Source: Psammoneis japonica (Eukaryota). Taken from it: a stretch of DNA of 63,951 bases. The notes below the pieces were generated by a model, which worked only from the letters and a program-made list of their open reading frames with translations, ran no database searches and was not told the origin of the DNA. Below, piece by piece: positions 1 to 63,951 of this stretch. The stretch spans positions 62,050 through 126,000 of the forward strand of contig QPGO01000126.1 of assembly GCA_008632985.1 (NCBI GenBank), given 5' to 3'. Made by a program: the position numbers and the translations under genes. Positions within the stretch are counted from its first letter, which is position 1. Each line of letters begins with the position of its first letter.

Positions 1-22
1 CACACACACACACACACACACA
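1..22. repeat. (CA)n microsatellite, truncated by the window edge
   Basis: 11 CA units at the window start. Confidence 0.95.
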
Positions 23-530
23 CTGTCACCCTCCCCTGATGAGCAATGCAAAGCTCATCAAGAAAAAAAGAGCACCTCCAAAAGAAAAGAGAGGGCCAGA
101 ATGGCAGAACAAAGAAAAGGACCAAAGAAATGGCCAAGACTTGGCCATTGAACATGACAACAATCAACAACAATGTCCTGTCATCAGTCTTCAACAAAAA
201 ACATCAAAGGCACACAAATCTTTTGGACAAATTGAGTTCTGCATCAAAGAATCATTTCATCAATCCACAAATCATTGACTGCAATGGGACATTCTGGCAA
301 GTCATGCTGTCACCAAAACTCATCCCAAGAGATGGGGCCAAAAAATGGAATCCACCACAACGGATGATGCACGATGCACTGAAAATCAAGCAACAGGCAG
401 CAATCTGCACCTGACAAACTAGTGCTTCTGCTGCCAGTTGTGTCACCTCTGAGAAACACATTGGATGACCAAAATGCATTGTAAAGTTGTGCTCAATGTT
501 GGAAGAACAGTGATGTGTTGCAGGTGAGCA

Positions 531-2310
531 TCACACGGTGTTCAAATCATGGTCATCAAGTGAGATTTCTTGATTGAGGAAGGTTGAATTCTCAACAGCC
601 TCATGTGCTCCTCCTGGCCCTGAGCTGTGGGAATCCTTCCCCTGATCAAAATGTGTGGGGTCATTGTTGGGGATGGTTGACAGGTCGTCACGAGCACCAG
701 GAACAACGCTGCTCGACACCACAACAATGGTCTTGACAGCAAAGGAAAGAGGTGGTGTGGTGGGAGACAACAAGACTTGGGGGGCCTCTTTCAGGGTTGC
801 CCCACTTCCAAGCTAACTGGACAAACAGAGTGCAACACTTGGAGTGCCTCATTGTTGGAAGAAGGTTGACATTTGGTTGGCAGATTTTCAGTGACAAGCA
901 AATCTTGGTCACCAAACAATTCACCACTGGAAGAGTTGGAATGTTTGTCAATCTTGTGCACTTCCACTGCACCATGTTGCTCCCTCCCCTGATCAGAAAA
1001 TGAAGGATCATTGTCAGCAATGATGGATGGGTCCAGAGTGCCATGAAAAGTGCAGTTGGACGTGTGACAACAGCCCTGACTGTGGAGGAAAGAGACTGGG
1101 TGGCAGAAGGCAGCAAGACTCCATGGCCCTCTTTCACATGCTGACTGCCCTGCTGCTGTTGGTCTTGTTCAAACAAGAGAAGGAGCAGCAGCATTGCACA
1201 TCCAAAATCAATGATGGCCAAACCAAAAATCCAAATTTGAATCAAGTTGACAACCAACAAAGCACCGGTGGTGTCCATGAGTGACATGTGGTGGCAGCGC
1301 ACAGGTGGCAAGCAAGTTAGGTGCAACCTTGATGACAGAGGACAGTCCATGACTGGGGTGAACATGGCCATCTTTGCGCGGAACAACAGAATGACCAGAA
1401 ACAAAAAACTTTGCTGGGGTCTTGAGTGGGCAGGCATGGACTTCAGCAGGAAGTGCCGCTAATTTGGCAGGAAGTTTGAGGGGTCCAGCATCAACAACTG
1501 CAGGTGGCTCCCTCTCAGATGCCGTGACAGACACAGTGGACTTGCTGTGCAGTGAAACATCATCCACAGGATCCACCCCAGCATCGACAGCAAGTGCATC
1601 TTGAAAATGAGAATTTTCATTCTTCCCAGCAGTCTTGGCAGCAGGAGCCACATCTTGAACCTCCACAGATGCAACAGACACGACAGAGCCTCCAAGAGGA
1701 AGAATGCTCTTCAGCGCTTTGGCCACAGCTTGCTCGTGCTCTTTTGGACCAGGCAAATGAGTGGCTGAGGCCTTGGCAAGATCTTCGGGGGTGTGAAACC
1801 TGCAGCAAAAGCTGGAGATGAAAAACTTGGGGCAGAAGAGGATTTTGGGAGAGGATTTTGGGTGTGGAGCATCAGAGATGTCATCCCAACATTTGTGCGA
1901 ATCAAAGTCATGACAAAAACAGAGACAGAGTGTTTCAACATGTGCCGCTGTGGTGTCCTGACCATTTGAGATTGTCTTGATCACAGCCTTCTGAAGATTG
2001 GTGCAGTTCAGATGAACTGGAGAAGCTTCAGGGGCTGCTACAAAGAGAGGAGCCTTGTCCATGCAAGTGGTCCAATCCATTTGAGATCGTTGGTCAGCAC
2101 AGCTTTGGGAATGATGAGATCCTGAATGACCCTGTGATGGAGAGTTTCCACAGGATTGGTCTTGAGGCCTGGAGCAGGCATCTCATCTGAATGAAGGTCA
2201 TTCAGGTGACAATGGGCATCGGGCAAGTGATGTTGCCAGTTGAATTCAACCAATGTCGACTCTTGATCTTGGTCAAATCAACGGCAGTTGTGCACTTGTT
2301 GACCATGGCT
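531..2310 (-). pseudogene. Decayed gene of unknown function inside island A
   Basis: Protein-like minus-strand fragments in shifting frames (2038-2253, 1208-2080, 531-773) with no Tyr and excess His/Cys; no family recognised. Confidence 0.45.
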
Positions 2311-2749
2311 GCGTGGGGGAAAAATCAAATTCCTGCACAGAGTGCTGGCATGTGTTTTACAGTGGTCGTGATGATCACAAGTTGAGAGAGAAAAATGGCT
2401 GTGACAATGATGCTGTTTTCAACAGAGAAATGTTGCCAAATCACACCGCAGTGAAAGTTGAACTGCGGTTGCATTGAGGAAGACAAACAGCGCACTGTTG
2501 CTCATAACCGTACAGACTGCTGGTGTCGGGACGATCTAACGGATATCTACTAGAGGACAGATGGTAACCATGTACTCTAGCTACTAGAGAGGAGAAAGAA
2601 AGTGAGCAAAGAAGAGATCACATCATCGGATCTCTCCATGCCATCTGTGCTAGTCTGTTCGACACAAGGGAGTGTACTCCCCGTCTCGAATGTCTGTCAG
2701 TAAGTACAGTAGTAGGCCCTCTCCAGAGTTATTACACAATTGACTTAAT

Positions 2750-3895
2750 TCATTTGTTATTGCGACTACGCTTCCAGGATAGCCATCGTGGAGGACGACG
2801 TTTCGTATGGGTCGATGGGTCTTTTTTAGGGCGCCACGACGCGTTTTTCCCGCGTTTAGAACACACCCGTCTTTCAGTTGAAGGGGATTGTTCTTGGGCG
2901 TTTGCGTTCGTCGATGTAGTCAGTAAATGTGGTTTGGCTTGAATAAAGTAATACAGACAATCAAGATCATTGGCTTTCCCTAACACATCTGCCCACAGTC
3001 CATCTGGAACATAGTTTTCGTTTTCCCTCAACAAGCGCCGTCCGCCCTTGTTCAATTTCATGTAGTATTCGATTTCTGGATGATCCCCGTCCGCAATTAC
3101 TTCCTCCAACGAATAGCTGTAGCGACCAATTTCCTCAGGAGATAGTTCAAGACTTGTGCAGCCACTTATCACGAGCTGCTGCAGTTCAGGGAGCTGCAAT
3201 ATTTCAGGCGGAATGAACCGTAGCTCCTTGCATAGGTACATCGACAATTTGGATAGTTTAGTGAGATTCGAAAGCTCGACCGGCAGAGTGACGAGTCGTC
3301 TGCAATTGCTGAAATTCAAACAAGAAAGACTGGTCATTTCGCCCATCTCTGGAGGTATCTCCTCGAGTTTCCGACAGTTGTTGAGGCTTAGGTTCTCGAT
3401 GTTCTTTAGGGCGGCTATGGTACCAGGCAGTCTTGTTATTTCCTCGCAGTTGCTCAAGTATAGCCCCGTAAGATTCGTCAGTTTACCGATTGATGGTGGA
3501 AGTGATTTCAGCTTGGTGCAGGCGTAGAGACTCAAACACGTTAAGCCCTGCAGGTCCCCAATCTCTCGAGGGAGTTCCTCGAGTCCCTCGCAGCACGAAA
3601 GCGAAAGTCGGTTGAGCTTTTCAAGCTTGCAAATCTCCCTTGGAAGTGTCTTTATTTTCGAGCACCAACTCAGATCGATGCATTTCAGATGTGATAGCAA
3701 CGAAATTTCTGGAGGAAGCGAATGTAAGCAGCAGGAATATGATAAATTAATCTCGACAACGTTGCCATTTTCGGTCTTGAAACGATCAGCCAACTTAGAG
3801 TCACTGTATCCTGCCGCCTTGCAAATCGCAGCAACGGCTTTCTCTTCTTCGTCGCTCAGGCTGAGAAGACTTAGCGGTGCCTCTTGCTGGTCCAT
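2750..3895 (-). CDS. Leucine-rich repeat protein (about 9 x 24-aa plant-R-like LRRs with diatom-type C-terminal cap)
   Basis: Repeated LxxLPxEIxxLxxLxxLxLSxC; C-terminal LNKGGRRLL...LW..VL...LYYF cap; intact 381-aa ORF. Confidence 0.9.
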   Translation of the reverse strand: MDQQEAPLSLLSLSDEEEKAVAAICKAAGYSDSKLADRFKTENGNVVEINLSYSCCLHSLPPEISLLSHLKCIDLSWCSKIKTLPREICKLEKLNRLSLSCCEGLEELPREIGDLQGLTCLSLYACTKLKSLPPSIGKLTNLTGLYLSNCEEITRLPGTIAALKNIENLSLNNCRKLEEIPPEMGEMTSLSCLNFSNCRRLVTLPVELSNLTKLSKLSMYLCKELRFIPPEILQLPELQQLVISGCTSLELSPEEIGRYSYSLEEVIADGDHPEIEYYMKLNKGGRRLLRENENYVPDGLWADVLGKANDLDCLYYFIQAKPHLLTTSTNANAQEQSPSTERRVCSKRGKNASWRPKKDPSTHTKRRPPRWLSWKRSRNNK

Positions 3896-4204
3896 TTCGT
3901 GGGATTGCTCGTCCTGGTGCTATCGTGACAACCGAAAAAGAAAAAATGTGTCAAGGATGATCGATTTCAGTGGCCATCAGAGATGGCCAATCCCGGATCA
4001 GGCTGTGCAGTCATTTTTGTCCGCCTTTCTGCGTGGACATGATGGCAGGGCCGTAGAAAAAGCGTAGCCCCCATACGACAAAAATTGATCGGAGAAATTA
4101 TTATTTCGTAGTCGTGGTTATTCGTGGCGCCTCTTCCGTACAGTAGGTGGTGGTTTGTTCGTTGGTGGCGCTCACGACTCTGACGTGTCGATTACATCAT
4201 ACCT

Positions 4205-4385
4205 CCACGCCACGTACAGTACGCGTACAGTACGGTACCGTAGCTATTCTCTCTCTACCATAGCTATTCTAGCTAGAGCTAGTTAGCTCTACTAGCTATT
4301 AGCTAGAGAGCTCTACTAGTAGAAGCTACTAGCTCTCTAATAGTAGCTAGAGAGAGAGAGAGCACGGTAGGCCTATACTGTACTG
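4205..4385. repeat. TA-rich low-complexity intergenic spacer (GTAC/TAGC/CTAG/AG-rich)
   Basis: acgtacagtacgcgtacagtacggtaccgtagctattct...tagctagagctagttagctctactagct...(AG)n; similar tracts at about 28800-28890, 30240-30305 and 38820-38930. Confidence 0.75.
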
Positions 4386-4832
4386 CTGTAAAGGTAGGGA
4401 TTCGAAATAGTGTCGGTGCTGTACCTGCTAAGTATGCCCAACGGAAAAATGGTTGCTTGTAGAGAATGTGATGTCAATTGTTCTGTTGTTTAGCCTGCCT
4501 CTGCCTTAACCACCACGTAGTACAACTATAGCCATCCACTCTTTACAAAACTTGCTACTCTAGAGTAGTTTACTGCGAGATCCGCATACGACATCCCGCA
4601 GGTCATCTCTAAAGGGTAGAGAGAGGGCACTAAACCGACGACAAACTCTAGAGAGTGTCTCATAAGAGCACAAAATCATAAAACTAAGTTTACTCATGAA
4701 CTCAATGACGTGGCACAAAAGGATGTTCCTACACCCCTCAACATCGTCACGACAAGTTTCGCTGACAGACGAAAACATTCAGAAACTAGACTGAAGCAAG
4801 ATCCACATGAATGCGTCGAGAAGGCCGTCTCT

Positions 4833-6299
4833 CTACGCGGGCGACTGCGAATTGAATTGCGAGTTTGTTGGAACTCCTTTATCTCCTCCGTTCCTCATAT
4901 CGTCAATGTCAGTGCCAGGAGAACCGAGAGAAGTTGTTTTTTGATGACTATCTCCTGAATCGCTGGCGGTAGCGGCTTCACCCCGGTCAACCGTGCCTCC
5001 GACTCCATAGAGGCGGCGATCTCCCCAGCTGCGGGGAAGGAGACGAAGGAAGCAAAGGTCAAACACTTCCGCGAAACTAAAGACCGAGATTCCCAGGAAG
5101 AATCCGAGCAAACCACCAATAGCAGCGAGAAGACCCGAGAAAGAAACCGCTTTTGTCTCGGTAACTTCCTCGCGACGAATGGCCTCGAAATTCATCTGCA
5201 CCACGAGAAGATTCTGGCGAACAAAATCTTCGGTCGAATTAATTATGCCGGCAAGATCATTGAGAAGAAACTGGGAGAGTTGGAGGCCTGAAGTCCGCGT
5301 GCTGTATACAGTCTCCTTGCAAGGAGGATCTGGACAGTCGCATTCAAGATCTTCGAATAAACCAGCGGAACATTCATCCGGAGCTTCAGTCGCAGAAGAA
5401 CCATAATCATCATCGTCGTCGTCACCAACTTCAAACTCTGAAGCGCAGTAAACAAAGCTAAGACTCTTGGGACGATTGTCGCCAAGGGCGCGACAACCGC
5501 ATTGTTCCAAGTGGTAGTCAAAGTAACAGTCCGCTCGGCACGCAGGTTGACTAAATGTCTCTGGAGTTTTGACGCAAGTTGACCACGGCTTTTGTTCTTC
5601 ACGGTCATATTTGGTCACATCCAGAAAAACCGTGTGGGCAAAGCCCGGGCCCAGGTCTGTGAACGGGCGATCAATCGTTATCGAAGTCGTGTTTGGTTCC
5701 GTGACATAAATAAAGACACCCTCCGTTTCAGCACCATCGTAGTAATCGTCACGGTGGATAAAAACGGAAAAGACAAGACCACTCGTCAGACCAGGCCTCG
5801 TGACCTTGGTATCGGTGTGAAACGTCCAGCAGGGTCCAGCGTCAGTGATTGTCTGCTTCCAGTAGTCGGCAGCGTTTAAATCCTCGCCATCAAACTCCGT
5901 AAAGACAACGAACTCATCCAGTTGCTGCGTAATCAGATTGAGCTCTTCATCATTTACGGGGCTCGTAATACCGGTTGCGTTTACCTTGGATGCTTGGAAA
6001 GGGTTCACGTTGCAAACCGTAACGTCCGGAAAGGTGAGAGACTGTGGTGCAATCGTTTGAATCGAAGTGGTTGTGCTGTAGTCCAGATAATTTTGAATCA
6101 CAACAGTCAAGTTCCAAGTCAAGAGACCCAGGCACGTGCAAAACAAAAGGATGAAAAGGGCCCGTTTCCATGCGCGAGCATTCAAGTCGAACACATATTC
6201 AACACCGTGAATGCTCGTCCCTCCCGCCCACTCATGAATGACCTCGGATCTGGTCGCATCCGCCTCACTCGATTCCGGTGTAGAATACTCAGCAGCCAT
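4833..6299 (-). CDS. DEG/ENaC (ASIC/amiloride-sensitive sodium channel) family subunit
   Basis: Pre-TM1 TSIHG motif, TM1, FPDVTVCN, GPCWTF, Cys-rich thumb (C..C...C.C...CPDPPC), TM2 IGGLLGFFLGISVFSFAE with G-x-S filter; intact 488-aa ORF. Confidence 0.92.
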   Translation of the reverse strand: MAAEYSTPESSEADATRSEVIHEWAGGTSIHGVEYVFDLNARAWKRALFILLFCTCLGLLTWNLTVVIQNYLDYSTTTSIQTIAPQSLTFPDVTVCNVNPFQASKVNATGITSPVNDEELNLITQQLDEFVVFTEFDGEDLNAADYWKQTITDAGPCWTFHTDTKVTRPGLTSGLVFSVFIHRDDYYDGAETEGVFIYVTEPNTTSITIDRPFTDLGPGFAHTVFLDVTKYDREEQKPWSTCVKTPETFSQPACRADCYFDYHLEQCGCRALGDNRPKSLSFVYCASEFEVGDDDDDDYGSSATEAPDECSAGLFEDLECDCPDPPCKETVYSTRTSGLQLSQFLLNDLAGIINSTEDFVRQNLLVVQMNFEAIRREEVTETKAVSFSGLLAAIGGLLGFFLGISVFSFAEVFDLCFLRLLPRSWGDRRLYGVGGTVDRGEAATASDSGDSHQKTTSLGSPGTDIDDMRNGGDKGVPTNSQFNSQSPA

Positions 6300-7270
6300 G
6301 GCTGAAGATGATGGACAAAAGTAGAACTATCTGTTTCCACAGGCCACTCTTGTTTTGTGAGTCACTCTGCACAACGCCAACAAAGTAAACACACTTTGTT
6401 GGTCGCGAGCAGAGCCGCAATAATTCAATCGCAGTCCTCCGAATCTGCTCGGGAGCCTCTGTGTTCTGTGTGGGCCGTCGGTGGCGCACTGATGAGTGAG
6501 CACGAGCACTGACTCGAAATCGCGGGTCGTGTCATCATGCTCGTCTCCAGAGTCACAGGCTCCGAAAATGACCATGACCACACCTGCCTGGGGCCACCCA
6601 AAATCATGGACATCACACTGTGATTTGTTTCTTCATCCAAAGCAGTTGTTGTTAAACTTGACACAGAAGCGAGCCATGCCATTGAGGGAGTGGAAAGAAT
6701 CGTCTTGTTCATTTCCATCCAGTCCTCAAGCCCACCACTTTTTTGGCCGGCCGAGCTCATCTTGTCTCCCGCTCTTCGCTGCATTTTGCCACCAGTGTTT
6801 GGCGAGCTGTGTCAAGCAAATGTTTGTGCATGTTTTCTCATCATTGCTTTTGTTTCAACAGAGCAATTGTTTTTCCATTCATTGCAAAGATGCCCCCCAC
6901 CCTTTTTCGCTTCTTGCAGCAAGAGCTCCCCCCAGCTGGCTGATGGAGTGCGACATCTTTCTTGCCGTCATCATGAAAGTTCGCAGTTTGCAGAACACCC
7001 TGATGATGTTTGGTGGCATTTGCACAAAATGTGGTCAGCAACCCCTGGGTCAAAAAGGCAAAAGCTGACATGACAACATGTTGTTTCTGGCTGTTGGCTT
7101 GCACATGTGTGCACTCAATGAGGTTTGTTGCACACCTTTGGTGTGTGGGCCCTCCTGGCTCAATGCAAAATGATGTTTGGTTTGTTCACCCATGACAATG
7201 TCCCAGCTTCATGGCTGCAATGTTGTCTGGGCTGGACACATTTGAGAGCAGCAGCTTTGATCTCAAACAA

Positions 7271-7301
<31 letters not shown>
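7271..7301. repeat. (CT)n microsatellite
   Basis: ctctctctctctctctctgtctctctctctc. Confidence 0.9.
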
Positions 7302-7303
<2 letters not shown>

Positions 7304-10300
7304 ACTGTTTTGAAGTTTGTGCTGCACCAGAGCAACGCGTTGAAAGGATGCTGTTGCTGAGGGCCCAGTTGGCTGCAGAAAAAATCAAAAAGCTCACTCA
7401 GTGCAATCCACGGATCAAGCCACAAAATGTGCTCAAAGCATGCTCTGGTGTTGGGAGCATGTGGGGTGACAACAAGCTGATCAGACAGTGAAGCACTCAA
7501 CAGACTTGTGAAAGTGCAAAGGTCCAGGATTTGCAACCCAACAAGCAAAAATGTTTGTAAAACAAGCCAGCAAGTTTGTGATCTGCTTTGCAAACAGGGG
7601 TTTGAAAACATGTTTGCTGATGCTGTGGCACTGTCAGAGTTCACCAACTGTTTGCAAACACTTTTGTGAACTGTGCAAGGTTTCTTCATTTTAAGCCATG
7701 CAAAGTCTGGCCATGCACCCAATGACAAATTCCCAGGAAACAGGAATTTTGATCACCAATGCATGGTTTGTTTCCGTGTGTCAGTTTTTTGCCATGTTTT
7801 GCTTCAGCCACTCACACTTTGCTGCATCTGCTGCTGACCTTGCTCTTGCTCAAATGAGTGCCAGCACTTCAGCTGCTGCCTCCACCCACAGAAATGGAAA
7901 GAGAAGAGGAAAAGGAACATTTGCTGTGTTGGGTGCCACCACTTGTGCCATGCACCACAATTTCTTTTGTTCTCTGTTGCACAAATTGGTGTTGCTGCTG
8001 CCAGCAGCCCAAGAAACAGCAGATGACATGCAGCAGCAGGCCACCAGCCCAAGTTGGAAGGCTGGCAGCAACTCTCCAGGCAAGTGCAGTTCAAGGTTGG
8101 CTCATTGGGCTTGAGCAAACAGGCCCTGGGAGAACCATCCAAGAATGGCTTTAAAACACACTCATGTTTGCAATGTTGATGGGTGTCCCAATCCATTCCT
8201 CAAGCAGCTCTCCAAGAATGAAGCAGCCACAGCTGGGTTGCAACAAAATTGCAGGATCATTTGAAACAGCGCTGTCACAAGGGGATGCTGAGTCCAAGCC
8301 TGTTCTTGAGAAGGCCAAGCAAAAAAGGTGAGATTGGGTGCACATTGTGTGTTGCATGTTGGCTTCAGTCATTGTTGCTGAACAGGCACTGGCAGCATCA
8401 TTTTGTCTTGCTCACAAGTGCTTCTGCTGTTTGTCATCTTTCACATTTTGGGAAGCACTTGCTTTCCAACACTTTGTTGGAGGCAGCAACAGTGGCAATG
8501 CAAAGCCACCAGCAAAAAGGTGAAACATTGCAATCAACCTTAAAGGGTTGGCTTGCTTTTGCTCCAAGGCAGAAGACCCTGACAAAGCAAGCCCGGTTCT
8601 GCACACACAGAAAGCAAAGGATTTCAAAAAGCACATGCACAGAAAAGTGCTTCATTGAAATGATTTTCAAGGTGGTGACTCAGATGCATCTGCAGTCACT
8701 TCCTGCTTGTTGGGACAGGAGCATGTCAGCTGAGGTGAAGTTTGCCATGTTTGAGAAATTTTTCAACCTTGTCTGGCAGCAGTGCCAGCACAGCAGCTGA
8801 AAAGAGTGACGGCATTGGGCATTTCCTGAAAGAGTGATTGAAGCAAAGAGCAGCAGCAGCAGCAGCAGCAGCAGCCAAGAGTGACAAGAAGAAAGCCAGC
8901 AGTGCCACTGGCAGCCCAGTTCCATCACAAAAACCACCACCACCCGCCGCCCAAAAAGTCAAACTTTGGGGACTTCAGTGGATGGCAGACAAACAGTCAC
9001 TGCCACGTCATGTCATTCGTTGTGAATTTAAAGTTGACAAGTTTGTCAATCTGGGAGGACTTTAATTGAAGCAGTCAAAGTCCACTGTGTGCTGTTGTTC
9101 TTTCCACTGGTGGAGATGAGTTTGCATGTCTTCTCAGCTGACCAGACCCCTCTGAGCAGAACCGCTGCCTCGCGGACTTTTTCACCCACGTCATCCCACC
9201 AAAAGGTGATGGATGAACAACCACCAATGACCAGAACACACAAAATGAACCCACCACATGCATCCCGGCTGCACGGGGGGTGTGAGACATCTTTTGGTCC
9301 AACTGCCCCTCTGATTGCCAACCCCCTGCCTTGGGCTTCTTAACGCCAATCAGAAAAACAGACACCACATGTGGTGTCAAAAAATTCTTGTTGTGGTCTG
9401 TAAAGTGCCTTGCGTGCACTAAATGACCACACAAATGAATTCATCCCACTCAAAAACACACATTTTCACCCTTTGTTTGTGTTCAAGTGATGTCTGGTTG
9501 TGCTGCAGTGGCCTTTGAAAGTGTGGTGTTTTTGCTCAAATTTCCCATGCAAACTGCCTCCAACATGGCGTCACCTCCAGCATCTCCCCTGTTGCCAGAA
9601 TGTTCCCTCCAATGATCCACCTCTCCCATGGACGTGCATGGAAAAGAGATGGGCATTAGCGAATTGCTTGCTGTTGGAGACAACATGCCTGAATCACCTG
9701 GTGCTTTTAGAGAAGAATTTCTGAAAATTTCAGGCAGTTCCGTTGGTGATGCAAATGAGGCCACAGTTGTCCTGCCACCAACTAAAAAGTCCAGGAATTG
9801 CTTTTCCCACACAAAGAAGAAGCTGCTGGGTGTTGTGATTCTCTTTGTGGAGACCCGGTGCCAAGAATTGTGTTCCAGCTTGCTGTTTGATGCAGTGCAA
9901 ACGGAAGATGCTGCACAGTGGTGGCATGTCCACGGAAAACCAACAACAACCAGTTTGCAGTGAAGTGGGGTCAGTCATCAATGTTTCCTGGAAGCATGCA
10001 AAAAGAACATTTGCACCACAAGCTTGAAAGTGACAACCAAACAAAAGAGCAGCTGAAGAAAGCAAGGCAGAGGAGAGAGTGCTAGTTTGAAATGAGCAAA
10101 TGCAATGCAATGGTGTTGCAGCAGTTTGTTGTTGAATCAATGTGATGAGAACCACTGCAGTTCCATGCTGATTTGAACAACACTTGTGCCTGCAAGTGGA
10201 TCATGTTGATGAATTTAACAATTGATCCATGCAGCAACAAGTGGTGTCAACATCAACAATGTGTTCCACCTCATGATTCTGGTTGCTCAGATTCTTCTTC

Positions 10301-11239
10301 TTCCTCCTCCCCGTTGCACCGCATGGAGCCATTCATTGCTCATTCCCATTCACAGCATCGCCTGAATTGCCATTCATTCCACCAATTGTGGCAGCAGCAG
10401 CACCAATCTCTTCATCATTTGCACTCTCCACACTGCTGTTTTTGACATGATGATTTGAGGAGGACAGCCCGTCATCTCACTCTGTTGCACACCACTGCTG
10501 CTTGCAGTGTTGTCACCTTGAGGAGGCATTGGATCACACCACAAGCAAATTTTCCATTGTCCCATGGCCAACTGCCACTCACCTTGTGCCTTGGCACATG
10601 AAATGGTCAGAGTTCATTTTTGGTTTTGTGTCAATTTTTGTTTTTCTTCACTCATGAGTTTCATTTCGACAACAATGGGGCAGCGCACTTTTCAAAAATC
10701 TGGTTCCTGCACTGATCTGCACAAATTGGACACATGTGGAATGTGCAGCAAATTTTGCAGCAATTGATTTGAATTCACTCCAAGTGCACAAACATTGTGG
10801 CAACAATGCCACGACATCAGCGATGGCCGCCGCACATGACAACAACAGCTGACGGGGGGTTCTGGCACAACGGGCTCCAGCCCCAGGTGGGACTTTTTTG
10901 TGACATTGGGCCCGCAGAATTCTGCATGCAAGCTCCACAGCAAAATTGTCAAGCAATGAACACATGGGTGATTGCCAACAGAAAAAGAGGCAATTTTGCA
11001 AACACATCTCCTCCTCCACACTTGAAGCACATTCTTTGCAGCATGCCCGGGTGTGTTCTTCAGACATTGAAGAACACACCCAGTGCATCTTTGTTTTGTC
11101 ACAAATGTGGTGGACAACAGAAAGCCTTTGGCTTTGCAAAACAGGCAGTGTGGAACAATTTTTTATGACAGAACACACAGAAAGGTGTGTGAGAAACATG
11201 CGGCAGATGACAAAAAACAATTGTCACAGTTTGGCAGTG

Positions 11240-11457
11240 CGAGGTCCCACCCAGAGCTGGAACGCATCACACCAAGATGACAACTGACATGACAACAAAT
11301 GCAGCAAAAATGTTGGATGACAATGATGGAGTTGTTTTGGGAGCTGCTTGAGTGATTGGTGATGGTTGATTTTTGACACGCACAACTTGGTGCTGAAAAC
11401 ACGTGCATTTTTTTGCCGCGGTGGGAGACGTGTTCTCCAGGTCCAGGTGGGACCTCG
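11240..11457. mobile_element. Tc1/mariner-like MITE (218 bp)
   Basis: 22-bp TIRs cgaggtcccacccagagctgga / tccaggtccaggtgggacctcg (3 mismatches); flanked by TG (11238-39) and TA (11458-59), consistent with a TA TSD whose left copy mutated; TA|CGAGG terminus is mariner-like. Confidence 0.75.
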
Positions 11458-12998
11458 TACAGAGGTGCACGCCATTGATGCGCACTTGGCTAATTTTTTC
11501 TATGAATGAAAAATGCACGTGGGCAGCAACAAGTTTGCTTTTTAGGGGACGCTGAAACAGGACACAAAACATCAGATTTGCAATTTGTCAATTTGAAAAT
11601 GGGTCACTCGGCCACAATGCCAACATGGCAAATGGAAACCTTGCTCAGGTCTTGTTTGTCAAGAAGTGGATTGACAGGATTCATCACAAATTTCTGATGG
11701 CGACTCCAAGGCACCACAAAAAAGATCCGCAATTTCGCCCCTTGCTTCAGGTGCAATTCACGCTTCAAAGTTCTCATCTTCTCTGCTGCAGCACCATGCT
11801 GGTGGGATGTTGTTGCCTGAATTGCATCGCAGCCATCTTCAACCCAAAAGATCACATCAATCAAAGGCTCACTTTCATTCCTCGAGCAAAGCATGTGTTG
11901 TTTGGCTTGGTCTTTTCGGACATGCTCACTCATGTTTGACACTCTGACTGTGGTCCGTTTTGCTCCAAGCGCAATCCCACCGACAACTGGCTGGCAGTTC
12001 TTCTTCTCATTCTTTGTTGTGTTTGGTGGCTTTTTGTTTTTGCTCTTGCGGACTTGATCTTTCACAAAGTGAGCCGGGCCCATCGAAAACTTCAGACAAA
12101 GATGCGACTTGAAAAGATTTCCTGGTTGCCAGCGTTGTCTTTGTCAAGAACTTCATGCCAAGACATCCTGAGGTGCTTCTCAGCAAGAAGCTCTTCTGCA
12201 TGATCTGATTTCAGGGTTGTCTTGAATCTCTCCATGTCTTGATCATGTGGGACGATGCCGACAAGCACACTCGATGGCGCACTCTTGCTAAAAGCGAGCT
12301 GGTGCCTGCCCTCTGCAAGTTCTTTGACTGCACTTGCATCAAGGTTTGGGGCCGTTTCCATGGCCGCATTGAACTTTGTCTTGTTGAACATCGCAACATC
12401 GCGAAAAGAACCTCCCACGATCCTCAATCAACGTGATGTTTCATCATCACAGAGAGTTTTCAGCTTGACAAGGTGTTTCTTGGCCACAAGCAGTTGACAT
12501 CCAGTCCAAAGACAACCGCAAACCAATGCACCCGGTTTGGGAGGGGGTCCAAATTCCAAAAAGCTCATTCCATCGGATGATGCCCAGTCTTTGGTGAAGT
12601 TGTTTCCACCCCAATGTTGGCTGTCGTCAGAGGCCGCCATGATGAATCTAACACCACGAAGCTCACTGGCATCTCCACATGATCCAAAGTGGTCTCCTGG
12701 GTCCACAATGCAGGGTGCACCTTGCCTCTTCAAACTGGGAATTTTGCTTCTTTTCTCAGTGTTGGGCATGCAGCAAACCGCTGCATTCACATCCTTGACC
12801 TCCTTGTTCTCCAAGACTGGAACAAATTTGTAAAAAACATCAACCAACCCAGAGGACCTTCGGATGGTGTGCACGACGGGTTCTTCATGATCCATGATGA
12901 GTTGCTGCAACAAATGAAGTGCAGTTGTGGTCTTTCTAATTCCAGTTTTCCCGACACCACACACTTTGTGTCCCTTTGACCCTTCAACCACCGGACTT

Positions 12999-13028
12999 GA
13001 GCAAATCTCCACGGGTGGAGATTTGTTC
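12999..13028. repeat. 30-bp near-perfect palindrome (copy 1)
   Basis: gagcaaatctccacgggtggagatttgttc. Confidence 0.9.
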
Positions 13029-13284
13029 CCTCATGTCACAAATGTGGCGAAACAAGCAATTTCAGACATGCACAACATTTTGTTCGCGCGATTTTGTTTT
13101 GGAACGCGCATTCGCCAAAAATCTGGGGGAACCCTTTTTGTAATTTAGAAAGTTCAATGTCAACTTTTAACACCGGGCTTTTTGCAAGCTTCATCTGTGG
13201 ACAGAGAGGAACTAAATCTCAACCCACAACAATGCAGGTTGTCATGAATTGCTGTCACAAATGGAGCAATTGTGCCACACCCTT

Positions 13285-13316
13285 GGAGCAAATCTCCACC
13301 GGTGGAGATTTGCTCC
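13285..13316. repeat. 32-bp perfect palindrome (copy 2)
   Basis: ggagcaaatctccacc|ggtggagatttgctcc. Confidence 0.95.
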
Positions 13317-16300
13317 CAACACAAGCAAATGCATGTGGCACACTTTACGCAGATTCTACGCTGTATGACATTTTTATGCTGTGTGCATTGTGCCATCATA
13401 AAAGTGCATGGAATGGTTCCAAAATGCTTCATCCTCAGGGCACACAACAACTTTAATCAGACGGCCAGGGCTCTGAAGTTCGGGAACATGGTCTTGGCAC
13501 ATTTTCACATCCGTCTCTCCGATTTGCACTGGCCATGAATGCAGAACTGCACTGCGAATTTCAATCGCTGCTGCAAGGTTGGGCATTTCGACATCGCCTT
13601 CTGTGGGGACTTTCTTGGCCTTGCGTCTCCACGCATCCTTGTAAATTTCGAACAAACTGACCAAAATGGAGTGCACCTGTCCCAAATGAATCGATGGACT
13701 TAGTTGCAAAAACTCCAAACCCTTGAGGACAGTGCAGATGGATGCAGTGTCGGCGAAGGGTTCCAACCACAACAATGCGGGCCGCAACCTCTTCAAAATC
13801 TCTTTGTCAGTCACACCCTCTGCAGTTGCAGAAGTCTTGAGAGAGACCAGTGTTGCAGTGTCTCCTGTGGCATCCACTGCTGCATCCATTGCATCAGGTT
13901 CTCTGGTTTGGCTTTCTTCTTTGCATCCATCATCTTGTTGCATTGTCAAGCACCAAGCACAAGGGAGAGCAATTTATGAACGGAAGTTGCCGTGTGCCGG
14001 CACTGCTCAGCGTTCAGGAGATTGGAGGTCCAAGCAGATGCAGACAGTTTTACATTGCGTGGAAATCTACGCAATGATTGCTTGGTGCATTTCAACGTAA
14101 TTTCTCGCGCAACCTCCGACCTCTGTGAAGAGCTCAGACATCCATGATGACTTTGGCATCACACTTGCAAATCACAAGAAGCACCAATCATGCTGTTTGT
14201 TTTGGATTTGAGCATTGTCATGACAACACCAATGCTGGCATTGACAAGCTTCTTGCAGAGACATTCCACCATGCTTCCCAAAGGCTGGATCTTGCAGATG
14301 AGTTGCTCAACTCTCCATGGCATTCTCTGACTGTGCTGCTGCACTTGGAGTTTCATGATCTGTTGGGATGGAGAGGAGGACAAAACTTGCATTGTGCATG
14401 CAATGGCAACAAGGTTGGGCCATCTGCAGTGGGGCAAACCCCTTTCCTGCTGGTGTCAAGGTCATGGATTGAGCAAGGAGCCTTGCAAAGTGACCCAGTT
14501 CTTGTGGAAAATGTTTGCATGAGCTGCACAAGATTGTGGCACCCCCCTGGTGAAAGATGTGCCCAAGATCAAACCTCAAGTTGACATTGATGATGCTGGC
14601 ATTGCATCTGACCAAGGATTGCTCAAGTCAGTCACCTGCATGAATCACCCATTGAAATTGTGTCAAACATGGCCAACAGCACTCATCATCAGGGCGCAGA
14701 CTCTGGGCTGGCATGTGGAGCAGATTCTTTGAGCTGGAGGCAGCTCCAGACAACACCAGAATTCTCATGTGACAATGGCTCAGTGTGCAAGACACTGCAT
14801 GGTGTTTGGGCCTCTTGCCAAGAGAATGATGCACAATTGTTTGCAAAGTTGCGCCCTTGCAATTGTTGATGCCAACAAAGTGACAAAGGGCCCTCACCTC
14901 CCGCGCAAGGAAGTGGAAGCAGCTGAGCTGTCTGGCAGATGGCAAGATGTGCCATGACTGAGCCACTCTTGAGCTCCAGCACAGATTGACACTGAGAAGA
15001 TTTTTTCTGCTCTTTTGGCAAGAATGATCCCAACAAGAAGAAGTGGGTTGCTTCTGTGTTGGACCTTTGCATCATTTGCGTGCTCTGTGGCCCTGAGTTG
15101 GCACAAGCGAGCAGTGGCAGATGCAAAGGTGGAGTGCATCAAGAAGCTCCGCATGTCACTTCACAAGTGTGAGCACAACCAGAAAAAAGCAGAGTCAAAG
15201 AAGTGAGAGGCTGTCATGGCTCTGAATGTGCTGGGGTGCTGGGGAGTGCATTAAATGAGAAGAAACCCAAAGTGGAGTGAGAAGGGCAATGGCCAGTGTT
15301 GTGCATGAGCCTCCCTTGGAGGAGCGTCATGTGGGCAAGTGAAGCAAGACTTGTTTGCATTGTTTGGTGGCACTTGCAGCAAGATTCTGTCATCAGATGA
15401 AGAAGAAAGGTTTGGGTTCTGCATGAAAAGAAGACTCCTTGCCGAAGGAAGATGCGCTGCAAGCTGAGAAAGAATTTGTCCAAGGTCCTCTCAAGAGCTG
15501 GCGCCAACATGTTGTGCCATGGCACAAGGAGTTGTGCCCTGGTGACTCAAAGCTGCCATTCACACCTGACACCATTGCTGACTTGATGCCCCTCAATGTT
15601 GAAGTCTTGAACAAAAACTTGGAAAACAACTGCAAGGGTCAAAAGTGCTTTTGGGTTTCCCCCATTGATGGCACCAAGCTGCTCCTGCAAACAACTCGGT
15701 GATCTCAGTGCTGAGAGCCATGCTGAGTGAGTCAACACAAAGCTGATGTTGACAGAGGGCAACAACTGCCTTCTCAACAACAAAGTTGGAATGCTTCTTT
15801 CTTTGAACATGAATGAGCAGCTCATGCTGTGCACACACGCTGCACTCGCGAAGTGCTCGAGGAGGCATGCATTGCGGCCATTGCTTTTTTGAATGACAAA
15901 AAGGCAACCTTGAGTGAGCAACTGGCCAGAGAATGAGTCTGTGGTCAAAGCACAATTTCTTGTTGTGAGCACATCTCTGAGTGACCCAAATTCCCAAAAT
16001 TTTTGCCTGCGGCACTTTCATCCTGTGGCGCTGGTGATGCAAAGGGCACTTCTTTGTGAGTGGCTCATGAGCCATTCTGAAAGAAGTTCATGAGCTCTTT
16101 TGAGAGTTTGCAAACCTCCAGTTTGTTTGTCTCTCCTTGTTGAGCTGAAGTTTGTAAACTGTTTGTTTGGAAAAATTGGTGAATTGAAGCCCTTGCAAAG
16201 GTTCCTTTTGGTGAAGCTGAAGTTTGCAGAGATGACGTGGCAGCAGAGGGGCGAGGCAGGACCGAGAGTGTGCCAAACCCCGCACCATGCACGCATCGCC

Positions 16301-16987
16301 CCAAGCAAGATCCACTGGCACTGCATTCTGAAACACACATGGACCATTGAAAGATCCAATGGGCACCCCCAGCGAGCACCAGTTTCCGTTTTTCGTCGAT
16401 CCGCAGAATGTTGCTCGAAAGACCAGTTGCCAGATGCAGCAGCAGATGGCAAAACAGCGCAACAACTGTGTTCTCCACATCCATTCCCCTCGCTCAAAAC
16501 AAAACCCAAAGTCCAATTTTAAGTGCTGCTGCGCTTCCACCCTGCAACTCCGGCAACAAGCTGACCCACACTCCCAGTGCACCAGGTGCGGCAGGAGCAC
16601 ATGACCCTGCTTGTTGTTTGCGAGCTCGAATTTGCACAGACATGCTCCAGAGCGCATCTGTGCATTCACGTAGATTTTGTGCCAGTCGCATCGTAGAGGG
16701 ATGTTGTTCGCCTGCACCAACGAACTCTTTCTCGTACACAAAATATCACCCACGCCTGCCGGATGGGTTGGAGGCACATTTTCCTGGCACACACACGTAG
16801 AATTTAACGCAGCTGCACAGATGGTCTCTGGAGACCATCTGTGCAGGCGACAGTGCAAGCAGGGATGACAATTGTCCAAGATCGGCATCACCCTCGGGTG
16901 ATGCCGTGCCAAACTAGCTTGCGATGGTGCGCGTTCCCCTTGTTCAGAATCATCCTGCAACAAAAAGAGTGACAGCGCACACTCAAC

Positions 16988-17482
16988 ATGCCCAAGTTTC
17001 TGACAAATGAAAAAATCTTCTCCATCGGGGACAAGTTCAAGATCAAGGACGAAAAAGAAAATGATGTCGACCAGGTGATTGGAAAAGTCGCATCCTTTGG
17101 CGACCAGCTCTCGTTTCAGGACATGGATGGGAATCAACTCTTTTTTGTCAAAGAGAAGCCCGTCAACCTCTTGAAGGTGCACGAAGTTTACAACAAGGGA
17201 GACGAAAAATCTGGCGACTTGTGCCTTGGCCTCAAGAAGAAGCTCACCTTCTCCAAGCCCAAGTTTGAAATCGAAGCTCCCGGTGGTGCCAAGTGCATTG
17301 TTGATGGTGGAATTGTCCAACACGATTTTACAATTGGCAGGGATGGTGTGGTCGTAGCCACGATCAGCAAGAAGTTCTTCGCAATGAGTGATCGCTGTGG
17401 AGCAGACGTCTTGGATGAAGAAGATCCCGCTTCGATTCTGGTCATTTGCATTGCTCTCGACCAGGCTTTGCATGACAAGTAA
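16988..17482 (+). CDS. LURP-one-related / Tubby C-2 (YxjI-like) protein; ORF open but probably mutated
   Basis: KIFSIGDKFKIKDE...GKVASFGDQLSFQDMDGN...HDFTI.RDG..VATISKKFF..SD.CG.DV...ED..SILVICIALD matches the bacterial-type LURP-one pattern; several expected Tyr positions carry Cys/His. Confidence 0.8.
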   Translation: MPKFLTNEKIFSIGDKFKIKDEKENDVDQVIGKVASFGDQLSFQDMDGNQLFFVKEKPVNLLKVHEVYNKGDEKSGDLCLGLKKKLTFSKPKFEIEAPGGAKCIVDGGIVQHDFTIGRDGVVVATISKKFFAMSDRCGADVLDEEDPASILVICIALDQALHDK

Positions 17483-18148
17483 TTAAAGTGATGATTGTCG
17501 TTGCGTGTGCTGATCTTGCACCAGCGACGACAACTGTCGGTTGGTTTTCCACAGCAGCAGTTAAAAAAAAGATAACTGCAAAAGTGTCTTGGCTGTTCTG
17601 CCAAGAACGCAGGCTCAACATCATGACCTCAGGCATCTACAGTCATCAAGTGACAAAACATAGTCTGTTTTGCACTGCTTTCCAGACCCATTCGTGTGAC
17701 TCGAGTGTCACATCCTGTTCCCCAGCAGATCTGCTACGAGCACAAGTTCCTCGCCAGACGTTGAAGAAGCTGCAACTGACTGAGCAACTTCTCCATCTTT
17801 TCCTGCTCCTCTACGTCTTCTTTGACCATCATTCCAACAGCCCAATCATTAAAAATTAGGGCCCTAAGTTGATACAATGAGCTTTGTAGCTTTCTTCTCT
17901 ACCGGTGCCGGCACGTGCCGGCACGTCTCGGACCTGTGCCATCTTGTGACCGGAGAAAACGGGGATCATGGCTGGGCGCACGTGCTCTATTTTGGTCCGA
18001 CCGTCGTAGGGTAACGGTTACACATGTAGAAACGTGGTATCCAGCTACGTGTGGTCGTCATCATTTGCTTGTGATCGTGCGTTGCGCTTGGTGCCGGTCA
18101 CAATGATGAGCGCACCTGTGTTTTTGGCGACAAACAAATAGGTCAACC

Positions 18149-21100
18149 ATGGCAGATTTTTTTGCGGATGACGAGCAAGATGGATGGGGCGATGATGATC
18201 TTGATGGGCTAGATGATCTCGATGATTTTGAATTGAACGAAGAAAAAACTCCAGGGAAAAAGAACGAGGAAGAACCTCCACTTGTTGCGAACACTGCAGT
18301 AAAGTCTCGAGAGGAGGAGGAAACGAAATCCTCATTATTTTCCTCAGCTGTAGCAGCAATGTCGCCAGAAACTGATGCTTGGGGAGACGATGATCTCGAT
18401 GGGCTTGATGATCTCGATGATGTTGAAAAGCCAGGAATAGACTCGGAACCGGTACCGGAACCGGATGAGAAAGAAATAATGTGCATGGATGAAGCTAATG
18501 ACGAACGACTTGAATCCGCCAAAAGTCGAAGATCGAGACAGGAAGACTCGACAACGAAACGCTACAGTCATCTGAACCTGAAGGAGGCATTCTAAACACA
18601 GAAACGGAGGACTGGGGTGAACATGATCTCGATGGGCTTGATGACATAGTAATTGACGAAACCACACAAAAAGACTCAGCGACAATAGAGACGGTTCAGC
18701 CTCAGGAGCAAAAAATGTGAACGGATCTGGCGAGCAGCAAGTTGAATCCGAAAATGCATCAAAGATCGAAACAGAAAGACCCGACACCGAGTCTCCAAAC
18801 TTGTCTGGCGAACCAGAAAGAAACATACTACAGGCAGAAAAGGAGGCATGGGGAGACGACGACCTCGCCGGTCTAGATGATCTCGATACGACTACTGAAA
18901 TGTCAGAGAGCAGCCCACTAGCAACAGAGACAGTGACTCATCAGGAAGAAACGCAAATGAATGGAACAGACGAACAGTTTGAACGACTCGAAAACGAGGT
19001 AGAGAAGGCATCGTCAGCAAACCTCGATTCAGCTGAACATGAAGCAGCGATAACGTCAGAAACGGAGTCATGGGGTGAAGATGATCTAGCGGGTCTGGAT
19101 GATCTCGATACGGCTGCTGAAATGCCAGAAAACAGCCCCGAAACAAATGAGTCGGTTCTGCCTCATGAACAAATGCTGACGAACGGAGCAGACGAACAGA
19201 TTGAACGACTCGAAAACGAGGTAGAGAAGCCATCGTTAGCAAGCATTCTATCGGCTGAACCTGAAGCAGCCATATCTGTGGAGATGGAAGCTTGGGGTGA
19301 CGACGACTTAGCGGGTCTGGATGATCTCGATGCTATGAATATGTCAGAAAGCAGCCCTCTGGTAGCGGACACAGCTACTCGTCAGGAAGAAACGCCGGTG
19401 ACTGGAGCAGATGAACAGTTTGAACGACTCGAAAACGAGGTAGAGAAGGCATCGTCAGCAAATTTCGTGTCAGCTGAACCTGAAGCAGCGGTATCGTCAG
19501 AAACGGAGGCATGGGGTGAAGATGACCTAGCGGGTCTGAATGATCTCGATACGACTACTGAAACGCCAGAAAACGACCCCGAAACAACTGAGTCAGTTCT
19601 GCCTCAGGAAGAAAAGCTAGCGAACGGAGGAGGTGAACAGATTCAACAACTCGAAAATGAGGAAGAGAAGCCATCGTCAGCAAACATTCTGTCAGCTGAA
19701 CCTGAAGCAGCCATATCTTCGGAGATGGAAGCTTGGGGTGACGACGACCTAGCGGGTCTGGATGATCTCGATGCTATGAAAATGTCAGAAAATGACCCCG
19801 TATCTTTTCCTCGGGAAGAGAAGCTAATGAATGGAGGTGACGAACAACTTGATATACCGGTCAAGGAGACACTGAGAGCATCGGCTGAATCCGAAGCTGC
19901 GATATCGCCAGAAACTGATGCTTGGAGTGACGACGACCTAGCGGGTCTGAATGATCTAGATACCAGTGATATGTCAAGAATTCCTCGTCATTCTGAAAAG
20001 CGAATGAATGGGTGCGAACAAGTTGGAAGCCTGGACAACGAAGCATCGAATGCAGCAGACGGAAATCTCTCGTCGACTAAACCTGAAGCAGCGATATCGT
20101 CAGAAACGGGGGCTTGGGGCGACGACGACCTATCTGGGCTGGATGATCTCGATGCTACTGAACGGTCAGAGAACGACCCAAAAACAACGGAACCGGTACC
20201 ACTTATTGAAGAGAAGCTTGTAAATGGACCTTCTCCTGACGAATACCCTTTATCCGCCAACAAATCGAAGGCCAAAATAGAAATGCGTGAAGAGGAGGCA
20301 CTACAGCCATCAGCAGCAAACCTCGCTACTGAACCTGACGCCGCCACACAGTCTGAAACGGAGGTCTGGGGTGAAGACGACCTCGAGGGGCTTGATGATC
20401 TCAATGCTACATACGTCGCAGAGCCAGTTCCGATAGTCACGGATGAATCTGTTTCTCTTGAGAAGGAAATGCTGAATGGGACCACTGATAGCAAGCAACA
20501 TGAATACACAGCGACGTCAACTTCAGAAACGTTCCAGGAGCATCAGGGGGAATTGATAGAAGCAGCAATTCCCTCCGCTGAACCTCAAGCAATCCTGCAG
20601 TCAGAAACACAAGGTTGGGGTGATGATGAACTTGATTATCTCAATGATATGGATGATTCTTTTCGAAGTGACACAACAGCAACGCCTCCAGAAAAGGAAA
20701 TACTTGAACCGGAGGAGCAGCCTGAATCCACATTCGCGCCGGAAACAGAGAAGCCGCACGAGGAGCTAGAAACATATGCAAGAAAAAACTCCTCGCCGAA
20801 CTCTGATGTCGCTATCACAGAAGATTGGGGTGATGATCTCGACGGTATCGATGATCTCGACGATATTGTCGTGTCCGAAGAAGATCCCATAACGACTGAA
20901 GAATCGCCTGCTAAGAACGAAATGACTTTAGCGTCAACGGAAAGAGCAGAAAACTGTCAAGAGGAGAAACTCGCATCACTTGCCGCCTCAGCTGAACCTA
21001 AACCCGCATCAACTTTGCTGTCGGACGCAGGAAATTGGGAAGATGATGACGTTTTCGACTCGTCTGAATCTGAACAAGATCAAATCATGGCAGCCGACAA

Positions 21101-24100
21101 GCAAGTTACGGTTGAGCAAGACGAATGTAATGTAGTTTCTCCCGATGATCAAGTCGCATGTGTTTTTCCGCCAATCGCAGAAGCAGAAAAGCTTTCCGAG
21201 AGGGAATTACTTCCACCAAAAATAAGTGTCCTCGATGGCAGTGTCTCAGAGGATCGGGGAGACAATGGGCGTGATATTCTCGATGAAGATCATCTTCAAA
21301 ACGACACGGCAACAAGGGGCGAAGTCGCGTCAAGGGAAAAATGGCAGAGTCACCAGGAAGAGGAGGAGGGGGCACCAGTTCCTGTCTCAGTTGAACCTAA
21401 ACCCAAACCAGCTTTGCTGTCGGATGGAGAAAATTGGGGTGGGATCGATGATCTGGGTGGTGATGACTCGTCCGAAAAGGGTCAAATCATAACGCCGGAC
21501 ACAAAAGCTACCGTCGAGGAAGGCGAGCTCGAGTGCGATTTTCCGCCACAGCCAGCTGCAGAAACGCCCGGGCACACAGAAACGGAAGCAGCACCGCCAA
21601 AAATCAATTATCCCATTGAAGCAGCTTGTTCATCAGAAAATGAAGATTGGGACGATGCTCTTGATAGCATTGACGACATCAGAGCTTTAGGTTCGTCCGA
21701 AGAAGCCCCGACAGAAACAGAGCAGCAGCTTGCATTCATGGAGGAAGGGATCGTTGCTAGTTCTGACGGGAGTCCTTATAGAGTTGTCGCTACAACTGAT
21801 GAAGACACAGGCGAGGTGTATATGACGCCCAAAAATTCGACCGCGGAGTCTGTGCGTGATATAGCACTGGAAGTACACTCTGAAATATCTGCAGCCGCTG
21901 AAGGCACCCCATGCGAGTGCACTCGCCTTTCCCGAGAAGGAAGCAGGGAACACTTTACTTGTCCATGCATTTCAAAATACATCCTAGAGACGAAAAGCAC
22001 TAAAGTGGTCCCGGTTGACGAAGTGGACTACCCAAAGCTATTAAGGGATGAAATTGCCAAACGCATGCTGCTAGAGGAGGAACTAAAGGCTTGCTACAGT
22101 ATAATCGATTCTTACACGCAAAAGGAAACTACCGACGAGACCGATACAGAAGATGCGCCATCGCAGCAGGTAGGAGAGGATACGTTGGAGGAAGATTCTC
22201 GGCTCACGAAAGAAGAGAAGCAACGAGAACGCTCAACTGAATTAGTTAACACGTCTCTGAATGTGCTGAGAGGAGTCGGAGCATCCAAGGATAACCTTAT
22301 TTCTGAAAGACACCAAAACGTGTCGGAAGTTGAGGAGTTGAATGAGACTGTTGAACAGCTGTCGTCTGACTTTTCAAGCTGCATGGAGCAACTTGCGTGC
22401 AAACACGAAGAACAAGCTGTGTCATTGACTAGGGCAAAGAGCGACGTTCGACGGCAGGTTCAAGAAAGGATGGCGGTGGCTCGTATGTATCATGAGGTAT
22501 TGCAAGCCATGGCGCAGCGGGTGTCTCGTTCCGACGAAGAGCTTCATTTGCTACGTGACGGACTCACAGATTCAAATGCAGCTGAGCTCGAGACTCTGCA
22601 AGACTTGTGTCGGCAGTATGAAAACCTGTTGATGGCACCGCGCAGAGCTTTTGAGAAGGCCAACGAATTATATCACAGTGTTGACGCCTTGTCAGTAGAG
22701 TTGTCTCAAGAAATGGACGTACGTGAGAGTCGGAACGAAGCGAAGCTTGGGTCAATCATGGAAGAACGAGATGAACTTGGACGACAGCTGGCTAAACGAT
22801 ACACCTTGGCCCGGACCCATGACCAACTTTTACGATCCATGGCATTGCAGGTGTCATATCGCGATGACGAGCTGCGGACGTTACGGGCGGAACAAGGTAG
22901 CTCTTCCGAGCTCGTACAAGAGATTCTAGAGGACATAAAGCGTCTGGCAGAACAACAAGACACTCTGAGCGAGACGCAGAAGCGGGCGTTGGAGAAATGC
23001 ATTACGCTGGAGCAAAATGTAGATAATATTTCGACAGACTTTTCACAGCATTCATATCTCGGCAACGACAAGCTGATGGCCTTGGAAAAAGAACGCGATA
23101 CGTTGCGGTCGCAACTTCTTGCAAACTTCTCTATTGCCCACAGACAGCACGAGCTACTCGAGGCCGTTGTGCATCAAGTCTCTTGTCGCGACGATGAATT
23201 GATGTCTTTGCGGTCGCGTCAAAAGAATGATCATGGCCAGGTGACTCGGACGCTGGAAGAGCTGAAGAACCTGGCTGAAGAGAGTCGTGCTATGATGGAT
23301 GTGCAACAACAGGGCTTAAACAAGTTTGGTGAATTGGATGAGTTCGTAGATAAGGTGACTCAAGAATCACATGTGTTGGAGGATCAGTATGAAGAGAGGC
23401 TTTTGGTACTTGAACAAGAACGGAACGAGCTGCAACTGCAACTCAAACAGAGATTCGCTCTAGCCCAAAAACACCATTATATAATACAGTCGCTGACTAC
23501 AAGGCTAAATGACGAACCCGAGCAAGAATTGCAGTCATCGGAGGACAACGATATCGCAGTGGATGAGTTTCTCGGACGAGCACTAGAAGACATGAGATCG
23601 ATTAGTCAGAAAGCAAGCGAAATCTTATCGAAGCGGCGTCGAGCAGAAGTCACTGAAATAGAAGTACAGCTTGAAGAGCTGGTATCGGACGTCATGCATC
23701 AGATACGGGAGTTGACATTTGATCTCACGTTAGCGACTTCAGAAAGGGATCAACTCAGGGTGCAACTCTTGCAGATGATGGCAGCGGCAGAGACGCATCA
23801 TCGCATGTTAACTTCCCTGGCCTCCCAGATCCAGCAACGGGATGAAGAGTTGCTATCCTATTCATCTTTGCAAAAGGGAGCTCGCCATGCCATTTTGTCA
23901 GCCATTGAGGGCATGAAATGTGCTGGGCAAGAGAAGGCATCCTTCCTGTCGGAAAATCATCTAACGGCAGAGAAGGTAGATGCTATGAGCAAAGAGGTTG
24001 ATCTTCTCACATCAGATTTTTCCACTGATACTTTGAAGATGAAACAGATGTACGAAGAAAGGATTGAAGATCTCTTGAGGGAACGTCATGATCTTCAAAT

Positions 24101-25531
24101 GAGACTGGCCCAAAGGCTAGAGATATCCCAAGTGCAACATCGCCTGCTGCAGTCAATGGCGTCACTGGTGACTCCCGAGGATAGCGAATCGTCGTCGCAG
24201 ACGAAGGAACTACATGCTCTTATCACACGAGCTATGGATACTGTGGCGCATGTCGAACAAGAGAAAGCCGCGGTTGTCGATGGTCATAGCGAGGCTATGG
24301 CGCGACTCGGCAATCTCAACGAGCACGTAGACCACCTGGCGTCGGACTTGACAGCGCAAACACAGAACTGGTTGATAACTATGAAGCAAAGCTTGAATTA
24401 ATTAGAAGCGACAGGGATGATTTACGGTGGAAGGTTTCCCAACGAGATGATATTATACAGAAGAGCCATCTACTCGTTCAGTCCATGGCGTCACGCTTGT
24501 CGCAATGCGAAGAGCAGTTGCAATCTCAGCAAAATCAAATGGGCAACGACTCGACAAGTGCGCTCGAAGAGATGACGAACCTTAGAAGCGAGACTTCCTC
24601 TCTTTTCTCTGTACATTGTCAGGCTATGACAAAGGTCTGCAAACTGGAAGAGCTGATGCATCAGCTGGAGTCTGATGTTTCGAAACAAGCCTCCTCTGCC
24701 AGTAGCCACTGCCACGAAAGACTAGACACGCTTATCAGGGAGCGACATGAATTGCAAGTACAGTTCTCTCGATCAATTTCAGTTGCTCGATCGCAACATC
24801 AATTGCTGCAGTCCCTGGCGTCGAGCATATCAGCCAAAGACGAAGAATTGGAATCGGCTCGTTCGCGTGAGCAAGACGCAATCAATGAAGGCGCCAAGCA
24901 TCTACGCAAATGCTTGAGTCTCGAAGAGGAACTTGGTGCGACGCGTCAGGATCAAAACTCTCTCATGGTGGAAATACGACAGCGCGAAGAAAAAGAAATC
25001 GAACTTCGGACTAACTTAGATTTGTGTAAGCAAGAGCGAGATGCGATAGTCTCAACGAAGGCACAGCTCGAGAATGGCAACGAGGAACTGATGGCGCAGA
25101 TTGTAGAACTGGAACAGGAAATTGAATCACGAGACGCAGAGGCTGTTTCGCTTCATGCGCATATCGAAAGTCTTCAGGAAAAGGCAGTAGCCGGTAGAAA
25201 TCTCAATTCAGTGGTTGAACACCCCGAAAGCGTGCCGGTCGAGCAGAGTAATGGTACACACGAGCAGGTTGAACATCTAGAGAGCTGGCAACAAGACATT
25301 TCTCAGGTGGGCGACAGCTTTGAGCTCGACCTGGCCTTGACCGATGCGTTTGCGTTGGAAGACCCGGACGAAAAGGTTGTGGCCTTGGCGAATGCGCTTC
25401 AACGGTCCGAGCTGTCTCGGGCGGCAGCCATTGACAAGCTGCGCAAAGAACGTTCGGCGAATGCGGATAGTATCCGCCGTCTGGGCGAATCCATGAAGCG
25501 CTTCTATGCTACGCTTAGCGCAAACTCGTAG
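18149..25531 (+). CDS. Giant (about 2450 aa) acidic-repeat plus coiled-coil protein, golgin/tether-like
   Basis: ORFs 18149-18595, 18717-24401 and 24485-25531 are joined by coding-looking bridges (ETEDWGEHDLDGLDD; NYEAKLELIRSDRDDL) across apparent small frameshifts; about 15 WG(D/E)DDL.GLDDLD motifs, then long helical repeats. Confidence 0.8.
18840..19960 (+). repeat. Coding tandem repeat, about 220-bp unit with about 441-bp alternating higher-order structure
   Basis: WG(D/E)DDLAGL codons recur at about 18848, 19070, 19293, 19512, 19734; gaacgactcgaaaacgaggtagagaag recurs. Confidence 0.85.
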
Positions 25532-25587
25532 TGAAGCTAGACTAGTGTAAACACATTAGCTTTATAACATTCTGTACGGTATATTAG

Positions 25588-26647
25588 CTATAGCATACTC
25601 TTCAAGTAAAGGTAGACAAATGGAGCAGTGACAACTTGGCAATCGAGTCTATCCACAACCCCACCATGGCCTGGAATCAGGGTTCCAAAGTCTTTCTCAC
25701 CGTGAGCGCGTTTTGTGACGCTTGCCAAGAAGCCACCAAAGGGTGAAATGAGTGAAATATACGTTGCCATTACCAAAGCGTGCAATACCACCGCGGATGC
25801 ATCCGATTTGCCCACTATTTGCTTTCCCAAGGGAATGGACAACAGTGCTGTCGACAGGGTTGCACCGACGAATCCTTCCCATGTTTTCTTGGGTGAAATC
25901 ACCGGAAGCAGCGGATTTTTTCCGAAAATCATGCCAAAGACATATGCCATTGTATCATTAATAACCACAAGAAGGGCTGGATACAAGACCCACCTCAAGC
26001 CGAATTCCTTGAGGGTGGATATCCAATACGACGTGGTGTAGACCAAAACCAACAGAGCCAAGTGTCCACCAGCCGCATCACCAAGTTTAGCCTTAAAGGA
26101 CTCTGCGTCATCGCCTGGTGTGTTAAATCTACAACAAAGCTTACAATACCAATCGTTGCCATGCTGTAGCTCAACAATTTCAGCGCATCAGCTTGTTCTG
26201 TAAATAGCGCACAACCACTTGTCCCGATGCATGCATACAGAAACCACCACCATTTCGATTTCCCTTGATATGTGATACGGCTGTAGCTTCGGAAAAGAGC
26301 AGTGCTTGAATCAAAATAACCAATGCAATCACACCCTTGTCGCCCAAAATCTTGATCCAAGCGGTGAGTGCAGCAATCATAATGACAGCCGGTAGCGTTC
26401 GTTCTCGGGCATTTGCCCATTTTGCATTTGCTTGTTTTGCTGGCGGCTCTGGTGGAGCAATAGTTTGTGGTATCGTAAATTCTGGCTCTTCTGGTGTCCT
26501 TTCAGGAACTACTGGGCGAGCAGGAGCCGAAGGCGCAGCACTATTATCCGATCCACCACGTAAAACTAGGGTGCGTGAAACATACGGTGCTAAACGAGCG
26601 TCTATACACGAGATGGCAACCATAAAAAACAAACAAGTCACTCTCAT
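25588..26647 (-). CDS. CDS: Phosphatidate cytidylyltransferase (CDP-diacylglycerol synthase)
   Basis: INDTMAY, SPKKTWEGFVG, KDFGTLIPGHGGVVDRLDC; N-terminal signal peptide MRVTCLFFMVAISCIDA followed by LRGG; split by apparent frameshifts at about 26100 and 26250. Confidence 0.9.
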
Positions 26648-27084
26648 TGTTATGCTTGGTGGTGCACGCCACATCCTCACAAAAATCAATCGACAACTTT
26701 GGCGTACAGCTATCAACAACCCCCTCTTGCCTCTTGACAGCGATGAAAGTGTTGTCTTTTCTCGCAAAACGATCCGATTTTTTGATTTCCAAACCTCAAG
26801 GATCGGCAAACGTCACAAAACGCGCGTTTTCGCGCGTTTAGGAATGATTGCCCTTCTGATTTTGAAATTCAGTACTACGGCTACGTACGTCCTACGTGAG
26901 TCGGCGAAACTGCAATTCCCGCCACTTTCTCCGTACACTTTCTACGAGAGCCTACGCAAGACGCCGGGTGACGTTATTCCGCTCACGTTTTGCGCCACGC
27001 ATCAACGCGAGAGCAATTGACAGCCGCAATTTTTTCAAACAGAAGGGAATCATCCTTCGACGCATCACTCTATTCTTTGAAACC

Positions 27085-28502
27085 ATGAAGCTCGCTATCG
27101 CCGCCCTCTTCATTGCTTCGGCTTCTGCCTTTTCCTCCAATGGCATCAACCGAATCGCCAACAATGGTGTTTCGGTTGCCGGACCTGCCTTTGCTCCTTC
27201 GATTCGTCTTGCCCAAACGTGAGTTGATGTGTAATGACCGCATGCAGGGAACAAAATATCTATCGTTGAATCTTTCTATGAAAAAGCGTTCTCTTGTGCG
27301 TAATGTTGCTTTTTCTGACACTATTATTTTCTTTTAAAATCTACAGTCAGCTTGCTGCCGCCAAGCAAACTCCTCACGGTGGAGAGCTCGTTGATCTCAT
27401 GATCAAGGACGACGAAGCCAAGGAGGCTGCCATTGCCAAGTGCACCGCTGAACTTCAGCTTACTCCCCGTCAACTCTGTGATGTGGAACTCATTATGAAT
27501 GGCGGATTCTCTCCTCTTGATGGATTTATGGACGAAGCTACGTACAAGCACGTTGTGGAAAACATGGAGCTTCCCAGTGGACTCATTTTCGGTCTCCCCG
27601 TTGTGTTTGACACCGACTCGGAGGACTTGCAGCCTGGTATGACTGTCCTTCTCAAGGATGGCGATCGCCCCATTGCTACTGTTGAGTTTACGGACAAGTA
27701 CACTCCTGATAAGCCGCTTGAATGCCTCAAGTGCTACGGTACTTCAGAGATTGAACACCCTGGTGCTCTCATGGTTGCCACCGAACGCGGAAAGTACTAC
27801 ATGGGAGGAAAGGTTACCGGTCTCAACTTTCCCGTTCGTGACTTTCCTTGCAAGACTCCTGCCGAAGTTCGTGAAACCCTTCCCGATGACACGGATGTTG
27901 TTGCCTTTCAGTGCCGTAACCCCGTCCACAGGGCACACTACGAGCTCTTTACTCGTGCCCTGGACGATCCTCTTGTTGGCGAAAATGGTGTCGTCTTGGT
28001 GCACCCCACTTGCGGTCCTACTCAGGCTGATGATATTCCAGGAACCGTTCGTTACAAGACCTACGAGGTTCTCAAGGAGGAAACCCACAATGATCGCACT
28101 CGTTGGGAGTACTTGCCCTACTCCATGCACATGGCCGGACCCCGTGAGGCCATTCAACACATGATGATCCGTAAGAACTTTGGATGCACCCACTTTATCA
28201 TTGGACGCGACATGGCCGGATCCAAGTCGTCCGTTACGGGCGAAGACTTTTACGGTGCCTACGACGCCCAAGACATGGCCAAGAAAATGGCCGACAAGCT
28301 CGGTGTCACACCCGTGCCAAGTTTGAACCTTGTGTACACTGAAGAGGAGGGATATGTCACTGCCGACGAAGCAAAGGAGAAGGAATTGCATGAGAAGAAA
28401 TTGTCTGGAACCAAGTTCCGTCAAATGCTTCGCAGTGGAGACGACATTCCCGAATGGTTCGCCTTCAAGAGTGTGGTTGAGGTCTTGAGAGAAAACATCT
28501 AA
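27085..28502 (+). CDS. sat: Plastid-targeted ATP sulfurylase (sulfate adenylyltransferase), 2 exons (27085-27218, 27347-28502)
   Basis: MKLAIAALFIASASAF bipartite signal; GT-AG intron 27219-27346 keeps frame; AFQCRNPVHRAH, MHMAGPREA, HFIIGRDMAG motifs. Confidence 0.97.
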
Positions 28503-29010
28503 GGGCAAAACCGCGGAGTGCTAACTTCATGCAATATGTGAGCAGACTTTTCAAGAAGCACGTCAACACTATTATATAACCACAAACAAATACCACTCCT
28601 TCAAAGTAATAACATTAACACCGTGCAAGTTACAGTGCACAAATTGAAAGAAAAAACTGCAATGCTAGTAGGAAGGCCACAACACCGAGTACAGATAGCT
28701 AGAGGGGCTCATGACATTGCAGCAAAATGGAAAGCTTGACTTAAAGGATAACAGCCACTCCCTTTTTAGAGAGCCCGTTAGGTCTTGGGGATACTCTCTA
28801 CCCTGTCTCTATTCTCTCTCTACCGTAGAGTAGAGAATCGGTTGATCCGTGCACCGTGCACGTACAGTACGTACTGTACCGCACGGTACGAGCCGCGTAG
28901 TTTAGTTTTTGTCGTTTCGCAAAAAAAATCTGTACCGATACAGCCGGAAATCGACCGGTGTTATTAATATTGCTACTTTACATTCAGTTTCCGATTGAAC
29001 AACCGCAGCA

Positions 29011-30185
29011 ATGGAAGAGGATCCATCTGCAAGAATCATCACTGCGTTGGCTCGAGCCATACGACAGCCAGAGGAGACATTGACATCGGAGGGGGTTATC
29101 GTCGAAGTTGAACCAGGATACGAAGGATTGGCCAATGCCACAAAACTGCAGGTGTCGTTGTGGTGGAACTCAAGATTAGTTGAATTACCACCTGAGATCG
29201 GCATGTTGCACCGACTCGTTGAGTTAGACTTGAGATGTTGTAAAAATCTCCGGCGACTGCCTCCACAGATTGGGCGATTGACAAACCTCGAAGTGTTGAA
29301 CCTTCACAGATGTGAGATTCTGACGGAGTTGCCTGATGAGATTGTACAATTGACGAGCTTGAAGGAATTGCAAATGGATTATTGCGTCAACCTCGAACGA
29401 TTGCCTCGTAATTTGCATCGGCTCTCGCATCTTGAAGTTTTGAACTTGTCAGATTGTGAATGTCTCGAGGGTTTTGCCAAGTGACATTTTCCATTCAAGA
29501 AGTTTGAAAAGGATGCAGTTGTGCCGTTGCGAATCTCTCACTCGGCTTCCCCCCGGGAATTGGACAGTTGCTTCAATTGGAAGACCTCGACCTTTCTTGG
29601 TGCAACAGTCTAGCTGAAATTCCTGTTGAGATTGGTCGGCTGCCCAATCTGAAAACTCTCTCCTTGTGTGGATTGTCGTATTGTCTTCGAGAATTCTTAC
29701 AAAACATTGGCACAAGCAGTCTGTCGAATGTGACAAAATTGGAGTTGTGCTTTTGTCTTCTTGAAGAGCTACCTCCCGCGGTGGGATCACTTCAAAACCT
29801 AGAGGAACTGGATTTGCGGCACTGCAAGCAATTGACTCAAATCAGCAAAGAGGTTCTATCGATGCCGAGTCTCAAAAATCTTGATTTGCATGGTTGTTCT
29901 GCGCTCACTATTTCGCCCAACGAAATCGGAGAAGCTTCGTATTATTTGACTGATGTGTGCTTTCACACCGATGTGTTTGATGATGAAATGGACTGCTACT
30001 GCAACATGAACAATGCTGGACGACACCTGCTGCGTCGGGAAATTGAAGTTCCTGATGCTCTCTGGCGGCACGTCTTGGAGGGTCCTCGGAGCGACGAGAA
30101 CTTTGTGTTTTGGTTTCTAACGCATAACCCGAACTATGTCAGGAAACAAGTCGAAAAGAAGAAGAACCAAGAGAGTTCGTTGTGA
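29011..30185 (+). CDS. Leucine-rich repeat protein, paralogue of 2750-3895
   Basis: LRRs plus MNNAGRHLL...LWRHVLE cap; ORFs 29011-29484 and 29568-30185 bridged by LPSDIFHSRSLKRMQLCRCESLTRLP across indels at a GGG/TTTT run and a CCCCCC run. Confidence 0.85.
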
Positions 30186-30816
30186 GGACTAACGGCTCCT
30201 TGTAAAGGAAGTAAATCTAATCAATTTTAGGTAACACATCGCCTAGAGCGCTATACTGGAACTCTATAGAGCTATGTACCGGTAGCTACGGTAGCCATTT
30301 CTAGTGCACGTTACCGAACATATATTGCTTATTCCTTGCTCGTTGCATACTTGCACAAGTCGGGTTTGACTTTTGAAAAGTAATACAAAAGGTTGCAATC
30401 GGCGTTTGCGTTTTGTAACACGCGATTTCAAAGCGCGTCCGAGATATTGTCGACTCGTAGCAAGCGACGGCCGGTCTTGTTGTCACCCTGCTGTCTATAG
30501 ACACTGTAGAGTCTCTCTGACGAAAAGCTTGTTTCTTTAATTTCATCACACGAGGCATTCTGAATTTTCAATACGGAAAGCTCCTGTTGTATTCTACATA
30601 CATGATTTTCGCGTGGGAATGTACTAACCCAAACTGCCAGATTTCAATTCATGAATGACCCGGAAACCGTACTGTATTCAAAGTAGTCTTTTTACGTATG
30701 TAGAAGATACGATGACGCTCAGCATGAATTTTTCTGAATTCAAATCCAACGGCGCGAGTTCCAACGACCACTTTTTTTCTGCGGCCGGCTGTGTTGTGAT
30801 CAATTCATCATCCACC

Positions 30817-33603
30817 ATGACAAACTCCTTCTCCAAGAGCGCTCGTTTGAAATGGGTCCGTCACGAAAGCAATTGGTGGCCAGCCATTGCCTATGACAGT
30901 TATGGTCAGGCATTGCAACACGTCGGTTCTCGCGTTGGCTTCCAAACAAAAGCTCAACTCTCAATGGCTCACTTGACGTATAGCCACAAACCAGTCGCAG
31001 AGCTCATTGGCGTACAACCCCTCACGTTTATTCCCTTGCTCATCGGAGCATCCAAAGATTTTTATAACTATTTACATCAAATGACGCTACAAGCCACCAA
31101 GAAGCAGTATAAGCAGTCGTATGGAGCCTTTCAGCGTGGTATGGAGGAAACAAAGGCGATTCTCGCGAGAGAACTCAACGGAGATGATTCAGAAGAGGAG
31201 GAGGAAGAAGAAACTGAAATACAACATCAGCCAGAAGACATTATGAGTGATGACGACAACGATAATGTGAGCGTGGCTAGTCGTACCGGGTCGGCGGGTC
31301 AAGAGCCCGTGATTTATGGGACTCCCGTGTATTCTCGGGATTCGTGGGGGACGGTCTGGAACAAGATGTCGCATTCCGGATGGAGCTGGAGAGCTCGAGG
31401 TCGACACGGTGGTGTCTACTATATCAAACCCAACTGTACTGTAAAGGATGGAATAGAAGGACAAGATTACTTTACGACTATGGAGCAAGTTCAGGACTAT
31501 GCCAAGACGCATTACGGTTGGAAGGCCAGAAATGAGCCGCCAGAGACAGTCGAGGTGGATGAGTCTAGTAACGACGAAGACGAGTCTTCTGTGGAAGATA
31601 TGGATGAGGAAGGCAGCGAAGACGAAGAACATGGTTCGTCTGGGAAGAAGCGTGTACTTGAATACGCCGACGATGTGTACGATACTGAGGAGAACTTTTA
31701 CGTCTGGAAGAATCTCTGGTCGTGTCTCAAGGATGCGGGCTGGCAAGCCGTCAAGGCACGCAATCCACTTCACGACTGGTATTACGTTCGTCCCGGTAAG
31801 AGCGTCAAGGGCGGTGCATTAGGAGAAGACTACTTTCACTCAACAGAAGACGTGATTGAGTACGCCAAGAGTATTGATTTCAAAAACACCTACCACAGCA
31901 GTAGCAATTCTTCCAACAAGAGGCAAAGACGTCATGAGCTATCTCCGGTTCGTGAACCCGAATCACCGGCTGAATCGCCCGCTCCAGTGCCTGATTCCCC
32001 AGCGCGAGATCCTGAACCCGAATCGCCACCTCGTATGAATGATTCTCCTGCCCGTGTACCTGATTCGCCGGCCAGTGAGCGCTCCGAGACCCCTGATGAT
32101 AGGCCGCAGCCTCAAGATCCCGGTATTCCGCTCTTGTCTCCAGAAGACGACGACAATGTTTCGGAATCGTCCGCGGAAGAAGTGGATCGCTACGCATGGC
32201 CAATTTTGTGGCCTCATCTCAAAAAGCGGGTGGGTTGGTACGTTGTCAAGGCCACCAACCAACTGCATGATTGGTATTATGTCCGACCCGGCCGCAGCGT
32301 CAAGGGTGGCACATTGGGTGTGGATTACTTTGCCACAACAAGCGACGTGATTGAGTTTGAACGCAACGCGGATCAACAAGAGGACTCGTCGTCGCAGAAC
32401 TCTCCTCCATTGGGATTCGACTTGGATCAAGAAGCCGTTGTAGCTACTCGGAACAAGGATAGTCTTGTGGACAGCAGCGTGCCTTCCAAGATGCAGTGGT
32501 GGAAAAAAGAAGAAGTTCCAACCTTCAACGGGGAAATCTGGCCCGTACTACGCGATCAGTTAGGTTTTCGTTACAGCAACGGCAAGTATGTCTTGCCGGG
32601 AGTATCAGTCAGGAATACCAGGGCAGCAGGGGGGAATCCGTCCTTTGAACAAGACTTTTTTGTGTCCGAACACAAGATGCGATGCTATCTGTGCAAGCAT
32701 GGGATTCCCAATTTCGATGCTGTCGAAGACGACGATGACAAGGAGAATCTCTTGCGTTGGGTAACCTTTGCCAATGTACCCGTTACGCCTCAGAATTCCA
32801 TGTCCAAACTCAAAAACGTCAAGCTTATTTCGTGTCAAGGCGCTTGGAAGATACTGTCTGAGGAGGTGGGATACAAACAGACTCCTACTAGTGGTGCCTT
32901 TTCCATTACACCCTTCAGCATTGCACCCAATCATTGTTTGCATTTTGACTCTTTGAACGACGTGCGTACCTTTATCCGTTCGAGTCCCTCGTTGGATGGG
33001 TCCGACGCCATTCAGGACTTGTCCCGGTCTCAGAAAAAGTCGCTTGTCAACAAGGTTTCGCCCGAGAACGAGCTGAAGCTAAGGCTCTGGGCAGCGACAA
33101 GCACCACGGAGCTTCCCGTGTATCAGGCGAACGAAGAGAATGCTGAGGAGGAGCATTTGGAGGAAAGCGAGCAGACTAGCGATGATGAAGCGGAAGAAGC
33201 TGGCGCGGAGGGTATGGAAGAGATTGCGGAAAACGATTATCCTGTGCAAGATGCTGAAACGAAAGAAACCGATCTTGCGGAGCGCATGGAAGAGACGGCT
33301 GAAGTGCCTGTTGAAGTAGAGGTGCAGCCAGACGTCGGCGTCGATGCCCCAGCGGATGAGATGGAGGATGTTGCCCAAACATCAACGCCACAAGACAATA
33401 CACTGAACGACGGTAGTTCCAGCACGATTGCTGATACGCCCATGGATTGTTCCCAGTTTGAACAGGGCGCTGTATCCAATAGTGGGATACCAAGCTTTGC
33501 CGGCATGTTGTCAACGCAGCCATCACCTCCTTCAAAGTCACGTCGCATTACCATGGATCCTTCGTCGTACAGTGACGAAAGGAACCAATGGTCTTTGAAC
33601 TAG
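30817..33603 (+). CDS. Putative chromatin protein: PWWP/Tudor-like N-terminus plus five GW...YY.P...F repeats
   Basis: KWVRHESNWWPAIAY; repeats such as W..LW..LK..GW...LHDWYYVRPG.SVKGG.LG.DYF...DVIE; acidic linkers; KRQRR NLS-like; likely start ATG 30817. Confidence 0.7.
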   Translation: MTNSFSKSARLKWVRHESNWWPAIAYDSYGQALQHVGSRVGFQTKAQLSMAHLTYSHKPVAELIGVQPLTFIPLLIGASKDFYNYLHQMTLQATKKQYKQSYGAFQRGMEETKAILARELNGDDSEEEEEEETEIQHQPEDIMSDDDNDNVSVASRTGSAGQEPVIYGTPVYSRDSWGTVWNKMSHSGWSWRARGRHGGVYYIKPNCTVKDGIEGQDYFTTMEQVQDYAKTHYGWKARNEPPETVEVDESSNDEDESSVEDMDEEGSEDEEHGSSGKKRVLEYADDVYDTEENFYVWKNLWSCLKDAGWQAVKARNPLHDWYYVRPGKSVKGGALGEDYFHSTEDVIEYAKSIDFKNTYHSSSNSSNKRQRRHELSPVREPESPAESPAPVPDSPARDPEPESPPRMNDSPARVPDSPASERSETPDDRPQPQDPGIPLLSPEDDDNVSESSAEEVDRYAWPILWPHLKKRVGWYVVKATNQLHDWYYVRPGRSVKGGTLGVDYFATTSDVIEFERNADQQEDSSSQNSPPLGFDLDQEAVVATRNKDSLVDSSVPSKMQWWKKEEVPTFNGEIWPVLRDQLGFRYSNGKYVLPGVSVRNTRAAGGNPSFEQDFFVSEHKMRCYLCKHGIPNFDAVEDDDDKENLLRWVTFANVPVTPQNSMSKLKNVKLISCQGAWKILSEEVGYKQTPTSGAFSITPFSIAPNHCLHFDSLNDVRTFIRSSPSLDGSDAIQDLSRSQKKSLVNKVSPENELKLRLWAATSTTELPVYQANEENAEEEHLEESEQTSDDEAEEAGAEGMEEIAENDYPVQDAETKETDLAERMEETAEVPVEVEVQPDVGVDAPADEMEDVAQTSTPQDNTLNDGSSSTIADTPMDCSQFEQGAVSNSGIPSFAGMLSTQPSPPSKSRRITMDPSSYSDERNQWSLN

Positions 33604-33789
33604 GGAGTCGTGTCTTATCCACACGCTTTTTTGAAATGCGTGTGTGGTTTGGGGAAATAGTTTGTATTTACATAATGAATTTAGAATTGTATTGTATTAT
33701 AAAAAATAATGCAGCAAGTGAATGTCTTCGCCCGTCCTAAAGTATATTGACAACGGACAGTGCGTGACGGCATCGCCCTACAGTAGGGC

Positions 33790-35148
33790 CTATTCTACAA
33801 GATGAAAGAGCTTCCGTAGCTCTTTCTCAGAAGCTTTTCTTTTTTTCTTACTCCATGCAATCACTTTGTCAAACGCTTGACTCAATCTAAGTGCTGATGG
33901 TCTGTTCTGGGGATCGTGCTGATAGCAGGCTTTGTAGGCAGTGATGATGGCCCTCTCTTCAATTATTGTTGTATTGGCATACTCTCCTGGCAAGAACGGA
34001 AGAACACCCTCGATTTTGTTCTGTCGCATCTGTTCTCGACATGGCTGTCCACCCGGCTCCAAATGATTCCACGGATCGTGCGTGGTCAATATCAGAAAAT
34101 AGATATGGCCCAAGGCAAAGACATCGACCTTCTCGGAAACATAAGATTCTTGCATGACTTCTTCAGGAGAACGCCACAACGGATCACTGTAGGGGAATGG
34201 ATAACCACAAGATTTCTTGGAAGTTGCATTGCGCCGAAGCATCACACCGAGATTGTAATCATTGTACTTGATAAAGCCATCCGATGTGCTGACAATGTTG
34301 GCCCTGTTGACATCATTGTGGCTAAATGTTGCTTCGGTCGTATTGCCAATGTAATGCATATCATGCATTCCAAGCGCCAAGTCTCGTGCCAAGAAAATCC
34401 CATGCTGGCGAACATTGAAACCCTCACTCTTGATCAAAATTGCCGCTGGCTGTGGAGCAAACTCGGTAACTAGGGACTGTCCACAAAAGCCATAGGAATT
34501 GATGTGGAACGGCGACGAGGTGAGTCGTTCCATTACAATCGCATCCAGAGTAGAAAACGGGTACGTTGTCTCGTTGAATTCGCGATCGAAACGTAACGTT
34601 TTCAACACCAACGTTTCATTGCCCAGACGAACTTTCCACACCAATCTCGAATAACCACCATCTGAAAGAATGCTCGCATGTGCACTGTTCGCATCAGAAG
34701 CCTCCATATCAATTTCATGGAGAGAGTTGCACGTCGAATAAGACCGTGTCTGCCACTCATCATAAAGTTCACATTCTTCGTAGAAAGGACGTTTAAAGTC
34801 TGTAACGTGGACCTCTTCAGCAATGGTACTGGTAATATTCATACCAATTGGGAGAACTGATCTGACAATATGATTTGTTGTTTTTGAAGCGAGAGCAGGG
34901 TATAGTGTTATAATTCTTGGCCTTGGGACAAATGTTTCATTTGCGTGCTGTCTCAAGTTCAACCCTTTACTCTGCATACATATTGACTGTGAAGAAGAAA
35001 TCGAAATTCGTAGGTACTCTGCAACCGACGAGTCGCCAACGAGAAATATTACTAAAGAAAGAGCTAGAATGGCCGTAGATCGTCGCCACGATCTCCATGA
35101 ACATTGGCGTTGACGAGATTCTTTGGTGGGTGCCGTTGTTTCGACCAT
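33790..35148 (-). CDS. Type II membrane protein kinase-like protein (secretory-pathway, PKDCC/VLK-like)
   Basis: N-terminal TM; GGYSRLVW, LVLKTL, HNDVNRAN, NDYN, WRSPEE, DVFALG, RPSA. Confidence 0.8.
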   Translation of the reverse strand: MVETTAPTKESRQRQCSWRSWRRSTAILALSLVIFLVGDSSVAEYLRISISSSQSICMQSKGLNLRQHANETFVPRPRIITLYPALASKTTNHIVRSVLPIGMNITSTIAEEVHVTDFKRPFYEECELYDEWQTRSYSTCNSLHEIDMEASDANSAHASILSDGGYSRLVWKVRLGNETLVLKTLRFDREFNETTYPFSTLDAIVMERLTSSPFHINSYGFCGQSLVTEFAPQPAAILIKSEGFNVRQHGIFLARDLALGMHDMHYIGNTTEATFSHNDVNRANIVSTSDGFIKYNDYNLGVMLRRNATSKKSCGYPFPYSDPLWRSPEEVMQESYVSEKVDVFALGHIYFLILTTHDPWNHLEPGGQPCREQMRQNKIEGVLPFLPGEYANTTIIEERAIITAYKACYQHDPQNRPSALRLSQAFDKVIAWSKKKRKASEKELRKLFHLVE

Positions 35149-35529
35149 GGTGAGCCTGATGCCAATGAACTCAAATTCAAAATGAGCTTTTCTAGCTATC
35201 CAGTCACCCAGCCACGCACGTTGCAACCGCTACTCAATGTTTACAGAGCGCAATTTGGAATTTTGCCGCCACTTCACACACACGACCCATCGCGGCGGGT
35301 CGGAAAATTTCAAAGGCATTATGACCATGTTTTTCTTCCAAATTGTCTAATTAAAATATTAATTTAAATACTTACATTTATCTATTTGTCTCATACCACA
35401 AGCTTCAACGGAAAGCATTTTTGTCTTACGAGCGATGTGCAGACCACCTACCGGTACGCACGCCTCGCGAGCGCGCCGTGCAAGCGACAACCCCCCAAAA
35501 AGATGGCCAAAAGACTCTACTGGCATGAT

Positions 35530-36330
35530 AGCTGGAACAGAGCAGAGACTGTGTGCGACATAGAAAAGTCTCATTCATCAGGAAATGGCAGACATGAGGG
35601 TTGGTGCAGAAAAGAGCACTCTGGCTGGTTCTTGGGGGGGGGCTGGAAAAAATCATCTGTTGTGTTCTTGTTCTTGCCCCTTTTGTCCCCTGCATCACTG
35701 CCCTCATCGAGTGAAGAAATTGACAGTGACAACTTGCTCAAACCTTGTGCAATGGCCAGATCTCTTGGGTTGAGTGCTGCTCCTAGATGGCTTGACAAGA
35801 AGATTGGTGCAAACCTGTGCTCCCATCTGCAGCTCGAGGAAAAACCCAGCTCACCAGCAGCTGAGGGGAGGGTTGGACAAAAGGAGTGAAAAAGCGTGGG
35901 GGGGGGGGGGGGGAGGCAAGGGAGTCAAAGCCTTTGTTGTGACATGTTTGGAGTGGAGAGTGAGAGCTTGTTGGATGGAAAGCTTCCCAATTTCACCAGC
36001 ACTGATGCTGCACTTTTGCTGGAGTCGACTCCTGGTGCCCAGGCTTGCTTGTTTCCAGCTCACTGTGCAAGCAAGTCGACAGTCACACAAATCTTTGACA
36101 AAGAGCTCTTTTGGTTGGACAAACTGTGTGAAGAACAAGTCAGTGACAATGTGGGCAAACAGCACAACTCTGCCCAAATTTTCAGGGAGGAAAGTCTGGT
36201 CGGGCCCAAAGTCTAAGAGTTCAAAGGTCTGGAGAAGGAGACAGTGGTGTGTGAGCTTGCCACTGCTCAATGTTGGGGATTCGAGACTAGAGAAGACGGT
36301 TTTTGTGTCTACCACAGAGTTCAGGCTTCA
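35530..36330. other. TpA/CpG-depleted island C between tandem kinase genes
   Basis: About 0.8 kb nearly lacking TA (survivors cctaga, tctaag, actaga); poly-G run at about 35898-35913. Confidence 0.8.
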
Positions 36331-36384
36331 TTCTCACAAACATCTAGTTTATGCTGTAGTTGATTTTTCACCAATCATTCTCTA

Positions 36385-37833
36385 TTATGTGTCTTCTACA
36401 AGATGAAATAGCTTGTTCAGTTCCTTTTCGGTTGGTTTCTTTTTTCGCTTTTCCCATTCAATCACCTTGTCAAAGGCTCGACTCAACTCGAGTGCCGTTG
36501 GCCGATTCTTGGGATTGAATTGAAAACACGCCTTGTAGGCTGCAATAAAGGCTCGTTTTTCAATGCGCGTCGTGTTGGCATGCTTTTCGGGCAAAAACGG
36601 CATTTGGCCTTTTGCCTTTTTTCGTTCCACCACATCCAGGGGCGGCGGTCCGCCCGGTTCCAAATGATTCCATGGTTCGTGCTTGACCAAAATATGAAAA
36701 TAGACATTTCCAAGAGAAAAGACATCGACCTTTTCGGACACATATGTTTTGTTTTGAATTTCTTCTGGTGATCTCCATCGCGGACTGGCAAAGTCCACGG
36801 GAAATCCACACGGTTTCTTACTGGTTGTGTTGGTTCTCAAAAAGACGCCAATATTAAAGTCATTGTATTTGATGTGTCCACTGGATGTTTGTACCATGTT
36901 GGCAATATTGATATCATTATGAACAAAACTCGGTGTTTTCGAAGAATTCTTCATGTAATGCAAATCATGCAAACCGAGTGCCAAATCCCGTGCCAACACG
37001 ATGCGCCGACGAATACCAAAGTCATTGTCCTTGACCAAACTCCGTGCGGTCGCCGGAGCCCATTCCGTCACGACGGATTGTCCGCAATACCCAAACGCAT
37101 GAACGGCGTGCGGCGACGAGGTGAGCCGCTCCATGGCAATCGCGTCGGCAATGGCGTGTTGATAGGATTCTTCATTGTAGTCTCTGTGAAAATGTAACAT
37201 TTTTAATGCTGCCAAGGATTCATTTTTATTCGAGTGTTGAACCGGAACTTTCCAAACCATGCGCCACGAACCGTGATCGGAAAGCAATTCAATTCTTGTA
37301 GCATTTTCTTTTGGTGCTTCTGTGGACGCCCAATCCATTTCGTGAAGGCAATTGCACGTGGGATAAAAGCGTTTTTGCCAAGCATGCATCAGTTTGCATT
37401 GATTGTAAAAGGGCCGTTGATGTTTGAGTATATATTGTTTGGGACTTTTTCGGTTGGCGGTAGCGTTGGTAATGGGAAATGTTTTCACATAAGAATATTT
37501 GTCTTGATAATATGCAGCCATGTCGAGTGTTTCATCCAATACCAAAACTCGTGGTCGTATTGTTGTACTGTTTTGTCGTATTCTTGAATCATTGTCTCCC
37601 CAAATCAAAGAGGCTGCTCGTTGTTGTTGAATCAGTGGTGGTACTTCTTGAAAAAACAATGTCGTTTGAGGAATCAGTATTCGCGAATAAATCAAGATGC
37701 AAGCAATACTAATCAAAAACAAAAAGACAATTCGTGCCATGACGACCGGAGTTTTTCGACATGATTTTGAGCTAAACTGCGGCCGTCGCCGTAGTTGTCG
37801 TTGTGGTGTTGTTGTTTGTTTGGAAATCTCCAT
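36385..37833 (-). CDS. Type II membrane protein kinase-like protein, tandem paralogue
   Basis: TM; HGSWRMVW, AALKML, HNDINIAN, NDFN, WRSPEE, DVFSLG; strongly similar to 33790-35148. Confidence 0.82.
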   Translation of the reverse strand: MEISKQTTTPQRQLRRRPQFSSKSCRKTPVVMARIVFLFLISIACILIYSRILIPQTTLFFQEVPPLIQQQRAASLIWGDNDSRIRQNSTTIRPRVLVLDETLDMAAYYQDKYSYVKTFPITNATANRKSPKQYILKHQRPFYNQCKLMHAWQKRFYPTCNCLHEMDWASTEAPKENATRIELLSDHGSWRMVWKVPVQHSNKNESLAALKMLHFHRDYNEESYQHAIADAIAMERLTSSPHAVHAFGYCGQSVVTEWAPATARSLVKDNDFGIRRRIVLARDLALGLHDLHYMKNSSKTPSFVHNDINIANMVQTSSGHIKYNDFNIGVFLRTNTTSKKPCGFPVDFASPRWRSPEEIQNKTYVSEKVDVFSLGNVYFHILVKHEPWNHLEPGGPPPLDVVERKKAKGQMPFLPEKHANTTRIEKRAFIAAYKACFQFNPKNRPTALELSRAFDKVIEWEKRKKKPTEKELNKLFHLVEDT

Positions 37834-38157
37834 GGTCAAACGAACGGCATGTTGTTTGCGTTGAATGATGCAATGTGAATGAAACGGGAATCTGAATGCG
37901 TTATCGCCAAACGGAGTCGGTGCGTTGGCATCATACTGACTTCTACATACGTTTACTCCTACTTCAGTCATGGTACTAAACGCTTAACGGTTAAATCGGT
38001 ATGTTTGATCCATTCGACTAGAAACCCGGTGGTTGAAGCAAGACGTCCTCGCGATCGCACATCTATCGCTCGCGTCGCACAACGTTGCATTTTGCCGCTT
38101 GCGTAGATTTTGTACTAGGGCCTACGCTCTACGCATGCACAACAACCCGAACGCACC

Positions 38158-38655
38158 ATGGCGTCGTCGTCGGCTGCAGCCTTTGGCCTGTTGGGTCGCA
38201 TCCCAGTACCACTCTTTGGGACTGCTCGTGTCGCTGCTAATTATGGAAAGCGATTCTCCACCCATCTTCCCGAATACGCCAAGGCGTGGTCGTTTCCACT
38301 CGCGGTCGGTGCCGTGTGGTTTGTATGGCCCGCCGTAGATGACGAATGGAAAATCAGTGTCGGACTCTTGGCCGATCCCGAAGCATCCAGTAGTCCACCG
38401 CCAGCTCCGGAACCTGTCAAGTTGGACGATGCGGCACAAAAAGCGGTAGCGGTTGCACACAAGGGACACGAATTGACGGCGGAAGAAAAAAAAGTCATGA
38501 AACAAGTCGCTGCCGGTGATTACACGGCACTGGAAACCGATTGGAACGAGTTCATGACAAAGTCAAGTAAACCAGGAGAAGATGACGATGATGATGACGA
38601 AGATGAAGACGAGGACGATGAGGATGAAGATGAAGAAGAAGAGGACGATGAGTAG
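38158..38655 (+). CDS. Small single-TM protein with acidic tail; possibly cytochrome b-c1 subunit QCR10-like
   Basis: AWSFPLAVGAVWFVWPAVDDEWK hydrophobic core; D/E tail; family call tentative. Confidence 0.5.
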   Translation: MASSSAAAFGLLGRIPVPLFGTARVAANYGKRFSTHLPEYAKAWSFPLAVGAVWFVWPAVDDEWKISVGLLADPEASSSPPPAPEPVKLDDAAQKAVAVAHKGHELTAEEKKVMKQVAAGDYTALETDWNEFMTKSSKPGEDDDDDDEDEDEDDEDEDEEEEDDE

Positions 38656-39135
38656 ACAGACTCAAACTCTCGCAGTCTAGCTGCAGTCATACATCGCTGG
38701 CATAGCGCTGATGGCTGTTGCTTCTTTCATTCTTGATGTAAGACTATGTATGATCTAGGTTTTATGATCCTCTCTGGACCATTAATTGGTAATGGTACTC
38801 ATGCTTCAATTTTCAAGTCCGTACTCTAGCTAGAGCCACTGTAGTTGTTGATGTAGCTCGCATGATAAGGTTACTTCTTCTCAAGGATTAGTCGTAGCTA
38901 GAGTAGCACATACCTCTAGTAGGAGTTCCTTACAGTTAGCGTCAGAGCCTCTCTGAACACACCTTGCTGGTAGCAGATACAGCTCTTGGGACAAGTAAGT
39001 AACTGTAGTGCATCATCAGCATGTAGCGCGGCGTCCAGAACCGTCGCGCTCTTTCGCATCATAAATCACGCATCTCGATCTCTCACAACTTGAAACTGAT
39101 AACGACACAACCACCAACTAACCGCACGTGCACCC

Positions 39136-40263
39136 ATGATACTTAATACAATGGCTTCGTCCTCCATGTCAATACAGTCCTGTACAAATTCGGTTGCTTT
39201 CCAGGCAGCCGGTCGAGCCATGGCAGAATTGGGAGTAGCTGGTTGTATCGGATCCGTGTGCGTCCAACGAGAATATCTTACAGCCGACATGGTGGCTGTC
39301 CTTTCCAAAACTTGCTTTTCCATTTTGCTTCCCATGTTTTTGGGAACCAACATTTTAAAGTCTGCCTCCAACAGCAATCCCATGGTTCCTCTCTTGGCCG
39401 TGATGCATTGTTTTGTCTTGTATGTTACTTCCAAATTCATCACGCTACCGCTGTTTGGTATGGATGCCAATTCCGATACGGGCCGGTCGACTGTCGTGTG
39501 TTGTTCGTTTGGAAATTCTGGAGTCGTCCCATTCATCTTTTTGGAAGCACTCTTTCGGAACCAACCAAACGTCTTGTCCGAGTGTGTTGCCCAAGTATCG
39601 CTCTATCTCATGGGATGGTCGCCCTTCTTTTGGTCCTTTGGACGAAACGTATTGGTAAATGATGATGATGATGATACTCCCAAGAGCGGTGGTGGCGGCA
39701 TTCAGAAATTGTTTTCACCTCCCATTGTCGGAACCATGATTGGATTGATACTGTCTCCATTTCGTAGTTTGTTCTTGGGAGAAAACGCACCGCTGGCGGT
39801 TGTCTACAATAGCTTTGCCAATTTGGGACGAGCGGCCAATCCACTTGCTCTGTTGGTCTTGACCGCCTCACTTGCCTTGGGGAAAAGCGAATCATCTAGC
39901 ACCACAACACTAGTCACCAACAAGAACAAAGAAACAATCTCATCCGAAGCAACATTTCTACAAAAGTGGGCATGCGTCTCTACAACACGATTCTTTGTGT
40001 CGCCTCTTCTCATGTGGACCCTACTCGCTTTCGTTTCACCGGACGGCGGAGTAGACAAGAATCCCTACCTATACTTTGTACTCTTGTTGCAAAGCTGCAT
40101 GCCATCCGCTCAAAACTCTGTATTGATGCTACAAGTGGCAAAAAAGAGGGACCAAGCCATTGCCATGGCTCGGTTTTTATTTTCCATTTACGCTGCAGCC
40201 ATGATACCCGTGGTACTGATTGTCACGGTACTCTTGCAATACTGCAATCTCGGGTCGTCGTGA
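39136..40263 (+). CDS. Auxin efflux carrier / PILS-like membrane transporter
   Basis: About 10 TM; CSFGNSGVVP, SPPIVG, LGRAANPLALLVL, MPSAQN motifs. Confidence 0.85.
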   Translation: MILNTMASSSMSIQSCTNSVAFQAAGRAMAELGVAGCIGSVCVQREYLTADMVAVLSKTCFSILLPMFLGTNILKSASNSNPMVPLLAVMHCFVLYVTSKFITLPLFGMDANSDTGRSTVVCCSFGNSGVVPFIFLEALFRNQPNVLSECVAQVSLYLMGWSPFFWSFGRNVLVNDDDDDTPKSGGGGIQKLFSPPIVGTMIGLILSPFRSLFLGENAPLAVVYNSFANLGRAANPLALLVLTASLALGKSESSSTTTLVTNKNKETISSEATFLQKWACVSTTRFFVSPLLMWTLLAFVSPDGGVDKNPYLYFVLLLQSCMPSAQNSVLMLQVAKKRDQAIAMARFLFSIYAAAMIPVVLIVTVLLQYCNLGSS

Positions 40264-41122
40264 GGATGGATTCAAATGACGATTCTTCATACAAAAGCTT
40301 TGCTTGCCAATGACCGCTCGGCTTGGAATTCATCTTCTGGTTCATCCTTAATTTTGACGGGTGTGTTTACAAGACCCCGGCACAGTTGCGGCTTTTGTAG
40401 AGACTGGTGGACGCCATGAGATCTAAACTTGATCCTCCACTCCTCCGTTTTCAACATTGATTTGCTGGATTAGTAGACCAACTGTCACAACCCATTGAAG
40501 TAATAAAGACAAGCGCGACGAATCACGTCCGTCCTGCCATGACCCATCAACGTCGACACCTCGCAGTCGGCACCAACAACGCTCAACATTCGTGCACATG
40601 ACGACGTTCTGTTACTTTCATTGATTCTTGTTCTTGGTGTTCACTTTGCTTTTGCACGGAGTTCTTGACGGAGCTAGCTAGACTCTATTTTATGACGCCC
40701 GAATTTCATTTCGGTCTGGGCGCACCCCACGTTTTGGGTGGTGTCGACCTACCTTATTTGTACCTTTTTTGGCCATTACTACGACATTTTTTTTTTACTT
40801 TTGTGATTTCAGGAGTACTTCAATCGGTTTAGAGTCATCAAAGTTTCACGCGGTGAAGTGCTTTCTTCTCAGGAGCACCAAAGTTTCACTTTTGGCAGTG
40901 GACGGCAGCCCTGCTATACAAACTCGTCAAACGAAGCCTGCGGAAGATTTTTGCGAGATGCAAGCACTGCTGGAGGAGGAGGATCGGCTCTGCTTCGTTT
41001 GACACACCGGCAAGCCGAACTGTATGGACTCATTCTCGGAGACAAAGGTCATATCAAAATCATAAGCTCATTACTAATAAAGCTTTAATTCATCTTCATT
41101 AATTTGACGCTGCCCTCGCGGT

Positions 41123-41794
41123 TCAAAACGGACCATAAGATGCAGCCACTTTCTTGGGCGAGTCGCTATAATACTTTTCAATCGCTTCAACGGCTCGGAC
41201 ACTTTTGCGTACTCCCATGATGTTGGTAAAATCATCATTATCGATAGCATCCAATGGAACTCCATCATACAAACCGGAGACCAGCGCAGCCATGGAAGCA
41301 AACACAAAGATATCGGCAATCGTCATTTTATCACCCACGGCAAAACCGTTGCTTCCGTGCTTGCCGATAAAGGTTTCGATCCGCTGCAAAACTTGGTAAA
41401 CGGCTCCACCAGGAGCCACGGATGCCGCACGTGCCGCCTCCTTTTCCTCCTGTGGCAAGCCCTGTCCTTGCTTGTTGACGAGTGGTCCTGCATCCTCCAC
41501 CGCGTCCATTAAACTATCCACCAGGGCGGCTTGGACAAGGTCCGTGGGGTAAAGACCCGTTTCTTTTCCAATCATCCTCAAGATGGCACGCTGCTGGGCG
41601 ATTTCCACGCCATTTGTCAAGGTCAATATGGGTAGAGATCCCCATGGTGTTTCGGGCTTTAATGTTTTCCAGTCGCCAAACTGCACGCGATGGTCGACAA
41701 AGGCAACACCGCCCAGCGTCAGCGCCAACCGCAAGGCCTCGCCGCGGCCTGCGATATCAAAATAGGTGAGTTTGCAATTGTTCAAAAGACTCAT
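41123..41794 (-). CDS. GST: Glutathione S-transferase (sigma-like)
   Basis: KLTYFDIAGRGEALRL...FVDHRV...TPWGSLP...QQRAILR...GLYP...VGDKMTIAD. Confidence 0.95.
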   Translation of the reverse strand: MSLLNNCKLTYFDIAGRGEALRLALTLGGVAFVDHRVQFGDWKTLKPETPWGSLPILTLTNGVEIAQQRAILRMIGKETGLYPTDLVQAALVDSLMDAVEDAGPLVNKQGQGLPQEEKEAARAASVAPGGAVYQVLQRIETFIGKHGSNGFAVGDKMTIADIFVFASMAALVSGLYDGVPLDAIDNDDFTNIMGVRKSVRAVEAIEKYYSDSPKKVAASYGPF

Positions 41795-41899
41795 TCCGTT
41801 TGCTACCACAAGAGAAAGTAAAGATCGTCGCATATGCGCTGCGGTTTCCAACTTGCGGCATGTTTTGTGATGGCCTTTCGCGAAAGATCCGCAAGATAG

Positions 41900-43700
41900 G
41901 CCGCGTCTGTCGTCGTCGTTCGAAGAAAATCATCGAACCTCGTGACTCGTGACTCGTGACCCACACCAAAATTGTGGTCGAAACGATCGCGCGTTTCTCA
42001 AAATGGCTCTTGCGTGTGGGGTGGAAGGTTTGCAAGACCCATGGCGCAAACTTGAAAAATGCTCTTGAATGGTAAGAGGCTCAACCTGCATCAGAGGGGG
42101 AGAACAACATAAAAATAGCCTGCACTGTTCAAGTGTGTTGTGGCTTGTTGTTGTGGGTGATTCTGAAGAGACGCCGCACACAACCAATTTGCGACGGGCA
42201 GCAGTGTCTTTGCTCTCTTCCTCCAAGAAAGCAGAAAGAGAGGCAAGACCACCAGAAAGTGGTTGCCCTTTTTTCCCTTTGCCACCCTTTTGCCTTTTCC
42301 ACATGCTTTCTCTGCACTTGCTGCGATCATGACGGCGAGAAGAAATTTGGTCATCACAGTCGTCACATTCATCCAAGTGACAACAAGCCAAATGATGACA
42401 AGCCTTGCATGCTGAGGGCTGCAAGTCACTGGGGTTGCAGCATCCTTCACAATGAGCCTGGCATGAGGGCTGCAAGTTGGGATCATGGCATGGTTCATGA
42501 TGAGGCAGCCCAGCCAGGAGGAGGGCTGCGAGCCACGATGCCCCACTTCCTGATGAGCCTCGCACGGGGGCTGTGAGCCACAGAATCATTGGTGGCAATT
42601 GTTGCACATGGTGGCAGCAAACATGAGGCCAAAGGGGGGGGTGGTGGCAAAGAGGCAGTGCAAAGGACAAGACAAAAAAAACTGCACAAAAGTCAACAAC
42701 AAGCCCGCCACACTCCTCTCATGTGTCAATTCTCCAGCATGCAAGTTCATGAGATGCAACATGCACTGTTGATTGTTGTGTGGCTCTTGATGGACACCTT
42801 TGCTCATGGCACTCAGTGTCATTTCCAGCTGCCTGAACAAATGGGGTCTGGCATGATCAAAAGCTGAAAATTTGTGATGATGAGAAGAAAGGTTGGAGCT
42901 GAAGAGAGGAGATGGTGAGCAGTTGCACAGAATTGCCACATCTTTTTTTCTTTTGACATGGCAGCCCAGCACTTCTGACTGCTGCTGTGCATTGTGAGTT
43001 TTCCCCAAAGATGAAAGATGAAAATGCTGGCAAAGAGTCAAGAATCACAGCAGCTGCTGGGCATCTTGCCCTCCCCTTCTGTGTCACAGTCACATGCAGA
43101 CATGGTCATGATTGCCACGCCAAATCTCTGTCTCTCCTTTTTCATCCAAAGGAAAAAGCCGTTGTGAGTTGTGAGTCGCGCAGCGCTTGTTTTGAGAAAG
43201 AAAAATGTGAGGCATGAAAAATTGAAGAGGTTGTGAGAGGAGTCTACACAGTTTCTCACAATGTGATTTTCCTGCAGCGGGCTGAAGAACAGACAATGTG
43301 CCGGGCCTGCGAACAATCTCCCGCCTTGCACGTGCAGCAGCTGGTGCTGAAAAGATGTTCTCTCGCGCTCTCCTCCAAGCGTCCAGACTGTGACCAGTTT
43401 CTTGTGTGGCAAGCTGCCCAGCTTTGCATGACAGAGCCATTTGGGCTCATTTTTGGCACAGAGGAGTGGTGTTGGTGTCAGCTCAGACAGCCACACTGCT
43501 TGCACCATTTCAGCACATGAGGAGAAGGCTCTGCTGGCAGACGAGATGGAGCTTCGTCACTCATGCTGTTCTTCTTCTCTTTCTGGAGTGCAGATGTGCA
43601 CATGCAATGCAGGCCAGCAATGGCAGGAATGCAGCAATGTGGTTTAGGTGCAGTGTGTTGTAGAATCACCAACGGCGGTCATCATCGCCTTCGCGTGATT
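41900..43700. other. TpA/CpG-depleted island D
   Basis: TA nearly absent over about 1.8 kb; TG/CA excess; CG kept at both edges. Confidence 0.85.
42150..42670 (-). pseudogene. Relic of a probable Tyr/Pro-rich, KG-rich secreted or cell-wall-type protein
   Basis: LPHHEPCHDPNLQPSCQAHCEGCCNPSDLQPSACKACHHLACCHLDECDDCDD...KGGKGKKG; C/H clusters read as Tyr runs if reverted. Confidence 0.45.
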
Positions 43701-44001
43701 GGTGCGTCGTGCAGTGGTGTGAGCGCGCGTGTGCGCGTGCGGGTTAGGTGGTCGCGAATATGTTCGTCCACCGTCCGCTTGCGACTTATTTAGCCTCTTC
43801 GTTGAAGCTTTCCACAACCTTCGTAGGCTCTCGTACCATTTCTACACAAGCATTTAACCGGGATTGGAGGTCACGAATCAGAATGCTGGGGCACCCATCA
43901 TGCTCACTTTTCGGACGATTGAACGAAATAACAGCACAATCACTTCTTCTGAGTTCTGAGCAACACTCACAGCAGATAGACAGCGTTCCCTCTAGAGATA
44001 A

Positions 44002-45099
44002 ATGAATGTCCCCAACAGTCCTTTGTTACGTGCTTCACCGTCTCGAGCATCGACTCCTACTGCAGCTGCTGCTACCACGACTTGTGCTCGTGATGCCGTA
44101 GAGCTCTCGCAAGATTTCACTCCCTCGGACCATGACATTTTGTGCGGTCGTTCCAAGCAGAGTCTCAACCACGTGGGAAACCAGAAATTTCGTCAAGTCA
44201 TTTTCGATAATCTTGACAGATATGAATCCGCTATAACCAAGCTCGACAAGAGTGTTGTGGTGACGTCCATTGTCGATTCGCTCCGTTCCAAATGCAAAAA
44301 CGGCGGTGGTTTTGTACGCTACGATGCGGCAAAAGAGCGTTATGTTGAAATTGGAGAGACGCTTGCACGTGAAAAAGTCGGACATGCACTGAGGGATGCC
44401 ATTAAAACGAGAAACAAGCGTATTGAGAGAAAGCGAGCCGAAAGGAAATCCAGTATGCAGCTCAAGAGAGAAGCTTTGTTTAAATCACAGCGACTGCTGT
44501 TTCAAGAATCACTCAAATCTGCTGGAGAAACAGTCAAGGACATGGAGAGTTTGGTTCCCGAAGAAATCGAAATTTTGGAGGAGAATGATGACGACGTTCA
44601 GATAGTGGCACCGCCTGTCACGGCGGCCTTTTACAATGTGCACGATGGGTCCAAAGAAATACTCGAAACACCACATGTGGCACGACAGGTGACTACCGAC
44701 AATGTCAATGATATCATTAGTCCCATCGATCTTACGGGTGATACTCCCACAGTAAGTAACAAGCGTGTCAGTAAGAAACGCAAAGCCATGGGAGACGGTG
44801 GATACTATGACATTACTCCGACACCCACGCCCCAGCGTCAAGTCACGTTGGACAACAACGATTTGCTCCAAGACGACGACGATTTGATTATACCAAATTG
44901 CAAGCTCATGCCACTGGAACTCATGCCAGAACCAACGCCCGTGGTTGGGCCAGGAATTATCAAGCCAGGTATCATCACACCGCGAAAAGAGATTCCCTCA
45001 CACAAATCCATCCAGTTTAGTCTTTACGACGTTGGTTTGGATGCTCTCGATTCTTATGTCGTACAACGGATTTCGACATTGAAAAATGCAGATGTATAG
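44002..45099 (+). CDS. DUF6824 domain protein (diatom-expanded family)
   Basis: DILCGR...NHVGNQKFR...YE.A..K..KS.VV..IV...GGGFV...AREKVGHALRD. Confidence 0.88.
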   Translation: MNVPNSPLLRASPSRASTPTAAAATTTCARDAVELSQDFTPSDHDILCGRSKQSLNHVGNQKFRQVIFDNLDRYESAITKLDKSVVVTSIVDSLRSKCKNGGGFVRYDAAKERYVEIGETLAREKVGHALRDAIKTRNKRIERKRAERKSSMQLKREALFKSQRLLFQESLKSAGETVKDMESLVPEEIEILEENDDDVQIVAPPVTAAFYNVHDGSKEILETPHVARQVTTDNVNDIISPIDLTGDTPTVSNKRVSKKRKAMGDGGYYDITPTPTPQRQVTLDNNDLLQDDDDLIIPNCKLMPLELMPEPTPVVGPGIIKPGIITPRKEIPSHKSIQFSLYDVGLDALDSYVVQRISTLKNADV

Positions 45100-45160
45100 C
45101 GTATAATATATCCATGTTGCGTGTAATTGCTTTGTTTGTGACCTCCCTGTATTCTTTACT

Positions 45161-47778
45161 TTATGATTCTTTATCTCGTTTAAATGCCTCGGCAAGCTTG
45201 ATAAAGTCGGTTGCATTCATGATGTTGATGCCCAAACCTGCGGCTCTTTCCAACTTTTTCCCACCGCCTTCTCCGGCGACAACAAGACCAGTAGATTTGC
45301 TAATGCTACTTGGCGTAGACTTAGCGCCCAAGGCACGAGCCATTTCTTGAACTTGTTGACGCGTAAAATTGGGTATAGATCCCGTAAATACCACTGAAAG
45401 TTGGGCAAGTGGTAAATCCTTGCTCGTGACATCGTCTTGCTGTTGCTGTAGAATTGGACTTTCGTCCTTGTGAACGACGATTGTCTTTGCCAAGTCTTGT
45501 GCAGCCTTGACGGACTCGACATCTTTTGAAAAGGACACGAGCGAGGACAAGACGACTGGTCCAATTCCCTTGATTCCTTCTGTTTCAGCTGTGCCAGCCA
45601 AGGCTGGAAATACAACGGAATCATCATCCTTGCTTTCTGACGCGTCTCGGATATCTTTCAAAAAGGCATCTACCGTTACATATGTGGATGCAATTAATTT
45701 GGATGAGTAGGCACCAACATGACGAATGCTCAAGGAGTAAATAAAGCGCGACAATGATACACCCCGTTGTGCCACTTGTCGAGCCTTGCGAATCAAATTG
45801 GTGGCGGATTTATCCCCCCATCCTTCGAGTTCTGACAAGTCGACCTTTTCTAATGCAAAGACATCATGAGGAAATTTCAGTAAATTGGCCTCCCTGAGTT
45901 GTTGGATGCGTGCTTCTGACAAGCCGGTAATGTCAAGCGCGTCTCGCGAAAAGGCGTGTGCCAGTACACTCACGGCTCGCGGTGGACAAGCCAAACTGGG
46001 TCCGCCGCATCGCAACACTTGACCAATCAACGCATTGTCCGTGTCGTCCAATATGGTAACTGATCCACACGCAGGACATACTTTGGGTGGATCCAACGAA
46101 ATAAAGTCATTCTGTCTTGTGGTAGTGGATGTCTGTTATTGCTGTCCACCACACGCTGCACCACCTGAGGAATCACGTCGCCGGCTCGTCTCACCACAAC
46201 TGAGCAATTTCGTGGCAATCTATTGTTTTTGTTCTCATTATCCTTTGGTAACAAGACGTGTCGCATGTGTCCAAAGTTGTGCAACGTGGCTCGTTGGACC
46301 ACGACACCCGCCAATGTGACGGGTTTCAAAATGGCCACAGGAGTCAGCGCACCGGTGCGTCCCACCTGAACAGTAATATCCAATAGATCCGTCACGGCTG
46401 TGATGGGTGGAAACTTGTGAGCAATGGCCCATCGTGGTGCGCGGTTAGAACTGGAGACAGTCTGGCGCAATTTGAGGTCCACAAGTTTGTGGACGCAACC
46501 GTCCATATCGTAGTCGTCCCATTTGAGTTTTGACTTTTTGCCCTCGCGATGATTAAACAATTCGTCGTGGTATTCCATAAGCGATTCAATATCTTGACGG
46601 CTCCATTCGGTTGTATTCTCCGAGTCGTTATCGAGCTGCAATGTCGTGATCTTGGTTGGTTCTGGCACTTGAAAACCAAAGCCTTGTAGCATGGTGCGCA
46701 TTTCCAAGGCATTCTCCACAATTTGCTCGTCTGCATTATTTGTGAAAACCAAGTCATAGGCATAAAAGACCAGTTTCGAACGCAACTCCTTGGTGATGGA
46801 ATCCTTATCTTTCTTCCGTAACAATATACCCGATGCTGCGTTTCGCGCATTGGAAAAGGAAGTGTTTTCGTGCTTTTCGGCAAAGGCATGAAACGCCGAA
46901 TTGGGCAACACCACTTCTCCTCGCACTTCCAATTCATTTGGTGTGGCATTTTTCAAAGCAATTGATTGACTTAGTCCCATGTCCTCGACAATGGCCAGAG
47001 TCACATCTTGTCCTTGTCGTCCGTTTCCTCGGGTCGTGGCCCACTGTAGGTTGTATTGCTGCTTCCCCTCGACCCGTTGGTAACGCAACGCCAATGAAAG
47101 TCCGTCGAGCTTGGGTTCTGTCAAGAGTTGAATGTTCTGTATTTCTTTTTCTTCTTGTTGTTGTTGTTTCACTAATTTTCGTATTCGTTGTAGCCACGCT
47201 AACAATTCAGTGACACTCGATACATTGTCCAGGGACAGCATGGATACCAAATGATTTCGTTTTAGCCGTTCCTCTGGCAACAACAACTCCAACGAAGAAT
47301 CGAGTAATGGTTGTACGGATTCCATGTTTCCCATTCCCACTCGACCACCAAATCGCGTCGCTTCGACTCCCAACCCACTCTCGACTTGCCATTGTTGCAG
47401 CAAGTCTGGATGCTGTCGACACAGCTCTTCTTCTCGTTTCACCAAGGCATCGTAGACATCATCGGATATTTCAGCAACGGACGTGTAGTACAAGACATCG
47501 TGCTTTAAAATTTCAAGTGCTGTGCTTTTCAATTCTTGATACACGTCTTGATTGGTTTCTTGCTGTATGGATAATGATGAGAAATATCGAGAAGAAAGAG
47601 TTCTTGGAGAGTAGCGTATGGATTCTTCATGATGGTTTGGTGAGAATGTTTTGATTGTTGATCTTCGACTAGAAGATATGAACGACGCTCCTCGTGTAGT
47701 AGCTATTCGTCTCAATAAACAAGATGATATCATTATGAAAAGCCAACTATAGGCTGTGTGCCGAACAAACATTAGCAA
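45161..47778 (-). CDS. ligA: NAD+-dependent DNA ligase (bacterial LigA type) with N-terminal organellar targeting-like extension
   Basis: EPKLDGLS, TRGNG..G.DVT, EVRGEV, NARNAASG, MDGCVHK, PRWAIAHKF, QVGRTG.LTPVA, RATLHN, RAGDVIPQV, CPACGS Zn finger, HhH, BRCT; apparent frameshift near 46100. Confidence 0.95.
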
Positions 47779-48027
47779 GTGAGCTTTGAATGTTGAATGA
47801 TGATTCGCCCCAAGGCCGCCATGGCCTGTCGTCGGTCAGAAAACGGGACTCAATTTTGCACCACTCGCGACTGAAAAGATTTTTTGCCGTTAAAAGATGA
47901 CGTCACCAGCGAACCCAAAAGAATCCCACCGACCGACTTTCCACTTTCCAGACACAAGCATCTCACAATGATCATCGCATACTGTAGCATAATTTCGCGT
48001 CCGTTCTCTCTATCATAACCATTTGTA

Positions 48028-49708
48028 ATGTCGATTCAACTCATGTTACAGTGTTCCGGTGGAGGTCGCATGGATGTTCCTGGTGATTGGAATGCGAAAA
48101 GCAGTCTACAGCAAGTAATGGAATCGGTACAATCCATGCTTCCTCCGTTTCAATCAAGCTCGACTTTGAGGTATTTACAAACGACTGTACCACAGTCTCA
48201 GTGGAGTACGACATCGTTGAAAAAGCTAGGATTGCAACAAGGACGTGCCTTGATAATTTTAGAAGAAGGCAGTACTGCTGCACCCATGCAAGTAGACAAA
48301 GATCCGCTAGAGACGTCGTTGCAATATGTGCTGAAACACAATTTTGATGCCGTGACCAAGCCGTGTTTAGTGACTCTAATCAAAATTCTAGACAATGTCG
48401 TGGCAAATCCCAACGAACCAAAAGTGCGGTGTATTCGCTTGTCCAATGCCGCCTTTGATAAAAAGGTTGGACAAGTAAAGGGTGGAGGTATGTGCAGAAA
48501 ACGAGATAACTTCTGCATTGCATCTTTTCATACCATAGGAGTTCTGTATTCTAATTAGCGTCCTAAATTTTCTATGTTTGATATTCAGTCGACGTGTTGT
48601 TGGCTTGTGGCTTTGAGCGTCAGATTGGCCCACCGCCCCTCTTGTCGACAATCCCATCTACAGAAGCCGTGTTGGTACTATCTCCGGAGCACGAATCGAC
48701 ACCACGCCTCCTCAAAGCCCGAAAGGCCATTGCCACGGTTGCCGTCCAGGAACTCAAAATGGATCCAGACGCCTTGCCAAAATCCAAACCCATTCCAAAA
48801 GTGGCATCTGCGAGTGATCATGCCGTTGGCAGCACGACGGCCTTTGATCCCTACAAGGGCCATCGGTTTGATGGCAAATCGGCAGCCACGGGAATCAATT
48901 TTGGTCCCGATGGTAATTACACAAGCCCTACGGAAACGCAACTCCGAACTCTTCAAGAACAAGAACGCAAGTTGGAAGCATCTCTCCAACAGCCTCTGTC
49001 GGATCGTGGACTCACTGCGGGATTGCCCGCGAGCAACAACAACGCGGCTGCTGCAGTAGCTACTGCAATCGACTCCACGGCTCCAGCCACAACATCGGAC
49101 GGTTCCATGTTGGCCAGCAGTTTCAAAAGCAACAACAAGAACGCAAACAACGTGAAGAAGGTGGATTTACCACAAAGGCCATGCGCAATTTGCAATCACT
49201 CCAAAACAAAAAAGTCTATTCGCATGTTTCGCTGAGAATACAATTCCCCGATGGATCCTATGTCAATGGCAAGTTTTTACCCAAGGAAACCATTCAAACC
49301 GTAAAGACGGTCGTGCAACAAGAGTGCTTGTCTCAAAAAGAGTTGGAATTTGACTTGTACATTGCACCACCACGACGAAAATTGGATCCCCACAAGACTT
49401 TGGCACAAGAAGAGCTCGTGCCGGCCGCCAAGGTATTTTGCAGTTGGACGGGTGCATCGCCGACGACCGGCGGTGGCGTTGGATCCTTTCTCAAGCCGTC
49501 GCTTTTTCAAGACGGAAACATTCCAACGGAACTGTATCCGACGGCAAAACCGATTGTCGGAAAAAAGACAGAAAAGAACGACGATGGTGATTCCAAGGAG
49601 GAAGAGTTGATGCGACGCATGATGGGTGGAGGATCCAAGACCAAGAAATCAAAAGCCAGTGGTAAGAGCGGTGGAGGCTTGTCCAAACCAAAGTGGTTCA
49701 AGGGATAG
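48028..49708 (+). CDS. UBL plus PUB plus UBX domain protein (p97/CDC48 cofactor)
   Basis: PUB (KILDNVVANPNEPKVRCIRLSN..F...GG|VDVLLACGF across intron 48488-48588); UBX (LRIQFPDG...GKF.P.ET...LYIAPPR...LVPAA); apparent frameshift at about 49130-49180. Confidence 0.88.
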
Positions 49709-50059
49709 TAGAGGCGACGCCGCTGCTACTTGAGTGGATACTGCTCTACAGTAGCTTTCGACTATCTTACTAGAGTGCTACTCAAACGAATGTTGATGTT
49801 TTTTTTCCCGAGAGGGTAAGTGCAGAATTCGTGCTTCTAGTAGGATCTGATTTGTGAGAAAAGATCATCACAACTGCTCTCCTACAATATCAGTTGACAA
49901 ACACGCCTGGCGTACGTGCCATTGGCGTAGTTGGCAGCAGCCCCAAAGCTCGTGATAGATGCCACGCCATTGAGAATGATTAAGACAAAATGCATCTGTT
50001 TTCGAAGTTCGATGATGGATTTATGCCGTCGCTCGATCTTCAATTTCTTACAAGATACA

Positions 50060-50067
50060 TGACGTCA
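50060..50067. promoter_or_regulatory. TGACGTCA (CRE/bZIP-type palindrome) upstream of CUE-TM gene 1
   Basis: The same octamer lies upstream of paralogue 2 (60993-61000) and in the ligA/PUB-UBX divergent promoter (47898-47905). Confidence 0.4.
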
Positions 50068-50215
50068 CTTCTTGTCATATGTTTCTACGGGCGTTCTACG
50101 TGAACATGCTGCCAAGCGATTTTCGGAATTTTTTGTTCGCGGTTGTGATGAGGGCAGTCATGTCACGCCTCATTCGTTTTCCTTGAGAAACTTGGAGAAA
50201 CGACGGTTTCGCACC

Positions 50216-51847
50216 ATGGCCCCAAGCCCGGAACTATTGCAGCTCGTAGAGCTTTTCGAGGATAGGTCCGTGGAGGACTTGGAATCGATCCTTTCTCATC
50301 ATGGAGGCGATTTGGACGGAGCGGTCGAAGCGATTTGCACCGGTCAACACGACGACGTTGATGCGGTTCTCGAGTTGAAAAAGCCGGCTGCTAAAATTTG
50401 CCAAGCAGCGAGTGAGAGCCCCACTGAACTTCCAGAATCCATGTCGAGTCCTGTTATCGTATTGCATCAGTCCAACGCTGTGAATCCTCCTCCGGTCCGC
50501 GAAAGGGATGTGCTAAAGACTGACAACAGAAACGGCAACAGGAACAGCAACAGGAACAGCAGAAACAACAACAGCAACAGCAATGTCAAGTACAGAGATG
50601 TTGGTGCTGTTGGCCAGTTTGGAGCTCTCGGTGCTTCGATACGTACACGTTCGTCGTCACGTCGTAGAACTGGAATGGCGGAAGTCGACGATGATAGTTC
50701 CTTGCCACCATCCATGTCTTCATTGTCCGTTTCATCTTCTACCGTGACTGCATCCATGACGACAAGCTCCTCTTCCAGAAGCAGATCCTCAAGCAGAGCC
50801 GTACAAAGTGTCGTAAGCGAGTCGGATGGATCAGAACGTGTGGGTGCCTTTGCTGTATCTGGCACCGGCGTCGCCACGGTGGCAGCGGTTGCAGCAGGTG
50901 CTGGCGGAGCAGCCACCCTTGCGGCTCATGCACCACCGACTGCGGATAGTATGGGAGCTTCGGAGGCTGTTGTTTCGAATGCTGTTGTCAGAGAAGACCT
51001 AGTAAACAATATTCGTGAAGAGCTACGTTCTGAGATGCTTCAGGAATTAGAAAACTACAATGTTGGTGGTCCCGTTACGTCTGCTGAAGTAATTGTCCCA
51101 CCGTCGGTTGTTGCTCCACCGATAGGTGTTAGTGGCGGCGGCGATGAAGAGATGCTGGCAACTACATCACAGCTTACTGGGGAGACTCCAGGATTGAAAA
51201 AACCATTTTGGAAATCCAAGTGGCTGTGGGTCGGTGCCACCGTTTTGTTGGTTGCTGCAGTTGGAGTCCTTGTTGGTATCATCGTAGGCATGAGTACCAA
51301 TGATAGAGGGGGCAATCCCTCGAGCGTTATCGTAAACAATGGCACCACGACCTTTGGAGAGGGCACGACACCGCCTCCAGGTCCAGTCATTGTGATTACC
51401 AACAGTCCATCCGAGGAACCCGTACCAGGACCAACGCCACCTCCAACCCCGTTTCCAACTCCTAGACCCACTCCTTGGCCGACTTGGAATCCGACTCCCC
51501 GTCCGGCTACTCGGAGGCCAACTCCTCGGCCTACTCCCAAGCCACCCAAACCCACTCCCAAGCCCTTTAAACCGACACCCAAACCGTACAAGCCTACCCC
51601 TGTCTACAACAAGAGCTGCAAGAGTCGATACGGTAGTTGGATCAAGGTCTGCAGTGAGAGCTCGTCCAAGTGCTCCTTTTTTGTCGTTTTGAATAAAAGG
51701 AGTTGTCACTCGTACTGCAAGGGTCGTGGTGGCAGCTGCCTATCGGCCAAGGGAAACAAGGATGATGGCGGAGGTCGCTGCTCAAGCATTGGTGGACACG
51801 GTTGCAGTGCCCCCAGGGACGACACTATTTGCACGTGTTCCTTGTAA
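50216..51847 (+). CDS. Type II membrane protein: CUE-like domain, TM, Pro/Thr stalk, one Cys-rich C-terminal domain
   Basis: LVELFEDRS.EDLESILSHHGGDLDGAVEAI; GAFAV motif; KKPFWKSKW plus TM; PT repeats; SCHSYCKGRGGSCL...TICTC. Confidence 0.8.
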   Translation: MAPSPELLQLVELFEDRSVEDLESILSHHGGDLDGAVEAICTGQHDDVDAVLELKKPAAKICQAASESPTELPESMSSPVIVLHQSNAVNPPPVRERDVLKTDNRNGNRNSNRNSRNNNSNSNVKYRDVGAVGQFGALGASIRTRSSSRRRTGMAEVDDDSSLPPSMSSLSVSSSTVTASMTTSSSSRSRSSSRAVQSVVSESDGSERVGAFAVSGTGVATVAAVAAGAGGAATLAAHAPPTADSMGASEAVVSNAVVREDLVNNIREELRSEMLQELENYNVGGPVTSAEVIVPPSVVAPPIGVSGGGDEEMLATTSQLTGETPGLKKPFWKSKWLWVGATVLLVAAVGVLVGIIVGMSTNDRGGNPSSVIVNNGTTTFGEGTTPPPGPVIVITNSPSEEPVPGPTPPPTPFPTPRPTPWPTWNPTPRPATRRPTPRPTPKPPKPTPKPFKPTPKPYKPTPVYNKSCKSRYGSWIKVCSESSSKCSFFVVLNKRSCHSYCKGRGGSCLSAKGNKDDGGGRCSSIGGHGCSAPRDDTICTCSL

Positions 51848-52022
51848 TTTTTGTTTCTTTGATACTTCGATGCAAGGGCGTATGATTTCGCGGGCGCCAA
51901 GTTGAAAGCGACTTTCGAAGCAAGTGTTTCATATCATTTTTGGTTCGTTTTGTATGATTAAACAATGCACGATTTTGTAATCCATGTTATGTATGTCAAC
52001 AATGAATCGTCCGCAACTCGTT

Positions 52023-52147
52023 ACAGACAATACCAACGCCTTTAGTGGAAGCTAGGACCCTACGTCCTTACTCTAGAGAATCGTCACAGACAATACCAAC
52101 TCCTTTAGTGGAAGCTAGGACCATACGTCCTTACTCTACTAGAGAGT
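52023..52147. repeat. 63-bp tandem duplication
   Basis: acagacaataccaac(g/t)cctttagtggaagctaggacc(c/a)tacgtccttactcta at 52023 and 52086. Confidence 0.9.
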
Positions 52148-52390
52148 CCCTGGGATCGTGGGCTACCGTATGACACAGGTCTTTGCATGGATATGTCCCG
52201 GTAGGCTACTATAAACAACGCGCAAGAAATAGGCAGCTACCTCTAAATACGAACTTATCATGAAGCCTGTCCTCGTTAAGGTGGGACAGAGCTGCCAGTA
52301 GTTGCTAAATAACATGTTCCACACTCGCCATAAGGAGCAACGGCACATGTATTCCCCTTGTCTCTGCTTCTTTTCACCCGCTCTGCGCAT

Positions 52391-53788
52391 CTAGAAGCAT
52401 TGCGCCTTGTGATGCAAGCTCCAAGCACTTTTCTGGCAATACTCGTCGCAAAAGTAGGCATACTTGCACTTGCCGCAACGCTTGAGTCCAGGTTGCTGTT
52501 CGCCGCAGTTGCAACACATTTTAACTTCTTGAGGGTGCCTGAGAGTTGGATCGTACTTGTGCACCTGCATGTACTTGTCCTTGCATGTTTGAGAACAATA
52601 GAGGCGTTCCATGCACTCACAAACCATCAAGTCGTGCCCTTCTGGTGGAGATCCGTAGCAGACACAGCAGCGCTCCATATGCTCACGAGACATTTCTTCC
52701 AACTGGTCGTCTCGGATCCTCGTTCCTTTCCATTTGTAAACCGGCGGGTCCATCCAATGGAAACGTTGGAAATCATACTCTCGTTCCTTCTCCCAGAGAC
52801 GAGGACGACCCACCCAATCCAAAGGGACATAGGCAATAGGCTCGGTCGTGCGCTTGTCTGTTTCCTTGACAAAGTACTTTGGATTGAAATCACCGTCCAT
52901 AGCAAAGCCAAGACGAATGCACCATAGGATGAATTCATAAAACGTGAGAGTCTTGTCACGGTCCGTCTTGTAAATCTCACGAGGATCCTGATCGGGAGGA
53001 ACGTCTGGATCCCATAAAGCCTGCCAGGCTTCTTCGTCAATGCTCACCTTGGGAACCGTGGGGTAGACGGCAAGGCATTCCGAGAAACCCTCGCGGAGCG
53101 ATCTCAAGTTGCATTTCAAGTGACAGTTGAAAATGTAGAGGCAGCCTGTACTGTTCTGTTCAACACCACTTTGCAAGGCCTCTGCATTTTCTTCGAGCCA
53201 CGATCGTTCAAAGAACGTCACAACGCGTTGACCCCACTGTGGTGTCAGTACAGATTCATCGTCATTCTTGTGACCCTGGAGACCCAGTTCTTGCAACACC
53301 AGCGGACGAATCTTTTCCCAGGTACCTTGATGGATACGCATCGCGTCTGCAACATCCTTGGGATGAGACGCATCCTTGGGATCGTTCGTGTACAGGCTGG
53401 TCCTCGTGTGGTTGATTCTACCCTGATGCTGGTGATTCTCTTTTAATTTGCGGTACTCGGCACCACGTTGAATTCGTTTCACCTCGTTTTGAAGCTCCTC
53501 GTATTCCTTTTCTTGTTGCTCCTGGTATTCTTTCGTCTCGCCACACGCGTCACAGGGAAAGTCCGGAAAGGGCGGTTCGTCGCACTGTGAATGTGACGAA
53601 CAGGCATGATAACAGCCCATGCAGCTCCATGCAAACAAGCTCTCCTCGCACAAGGGACACTCTTGATCTGCCGTCCAGGACGGATCCAAGTCCATGACTT
53701 TTTCGCAACACTGACAGCGGCACTTGGTGCGGGCGTGATTGACCGCTCCCGGTTCGATATCTTCGCTGTCTTTATCAACGGTTGACAT
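52391..53788 (-). CDS. Double MYND zinc-finger protein with N-terminal Cys-rich region
   Basis: CCVC...VCEC...YCSQTC...HK and CCNC...RCGKCK.A.FC..YCQ..AW..HHK.QC; N-terminal CxxC pairs. Confidence 0.85.
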   Translation of the reverse strand: MSTVDKDSEDIEPGAVNHARTKCRCQCCEKVMDLDPSWTADQECPLCEESLFAWSCMGCYHACSSHSQCDEPPFPDFPCDACGETKEYQEQQEKEYEELQNEVKRIQRGAEYRKLKENHQHQGRINHTRTSLYTNDPKDASHPKDVADAMRIHQGTWEKIRPLVLQELGLQGHKNDDESVLTPQWGQRVVTFFERSWLEENAEALQSGVEQNSTGCLYIFNCHLKCNLRSLREGFSECLAVYPTVPKVSIDEEAWQALWDPDVPPDQDPREIYKTDRDKTLTFYEFILWCIRLGFAMDGDFNPKYFVKETDKRTTEPIAYVPLDWVGRPRLWEKEREYDFQRFHWMDPPVYKWKGTRIRDDQLEEMSREHMERCCVCYGSPPEGHDLMVCECMERLYCSQTCKDKYMQVHKYDPTLRHPQEVKMCCNCGEQQPGLKRCGKCKYAYFCDEYCQKSAWSLHHKAQCF

Positions 53789-54213
53789 GGTATAGCTTGA
53801 TACAGGACTTACAGCTCTATCTGGAGTATCGTAAGGCGATAATACAGTGGATGTGCGACTACTTCTGATGGATCAGAAGCGTCATTGTAATGTGCGCCGC
53901 GGAAAGATCGCCGCAGAAATTCAGAGACCTTACGTTCATCAGATGTGGCTTCGTGTGCTTTCTCTGAGTCTTGTCAAATTTGTACCAGAAAAATCTGTAG
54001 GTTTCTACGGCGTTCTTTGACACACAACATGTCATCAAGAGAAGGCAAAAAGACACCACAACATTCAACATGGAACAGCATTTCCCATCTTCTCTGCGTA
54101 CGTTAGCATCATCTATCATCACGTGTCCGCGCTGCCAACAACACGTCAACTGGTAAAGAGAGAGTGCTTTTGCAGAACAGCAGGCTTCGCAAAATATGAG
54201 TCGACATCGAGTC

Positions 54214-55089
54214 ATGATGTCGTGTTTCAGGTTGATCATCTCATTGCTGCTCTCAGCTGCAGAAGCGACCTTTCCTGAACCAAGCTACCCTTGGATAAAA
54301 CAAGGCCCCAGCGATCAACGAAGTCCATGTCCTGCTCTCAACAGCCTAGCCAATCACGGTTACATTTTTCGGAATGGAACCGACATTCCAATTTCACTTA
54401 TCGCGCAAGCGGGCCAACGCGTGTACTCTGTTGCCGAATCCACCCTGTTGCATATTTTCAATGCCGTCATTCAAAATGGTGTAACGTCGGGGGAAACGCA
54501 AGATGGGGAGCTTACATTGACACTTAGTGACTTGTATCCTCACAATGTTGTCGAGCATGATGCAAGTCTGACACGAAAAGACGAGTACTTTGAACCCATG
54601 GCTCAATTCAACGCGGAATTGTTGACGCGATTTTTCGAGACCAACTCTACCAGCGACTTTTTGTCTTTGGAAAATGTCGTATTTGCGTCTCAACAACGAA
54701 TTATACAGTCTCGTCTTGAAAATCCCGAGGCCTCTTTTGCGCACAATCCCATTTTGCCCATTCAAATGGCGGATGAAAAACTGTTTGTCATGCTGGCTGG
54801 AAACGATGCGGCTCTCCTGCACATCAACAAGAGTGCGGTTGAGGAATTGTTTACGTACGATCGCATTCCACAAGGTCATTTATCACGACAAGACATGGGA
54901 TTGGAACCGGTCAACCTGGTCGACGACGACTTTGCACGACGACGAAACGACATTGCGGCCCGACTCAACGAGACCATGTTTGGGCCCCTCCCAACAACCT
55001 CGAATGGAGTATCAATGCTACGGGGAGGGCACTCACTTCTGAGCATCACTTTCATGATACTTGTTGGTAGCGGTGCTTGCTTTTGTTGA
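54214..55089 (+). CDS. Heme-thiolate peroxidase / unspecific peroxygenase (chloroperoxidase family), secreted, probably GPI-anchored
   Basis: Signal peptide; RSPCPALNSLANHGY; VEHDASLTRKD; hydrophobic C-terminal tail. Confidence 0.9.
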   Translation: MMSCFRLIISLLLSAAEATFPEPSYPWIKQGPSDQRSPCPALNSLANHGYIFRNGTDIPISLIAQAGQRVYSVAESTLLHIFNAVIQNGVTSGETQDGELTLTLSDLYPHNVVEHDASLTRKDEYFEPMAQFNAELLTRFFETNSTSDFLSLENVVFASQQRIIQSRLENPEASFAHNPILPIQMADEKLFVMLAGNDAALLHINKSAVEELFTYDRIPQGHLSRQDMGLEPVNLVDDDFARRRNDIAARLNETMFGPLPTTSNGVSMLRGGHSLLSITFMILVGSGACFC

Positions 55090-55399
55090 GGCTAATTAAG
55101 CTTGAGTCATTAATCACAAGGCCTGGAGATTTTGCTCGAAACACAATGTTGTAGCATACGCTGCTACCAGGGACTACTTTAGGCTCAAGAGAACTGAATG
55201 GTAGCGTTTGAACCTCTTGTCACTACCTCAAATGAGATCCGTTTGTGTGGGGCGCACTCATGATTCTTGTTGGTACTGTTGCTAGCTTCGGCTTAAGGCA
55301 AGAGTTGAATGTGGCATTTGGACTTTTGTCCGACAGCTACGCGCCGCTAGAGTCTAGAGAGTTTACATTCTGACGTCAACACAACACAGATGACGGGGC

Positions 55400-56531
55400 T
55401 TACGAGGCAGCACTCGTGTTATCATAAAATTGATTCATAGCGTTTGCCAGCTCCAACCCATGCGTTATCCACAGCAAATGGTCGCATCGGTCCAGGAGCT
55501 CCAATCGCGACGCATCAGCTCCCAGTAGCTCATGCAATCGATGCGCGTGCTCCACATGAATTACACGATCATTTGTTCCGTGTACAATTAGTGACTGAAT
55601 ACCATGCTGTTTGAACTGAGGTAACCACTCGCTCGAATCAAAGGCTTGTTCCAACAATGCCTGTTTCTGAGCCTCCATCCCAGCAAGAGTCGAAAAAGAA
55701 TTTCTAGATTCCACAAAGGCGTGCGCCAGTTTCTCTGTGAGCGTGTCGTCCGGGTCGTTTCAAAAAGTCATCTCCCAGCGCCGTGAAAAACGCGTGAGCA
55801 CAATCGAGACGGTGATGGTGGGGAGCTTCATCATGATGATAGCCTTGAAAGGAATTCAAAAAGTCATTGCAAACCACCGTTTCCTCCTGCATACCACCAC
55901 CTGCAGTGGTGCACAGCAAAATCAATGAAGAAACCTTCCAACTGGTCGAGCTACTAGAGTGGTAAGGCGTCTCCAGCAGCCCCAACGATGACGCCGTCAC
56001 GAGCTGAGCAATCATCCCTCCCATGGACGCACCTCCGACCCCAAAGGAGGTATCAGGGGGGTATAATTGTGCCTCAATCACTCCATTCAACACGTCGATC
56101 GCATCACTGGCCATTTGCGGAAGTGCAAGCTGCGCATTTGCGCCATCACGGCTGCTTCTTGTCGAAATGCCGTTTCTACTCATGACTTCAGTAGATCGCC
56201 CCAGAGCTCGTGGATCGTACACAATAACATCACGGTTTAGTAGTTTCGGGATTGCACCCCAGTCATCCGCTACACCGGACCATCCCTGAATCAAGAGAAG
56301 TGGCGACGGACGAGAGCTTCCATCCAAAGTAGCACTAGCACTCGATTTGCGGCGAAAGATGCGTGTTGGTAAGCTCCAGGCGCCGTCGGATGTGATTGTC
56401 TCGATTTCGTCCACTACCGGGGTCGACACAGATGATCTTTGTCTCTTCAGTATGACTTTTGTGAAAGAGTTAGAACACCAATTCCTTGAAGCAACACTGC
56501 GGTGAGCCAAAGCAAGCGGAATGAGCGCCAT
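55400..56531 (-). CDS. Alpha/beta hydrolase
   Basis: LLIQGWSG, YDPRALGRS, GASMGG nucleophile, IVHGTNDRVI, DHLLW; apparent frameshift near 55720. Confidence 0.85.
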
Positions 56532-57026
56532 GGTTGGCCCTGGGCCCTTCCTTCCCTCTGTTGTCTGTTGCATTCTTTCGGCGTTCGGCGTTCGGCGATA
56601 TTTTAGAGAGGTTTTGGGTTCTGAGTCCTCGCACCCCCGACCGGAGGAAGAGATCATGCTACCACAGGGGAAGAGATCATGCTGCTGCTGCGCAGCAGTG
56701 CATTCTCTCACACTCTGCTGCAGCTCTCTACTCTCTAGAGAGTGGAATGCAGTGGGTTCCTCGAATGCGCATCACAAAGATGCTTCTCTAGAGTGCCAGT
56801 GGGCGAGTTCGTGGGATCTTTGAAGCAGGCACGAAGCTTTGGTCATTTCTCCAGGTTGCTGCTCCAGTGGGGTGCTGCTGCTGGTGAAATCATTGTCTGA
56901 ACAGAACCGTGCAGCACACGTGCAGTGCAGGTGAATGTGTGCACAGACATCATTTTGTTCTGCATCAACTGGTCTGATGTGCATGTCACGACTGTGCAAT
57001 CACCCGCCATTTCTGGTTCCAGTTGT

Positions 57027-57286
57027 GGCCTGTTCCAGCTCCAGGTGCTCCGCGCGGGTTCGATTCCCATCATTTGGAAATTTGTGCATTCAGCGCAATT
57101 GACTTTTTCCAAATCCGTTTTTTGCCAAATCGAAGGGTGAGTGTGCACTTTACATGTGTTTTCGGGTGTACACTCACCTTTCGATTTTCGAAAAGATCAA
57201 AACTGAAGGAGTTAATTGCGCCAAACTGCGCAGAAAATCGGCCTCTCGCGTGATGAAAAGCAGAGCACCTGGAGCTGGAACAGGCC
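57027..57286. mobile_element. MITE (260 bp) with perfect 24-bp TIRs
   Basis: ggcctgttccagctccaggtgctc (57027-57050) / gagcacctggagctggaacaggcc (57263-57286); TTGT on both flanks; GGCC terminus resembles PIF/Harbinger. Confidence 0.8.
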
Positions 57287-59831
57287 TTGTGCTGTTCATG
57301 CACAGTCCTGTGGCAACTTTCATGTGAACGTTCCTTCGGCTGCAAGTTTCTCAGCATGTTTCCCTTCTTTTTGCAGAGTGCCGCTGCACAACAACCTCAA
57401 AGTCTCATGCATGGTTCTTGCTCCCTGTGAACATCAAACGCCATTGTGTGACATGTGCAAAGAGTGATTTTGCATTGCCCCCGGGCTGCCGCATGTGAAA
57501 ATGTGCAGGCCAGTCTCCCACCACCATTTGGCAAACATCCAGCTGCACAGGTGGCTCTTTGCACAACATGTGGGATTTGTGCTGGAACTTGTGCAGAAGT
57601 CAATGAGGACACAACTCCATTTGACAAGGACAAGCAGAAAGCATGGTCCACTTTGGTGCAAATTTTGTGAGAACTGAGGAGGAATCCCCCTTGTTTCCTC
57701 CATTCATCACCAGTGACCAGCGGAGGAAAAGCAACATTTTTCACATTGGCAATGACTTGTGGCAACAACAGTGTCAGAAAAAACAGCCAATCCTTTTGAG
57801 CCTTCGCCTCCAATGCCACAGCAAGGCACAGATCAAAGCAGTCAATTTCAAGCCTGTTGTGGGAAGCCAGAAAATGCTTCTTGTGAATCATCAATTTTCA
57901 ACAAATGGTTTGCACTGCTTTGCGTGCATGAGCACATGCTGGGACAATCTGGTGGGGATGCTGAATGGCCAAAACCACTTGGTGAGCATTGTCAGATGTT
58001 CCAGAAGACAGCACCTTTTCTCTCGGTTTGCTGCAAAAAAGGTGAAAGACAGAGAATCAAAGCTCCCGCAGTTCAGCAAATCACCGACACTTGTGACAGC
58101 AGTGGCACAGAGAGAACAGTCATTTTGTTGGTGGGGAGACAGAAAAAATCCAAGCAGATGCACCACAAAAAAGAGCTTGCACACAAACAGTCTGCACTCC
58201 TCTTTCAAAGAACCTGCCAGAAAGGTTTGAGCCATTTGAACACAAGCAGACAAGCTTGAAATGCAGCTGTGTTGGAATTGGCAGCCAACAGGTGACACAT
58301 CCGAGTGCCCAATCCTCTGCCAAATCAAGAAATCAGAAAAAAACAAGCTTCCACTCACCAGGTGCAGCGCTGTTTCCATTGCAGTTTGAGAGCCGCAAAG
58401 GTCCACACATCACAACCGCAAGGCACATTGAGAACAGGGCACTGCAATGGCAAGCACACCAAATGGCTGCAATGCTGGAGATGTGCCAACAGCAGCAAAC
58501 TTGAACATTGGAAAGTGACAGTGAAAATGCACTCATTCAGACTATGACCTTGGCACTGACCCCAAGTTTCCCAGTTGGTGATGTGCATTTGAGCTGTGGC
58601 ACAAAAGAAAACACACAAAAGTCTTTCTTTTTTTGCCTCCTGAGTTGCAATGGCAGTCACAAGAGTTGCAGCAGCAGTCCCAAAAGTTGTGTCAGAAACA
58701 ATGCCACAGAGATGAGCTCTCTGGGACAAAAGGGATGACTGAAATGCAACAAAATCGTGACTGGCTGCTCCACTGCTGCCACAACTCCCATGCTGCACAG
58801 CTGCTCCAGCACCACCTGGCTGCAAAACTTTGATGGCCCAAACCACATTTTAGGGCAGGCAAACCCTCCTGTTGCAATGGAAATTCAGGTCTGGGGTGGT
58901 TGAAAGCACTTCCTCCATCCTTGGAAGTGCCAGTCAATGCCTTGGCACCAGCGAGCAACTCCTTGGCTCTCGTTGGCCATCTCAACACTCAGAGGTGGGG
59001 GGGAGCCACCGGCATCCCAGGTCACATGAACACCACTGCAGAAAAAGTGCTGCGCTGCAACTGGTGACCTCAGCAGCTGCCCATGACTTTTGGAGACAAG
59101 GGCAACCTTGTCTGCTGCTTGCACATGGATTTTTCCACAAGTGGCAGATTGCCAATCATGCATCAATGATGCCAGTGGCACCACCATGCTCATCTCAACA
59201 CCAACAACTTCTTGAAAGACCATGACTCCAAGCACTTTTGCAGATGCTGGCATGGAGGAGTGGGGCAGTGGCGGCAAGAAAGTGAAACAGCCAATGGCGC
59301 TCACGAGGCTGGTCATTTTGGCACTGTCAGAAGGGGCTGCAGTCATTGCTCTTCTGCAAATTGAGGTTCTGCACTCAACAATCTGTCCCACACAAACAGA
59401 AATTGAAACATGCAAGTTGTGAGAATGGAGCCCTGCCAGCAGCAACATCAACAGAAGGGAGCTTTCATCCATTTTTGGATTTTCACCACTTGTCAGCAAA
59501 AAATTGCAGAATGTCAAGTTGAAGCACAACAATCTCTTGTCACTCATTGACTTGGTGGAGACCCACAGCAAGGCCAGTCATGCCTGAAAGGTTGCTGAAA
59601 TGGACCAGACCAGAAAGACGAGGTGCCGCCTCCACCAAATCCAATGAATTTGCCGCAAAGGCCGCCACTCTGCAGGACAATGCTGGACCATGATGTGTGC
59701 CATGTGCAGTTGTGTCCAAGACCCTGGAAGCATCAGCATCACCTCATGCAATGGACTCTAGACTTAACTAAACTGGGAGATTTGATCTAGATTCAACTGT
59801 CGGGACATGCATGTGCAATGGAGTTGTCACT

Positions 59832-60865
59832 TCACGCAAAGTTCTTGGTCTTGACTTCATCAATGCTGTGCAATGCAAGACACAGGTCAACTTCAAGGGA
59901 TTTGTTTCCTGAATGCTCTTGCAAACACTTCGGCTTCTTTGGCACAACTTCAGTCTTCATGGTCAGAGCGTGGCCACAACAGATGTCTTCTCTGTTTGTC
60001 GAGACAGCAAAATGATCTTCCAGTGCATCGGGGCATTCCTCTGATGGCAGCGGACAGTCAAGGTCACTGGGCAGCTCTTTGACCTGAAACGAGTTTCCAT
60101 CATCATCCGTGGCATTGGCAAAGTTGACATTGTTGTTCTTCCAAAACTCTGCTGCATCCTTGTGGGACTTCATGTTGCTTTTCTTCGGGCCCATGTCAAA
60201 GACACAGTCAACACAGATTGTGCCATCGGCCTCTTTCTTCCACACGAAACAGACGCATGCAAAAGCAGCTCCCACTGCATTGCATTTGTAGATCTTCAGT
60301 CCAATTGCACAGTGGAGGTTTGGCCAACCCAACATGAGCCCGTGCACGTGCTTTGCCAGAGAAAGAGGATCTCTGTTGGAGAGTTCTGCCTCAATGACAA
60401 TCCGTGGTTCCGATTCTCCCACTTCTAGAGCCACTCTTACGGCCTTGTCGGGATTCACACATCTTTCCAGATGAACATCACTGTCTTCTAGAGTGACCTC
60501 ACCAATTTCTTCGTGTCCGCCAGCCGCCGTGATTTTGGGATCAAGCCTGCAGTTCATGCCTTTGGCACAATCACGGAGCTGTGCACCAAGTTCACAGTCA
60601 AGGCAAATTCGTGGCCCTTGTTGGGAACCTTGCGAATCCAAGTGTCCCAAAGCATGGCGCCATTGTCACTCTTGACAAGAACAATGCCATTGGGGCAATG
60701 GCAGTGACAGCCGCCCGTGTCATGAAGAAGGATGTTTTTGTAGAATGGAACATCATGACATGCATCATCGTTGAACTTCTCTGCAAAATCACGGCAAGCC
60801 TTCAAAAACTTTTCTGGCTCCAAGTACGTTCCGCCCGCGTCACGCGGCTCGTGATGATTCTTCAT
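59832..60865 (-). pseudogene. Crinkler-like / Uma2-type PD-(D/E)xK nuclease pseudogene
   Basis: PNKGHE...NPDKAV...PRIVIEAELSN...L..HV...WPNLHCAIGLKIY; split between ORFs 60554-60865 and 59832-60650; Tyr-poor and Cys/His-rich. Confidence 0.6.
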
Positions 60866-61202
60866 CGCCGCCCCATTGCTGCATTGTTTTTCACGTCATG
60901 GTTGGTCGCAGCCGAAGCGCAGCCGCTCCGCCGTTTCCGATTGCGAGGAAAACACGCCGCGGTTGATGTTGTTGAAGGGAAATTTCTCGGGGTGACGTCA
61001 GAATTTGTACCAGGACATTCACGTACAATTCTACGAAAAAATTTCCCGGGTTCAACCACGAACGACCCACTCGCGGCTCACATTTCCTTTCCATTCGTTC
61101 ACGATTGACGAACGCATCGGCATTTTGCCATGTCATTCATATTTTTGGCAGAGTACTTAAGCATTTCCGCACTCAAGTGACTCCTGCAAAAGTTGTAGCA
61201 CC

Positions 61203-63197
61203 ATGACGACGACGAGAACAGAGCTGGATCAGCTCAGAGACCTCTTTGAAGACAGGCCCGAAGCCGAATTGAAATCGATTCTCGATCGACACGGCGGCGA
61301 CGTGAACAGCGCCGTCGAGGCCATTTGCAACGGCGAACAAGGCGTTGGTTCGTTTCCTCATGTTGATGCGGCTGCAAAGAACAAGACGAAAAACGAAGAA
61401 ACAAAGGGCTATCTCCCCCCGAAAATCAGTGGGTACCGGCGTAAAGATGAACCCGCCAGCGGCACGGCCCAGAGCAATGCTCAAGACTTTGGAGGTGTTG
61501 GTCAGTTTGGATCGCTCTCTTCGAATTCGAGGAGAAAACCACATCGCCGACGTGGTGCAGAAGAAGTCGACGATGATGGTTCTATGCCTCCCTCCATGGC
61601 GGGTACAGCCTCTGTCACCACCACATCTTCTGCGTCTACGAGTGAAACAGAGACGATGTCAGCTGCTGCCATGAGCGGAGCGACGGGCGGAGATGTAGCT
61701 GGTAGCACTGCGAATAGATCTGCACCAGTGGAAGAAGTGGGAGCTTTTGCTATTCCTGGTATAGGCGTTTCCTCAGAGTCCGCTCAAGGGCAATCTGTTC
61801 CTGTTCAAGGCCATGCCAATGCTAGTCACAATTCGGTGCAAGAAGGCGCTACAGTTGTCGCGAGTGCCGTTGTCCGAGATGATCTTGCAGACGATATTCG
61901 AGCCGAGTTGCGATCAGAGTTTCGTGAAGAGCTACGAAACATGGCTGCCGGTGCTGCTCCCATTGCATCGGCCGAAGTGGTTGGGAGTGCTGCCCCCATT
62001 ACATCGGCCGAAGTAATTGTACCACAACGTGGTGACGAAGAGACGGGAACGTCTCACTTGACGGGTGACACAACGCCACCGAAAAAGCCATTCTGGAAGT
62101 CCAAGTGGCTGTGGGTTGCCGCGACTGTGTTGCTACTTGGCGCCGTTGGAGGCCTTGTCGGTGCAATGTTTGGTTCGCAAGGTGATAGCACTAGCCAAAC
62201 CAGCAATGTTGGCGGTGGTGCAGGAGCCAGCGGTATCACCAATGCACCCTCTGTTGCACCTCCACCAACAACTCCGGCTCCCTTTGTCACGTTCGGTCCG
62301 GCTCCCACGCTTCCAAGCGGTAGTCCGGCTCCCACGCTTCCAATCGGCAGTCCGGCTCCCACCCTCCCAATCGGCAGTCCCGCTCCCACCCTTTCAGTCG
62401 GCCAGACAACTGCAACCCCAACAATTGCGCCAGTCGACGACACGCCAGCTCCAACCCCGATTCCCGCAACGGATCCTCCCGTGGAAGGTCCTACGCCACC
62501 ACCGACACCGCGTCCTTCGCCGAAACCAACGGGAAATCCAACTCGACGACCTACCGACAACCCAACTCCTCGGCCTACAGAGCAGAGAAGGACTCCCTGT
62601 ACCGACGAATACGGCAGTGATATCTTGGTTTGCAGCGAAACTCCAACCGAATGTTTGTTTTATGTCAAGTTGGGTGGAAGAAGCTGCAGGGACTACTGCT
62701 CTTCTCAGGGAGGCTCGTGCTTGTTTGGTATAGCAAATGATAGGGACGACCTGTGCAAGAACATTGGTGCGAACTCATGCGACGAAGGTTTCAATGATAA
62801 TCTATGCATTTGCACCTTGGGAGATGCCGGCGAACCCCCGACTCGAAACCCTACTCGCAGACCTACTTCAAATCCCACCCGTCGTCCCGTGGACAACGAG
62901 ACTCCTAGACCAACACCCCGGCCATCTCCACGTCCTACTGACAAGCAAGAGGAGGAAGAGAAAGATTGCAAGGACAAGTATGGCAGCGGGATCAAGGTTT
63001 GCAACGAAAGGTCGTCGGAATGCACTTTTTTTGTTGTACTGAACGATAAGAGCTGTGACGACTACTGCGAAGATCGCGGAGGCAGGTGCCGATCTGCGGA
63101 GGGGAACAAGGACGAGGGTGACGGCCGATGCGTTGGTGAAAATTCGCACAGTTGCAGTGCTGGTCGAAGGGACACAATCTGCACTTGCACATTGTAG
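61203..63197 (+). CDS. Type II membrane protein: CUE-like domain, TM, Pro/Thr stalk, two Cys-rich domains (paralogue of 50216-51847)
   Basis: LRDLFEDRPEAELKSILDRHGGDVNSAVEAI; GAFAI; KKPFWKSKW plus TM; 4 x 27-bp GSPAPTLP repeat at about 62294-62397; duplicated Cys domain. Confidence 0.85.
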   Translation: MTTTRTELDQLRDLFEDRPEAELKSILDRHGGDVNSAVEAICNGEQGVGSFPHVDAAAKNKTKNEETKGYLPPKISGYRRKDEPASGTAQSNAQDFGGVGQFGSLSSNSRRKPHRRRGAEEVDDDGSMPPSMAGTASVTTTSSASTSETETMSAAAMSGATGGDVAGSTANRSAPVEEVGAFAIPGIGVSSESAQGQSVPVQGHANASHNSVQEGATVVASAVVRDDLADDIRAELRSEFREELRNMAAGAAPIASAEVVGSAAPITSAEVIVPQRGDEETGTSHLTGDTTPPKKPFWKSKWLWVAATVLLLGAVGGLVGAMFGSQGDSTSQTSNVGGGAGASGITNAPSVAPPPTTPAPFVTFGPAPTLPSGSPAPTLPIGSPAPTLPIGSPAPTLSVGQTTATPTIAPVDDTPAPTPIPATDPPVEGPTPPPTPRPSPKPTGNPTRRPTDNPTPRPTEQRRTPCTDEYGSDILVCSETPTECLFYVKLGGRSCRDYCSSQGGSCLFGIANDRDDLCKNIGANSCDEGFNDNLCICTLGDAGEPPTRNPTRRPTSNPTRRPVDNETPRPTPRPSPRPTDKQEEEEKDCKDKYGSGIKVCNERSSECTFFVVLNDKSCDDYCEDRGGRCRSAEGNKDEGDGRCVGENSHSCSAGRRDTICTCTL

Positions 63198-63951
63198 TAT
63201 TTTACTGCTACGCCGGGGGTTCGCTCTAGATAGAGACAAAATTTAGAATTTTTTTTTTTATGTTTTGTGGTAAACGTATTGTGGTCCTACTTTTGGCTTT
63301 TGGCATTGAAGGTTGAAATTGTCTTTGGCCAATGGCCATGCTTGCGGTTGGAGGACTTGAAAATAGATCGCAACGAAACAATGCTCAAAATGCTAGAGGC
63401 AATGTCTTTCTCCATGGTCTCGTGGGTCCTTTTTCAGTAGGGCCCTATGTTGTCTGGAAGGGTGTCTAGGAGCTTCGTTCAAAAACGGATCCAGGTACCT
63501 CTCTTTCTCAGGGGCGGGACGCACCGATGAGCGATAGCGAGGGGGGTTGAAAAAGCACGAATTTGTGCGAAGAATTTTGAAAATTTGAGTGGGATGGCTG
63601 GCGCGTATCGTTAAGTTCTACTTCAAGTTGCGTATCGTACGACTAGCATAGAGTACGTAGATTTCTACGGAACACCCGACAAATTCGTGAGCGGTTTGCG
63701 GCTGCGGTTCGCGGGCTTTTCTTGCCGCGTTCCGTGACTTCCGTGATTGCCCATTACATATCCATTATTCTCAATTCACGACAGTGAATAGGATAGCCTC
63801 TCTAAGAGCTAGGTTCTATCATTATCTCGGTCCAAGCAGTACCCCCTTGTCGTCAGAAACAAGCCTGAATGTTACAATGTCGGCATCATCGCCAAGCCCT
63901 CAGCATAGTGACAAACAAGCCATTGATGGTTCGAAGGATATACACTTTGAC

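Follow-up and report, generated by a model that had tools for sequence, protein, structure and literature searches.

Five stretches of the DNA analysed here, a 63,951-bp piece of Psammoneis japonica contig QPGO01000126.1 (the window) that is diatom nuclear DNA, hold almost no TA dinucleotides, and the question is what removed them and by which rule a few survived. The five islands amount to 18,960 bp and the remaining window to 44,991 bp (length ratio 0.421). Within the islands the observed/expected ratio was 0.06 for TA and 0.31 for CG, with TG and CA raised to 1.73. Among the dinucleotides ending in A, TA was the only one depleted (TA 0.06, AA 1.25, CA 1.73 and GA 0.98), AA standing at 1.14 outside. 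The GC content was 0.485 inside and 0.486 outside, base composition being equal to within 0.001, and the gain of TG + CA was about equal in number to the loss of TA + CG; such a matched loss and gain at unchanged composition indicates conversion, not a foreign composition. Two transition processes, CG to TG/CA and TA to TG/CA, ran nearly to completion in the islands. We found 29 TA-free stretches of at least 250 bp, against 0.2 expected at the outside density, and all 29 lay inside islands or at island edges. The TA contexts at the island margins were ordinary and offered no "half-way" sample, which indicates sharp edges. Judged by their sequence, the islands appear to be silent, repeat- and pseudogene-bearing stretches of the diatom chromosome.

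Island A (bounds used, 1-2480) is TA- and CG-depleted and TG/CA-rich, with 7 TA in 2480 bp, a CG observed/expected ratio of 0.09-0.33 and a sharp right edge at ~2490-2505. It holds a coding relic (ORF 1208-2080, minus strand) with strong 3-base periodicity over 900-2250 (score up to 12.6), for which none of 1329 homologue candidates was significant and no Pfam family was found; the repeat family of this island has ~10-30 copies (contig depth 550-1775 vs ~60 for single copy). Island B (6473-16585), a TA/CG-depleted 10-kb block with 43 TA in 10.1 kb, has the look of nested repeats. Within it lie a very high-copy piece at ~10.9-11.25 kb (depth 38,858 at 10673-11339) and, at 13.0-13.45 kb, a piece that is only partly depleted, seems younger and carries a 32-nt palindrome twice (depth 4,029 at 12674-13340). 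One contig connects 11033 to 16494, that is, without the 5.46-kb stretch 11034-16493, at whose junctions neither a terminal inverted repeat nor a target duplication was seen. Much of island B (~6-10 kb and 13.3-16 kb) had single-copy depth at a likeness of at least 85%, a threshold below which old mutated copies could drop, so that the link to repeats covers part of this island. Island C (35560-36300) is a short TA/CG-depleted block with 4 TA (TA and CG both 0.13 of expectation at 35501-36000), flanked by two paralogous protein kinase genes (33790-35226 and 36385-37971). Island D (42048-43609), also TA/CG-depleted, has 4 TA and is TA-free at 42117-43244, and the TA-depleted island E (56811-60874) has 15 TA, its CG depletion fading from ~60.4 kb and its TA depletion reaching ~60.9 kb.

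No Pfam family was matched by 34 island ORFs or, with stops read as X, by any of the six frames of island B, and no deaminase domain was found among the 17 long ORFs scanned in the window. Neither self-BLAST nor purine/pyrimidine-recoded word matching detected repeats between islands, and none were found by transition-tolerant local alignment (best score 52.5 vs a null maximum of 48), so changes could not be polarised by internal copy pairs. A tblastn search of 23 window ORFs against the islands recovered no mutated duplicates of neighbouring genes. Contigs of an accurate-read run differed from the window at 0-6 places per 0.3-5.4 kb, and in these contigs parts of the islands were 10- to >600-fold repeated. 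Between the window and other repeat copies, 178 of the 223 differing places were transitions.

An earlier note on this DNA had proposed that the target is 5'-TAY on either strand, and we sorted the TAs by their flanking purines (R) and pyrimidines (Y). The 73 survivors of all islands, a small sample, comprised 40 YTAR, 15 RTAR, 14 YTAY and 4 RTAY, while the outside DNA, our proxy for the ancestral island composition, held 276, 445, 434 and 473, respectively. The resulting in/out ratios (0.145, 0.034, 0.032 and 0.008) follow the predicted order of depletion, RTAY > RTAR = YTAY > YTAR. The classes were depleted unequally against each of four baselines, namely all outside DNA (chi-square p = 6.8e-17), outside DNA not in long ORFs (p = 5.7e-10), the flanks of TG + CA inside islands (p = 5.8e-10) and a uniform expectation (p = 2.1e-8). 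A trinucleotide mass balance came out poor, with too low a gain of ACA/TGT for the loss of ATA/TAT and too high a gain of GCA/TGC, and cannot be relied upon, as the ancestral composition enters by proxy.

The excess of YTAR persisted in the island cores with 300-bp margins removed (35 YTAR, 10 RTAR, 13 YTAY and 3 RTAY), and was seen in islands A, B, C and E. Island B kept 25 YTAR, 8 RTAR, 8 YTAY and 2 RTAY, island C 3 YTAR out of 4, and island E 8 YTAR, 2 RTAR, 3 YTAY and 2 RTAY. The excess was absent in island D, whose four survivors (3 RTAR, 1 YTAY and 0 YTAR) count against a YTAR rule. We recovered all seven survivors reported for island A (CTAG 420, GTAA 482, CTAA 814, TTAG 1318, CTAA 1460, CTAC 2039 and TTAC 2358); they indeed include no RTAY, although seven sites alone prove nothing, the chance probability being ~0.13 (0.75^7). 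The survivors at 6.5-12 kb are mostly YTAR, as had been said (15 out of 20), and so are all four in the cluster at 59757-59791 of island E (CTAG 59759, TTAA 59765, CTAA 59769 and CTAG 59788).

A per-strand multiplicative model whose rate depends on the base following the A accounted for all 16 tetramers (deviance 8.9 on 12 df, p = 0.71) and was better than models with no context (p = 2e-15) or with a purine/pyrimidine distinction only (p = 0.0005). Survival by the +1 base fell from 0.79 (A) through 0.42 (G) and 0.18 (C) to 0.08 (T), with cumulative hazards of about 0.24, 0.9, 1.7 and 2.5, respectively. By class, survival was 0.02 for RTAY, 0.08 for both RTAR and YTAY, and 0.34 for YTAR, that is pY^2, pY*pR and pR^2 with pY = 0.14 and pR = 0.58; the order of depletion thus arises because there are two independent hits, one per strand. 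A pyrimidine at +2 strengthened the effect (3 of 994 TAYY half-sites were kept vs 37 of 220 for TAAA), and TACG survived at 0.07 vs 0.01 for both TACC and TACT. The rule of counting strands holds in so far as RTAY is lost from both sides, and RTAR and YTAY from one favoured side, but YTAR is also hit. The idea that YTAR is hit from neither strand has to be abandoned, since the loss of expected YTAR amounts to 66% against all outside DNA and to 81% against non-ORF outside DNA, and the rate at TAR is about one third of that at TAY. A split into purines and pyrimidines is also too coarse, given the better four-base model, the graded order T > C > G > A at +1 and the +2 effect.

The products of the change were skewed in the same sense. 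The ratio of RCAR/YTGY to RTGR/YCAY was 1293:925 in the islands, compared to 1905:1630 outside (Fisher p = 0.001) and 542:470 in non-ORF outside DNA (Fisher p = 0.013). With the CG share removed, the gain derived from TA in the mixed classes RTAR and YTAY was 272-299 on the TAY side (RCAR/YTGY) vs 20-38 on the other side, and YTGY and RCAR were near-balanced in islands B-D. Among the 40 listed of the 223 differences, there were four places with TA in other copies and TG/CA in the window: two within island B, 10738 (GTAG vs GTGG) and 13032 (TTAT vs TCAT), and two just beyond it, 16667 and 16747 (TTAC vs TCAC). Provided that the state of the multiple copies is the ancestral one, all four changed in the disfavoured direction, which counts against the TAY rule.

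Island E contains a frameshifted pseudogene (59835-60880, minus strand, with a frame change at ~60596) of a conserved diatom protein family of unknown function. We collected 26 homologues (the best, P0121, with 81-85% identity) and polarised the changes against five close relatives. About 20% of the residues were changed, and the replacements were Tyr to Cys or His, Arg to Cys or His, and Val (GTA) to Ala (GCA). Of 13 ancestral Tyr codons, 9 had become TGY and 1 CAY, a small sample of 10 changed codons, and the 3 kept Tyr codons mean that survivors in the pseudogene are original TAs. The ancestral Tyr codons in YTAY gave 8 Cys (TGY) and no His (CAY), with 2 kept (binomial 8/8, p = 0.004), and those in RTAY gave 1 Cys and 1 His, with 1 kept. 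In total, 11 replacement events were A>G and 6 were T>C on the sense strand; both strands were thus changed within 1 kb, which argues against one-strand RNA editing. More than 90% of the changes at Tyr TAs were transitions (10 transitions), with one Tyr>Phe transversion vs P0121 only, and we estimate that TA changed to TG/CA at some 40-60 times the background substitution rate of the pseudogene. There was also a suggestive tendency for TAT Tyr codons to change more readily than TAC (8 out of 8 vs 2 out of 5, p = 0.035; 5 out of 5 vs 2 out of 5 once codons followed by G were dropped, p = 0.08). Another family member, P0128, suggests a second case, with 0.4% Tyr, 5.7% Cys and conserved Tyr columns replaced by 4 Cys and 1 His. 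A metagenome scan with P0121 recovered distant relatives only (L001, 43%; L002, 57%), too far for polarisation at the base level. The direction TA to TG/CA is therefore backed by two independent lines, the product skew and the pseudogene Tyr codons, and these agree with the survivor classes on 5'-TAY as the preferred target on either strand.

The loss of CG followed no such flank rule. The in/out ratios of the NCGN classes were 0.10-0.15 (overall p = 0.06), with 0.150 for RCGY vs 0.116 for YCGR, and the ancestral Arg residues of the pseudogene gave 3 Cys and 3 His. This half of the record would be the ordinary signature of methylated CpG decay, in which deamination changes CG to TG/CA on both strands without flank bias. 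At two edges the TA-depleted domain extends a few hundred bases beyond the CG-depleted one. Near the 5' end of the pseudogene (60596-60880), all 3 Arg CGN codons were kept and 2 of 4 ancestral Tyr became Cys, and the 200-bp profile at 60800-60999 counted 1 TA and 23 CG. The TA process is separate from the CG process because its domain reaches further.

Taken together, a per-strand, flank-graded, enzyme-like process that turns TA into TG/CA in silent repeat- and pseudogene-bearing islands is, in our judgement, probable. It would act on the two strands of a given DNA separately, and the 3' neighbour of the A in 5'-TA-3' would determine how likely this A is to become G, in the order T > C > G > A, with a further increase from a pyrimidine at +2. 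RTAY would therefore be exposed on two sides and RTAR and YTAY on a single favoured one, while YTAR would disappear only slowly. The high rate, the sharply bounded domains and the dependence on two 3' bases point to an enzyme acting on DNA in place, presumably one directed to silenced chromatin, and speak less for spontaneous chemistry or for an RNA intermediate that was edited. The chemistry we prefer, which we put somewhat short of an even chance, starts from adenine deamination: while the duplex is transiently open, the A of 5'-TA-3' would be turned into hypoxanthine, which would then be read as G at the next replication. More tentatively, the islands may record a diatom genome-defence mutator without known counterpart, an enzyme working on silenced repeat-bearing chromatin that changes A:T to G:C at TpA on either strand, fastest at 5'-TAYY.

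The thymine might be the attacked base instead. A hit on the A of TAY is, on duplex DNA, a hit on the T of RTA, so that all our counts fit equally and the sequence cannot tell which base was attacked. A thymine-modifying enzyme, for instance a TET/JBP-type oxidase, would then act on 5'-RTA-3' and leave a modified T (5-hydroxymethyl- or 5-formyl-uracil, as an example) that mispairs with G and yields T>C. Base J and the hydroxymethyluracil of dinoflagellates prefer T followed by A, and 5-substituted uracils do mispair with G. These supporting facts are general background, nothing in the window favours an attack on T over adenine deamination, and we regard this explanation as unlikely.

It is less likely again that the TAs were erased with no flank preference and then regrew by C>T at pyrimidine-C-A (YCA>YTA, UV- or APOBEC-like), new TAs landing in YTAN on one strand and in NTAR on the other. 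From the island counts of YCAR, YTGR, YCAY and RTGR, regrowth predicts YTAR, YTAY, RTAR and RTAY at about 50:24:26:0%, close to the observed 55:19:21:5%. Three of the copy differences above are TCA vs TTA (13032, 16667 and 16747), one tandem GG vs AA difference (10967-8) resembles CC>TT, and the +2 effect, with TAAA the most spared, would suit C>T in pyrimidine runs. However, regrowth predicts equal TG/CA from the mixed classes, where we found the one-sided gain, and Cys and His at 1:1 from Tyr codons, where YTAY gave 8:0; the pseudogene survivors include three original Tyr codons; and among the CG survivors any dipyrimidine effect is weak. The class fit was also poorer (chi-square ~5.8 on 2 df vs ~0.05 for the per-strand model), and an unknown TA-specific eraser would still be required.

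A by-product of repair seems still less probable. Here T:G mismatches left by methyl-CpG deamination would be repaired with an error-prone polymerase of the Pol eta type that puts G opposite T at TA, and changes would pile up in the methylated domain and a patch-length beyond it. The Pol eta hotspot is indeed W-A, with A>G, and the loss of TA occupies the same stretches as that of CG, running a few hundred bases further at two edges. But W-A includes AA, which was not depleted, and the spectra of Pol eta are rich in transversions, while transitions prevailed at the Tyr TAs. In addition, the aberrant repair by human thymine glycosylase is TpG-specific and weak or absent at TpA in the portion of the published account used here (PMC4041421). 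That there was no mutation at all, the islands being an inherited or selected composition (foreign DNA, or avoidance of UpA and CpG as in RNA viruses) or a base-calling artefact (modified bases cause systematic errors in some long-read assemblies), is hardly credible and largely refuted, since the pseudogene displays the changes directly against its relatives, base composition equals that of the flanks with TG/CA gain equal to TA + CG loss, the accurate-read contigs agree almost letter for letter through the islands, and we know of no selected avoidance near a depletion to 0.06.

We found no description of TA-free or TA- and CG-free islands, or of TpA-directed hypermutation, in the full-text literature on diatoms or elsewhere, a coverage mostly outside subscription journals. 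If an enzyme is responsible, it would be, as far as known, the first natural A:T>G:C activity on chromosomal DNA with a defined short context; to our knowledge, only the laboratory evolution of TadA has yielded such an activity until now. It would also mean that genome defence akin to repeat-induced point mutation (RIP) arose a second time, outside fungi and with the opposite chemistry. Such a mutator would erase Tyr, Ile (ATA), Leu (TTA/CTA) and Val (GTA) codons together with TAA and TAG stops, and would leave repeats unrecognisable in homology searches. For annotation, TA-free DNA lacks TAA and TAG on either strand and hence has long false ORFs, and repeats treated in this way escape domain searches, as in the 34 island ORFs and the 10-kb island frames. 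The flank rule (T > C > G > A at +1, pyrimidine at +2, strand by strand) can serve as a fingerprint for testing candidate enzymes.

Several known systems share part of this pattern. ADAR hyper-editing, which affects double-stranded RNA and retroelement transcripts, is likewise clustered A>G with a preference for a 5' U, but the ADAR enzymes work best with G at +1 and accept A at -1, the order of 5' neighbours being U>A>C>G. In the islands a +1 G slows the change (survival 0.42 vs 0.08-0.18 for T and C), AA, CA and GA are untouched, and both strands of a 1-kb pseudogene that is not a retroelement were changed. TadA is the parent of the laboratory adenine base editors, and TadA/ADAT enzymes, which carry out A-to-I editing of tRNA and mRNA, combine a strict T (U) 5' of the A with an A>G outcome and tolerance of C at +1. 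Of the TadA-like TA(C) preference to which the earlier note had pointed, the 5' T stands, while TAT is hit no less than TAC and a G at +2 was not preferred. The sections consulted of one TadA study require UACG in an RNA hairpin loop and give Tyr-to-Cys recoding (UAC>UIC) as the expected effect of editing there (PMC11472039). In the islands, however, every TAN is hit on both DNA strands and nearly to saturation, and a loss of ~90-98% of all TAs argues against the need for a particular fold. Versions of TadA that act on DNA are laboratory-evolved, as far as is known from the excerpts of PMC10442228 considered here. Thymine glycosylase offers a precedent for a repair enzyme that produces T>C in a specific context, but its aberrant repair acts at TpG, making CpG, and hardly at TpA, so that, on the part of that work cited (PMC4041421), it cannot explain the loss of TA.

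There is also a likeness to fungal RIP. As in RIP, the islands show dinucleotide-specific transition hypermutation on both strands, repeat-bearing domains that are sharply bounded yet spill somewhat into the sequence next to them, and destroyed genes, here the pseudogene. RIP changes CpA to TpA and produces TA-rich, GC-poor DNA, whereas the islands lose TpA by A:T>G:C at unchanged GC, a direction that the Tyr>Cys replacements of the pseudogene demonstrate. RIP also depends on duplication and on a sexual stage, whereas the likeness here is one of sequence pattern. Diatoms have DNMT4 enzymes related to the RIP factor RID, according to the passages drawn from PMC9998398. If the tentative reading of a genome-defence mutator holds, the mutator would most simply be a natural DNA adenine deaminase and, in effect, the mirror image of fungal RIP.

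We identified five stretches of the window in which TA and CG were nearly gone jointly, while TG and CA were almost doubled (500-bp profile). Their bounds were set at 1–2480, 6473–16585, 35560–36300, 42048–43609 and 56811–60874 (islands A to E, respectively; 18,960 bp in total). The observed/expected ratios inside and outside the islands were 0.06 and 0.55 for TA, 0.31 and 1.00 for CG, 1.73 and 1.19 for TG, and 1.73 and 1.16 for CA, and the frequencies of each of the four bases matched to within 0.001 between the two compartments. By arithmetic from the dinucleotide counts, the islands gained about 1,316 TG+CA and lost about 613 TA and 779 CG; the simplest reading is that both TA and CG became TG or CA by transitions. 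TA-free runs of at least 250 bp numbered 29 (0.2 expected), all within islands or at their edges. Neither the 34 ORFs of the islands nor any reading frame of the 10-kb island B matched a Pfam family, and three-base periodicity was low in the islands, except in a pseudogene of island E and at 900–2250 of island A. A (CA)11 microsatellite lies at 1–22, at the start of the window and the edge of island A. The small island C is flanked by paralogous protein kinase genes (33790–35226 and 36385–37971, both on the minus strand; 66% DNA identity across 750 bp).

The long intron-free ORFs of the window encode eukaryotic domains (protein kinases, amiloride-sensitive channel, MYND, CUE and the diatom domain DUF6824), and the best matches of an ATP sulfurylase gene (27294–28502), diatom transcriptomes and genomes among them, had 82–91% identity; from both we infer that the window is diatom nuclear DNA. 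An ORF at 46027–47778 (minus strand) carries the adenylation and OB domains of an NAD-dependent (bacterial-type) DNA ligase in this diatom nuclear context. Another (18717–24401, plus strand; 1894 aa) has no Pfam family and overlaps a run of diverged tandem repeats with a unit of about 220 bp (18179–20409; 65–88% identity), and the whole stretch of 18–26 kb is strongly skewed towards A over T and G over C.

All the positions of surviving TAs given in an earlier note were confirmed. That note had proposed a mutator that targets 5'-TAY on either strand, with depletion in the order RTAY > RTAR = YTAY > YTAR, and the 73 TAs remaining in the five islands followed this order: 4 RTAY (473 outside; inside/outside 0.008), 15 RTAR (445; 0.034), 14 YTAY (434; 0.032) and 40 YTAR (276; 0.145). 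The bias was significant against all outside DNA (p = 6.8e-17), outside DNA excluding long ORFs (p = 5.7e-10), the flanks of island TG+CA (p = 5.8e-10) and a uniform expectation (p = 2.1e-8), and it was kept in the island cores (YTAR/RTAR/YTAY/RTAY 35/10/13/3). It was present in islands A, B, C and E and absent in island D (four survivors); in island A by itself (7 sites) it would lack significance. Surviving CGs in the islands showed no flank effect (p = 0.06). The flank pattern of the surviving TAs is thus real and far past chance.

We then treated each TA as two half-sites, one on each strand, with survival as the product of two factors, each fixed by the 3' neighbour of the A on its own strand. 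A Poisson fit gave survival factors of 0.79 for A, 0.42 for G, 0.18 for C and 0.084 for T. This model described all 16 tetramer counts (deviance 8.9, 12 df, p = 0.71) and was better than a context-free model (p = 2.4e-15) and a purine/pyrimidine model (p = 0.0005). The 5'-TAY rule therefore holds in its per-strand form and fails as an on/off switch: the effect is graded, TAA being least affected yet affected, and YTAR is not spared, between 66% (against all outside DNA) and 81% (against outside non-ORF DNA) of the expected YTAR having been lost. The base at +2 also influences survival, since TA followed by two pyrimidines was kept at 3 of 994 half-sites (relative 0.007) and TAAA at 37 of 220 (relative 0.40).

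The survivor pattern on its own is no proof of flank-dependent loss. If all TAs had been erased and the present ones regrown through C>T at pyrimidine-C-A, precursor tetramer counts in the islands predict YTAR:YTAY:RTAR:RTAY of 50:24:26:0%, near the observed 55:19:21:5%, and we therefore sought evidence on the direction of change. The rule expects RTAR to give RCAR and YTAY to give YTGY (the same class on two strands), the alternatives being RTGR and YCAY. The ratio of expected to alternative products was 1293:925 in islands (1.40), 1905:1630 outside (1.17; Fisher p 0.001) and 542:470 outside without long ORFs (1.15; p 0.013). With the share of CG decay removed, the TA-derived gain was 272–299 on the favoured side and 20–38 on the other; the trinucleotide balance closes poorly (TGT short, TGC in excess), so the ancestral composition is known only roughly.

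The pseudogene allowed changes to be polarised. A search of 1.84 billion library representatives with an ORF at 59832–60650 (minus strand) yielded 26 homologues, and the best of them, P0121 (376 aa), aligned to 59835–60880 with 81–85% identity and a frame change at about 60596 (tblastn); this region is a disrupted copy of a conserved diatom gene, within island E. The commonest changes relative to P0121 were Tyr>Cys (9) and Val>Ala (5, three of them GTA>GCA), followed by Arg>Cys and Arg>His (3 each). The majority state of P0121 and four further close relatives (P0147, P0148, P0155 and P0126) was used as the ancestor, and Tyr was counted as the unbiased codon, the sole one where either outcome alters the protein. 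The ancestor had Tyr at 13 codons; TGY now stands at 9 of these and CAY at 1, and the other 3 remain Tyr. Where a pyrimidine precedes the codon (YTAY, sense strand alone favoured), 8 became TGY, none CAY and 2 were kept; after a purine (RTAY, both strands favoured) there was one of each. All 8 changed YTAY codons thus went to Cys (binomial p = 0.004), as a per-strand TAY rule predicts and unlike the prediction of a flank-blind eraser, and the kept Tyr codons show that survivors in the pseudogene are original TAs. The even outcome for Arg (3 Cys, 3 His) is in line with flank-free CpG decay. A graded per-strand 5'-TAY preference is therefore supported by survivors, products and the polarised pseudogene, with counts that are small throughout and island D off-rule.

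Another protein of the family, P0128 (246 aa), is Cys- and His-rich (Tyr 0.4%, Cys 5.7%). The five columns where Tyr is conserved hold 4 Cys and 1 His in it, and three columns of conserved Arg hold Cys. Its sequence suggests a second hypermutated copy, in which case the process would have struck at least one further locus or genome.

Contigs of one public run differed from the window at 0–6 positions across 0.3–5.4 kb, so the sequence is genuine rather than a base-calling artefact. Summed contig depth was about 60 over unique genes, 550–1775 in island A, and 38,858, 4,029 and 3,100 at 10673–11339, 12674–13340 and 16009–16675, respectively; long parts of island B were single-copy at 85% likeness. 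The islands are, at least partly, decayed repeats. Transitions made up 178 of the 223 differences between the window and other copies, and among the 40 of these listed, many had TG or CA in the window and CG or TA elsewhere. TG against CA at the same site occurred twice among them (1012–3 and 11232–3), as expected of one palindromic ancestor resolved two ways. At four sites drawn from the same 40, with polarity assumed, other copies had TA and the window carried the product disfavoured by the rule (10738 and 13032 in island B; 16667 and 16747 just outside it).

Short segments in 10890–11260 reached a summed depth of 50,000–110,000 (about 60 for unique sequence), which suggests a repeat with a copy number of the order of a thousand. 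Where the window reads CA or TG in these segments, CG is found in most other copies. At 10967–10968 the window has GG and nearly all other copies AA (CC/TT on the opposite strand), and a CC/TT tandem change is the double change classically linked with ultraviolet light. A near-perfect 32-nt palindrome occurs twice (12999–13030 and 13286–13317; arms of about 14 nt, CGG/CCGG centre) in the piece of island B with a depth of about 4,000, suggesting a high-copy hairpin element, e.g. a small inverted-repeat transposon. Finally, one contig of single-copy depth connected 11033 with 16494, with four other letters in place of the intervening 5.46 kb; another allele or else a sister copy lacks this sequence, and the junctions showed neither terminal repeats nor a target duplication.

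TA depletion extends past CG depletion (1 TA and 23 CG at 60800–60999), and in the pseudogene's 5' portion (60596–60880) Arg CGN was kept in 3 of 3 cases while 2 of 4 ancestral Tyr became Cys; TA loss and CG loss are two processes. In the pseudogene, about 29 of 349 codons carry differences from P0121 that are unconnected with TA or CG, and 10 of 13 Tyr codons were altered; as a rough estimate, TA was 40–60 times more mutable than the average pseudogene site. We know of no spontaneous chemistry that would raise it so far. The sharp domains, the strand symmetry and a context that extends over two bases on the 3' side of the A point to a candidate enzyme acting on DNA in place, for which adenine deamination at 5'-TA would be the favoured chemistry. 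Its mirror, modification of T in 5'-RTA, is possible. A Pol eta-type repair by-product is less likely, because AA is unaffected and transversions are rare. One-strand RNA editing is hard to reconcile with the mixture, within 1 kb, of 11 A>G and 6 T>C replacement changes on the sense strand, which shows that both strands were hit.

A full-text literature search turned up neither TA-free islands nor hypermutation directed at TpA, though papers outside its coverage could exist. The likeness to TadA drawn in the earlier note is weak: the core motif, UACG (PMC11472039), is matched here at the 5' T only. Human thymine glycosylase gives context-specific T>C at TpG, not TpA (PMC4041421). Diatoms possess RID-related DNMT4 genes (PMC9998398). 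Repeat-induced point mutation of fungi (RIP) is nearest to the TA process in logic and opposite to it in chemistry.

Follow-up and report, generated by a model that had tools for sequence, protein, structure and literature searches.

What could strip the dinucleotide TpA from five separate parts of one diatom contig and leave their base composition untouched? The question is raised by a window of 63,951 nt from Psammoneis japonica (the whole stretch of DNA analysed, to which all coordinates refer), in which TA occurs 1701 times against 4235.6 expected (observed/expected, o/e, 0.40). An earlier note on this DNA had reported five islands nearly without TA, about seven TA in the first 2.5 kb and an excess of TG and CA, which it ascribed to a regional A:T-to-G:C process turning TA into TG or CA. 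Does this observation hold, in which direction did the change run, and what kind of process would leave such a footprint?

Base composition and extent of the islands

The depletion of TA is confirmed as real and extreme. In the five islands pooled (19,054 nt), TA has an o/e of 0.06 (n=79) compared with 0.56 (n=1605) in the 43,227 nt taken as the outside set, and the first 2,500 nt hold exactly 7 TA (2+1+2+0+2). The excess of TG (n=1999) and CA (n=2116) is equally clear, with an o/e of 1.73 each versus 1.18 (n=3111) and 1.15 (n=3166) outside, and CG is depleted as well (n=350, o/e 0.31, versus n=2559, o/e 1.01). Single-base composition is nonetheless equal in islands and outside (A.266, C.24, G.244, T.25), GC amounting to 48.5% in both. 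Relative to the outside, TA and CG together fall by 7.4% of dinucleotides and TG and CA together rise by 7.1%, such that the pyrimidine-purine (YR) total is conserved (23.7% versus 24.2%). The longest TA-free runs (1330, 1154, 1129, 948, 908, 905 and 903 nt) all lie within islands; outside them such runs reach 214 nt at most (mean 26.9, median 16). The islands and the elements discussed below are as follows.

1..2504, island 1, truncated by the window start; 7 TA in 2.5 kb, CG o/e 0.09-0.33
6422..16519, main island, core; per 500 nt, TA o/e 0.00-0.26 and CG o/e 0.03-0.62
10876..11261, MITE-like element A; 18-nt terminal inverted repeats, summed word depth ~35,000 in its bin
12999..13315, MITE-like element B; 31-nt terminal inverted repeats, 94% complementary, depth ~3,600
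16633..16845, MITE-like element C; 32-nt terminal inverted repeats, 6 TA retained
16988..17482, + strand, LURP-one-related (LOR) gene, lying where the main island is half converted at its right edge
35530..36330, island 3, flanked by two tandem kinase paralogues
41898..43644, island 4, with the TA-free run of 1,129 nt
56790..61007, island 5, with the longest TA-free run (1,330 nt); CG rises again from ~60,800
59832..60918, - strand, decayed gene inside island 5, matching the homologue P0127

Island edges are sharp, spanning no more than tens of bases, and those of TA and CG agree to ~20-200 nt. The main island had been drawn at 6430-17850; its core, from ~6422 to ~16520, stands, whereas its right side is a half-converted zone that extends to ~17480 and is followed by near-normal TA density at 17480-17850.

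What do these domains contain? Six-frame scans of four islands (all but island 3) yielded no Pfam family except LOR at the edge, and no viral, transposon or reverse transcriptase domain. Open frames in the main island do not exceed the length expected by chance (P=0.83), a 324-codon frame has no match among 1.84 billion proteins, and the islands give no signal of coding or RNA function. The decayed CRN-type genes proposed earlier thus find no backing, because no Pfam match was obtained in the four scanned islands or, at E<=0.01, for the homologues of the pseudogene. MITEs are present in the sense of MITE-like elements, which have inverted repeats at their termini and whose word depths sum to 2,900-35,000 versus ~60. 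A repeat-induced origin, by contrast, is not supported: the islands share no similarity with one another, be their letters compared as they stand or reduced to purines and pyrimidines, and most of the main island is single-copy DNA (read-contig word depth 58-92 versus 54-64 in flanking genes), the three MITE-like segments being its only high-copy parts. Island 1 is a low-copy repeat, about 5-fold by summed word depth (~300-370 versus 60). No TA-poor island of such kind was found in 80 related metagenome diatom loci (333 kb).

How completely has TA been removed, and from which contexts? Within islands, (TG+CA)/TA is 55 and (TG+CA)/CG is 12.5; from the former it would follow that, at equilibrium, TA is lost at ~50 times the rate of an ordinary transition. 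TA survival, taken as the ratio of island to outside density, rises from 0.042 with no flanking T/A to 0.146 with one and 0.52 in TTAA, a word in which the surviving TAs are enriched; when the next base on the 3' side of the target A is considered, survival is 0.21 for A, 0.13 for G, 0.046 for C and 0.019 for T. Against a comparison set that is mostly coding, the per-context correlation between loss of TA+CG and gain of TG+CA is weak (r=0.22). The order of TG and CA is random in four islands (runs-test z -1.08, 0.16, -0.23 and 0.71).

Direction of change in genes and repeat copies

Of the decayed genes claimed for the islands, one is, judging by its sequence, a real pseudogene. It lies in island 5 as three frame segments (59835-60593, 60596-60880 and 60883-60918) that align at 81% identity to P0127 residues 123-376, 28-123 and 18-30, respectively, with two apparent frameshifts and a TGA stop codon. 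Across 348 ungapped columns it differs from P0127 in 62 amino acids: 18 of these differences are TA-derived TG/CA and 16 are CG-derived, and the rest comprise 14 other transitions, 13 transversions and 1 multiple change, the transitions and transversions together giving 27 ordinary substitutions. Of the 15 Tyr residues of P0127, 3 are kept and 12 are gone, with Cys in place of 9, His of 2 and Phe of 1; several of these columns hold an invariant Tyr across all eight homologues. In a control gene, the ATP sulfurylase compared with P0001, all 13 Tyr are kept and only 1 of 33 differences is TA-type and 2 are CG-type. The TA-type excess sought by the earlier note in such alignments is therefore found (18/62 versus 1/33, or 34/62 versus 3/33 with CG-derived changes included), and Fisher tests of the decayed against the control gene gave P=7.6e-6 and 1.5e-5.

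The LOR gene retains an intact reading frame at a TA o/e of 0.12, whereas 17 other ORFs range over 0.38-0.61. All five Tyr positions of its nearest homologue have been replaced, by Cys twice and by His, Asp and Phe once each, and at the two columns where Tyr is common to both homologues the window encodes His (CAC) and Cys (TGT). TA-type changes account for 6 of the 58 differences in this gene. A third line comes from the MITE-like copies. Element C carries CA/TG at 6 sites that are TA in 57-100% of the remaining copies, as weighted by depth, whereas element B retains 4 TA and shows no TA conversion among the rows listed. Over the repeat parts of the islands, the 23 rows listed include 7 with CA/TG in the window and TA elsewhere and 6 with CG elsewhere, and none with TA in the window and TG/CA elsewhere. 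Taken together, the decayed gene, the LOR gene and the MITE-like copies are three lines of comparison that show a change from TA to TG/CA.

Could the letters themselves mislead? Contigs from a read run match those of the islands with 0-3 differences per 1.2-5.4 kb at word depths of 58-92, and a single one spans 1862-7260, which makes a consensus artefact an unlikely source of TA loss. Among the single-copy differences listed inside islands between reads and window, 6 of 8 fall at CpG and 0 of 8 at TA. These read-difference counts cover the rows listed, 11 further rows existing, and the read run is not fully independent, as it comes from the same sample as the best-matching record and has no recorded library type.

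A probable regional process and its alternatives

Observed here are the mutational signature, its confinement to defined regions, the way in which the change runs and the destruction of genes, and the islands are best explained, with fairly high confidence, by a regional TpA to TpG/CpA process that acts on both strands alongside CpG decay. The earlier note is thus partly supported: its regional A:T-to-G:C process agrees with the pseudogene, the LOR gene, the MITE-like copies and the conserved YR total. The islands would be chromosomal domains that lack working genes and have been converted almost completely by two transition processes, each specific to its own sequence context. The first would be the usual decay of methylated CpG to TpG/CpA, methylation being inferred. 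The second would convert TpA to TpG/CpA (A to G, or T to C on the opposite strand), striking both strands equally, in the same domains and with the same sharp edges, and more strongly than CpG decay. Any sequence inside a domain would be mutated: in genes, the Tyr codons TAY would turn into Cys codons (TGY) or His codons (CAY) and the Arg codons CGN into codons for Cys or His, TAA and TAG stops would vanish, and MITE copies inserted there would be converted step by step. Genes lying in such domains are thereby destroyed. The chemical step might be enzymatic deamination of adenine in 5'-TA-3', least efficient at 5'-TAA-3', a proposal that we make tentatively and at somewhat less than even confidence. 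The process may be active at present and would be aimed at silenced, probably methylated, chromatin, where silencing is read solely from the co-extensive depletion of CpG. Foreign DNA might be among its targets; MITE-like elements are present, two host-type genes were hit, and the main island gives no viral, transposon or other protein signal.

Might the same regional process employ a chemistry other than adenine deamination? We regard this as rather unlikely, and two routes can be envisaged. Thymine could be modified at TpA, for instance to 5-hydroxymethyluracil by a TET/JBP-type enzyme, and then mispair with G or be repaired faultily; 5-hydroxymethyluracil prefers TpA. It takes the place of much thymine in dinoflagellates (PMC6313786, available text), and, against this route, no report of it in diatoms stands among the matches listed, by title and abstract, in our literature search. 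Alternatively, error-prone repair synthesis could be recruited to methylated DNA, for instance after 5mC deamination has left T:G mismatches. The strand-symmetric outcome, seen in the similar TG and CA counts and their random order, is compatible with such chemistry, in that symmetry makes A to G indistinguishable from T to C, and the common TA and CG edges, together with a weak correlation of residual TA and CG counts (Spearman 0.40, P=0.02, 34 windows), would fit a repair link to 5mC. Against this link, TA is lost at several edges where CG is about normal (o/e 0.07 and 1.02 at 60501-61000; 0.14 and 0.82 at 17001-17500), which argues that TA loss is independent of prior CpG decay. A polymerase-eta-like WA signature should moreover deplete AA too; with AA at an o/e of 1.24 in islands versus 1.14 outside, polymerase-eta WA-motif mutagenesis was rejected.

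Perhaps no targeting or defence is needed at all, if compact, methylated, untranscribed DNA simply decays with an ordinary spectrum that includes a very high TpA transition rate. Such passive decay would be in keeping with islands whose age has sufficed to erase every protein signal, and with an analysis that brought to light no enzyme, guide or trigger. It is improbable all the same, for short intergenic stretches outside the islands are TA-rich (o/e 0.9-1.47, at 2501, 4001, 28501 and 52001), the edges are sharp, TA is lost faster than CpG decays, and mutation accumulation in another diatom gave CG, CC and TG, not TA, as mutagenic contexts (PMC6604790, available text).

Highly improbable is selection against the words themselves, whereby a nuclease, transposase or binding protein that reads TA and CG would keep both out. 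Both words are palindromic and Tc1/mariner elements insert at TA, which speaks for avoidance; however, the islands lack coding or RNA function, conserved Tyr residues of two genes were destroyed rather than preserved, and the surviving TAs are enriched in TTAA. Least credible of all is a sequencing or assembly artefact in which modified island bases are miscalled and TA is read as TG or CA: the shared sample and the few CpG-site differences between window and reads are compatible with it, but the island letters recur in long contigs at the depth of genes, the split into TG and CA versions expected of a symmetric modification read from both strands is missing, the same reads give TA at matching sites of other element C copies, and the frameshifts and ordinary substitutions of the pseudogene are those expected of real decay.

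Comparison with known systems

A regional TpA to TpG/CpA process accompanied by CpG decay bears comparison with several known systems. Fungal RIP converts CpA to TpA, creating TA and lowering GC, and acts on duplicated DNA. It likewise is a regional, transition-only hypermutation that inactivates what its targets contain; the islands, unlike RIP targets, lose TA at an unchanged GC of 48.5%, show no likeness to one another and, apart from the ~5-fold island 1, include a main island that is single copy. RIP was rejected on these grounds, and the view that the process runs opposite to it is upheld. Decay by 5mC deamination is matched by the CG depletion with gain of TpG/CpA, by the Arg CGN to Cys/His replacements among the 16 CG-type changes of the pseudogene, and by the share of CpG among the single-copy read differences listed, but this decay spares TpA and lowers GC.

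Deaminases of the TadA and ADAT2-ADAT3 type offer a candidate chemistry, A to I read as G, which is a resemblance and not a membership. Their natural target, A34, always follows U33 and hence stands in a UpA context; here, in contrast, they would have to act on defined domains of chromosomal DNA, and no gene of this type lies within the window. ADAR/APOBEC hyperediting is similarly a deaminase-driven hypermutation against selfish DNA, but it leaves strand-coordinated clusters and works on RNA or single-stranded intermediates, whereas TG and CA are randomly interspersed in the islands. ADAR-type hyperediting was rejected on this random order (z -1.08 to 0.71) and for want of a reverse transcriptase domain in the four scanned islands.

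The closest precedent comes from Bigelowiella natans. The earlier note was aware of no described mechanism; the available text of a preprint, in which diatoms go unmentioned, does describe one, namely de novo TpA to TpG/CpA hypermutation of integrated viral DNA (Mettrop et al. 2026, bioRxiv 10.64898/2026.01.13.699255). De novo mutations in B. natans were A to G or T to C in 230 of 231 cases, all at TpA, and in mutation-accumulation lines the de novo rate in the region was raised ~1000-fold; an ADAT-like DNA adenine deaminase is proposed, with reference to ADAT2 homologues, amphioxus ADAT2 editing DNA and Trypanosoma ADAT2 (bioRxiv 10.64898/2026.01.13.699255). No report of TpA hypermutation in diatoms was found in the literature searched.

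The likeness is considerable. Both cases involve regional A to G or T to C changes at TpA only, giving TpG or CpA by strand, and the B. natans genome has clusters of TpA-poor, CpA+TpG-rich 1-kb windows rich in unannotated sequence. By the thresholds in the preprint's available text, 16 of the 63 diatom windows pass, in runs of 10 (7001-17000), 3 (57001-60000) and 2 (truncated by the window start). TpA depletion is likewise coupled here to CpA+TpG enrichment with the YR total conserved, and TA gives way to TG/CA by transitions in the pseudogene, the LOR gene and the MITE-like copies. There are differences, too. The host is a diatom (stramenopile) and not a chlorarachniophyte; erasure is far fuller (Rho_TpA 0.02-0.19 versus 0.45 in the B. 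natans giant-virus region) and co-extensive with strong depletion of CpG, which the available B. natans text mentions 0 times; the targets seen comprise intergenic DNA that carries MITEs, plus two host-type genes, with no viral signature found, rather than viral DNA; and the diatom case is known from its accumulated footprint, that of B. natans from de novo mutations. By analogy, the footprint described here is that of a targeted DNA-mutating process previously reported once only, in an unrelated alga.

Composition and limits of the islands

Sliding counts bear out the five TA-poor islands described in an earlier note made from the sequence alone (island 1, 1-2504; the main island, from 6422; island 3, 35530-36330; island 4, 41898-43644; and island 5, 56790-61007), with exactly 7 TA in the first 2.5 kb, where about 7 had been claimed. 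Across 19,054 nt of island sequence, TA occurs only 79 times (observed/expected ratio, o/e, 0.06) and CG 350 times (0.31), with TG (1999) and CA (2116) standing at 1.73 each, whereas the corresponding ratios in the 43,227 nt outside are 0.56 for TA, 1.01 for CG, 1.18 for TG and 1.15 for CA; single-base composition does not differ between the two. The joint deficit of TA and CG in the islands (7.4% of dinucleotides) is balanced by the surplus of TG and CA (7.1%), and the share of pyrimidine-purine steps is unchanged (23.7% in islands versus 24.2% outside), as expected from simple transitions at these steps; tested per context, the correlation between TA+CG loss and TG+CA gain is weak (r=0.22). 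The longest TA-free runs measure 1,330, 1,154 and 1,129 nt in islands as opposed to a maximum of 214 nt outside, where the mean TA spacing is 27 nt, and TA density is 3.4 per kb in unique island parts versus 37.1 outside.

The island edges are sharp, the TA edge and the CG edge agreeing within about 20-200 nt, and the islands occupy long intergenic tracts that end near gene starts or ends. The main island, previously placed at 6430-17850, is strongest in a core from 6422 to about 16520 and half-converted to about 17480; beyond this point TA density is near normal, which makes the former end at 17850 generous.

Content of the islands and neighbouring genes

Six-frame Pfam scans of four islands (islands 1, 4 and 5 and the main island) returned a single family, the LURP-one-related (LOR) domain, at 17027-17438 on the main-island edge, and the homologues of the decayed gene of island 5 have no Pfam family either, so that the 'CRN-type' label given earlier to genes in the islands is not supported. 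Open frames of the main island are not longer than a second-order Markov model predicts (P=0.83) and are long only because TAA and TAG are gone; as both stop codons vanish, gene finders may make spurious ORF calls in such islands. A 324-codon frame in island 1 does exceed chance length (P=0.003), and it has no match among 1.84 billion proteins. Neither plain blastn nor words in purine/pyrimidine coding, which masks all transitions, revealed similarity from island to island, and in the same coding no terminal direct or inverted repeats were seen at island ends (z -1.1 to 2.2). Rfam and tRNA scans gave no match, and when 18 window proteins and 10 homologues were compared with the window by tblastn, the islands yielded no additional decayed paralogue.

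The window comes from a diatom; it encodes, among others, a DUF6824 protein and an ATP sulfurylase, and the top hits of these two, at up to 91% identity, bear diatom genus names. Other genes of the window are:

4833-6299, minus strand: amiloride-sensitive sodium channel (ASC/ENaC family) gene, adjoining the main island
18717-24401, plus strand: 1,894-codon open frame, no Pfam family
24485-25531: 348-codon ORF, directly downstream of the 1,894-codon frame and related to it
29152-30176: second leucine-rich-repeat (LRR) locus, related to the LRR gene at 2750-3895
33790-35226 and 36385-37971, minus strand: tandem pair of protein-kinase paralogues with 46% amino-acid identity, at a spacing of 2,601 nt
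45161-47778, minus strand: bacterial-type NAD-dependent DNA ligase, with adenylation and OB, then helix-hairpin-helix and BRCT domains, in two overlapping ORFs
50072-51847 and 61203-63197, plus strand: pair of paralogous genes lacking clear domains, parts of which share 35-64% identity

The 1,894-codon frame is partly made of 8-10 copies of a roughly 222-nt unit encoding acidic 'WGDDDL.GLDDLD'-like repeats, and the split of the ligase, here in a diatom nuclear setting, over two ORFs hints at either an intron or a frameshift. TA-free island 3 takes up most of the spacer between the kinase paralogues. The start of the gene at 61203-63197 adjoins the edge of island 5 and carries the 214-nt TA-free run that is the longest outside the islands.

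Read support and repeat elements

Could the signature stem from miscalled bases? Contigs of read run X1 cover positions 1-20000 in all 30 bins, with a summed word depth of 58-92 on unique main-island parts versus 54-64 on flanking genes, and X1 contigs of 1.2-5.4 kb depart from the window by 0-3 letters, one of them spanning 1862-7260 across island, genes and island. A single study contains this stretch. X1 comes from the same sample as the best-matching sequence set and its library type is unrecorded, which makes it not fully independent support for the window letters; since it departs from the window at scattered places, it is nonetheless not a copy of the assembly. A modification miscalled on both strands should yield TG and CA versions of each former TA, and no such split is seen in the X1 contigs, which argues against an artefact; as the source of the island signature, an artefact is thus very unlikely. 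A second run of the same sample, X2, covers just gene parts within 1-20000 and leaves the islands uncovered; it is not taken as expression evidence.

Three segments of the main island are present in high copy (bins at depth about 35,000, 3,600 and 2,900) and are called MITE-like because terminal inverted repeats bound them, in agreement with the MITEs noticed earlier:

10876-11261: element A, terminal inverted repeats of 18 nt
12999-13315: element B, terminal inverted repeats of 31 nt
16633-16845: element C, terminal inverted repeats of 32 nt

Summed depth puts island 1 at about five-fold. The element A family numbers roughly 600-1,200 copies by depth; its window copy is almost TA-free (one TA), and the differences listed include a single site with TA in one third of the other copies, so that the family may have spread from a master copy already converted. 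A 25-base core of element A had no match in the metagenome scan.

Direction of change

Three independent comparisons, of a decayed gene, the LOR gene and repeat copies, support the core inference of the earlier note, i.e. a regional A:T-to-G:C process acting at TpA. The genes concerned are:

59832-60650, minus strand: open frame of the decayed gene in island 5, with 11 homologues (E<=1e-3), the nearest (P0127) at 81% identity
59835-60593, 60596-60880 and 60883-60918, minus strand: frame segments of the decayed gene, matching P0127 residues 123-376, 28-123 and 18-30
16988-17482, plus strand: LOR gene, at the half-converted edge of the main island, with an intact frame

The three matching segments imply two apparent frameshifts in the decayed gene, which differs from P0127 at 62 amino acids in 348 ungapped columns. 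These differences comprise 18 in which TG or CA of the window derives from TA, 16 derived from CG, 14 other transitions, 13 transversions and one multiple change. Of the 15 tyrosines of P0127, the window retains 3, while nine are replaced by Cys, two by His and one by Phe; of the 16 arginines of P0127, three are replaced by Cys and three by His. Several of the changed columns hold Tyr in all 8 of 8 homologues, which makes Tyr the older state. By contrast, the control ATP sulfurylase gene, outside the islands, shows 1 TA-type and 2 CG-type changes among 33 differences from its nearest homologue and keeps 13/13 tyrosines (Fisher's exact test, P=7.6e-6 for substitution types and P=1.5e-5 for Tyr retention); against four more homologues, it shows 1-3 TA-type and 1-4 CG-type changes per 40-47 differences. 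The decayed-gene family (59835-60880 and homologues P0127-P0134) has strongly conserved motifs, e.g. EVELSNRDP and FACVCFVWKK, and seems restricted to diatom-like sequences.

In the LOR gene, TA o/e is 0.12 as compared with 0.38-0.61 in 17 other large ORFs, and 6 of its 58 differences are of TA type and none of CG type. The two Tyr columns common to both LOR homologues read His (CAC) and Cys (TGT) in the window, a third column with Tyr in the nearer homologue reads Cys (TGC), and none of the 5 tyrosines of that homologue is kept. The ratio for CG is still 0.77 in the LOR gene, and at 60501-61000 it is 1.02 with TA at 0.07; near-normal CG where TA is gone indicates that TA loss precedes or outruns CpG loss. 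Element C and the half-converted LOR gene downstream of it are 143 nt apart, which raises the idea that silencing nucleated at this element, then reached the gene and laid it open to TA conversion.

The repeat copies were compared through the X1-window differences listed, 23 of which fall in high-copy island parts; 11 further differences are not in the list. Among the 23, seven pair CA or TG of the window with TA in other copies, and none shows the reverse, TA in the window against TG or CA elsewhere; the remainder consists of 6 with CG in other copies, 2 adjacent ones of CA versus TG, 3 transversions and 5 other transitions. Six of the seven TA-type differences fall in element C, where TA is carried by 57-100% of the depth; with 6 TA remaining, roughly half of this element has been converted. 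In element B, 4 TA remain, and no conversion is among the differences listed. The listed single-copy differences inside islands (n=8) include 6 of CpG versus TpG/CpA and none at TA. Fixed main-island differences at 10530, 12392, 12779, 12791, 14955 and 16941 are all six of this CpG kind and may reflect allelic variation or errors of the consensus at methylated CpG; X1 and the window also differ by 1-nt indels at 18522 and 18715.

Properties of the proposed process

In the four islands subjected to a runs test, TG and CA are randomly interspersed (z -1.08 to 0.71), both strands are affected, and no long strand-coordinated tracts were found. ADAR-type hyperediting is dismissed on the absence of strand-coordinated A-to-G clusters from these four islands, and a polymerase-eta-like WA signature is argued against by AA, which is undepleted (o/e 1.24 in islands versus 1.14 outside). 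Survival of TA depends on its flanks (chi-square P=4e-12), being 0.042 where a 5' T and a 3' A are both lacking, 0.146 where one of them is present and 0.52 for TTAA. By the base after the adenine, it is 0.21 for A, 0.13 for G, 0.046 for C and 0.019 for T, and the low survival before C and T makes the preferred site roughly 5'-TAY-3'. The ratio (TG+CA)/TA is 55 in the islands and (TG+CA)/CG is 12.5; at or near equilibrium, the loss of TA would outpace its restoration by ordinary transition some 50-fold, and the decay of CpG several-fold. Within islands, the counts of remaining TA and CG show a weak correlation (Spearman 0.40, P=0.02, 34 windows).

What would such a process mean, if confirmed? 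TpA-directed DNA hypermutation, observed once in one chlorarachniophyte, would reach into a second lineage, which is ecologically dominant, and its end state, kilobases without one TA, would be on display. Its link to CpG-losing domains would open the question of targeting, by methylation or heterochromatin, to direct tests in a group that includes transformable species. There might also be a natural, double-strand-symmetric A:T-to-G:C editor with a defined sequence context and a simple sequence marker of long-silenced DNA, and a route of gene death by Tyr-to-Cys/His and Arg-to-Cys/His changes, with long open frames remaining, would be explained.

Relation to known systems

Fungal RIP runs in the opposite direction, as the earlier note had inferred, and two tests that define it are negative for the islands. 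A mutation-accumulation study of Phaeodactylum gives, in its accessible text, CG, CC and TG as mutagenic contexts and nothing on TA (PMC6604790). The literature searches yielded no diatom report of the TpA signature, and 80 diatom-like metagenome loci around ATP sulfurylase (332,630 nt), a small, gene-centred sample with no such island and a longest TA-free stretch of 362 nt, neither support nor exclude a wider distribution.

The sole description found is a 2026 preprint on Bigelowiella natans (Mettrop et al., bioRxiv 10.64898/2026.01.13.699255), whose accessible part reports the same TpA signature, so that the process in the islands has a precedent. Mutation-accumulation lines of that species gave a rate of about 6e-7 per site for two viral regions integrated in the genome, 230 of 231 mutations being A-to-G or T-to-C and all 230 lying on TpA; the genome holds 124 clusters of TpA-poor, CpA+TpG-rich 1-kb windows, with many unannotated genes; and the defence against foreign DNA that its authors suggest is a DNA adenine deaminase of ADAT2-like type. 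That part of the preprint mentions neither diatoms nor CpG.

It is possible, if rather doubtful, that diatoms and chlorarachniophytes share an old SAR defence pathway in which a TA-specific DNA adenine deaminase, working best at 5'-TAY-3', is sent to cytosine-methylated silenced chromatin, where it would permanently erase TpA and disable genes, transposons and integrated viruses; here it would be complete and 5mC-coupled, so that TA-free, CG-poor islands would mark every long-silenced locus. The islands are best classed as a new case, in a diatom and far more complete, of the chlorarachniophyte TpA hypermutation. The B. natans thresholds of the preprint are passed by 16 of the 63 1-kb windows here, in runs of 10 and 3, and Rho_TpA is 0.02-0.19, compared with 0.45 given for a B. 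natans giant-virus region in the accessible text; what the diatom islands add to the B. natans pattern is that their domains are shared with CpG decay.

Follow-up and report, generated by a model that had tools for sequence, protein, structure and literature searches.

The closest described counterpart of the features treated here comes from Bigelowiella natans, in which integrated viral DNA undergoes a hypermutation directed at TpA (Mettrop et al., bioRxiv 10.64898/2026.01.13.699255). This process is confined to discrete, transcriptionally silent regions of foreign DNA of viral or transposon origin, and of the 231 mutations recorded in two such viral regions, 230 were A-to-G or T-to-C changes, all of them at TpA, which occurred at a rate of approximately 6e-7 per site per generation. 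The mutation of TpA in mutation-accumulation lines was around 1000 times the background, and the deamination of adenine by an ADAT2-like enzyme has been proposed. Fungal RIP changes C to T, mostly at CpA, which creates TpA and lowers the G+C content (PMC2621366, PMC3318451), and ADAR is responsible for the A-to-I hyperediting of RNA, acting preferentially where the 5' neighbor is U/T and on repeat-derived targets (bioRxiv 10.64898/2026.01.13.699255). In the diatom Phaeodactylum, CG methylation is found on the TE-rich regions that carry H3K27me3 and H3K9me2/3, and not on genes (PMC9998398).

The window analyzed here, i.e., the whole stretch of 63,951 nt from Psammoneis japonica (QPGO01000126.1), is diatom nuclear DNA with densely packed genes, and holds five islands which are nearly devoid of the dinucleotide TA and low in CG, with the TA-erased islands covering approximately one third of the 64 kb. 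The island cores (16,109 bp) contain 69 TA, with an observed/expected ratio (O/E) of 0.06, and 236 CG (O/E 0.25), as against 1544 TA (O/E 0.56) and 2437 CG (O/E 1.01) in the 41,261 bp outside the islands, which bears out the proposal of the first-pass annotation that the cores lack both dinucleotides. Both are missing in every core, and there is no island that lacks CG alone. The O/E of CA and TG reaches 1.74 and 1.76, respectively, in the cores, compared with 1.14 and 1.18 outside, and the gain is about equal on both strands (1803 CA vs. 1711 TG). The asymmetry of CA/TG per 500 bp lies mostly within +/-0.2, and its sign is not sustained. The base composition is equal, with a G+C content of 0.48 both in the cores and outside. 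The TA that is left over in the islands is found mostly as TTA/TAA, and ATA/TAT is almost gone, which suggests that the flanking bases influence the loss.

The borders of the islands were placed by a two-state segmentation of TA and CG. Island 1, which is truncated by the start of the window, is TA-poor at 1-2504 and CG-poor at 1-2446 (7 TA and 30 CG in 2504 bp), and its border, where the fringe is short (58 bp), is separated by 246 bp from an LRR gene (2750-3895), whose 3' end faces it. As the read depth of this island is approximately 10-30 times that of its flanks, it is a repeated element. Island 2 is TA-poor over 11 kb (6422-17479) and CG-poor only at 6564-16235 (53 TA and 233 CG), and it is mostly single copy, with a depth of 60-70, the same as the flanks; in its interior, the CG O/E ranges from 0.19 to 0.54 while that of TA is constant at 0.05-0.07. 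Island 3 (35562-36287, 0.7 kb) sits between two tandem kinase paralogs, and its TA and CG borders match within approximately 100 bp, with a seeming CG-poor overhang at 36300-36400 being an AT-rich segment (GC 0.35). Finally, island 4 is TA-poor at 41898-43644 and CG-poor at 42014-43672, and island 5 is TA-poor over 4.2 kb (56790-61007) and CG-poor only at 57250-60340.

Nine borders of these islands lie within the window. The TA boundary is farther out at six of them (by 58, 142, 1244, 116, 460, and 667 bp) and the CG boundary at three (by 76, 141, and 28 bp), and the overreach of TA is clear at four borders (142-1244 bp), with the remaining five agreeing within approximately 140 bp. The reverse offset of 141 bp is accounted for by an AT-rich stretch (GC 0.35), which is naturally low in CG. 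The first-pass annotation had claimed that the loss of TA extends beyond that of CG at the edges of the islands, which holds for these four borders, but not, at the level of significance, as a general rule in the window, given that the sign test on six of nine yields p = 0.51 and the Wilcoxon test p = 0.13, with nine borders from one window.

The shape of the two transitions is also different. When CG is aligned on the TA boundary and compared with its level outside, it reaches 0.96 over the outermost 100 bp of the island, and falls to 0.53-0.56 between 200 and 500 bp from the boundary, to 0.27-0.44 between 600 and 1300 bp, and to 0.10-0.17 deeper in the island, whereas TA passes from 0.03 to 1.22 within one bin at the same boundary. 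The TA edge is a step and the recovery of CG a gradient that extends over approximately 1 kb inside, with the 200-bp profiles concurring, and the erasure of TA halts 47-330 bp from the adjacent genes. For example, between 59000 and 61000 in island 5, the CG O/E rises through 0.14, 0.4, 0.7, and 1.5, while that of TA remains at 0-0.26.

When the four long fringes are pooled (2513 bp), they contain 19 TA, where the outside rate would predict 94, and 133 CG, where the outside rate would predict 148 and the core rate 37. The left fringe of island 2 (6422-6563, 142 bp), with no TA and a normal content of CG (12), is located upstream of a sodium-channel (ASC) gene on the minus strand (4833-6299), at a distance of 123 bp from its start codon, and 250 of the 40,041 sliding windows of equal length outside the islands (0.6%) are equally TA-poor. 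The right fringe of the same island (16236-17479, 1244 bp), which contains a small repeated insert (16525-16875) and a LURP-one-related gene, has 11 TA (O/E 0.15) and 59 CG (O/E 0.72), and none of the 34,531 outside windows is as poor in TA. In island 5, the left fringe (56790-57249, with 3 TA and 21 CG), which was absent from the list of the first-pass annotation, is beyond chance, with no equally TA-poor window among 38,451, and the right fringe (60341-61007, with 5 TA and 41 CG) is likewise not equaled in 37,416 windows. The left edge of island 4 provides a borderline fringe of 116 bp from position 41898, with no TA and 15 CG, which is located 47 bp upstream of a gene on the minus strand (41123-41851).

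The same comparison with equally long outside windows was applied to the five intervals that had originally been singled out as TA-poor and CG-rich. Three of them, whose CG is near normal, are far in excess of chance, i.e., 6430-6800 (1 TA and 19 CG, 0 of 38,896 windows as TA-poor), in which the string quoted as an example is found at about 6513-6533, 16900-17500 (6 TA and 27 CG, 0 of 37,746), and 60300-61000 (5 TA and 41 CG, 0 of 37,246). The two short ones are compatible with chance, given that windows as TA-poor as 41900-42010 (no TA and 15 CG) number 999 of 40,196 (2.5%), and those matching 43670-43740 (no TA and 12 CG) number 4004 of 40,396 (9.9%).

Two genes in the fringes record the effect of these losses on protein sequences. 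The LURP-one-related (LOR) gene (PF04525, Pfam E = 5.8e-16), located on the plus strand at 16973-17479, has an open frame with 3 TA (O/E 0.09) and 22 CG (O/E 0.76), and the background is regained right after its stop codon, with a TA O/E of 0.56 in the 581 bp found 3' of the gene. The tyrosine content of its product is 0.6%, as against a mean of 3.9% in 90 homologs, and the columns that carry Tyr in 93%, 72%, and 37% of these homologs are encoded here by TGT, CAC, and TGC, i.e., the conserved Tyr has been replaced by Cys or His. On the strand antisense to this gene, there is an open frame of 464 codons (461 aa from the first ATG).

The second case is a frameshifted pseudogene from a conserved diatom protein family with no Pfam entry, which is located on the minus strand at 59835-60940 and crosses the CG boundary of island 5 at 60340. 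Its C-terminal part (59835-60593) and N-terminal part (60596-60880) lie in separate frames and are recovered separately by tblastn, in frames -2 and -3, with 11 homologs, the best of which is 81% identical. Over the 255 residues aligned with the nearest homolog, 205 are identical and 50 differ, of which 15 are of the TA-to-TG/CA type, 13 of the CG-to-TG/CA type, and 22 of neither (11 transitions of another kind, 8 transversions, and 3 multi-step changes), with the direction of change being taken from the consensus of the homologs rather than from a rooted tree, and with the nearest homologs being either paralogs or orthologs. The 10 Tyr of the nearest homolog correspond in the pseudogene to seven Cys, two His, and one Tyr that was kept, and, in relation to the consensus of eight homologs, four of five Tyr columns are Cys and four of nine Arg columns are Cys or His. 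Tyr was lost in three of three cases in the fringe part and in six of seven in the core part, whereas the CGN codons of Arg, which were replaced by TGY or CAC, were lost in one of three cases in the fringe and in all five in the core. As the CG-type changes have a similar frequency per codon in the two parts (four in approximately 90 fringe codons vs. nine in approximately 168 core codons), the fringe of the pseudogene is not free of CG decay, and the boundary set at 60340 marks one position along a gradient.

These data also sustain the view, already advanced in the first-pass annotation, that the loss of TA is not a by-product of the deamination of 5mC. The change of TA to TG or CA needs A-to-G or T-to-C substitutions, which cytosine deamination cannot produce, and it is observed as the replacement of TAY by TGY/CAY in the two fringe genes. 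In addition, the pseudogene has lost its Tyr both inside and outside the CG boundary, and its CGN codons mainly inside, and the O/E values of the four pyrimidine-purine steps add up to a total that does not change between the islands and the outside (3.81 vs. 3.89). The hypermutation of TpA alone, with no changes of C to T, has, furthermore, been measured directly in B. natans (bioRxiv 10.64898/2026.01.13.699255).

A portion of the island DNA is repetitive. Two MITE-type inserts, the one at 12999-13317 having 32-bp terminal repeats and the other being located at 16525-16875, and a further small repeated insert at 10714-11372 have depths of 4029, 3100, and 38,858, respectively, as against approximately 60 in the flanks, and the contig breaks coincide with these three inserts, with terminal repeat pairs and palindromes being present. 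The TA O/E is 0.17-0.33 in the two MITE-type inserts and 0.02 in the third, and the residual TA of island 2 is concentrated in the repeat zone at 12999-17000. Between the window and the copies of its small repeats found elsewhere in the genome there are 182 transitions and 48 transversions, together with double differences of the TG-versus-CA type at 1012/1013 and 11232/11233, which would be expected if one ancestral CG or TA had decayed independently in each copy. The Pfam searches of 69 ORFs of at least 100 aa across all the islands, of 41 such ORFs in island 2, and of two of the six reading frames of this island, translated through stops (with X at the stops), identified no family except LOR, and the protein atlas search with a 262-aa ORF (41933-42718) provided no usable match. 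The comparison of the islands with one another, by blastn and by purine/pyrimidine-recoded words, returned nothing beyond terminal repeats, palindromes of short length, and a single match of 34 bp, which indicates that the islands are not copies of each other.

Islands of a similar kind are also found in a metagenome contig (L058) from a related diatom, which has the ATP sulfurylase-kinase neighborhood in common with the window, and includes one 250-bp margin with a TA of 0.05 and a CG of 0.96. When an island is defined by a TA O/E of up to 0.15 and a CA+TG of at least 1.4 in 500 bp, 23 of the 24 related metagenome loci of at least 3 kb have none. A pair of duplicated segments in L058 differs by 82 transitions and 79 transversions, a divergence which is too high for a clean mutation spectrum, and CA/TG is the commonest class of double difference in this pair, with only 13 cases.

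Given that TA loss reaches beyond CG loss, two separate mutation processes would appear to be at work, and the explanation which may best account for the footprints, with a probability of roughly two in three, is a fast hypermutation of TpA to TpG/CpA, similar to that of B. natans, together with a slower decay of CpG, both acting on silent DNA. The sequence itself shows the composition, the step of TA and the gradient of CG, the direction of the changes, and their presence on both strands, and we infer from these footprints the two mechanisms, as well as the enzyme involved, the methylation, the state of the chromatin, and the timing. The islands would be silent, non-coding or decaying DNA amid active genes, composed of old repeats, MITE-like inserts, and pseudogenes, in which the first process would turn 5'-TA-3' into TG or CA by changing A to G or T to C, with either strand being affected, and would be so fast that it is near completion (TA O/E 0.06), with a TpA-directed hypermutation of DNA, as in B. 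natans, being its most likely nature. The second process would be the ordinary and much slower decay of CG, presumably methylated, to TG/CA, which would have run to completion only in those interior parts of the islands that are oldest or most methylated, and would fade over approximately 1 kb toward the edges. The fringe would then be the outer zone in which TA has been erased and the slow process is either unfinished or was never active, with its CG being kept either because the fringe DNA was silenced later or because the CG beside active promoters is left unmethylated. As both processes would yield CA/TG, the frequency of these dinucleotides would be doubled, and as one of them raises the G+C content and the other lowers it, this content would remain steady at 48%.

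A number of alternative explanations must be weighed against this reading. It may be, for example, that a single deaminase or targeting machinery of dual specificity acts on both the A of TpA and the C of CpG in silent DNA, with TpA being strongly favored and the fringes representing a low dose, in which case a graded dose would yield a saturated step of TA with a gradient of CG inside it, as seen here. The joint absence of the two dinucleotides from every core, with CG alone missing in no island, and the identical products of the TA and CG changes would fit such a machinery, as would the activity of ADAT2 from amphioxus and Trypanosoma on both A and C in DNA (cited in bioRxiv 10.64898/2026.01.13.699255). 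This possibility is nevertheless unlikely, as the retention of CG varies almost threefold in island 2 with TA unchanged, and B. natans, the sole measured case, is TpA-specific, with a GC-to-AT rate near the background, while the decay of CpG in methylated repeats requires no special enzyme, and diatoms methylate such regions. It is far less probable that the islands are foreign or mobile DNA which arrived already poor in TA and CG, with no mutation in place, even though parts of them are repeated elements, most of their DNA has no recognizable homolog, and the targets in B. natans are integrated viruses. An origin of this type predicts that the TA and CG boundaries coincide, when four borders differ, and does not account for the TG-versus-CA pairs between repeat copies or for two genes of cellular type with Tyr-to-Cys/His and Arg-to-Cys/His changes at conserved columns; the pattern scans of viral contigs with an island ORF and the nearest homolog of the pseudogene were also empty.

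Selection against TA and CG in islands with a function of their own, as a structural chromatin element or in the avoidance of nucleases, is marginally more doubtful still. A strong avoidance of words may also produce the near-total absence of a dinucleotide over kilobases, but two proteins have lost conserved residues and one gene is frameshifted, the islands are dissimilar to one another even when coded as purines and pyrimidines, and TA is still present in young inserts within them. The least credible of these alternatives is an artefact of sequencing or assembly, in which the modified bases of silent DNA would have been misread (modified C as T, for example, or modified A or T as another base), considering that modified DNA may give systematic miscalls in some long-read assemblies. 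The sequence is authentic, given that the islands are reproduced by short-word contigs from run X1, at a depth of 60-70 and with 0-3 differences per 0.8-5.4 kb, a run which is probably from the assembly's own sample and is hence not an independent confirmation, while the same signature is found in the unrelated metagenome assembly of the related diatom, and the Tyr-to-Cys/His codon changes are clean and in frame, beside unaffected flanks.

The search of the full-text literature, which covered few subscription journals, identified no account of islands depleted of TA, of RIP-like mutation, or of TpA hypermutation in a diatom. As the hypermutation of DNA that is specific to TpA was first described in 2026, in one unrelated alga only, the saturated footprint found in this diatom suggests that the process may be widespread among marine algae and far stronger than in the first case. 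The distance by which the TA boundary exceeds that of CG indicates that the TpA process does not depend on the decay of CG, and it may offer a built-in clock, based on the fast loss of TA and the slow loss of CG, as well as marking the sites where methylome or chromatin maps could reveal what sets the boundary. A more ambitious proposal, which is put forward tentatively and with rather less than even confidence, is that the diatoms have a DNA-editing defence based on adenine deamination, which would thus be present in two or more distant branches of the SAR, and that this defence erases TpA across whole chromatin domains, independently of cytosine methylation, being sharply bounded at active genes, silencing by missense without stops, and working faster than the decay of CpG, so that the TA/CG ratio would record the age of silencing. 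A practical consequence is the hazard to annotation, as two of the three stop codons are gone from both strands of TA-free DNA, which gives rise to spurious long ORFs, such as the frame antisense to the LOR gene.

Fungal RIP can leak into adjacent single-copy DNA, and the islands resemble it in this spill into neighboring genes, as well as in the defence-like and context-specific transitions in silent or repeated DNA and in the dinucleotide footprint that results. Unlike RIP, however, the process seen here destroys TpA, requires A to G, and leaves the G+C content unchanged, and RIP does not fit the depletion of TpA or the G+C of 0.48 inside and outside the islands. RIP is triggered by duplication; island 2 is mostly single copy, with only short inserts being repeated, and island 1 is repeated approximately 10-30-fold. 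Hyperediting by ADAR shares with the islands the change of A to G in a 5' T context and the involvement of repeat-derived nucleic acid, but it edits RNA, and a genomic footprint would require reverse transcription and re-integration, with a strand bias in each molecule. The combination of ADAR and retro-copying, which predicts A-to-G changes on the transcribed strand of an insert devoid of introns, does not fit the absence of a strand bias, nor a single-copy footprint that extends over intergenic DNA and promoters and stops at the neighboring genes instead of at the ends of inserts.

The decay of methylated CpG is matched by the loss of CG in the cores, with its corresponding gain of TG/CA, and by the CG retained in genes and promoter-proximal DNA, with the methylation being presumed here by analogy to Phaeodactylum. 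It cannot remove TA, however, and therefore explains one of the two footprints. The TpA-directed hypermutation of B. natans differs, in turn, in that the host is a chlorarachniophyte, and thus a rhizarian, whereas the diatom is a stramenopile, and in that its mutations were measured directly, whereas the diatom islands are known from their footprint. The loss of CG observed here (core O/E 0.25, and 13 of the differences in the pseudogene) is not reported in the B. natans account, and it is attributed to a second process. The islands have, in addition, provided no viral or transposon protein domain, and genes of cellular type are affected at their margins, and the TA O/E of 0.06 compares with 0.45 in the viral region of that species. 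In both organisms, TpA gives way to TpG and CpA on both strands, here as a footprint, and the effect is regional, reaching single-copy and repeated DNA alike, in clusters of kilobase size that are depleted of TpA and enriched in CpA+TpG, with many of the targets being unannotated.

A 500-bp profile and a two-state segmentation, with TA and CG segmented separately, defined five islands: island 1 (TA-poor 1-2504, CG-poor 1-2446), island 2 (6422-17479 and 6564-16235, respectively), island 3 (35562-36287 and 35486-36428), island 4 (41898-43644 and 42014-43672), and island 5 (56790-61007 and 57250-60340). As the first-pass annotation had noted, the island cores lack both dinucleotides, i.e., their 16,109 bp contain 69 TA (observed/expected, O/E, 0.06) and 236 CG (0.25), with CA at 1.74 and TG at 1.76, against 0.56, 1.01, 1.14 and 1.18 for TA, CG, CA and TG in the 41,261 bp outside; the 63,951-bp window overall has 48% G+C, TA at 0.40, CG at 0.80 and CA/TG at about 1.34. 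The base composition is equal in cores and outside, and the O/E values of the four pyrimidine-purine steps add up to 3.81 in the cores and 3.89 outside, which is the expectation if transitions alone turned CG and TA into CA/TG. The gains of CA and TG are approximately equal, with no sustained strand bias, which speaks for a process acting on both strands of the DNA rather than the editing of a single transcript. The island sequence is complex, not a microsatellite, and no similarity was found among the islands, even with purine/pyrimidine recoding. In the interior of island 2, CG retention ranges from 0.19 to 0.54 at a steady TA of 0.05-0.07.

It had been claimed that TA loss reaches beyond CG loss at the island edges, based on five TA-poor, CG-keeping intervals, and for each of these the equally long outside windows with as few TA were counted. 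Three intervals are solid, i.e., 6430-6800 (TA 1, CG 19; 0/38,896 outside windows as TA-poor), 16900-17500 (TA 6, CG 27; 0/37,746) and 60300-61000 (TA 5, CG 41; 0/37,246), and a further fringe, absent from the original five, lies at 56790-57249 (TA 3, CG 21; 0/38,451). The remaining two, 41900-42010 (TA 0, CG 15; 999/40,196, or 2.5%) and 43670-43740 (TA 0, CG 12; 4004/40,396, or 9.9%), are too short to be informative, and the claim was overstated there. Pooled, the four long fringes (2513 bp) contain 19 TA, where the outside rate predicts 94, and 133 CG, where the outside rate predicts 148 and the core rate 37. The extension of TA loss is real at four borders, but it is not a significant rule over the nine borders of the window (Wilcoxon p = 0.13). 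The TA boundary is outermost at six of them, by 58, 142, 1244, 116, 460 and 667 bp, and the CG boundary at three, by 76, 141 and 28 bp, where the 141-bp case is an AT-rich stretch (G+C 0.35) and not a real CG-only fringe; in all, four borders have a clear fringe, one has a borderline fringe, and at four the boundaries coincide.

In a 200-bp profile, TA needs only one bin to go from 0-1 counts to the background level, and CG rises stagewise, as on the right side of island 5 (59000-61000), where its O/E climbs through 0.14, 0.4, 0.7 and 1.5. With the TA boundary as the common zero point of all borders, the mean CG level, taken as a fraction of that outside, falls inwards from 0.96 in the outermost 100 bp to 0.53-0.56 (200-500 bp), 0.27-0.44 (600-1300 bp) and finally 0.10-0.17 at greater depth. 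With the CG boundary as zero point, TA amounts to 0.42-0.92 of its background level over some 900 bp outside. Using a fitted boundary as zero point necessarily makes the dinucleotide to which it was fitted look sharper, but both alignments agree that a TA-free domain with sharp bounds encloses a graded CG-poor interior. The distance between the TA boundaries and the start or stop codons of neighbouring ORFs is 47-330 bp, the fringes 6422-6563 and 41898-42013 (both short) and 56790-57249 are immediately upstream of neighbouring gene starts, and the two longest fringes are themselves genes.

One of these is a LURP-one-related (LOR) gene (PF04525, E = 5.8e-16), an open frame at 16973-17479 (+) in the right fringe of island 2, with 3 TA (O/E 0.09) and 22 CG (0.76), right behind whose stop codon the TA O/E is back to 0.56. 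The comparison set was the first 100 of 1170 representative-search matches, of which the 90 with a length of 140-230 aa were kept. The window protein has 0.6% Tyr, compared with a mean of 3.9% in these homologs, and 2.4% Cys, compared with 0.7%. The columns with Tyr in 93%, 72% and 37% of the 90 homologs read TGT, CAC and TGC in the window, respectively, the last being Tyr in the nearest homolog among the matches listed; a single Tyr remains, and the window residues in two Tyr/Phe columns are Asp and Phe.

The other is a pseudogene at 59835-60940 (-), which crosses the CG boundary of island 5. Its C-terminal frame (59835-60665, -) has 11 database homologs, with a best identity of 81%, among which no Pfam family was found. 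A tblastn search with the two best homologs placed residues 124-376 in frame -2 (60593-59835) and residues 29-123 in frame -3 (60880-60596), and these different frames suggest that the gene is frameshifted near 60594. In the C-terminal block, 205 of the 255 residues aligned with the nearest homolog are identical, and the 50 differences include 15 of the TA-to-TG/CA type (five in the fringe part above 60340, ten in the core part) and 13 of the CG-to-TG/CA type (four and nine), together with 11 other transitions, eight transversions and three multi-step changes. The ten Tyr of this homolog correspond to seven Cys, two His and one Tyr, and its Tyr codons were lost in 3/3 cases outside the CG boundary and 6/7 inside, the loss of CGN codons being 1/3 outside versus 5/5 inside. 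Five of the six fringe-part Arg are kept (CGT, CGG and three AGA) and one is Cys, and in the core part three became His, two Cys, and one was kept (AGA). In the consensus of eight of the 11 homologs (three fragments of 189-221 aa were left out), 131 of the 161 columns with agreement in at least six are identical to the pseudogene, with Tyr to Cys in 4/5 and Arg to Cys or His in 4/9. In the tblastn alignment of the N-terminal piece, two of five Tyr are kept, two are Cys and one is Phe, and this partial retention indicates that TA loss thins over the last 300 bp. The fringe is not spared CG decay, and sits on a gradient.

This direct comparison with homologs supports the proposal, made initially from composition, that TA loss is a process of its own and not a side effect of cytosine deamination. 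The offset between the boundaries may be a question of speed, with TA loss saturating first in DNA that was silenced later, as favoured by the gradient in CG and by the CG-type changes that the fringe already carries. It may also be a question of reach, where the TA process extends over DNA near promoters that remains free of methylation, a reading favoured by the CG-rich, nearly TA-free blocks at gene starts (41801-42000 and 60801-61000), and both may hold. As for sequence preference, the residual TA of the TA-poor segments (n = 81) is preceded by A in 5% versus 26% outside and followed by T in 9% versus 25%, with TTA or TAA predominating, which suggests that ATA/TAT is the context most fully removed and may reflect a flanking preference of the mutator process, although this is kept as a lead only, given that some residual TA lies in young inserts.

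No stop codon can arise by a change from TA to TG/CA, and of the possible CG changes only that from CGA to TGA creates one, so that frames stay open; DNA devoid of TA also has no TAA or TAG on either strand, which results in many false open frames. The islands contain open frames of 100-460 codons on both strands without homologs, for example at 16091-17482 (-), 1211-2182 (-) and 41933-42718 (-), and a 464-codon frame (461 aa from the first ATG) is antisense to the real LOR gene. Such homolog-less frames could be mis-annotated as genes.

Word-based contigs of a public sequencing run over window positions 1-20000 have a depth of 60-70 in island 2 and 60 in its flanks, with 0-3 differences per 0.8-5.4 kb, and, as this run is possibly the assembly's own sample, assembly error is excluded better than a chemistry-specific miscall. 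These contigs break at a (CT)n microsatellite in island 2 (7268-7300). By read depth, island 2 is mostly single copy and island 1 is repeated approximately 10-30-fold. Small inserts at 10714-11372 (depth 38,858), 12999-13317 (13004-13291 by depth; 4029), 16525-16875 (3100) and 57027-57286 have terminal inverted repeats or palindromes, and read depth indicates hundreds of copies. The first three resemble inserts of the MITE type; those at 12999-13317 and 16525-16875 retain some TA (O/E 0.17-0.33), as if they had arrived after the main TA erasure. Compared with the window, repeat copies at other genomic positions show 182 transitions and 48 transversions. Among these differences are adjacent TG-versus-CA pairs at 1012/1013 and 11232/11233, the pattern left when a single ancestral CG or TA decays on one strand in one copy and, independently, on the other strand in another.

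The DNA outside the islands has long ORFs without introns that encode ordinary eukaryotic domains (LRR, amiloride-sensitive channel, ATP sulfurylase, kinases, peroxidase) and also DUF6824. The ATP sulfurylase shares 85-91% identity with proteins from diatom transcriptomes and genomes, with source names that include Thalassiosira, Pseudictyota, Coscinodiscus, Cyclophora and Pseudo-nitzschia, and the window is read as diatom nuclear DNA. Two tandem kinase paralogs, 33790-35226 (-) and 36385-37971 (-), are 2601 bp apart, with 71-74% DNA identity, and island 3 lies exactly between them. A tandem repeat at 18171-20660, of some 12 copies spaced 189-252 bp (mostly about 222 bp) that encode the acidic motif WGDDDL..GLDDLD, occurs in a 1894-aa ORF (18717-24401, +), for whose protein no Pfam family was found, and a 27-bp repeat (3-4 copies, 62296-62403) lies within a CUE-domain ORF. 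At 45161-47778 (-), two overlapping ORFs in different frames encode an NAD-dependent DNA ligase of bacterial type, which is unusual in a eukaryotic nucleus, with the adenylation and OB domains at 46027-47778 (-) and the HhH and BRCT domains at 45161-46096 (-), a split that may be a frameshift or a short intron.

Among 80 metagenome loci with relatives of the ATP sulfurylase, 24 of at least 3 kb, one contig of 11.2 kb (L058, 1-11208; ATP sulfurylase 82% identical) has TA-poor, CA/TG-rich stretches, and none were found in the other 23. Given the ATP sulfurylase-kinase neighbourhood that it shares with the window, L058 comes from a related diatom, and it provides independent support that the island sequence is real. 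Its islands lie at 251-1250 (TA 0.05-0.11, CG 0.08-0.96; the values in a 250-bp margin are 0.05 and 0.96, respectively) and 4751-5250 (TA 0.15-0.31, CG 0.19-0.24, CA+TG 1.8-2.1), at positions other than those of the window, which indicates that islands are lineage-specific rather than conserved. Between two diverged segment copies in L058, the commonest adjacent double difference is CA against TG (13 cases), in a noisy pair with 82 transitions and 79 transversions.

No report of such TA-depleted islands in diatoms was found in the full-text literature, the coverage of which is incomplete. Fungal RIP works in the opposite direction, from C to T, making TpA and lowering G+C, and methylated-CpG decay accounts for the CG half of the footprint only. 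In Phaeodactylum, it is TE-rich regions carrying repressive histone marks, rather than genes, that have CG methylation (PMC9998398), which fits the CG retention beside genes in the window. The closest known case is Bigelowiella natans. In mutation-accumulation lines of this alga, two integrated viral regions received 231 of the 302 nuclear point mutations, of which 230 were A-to-G or T-to-C changes, all at TpA, at a rate of approximately 6e-7 per site per generation; the genome has 124 clusters of TpA-depleted, CpA+TpG-enriched kilobase windows, and the authors of this 2026 preprint propose that an ADAT2-like enzyme deaminates adenine (10.64898/2026.01.13.699255). The present islands share this footprint, at near completion and in another algal lineage, and they also have CG loss, which is not reported in that study.
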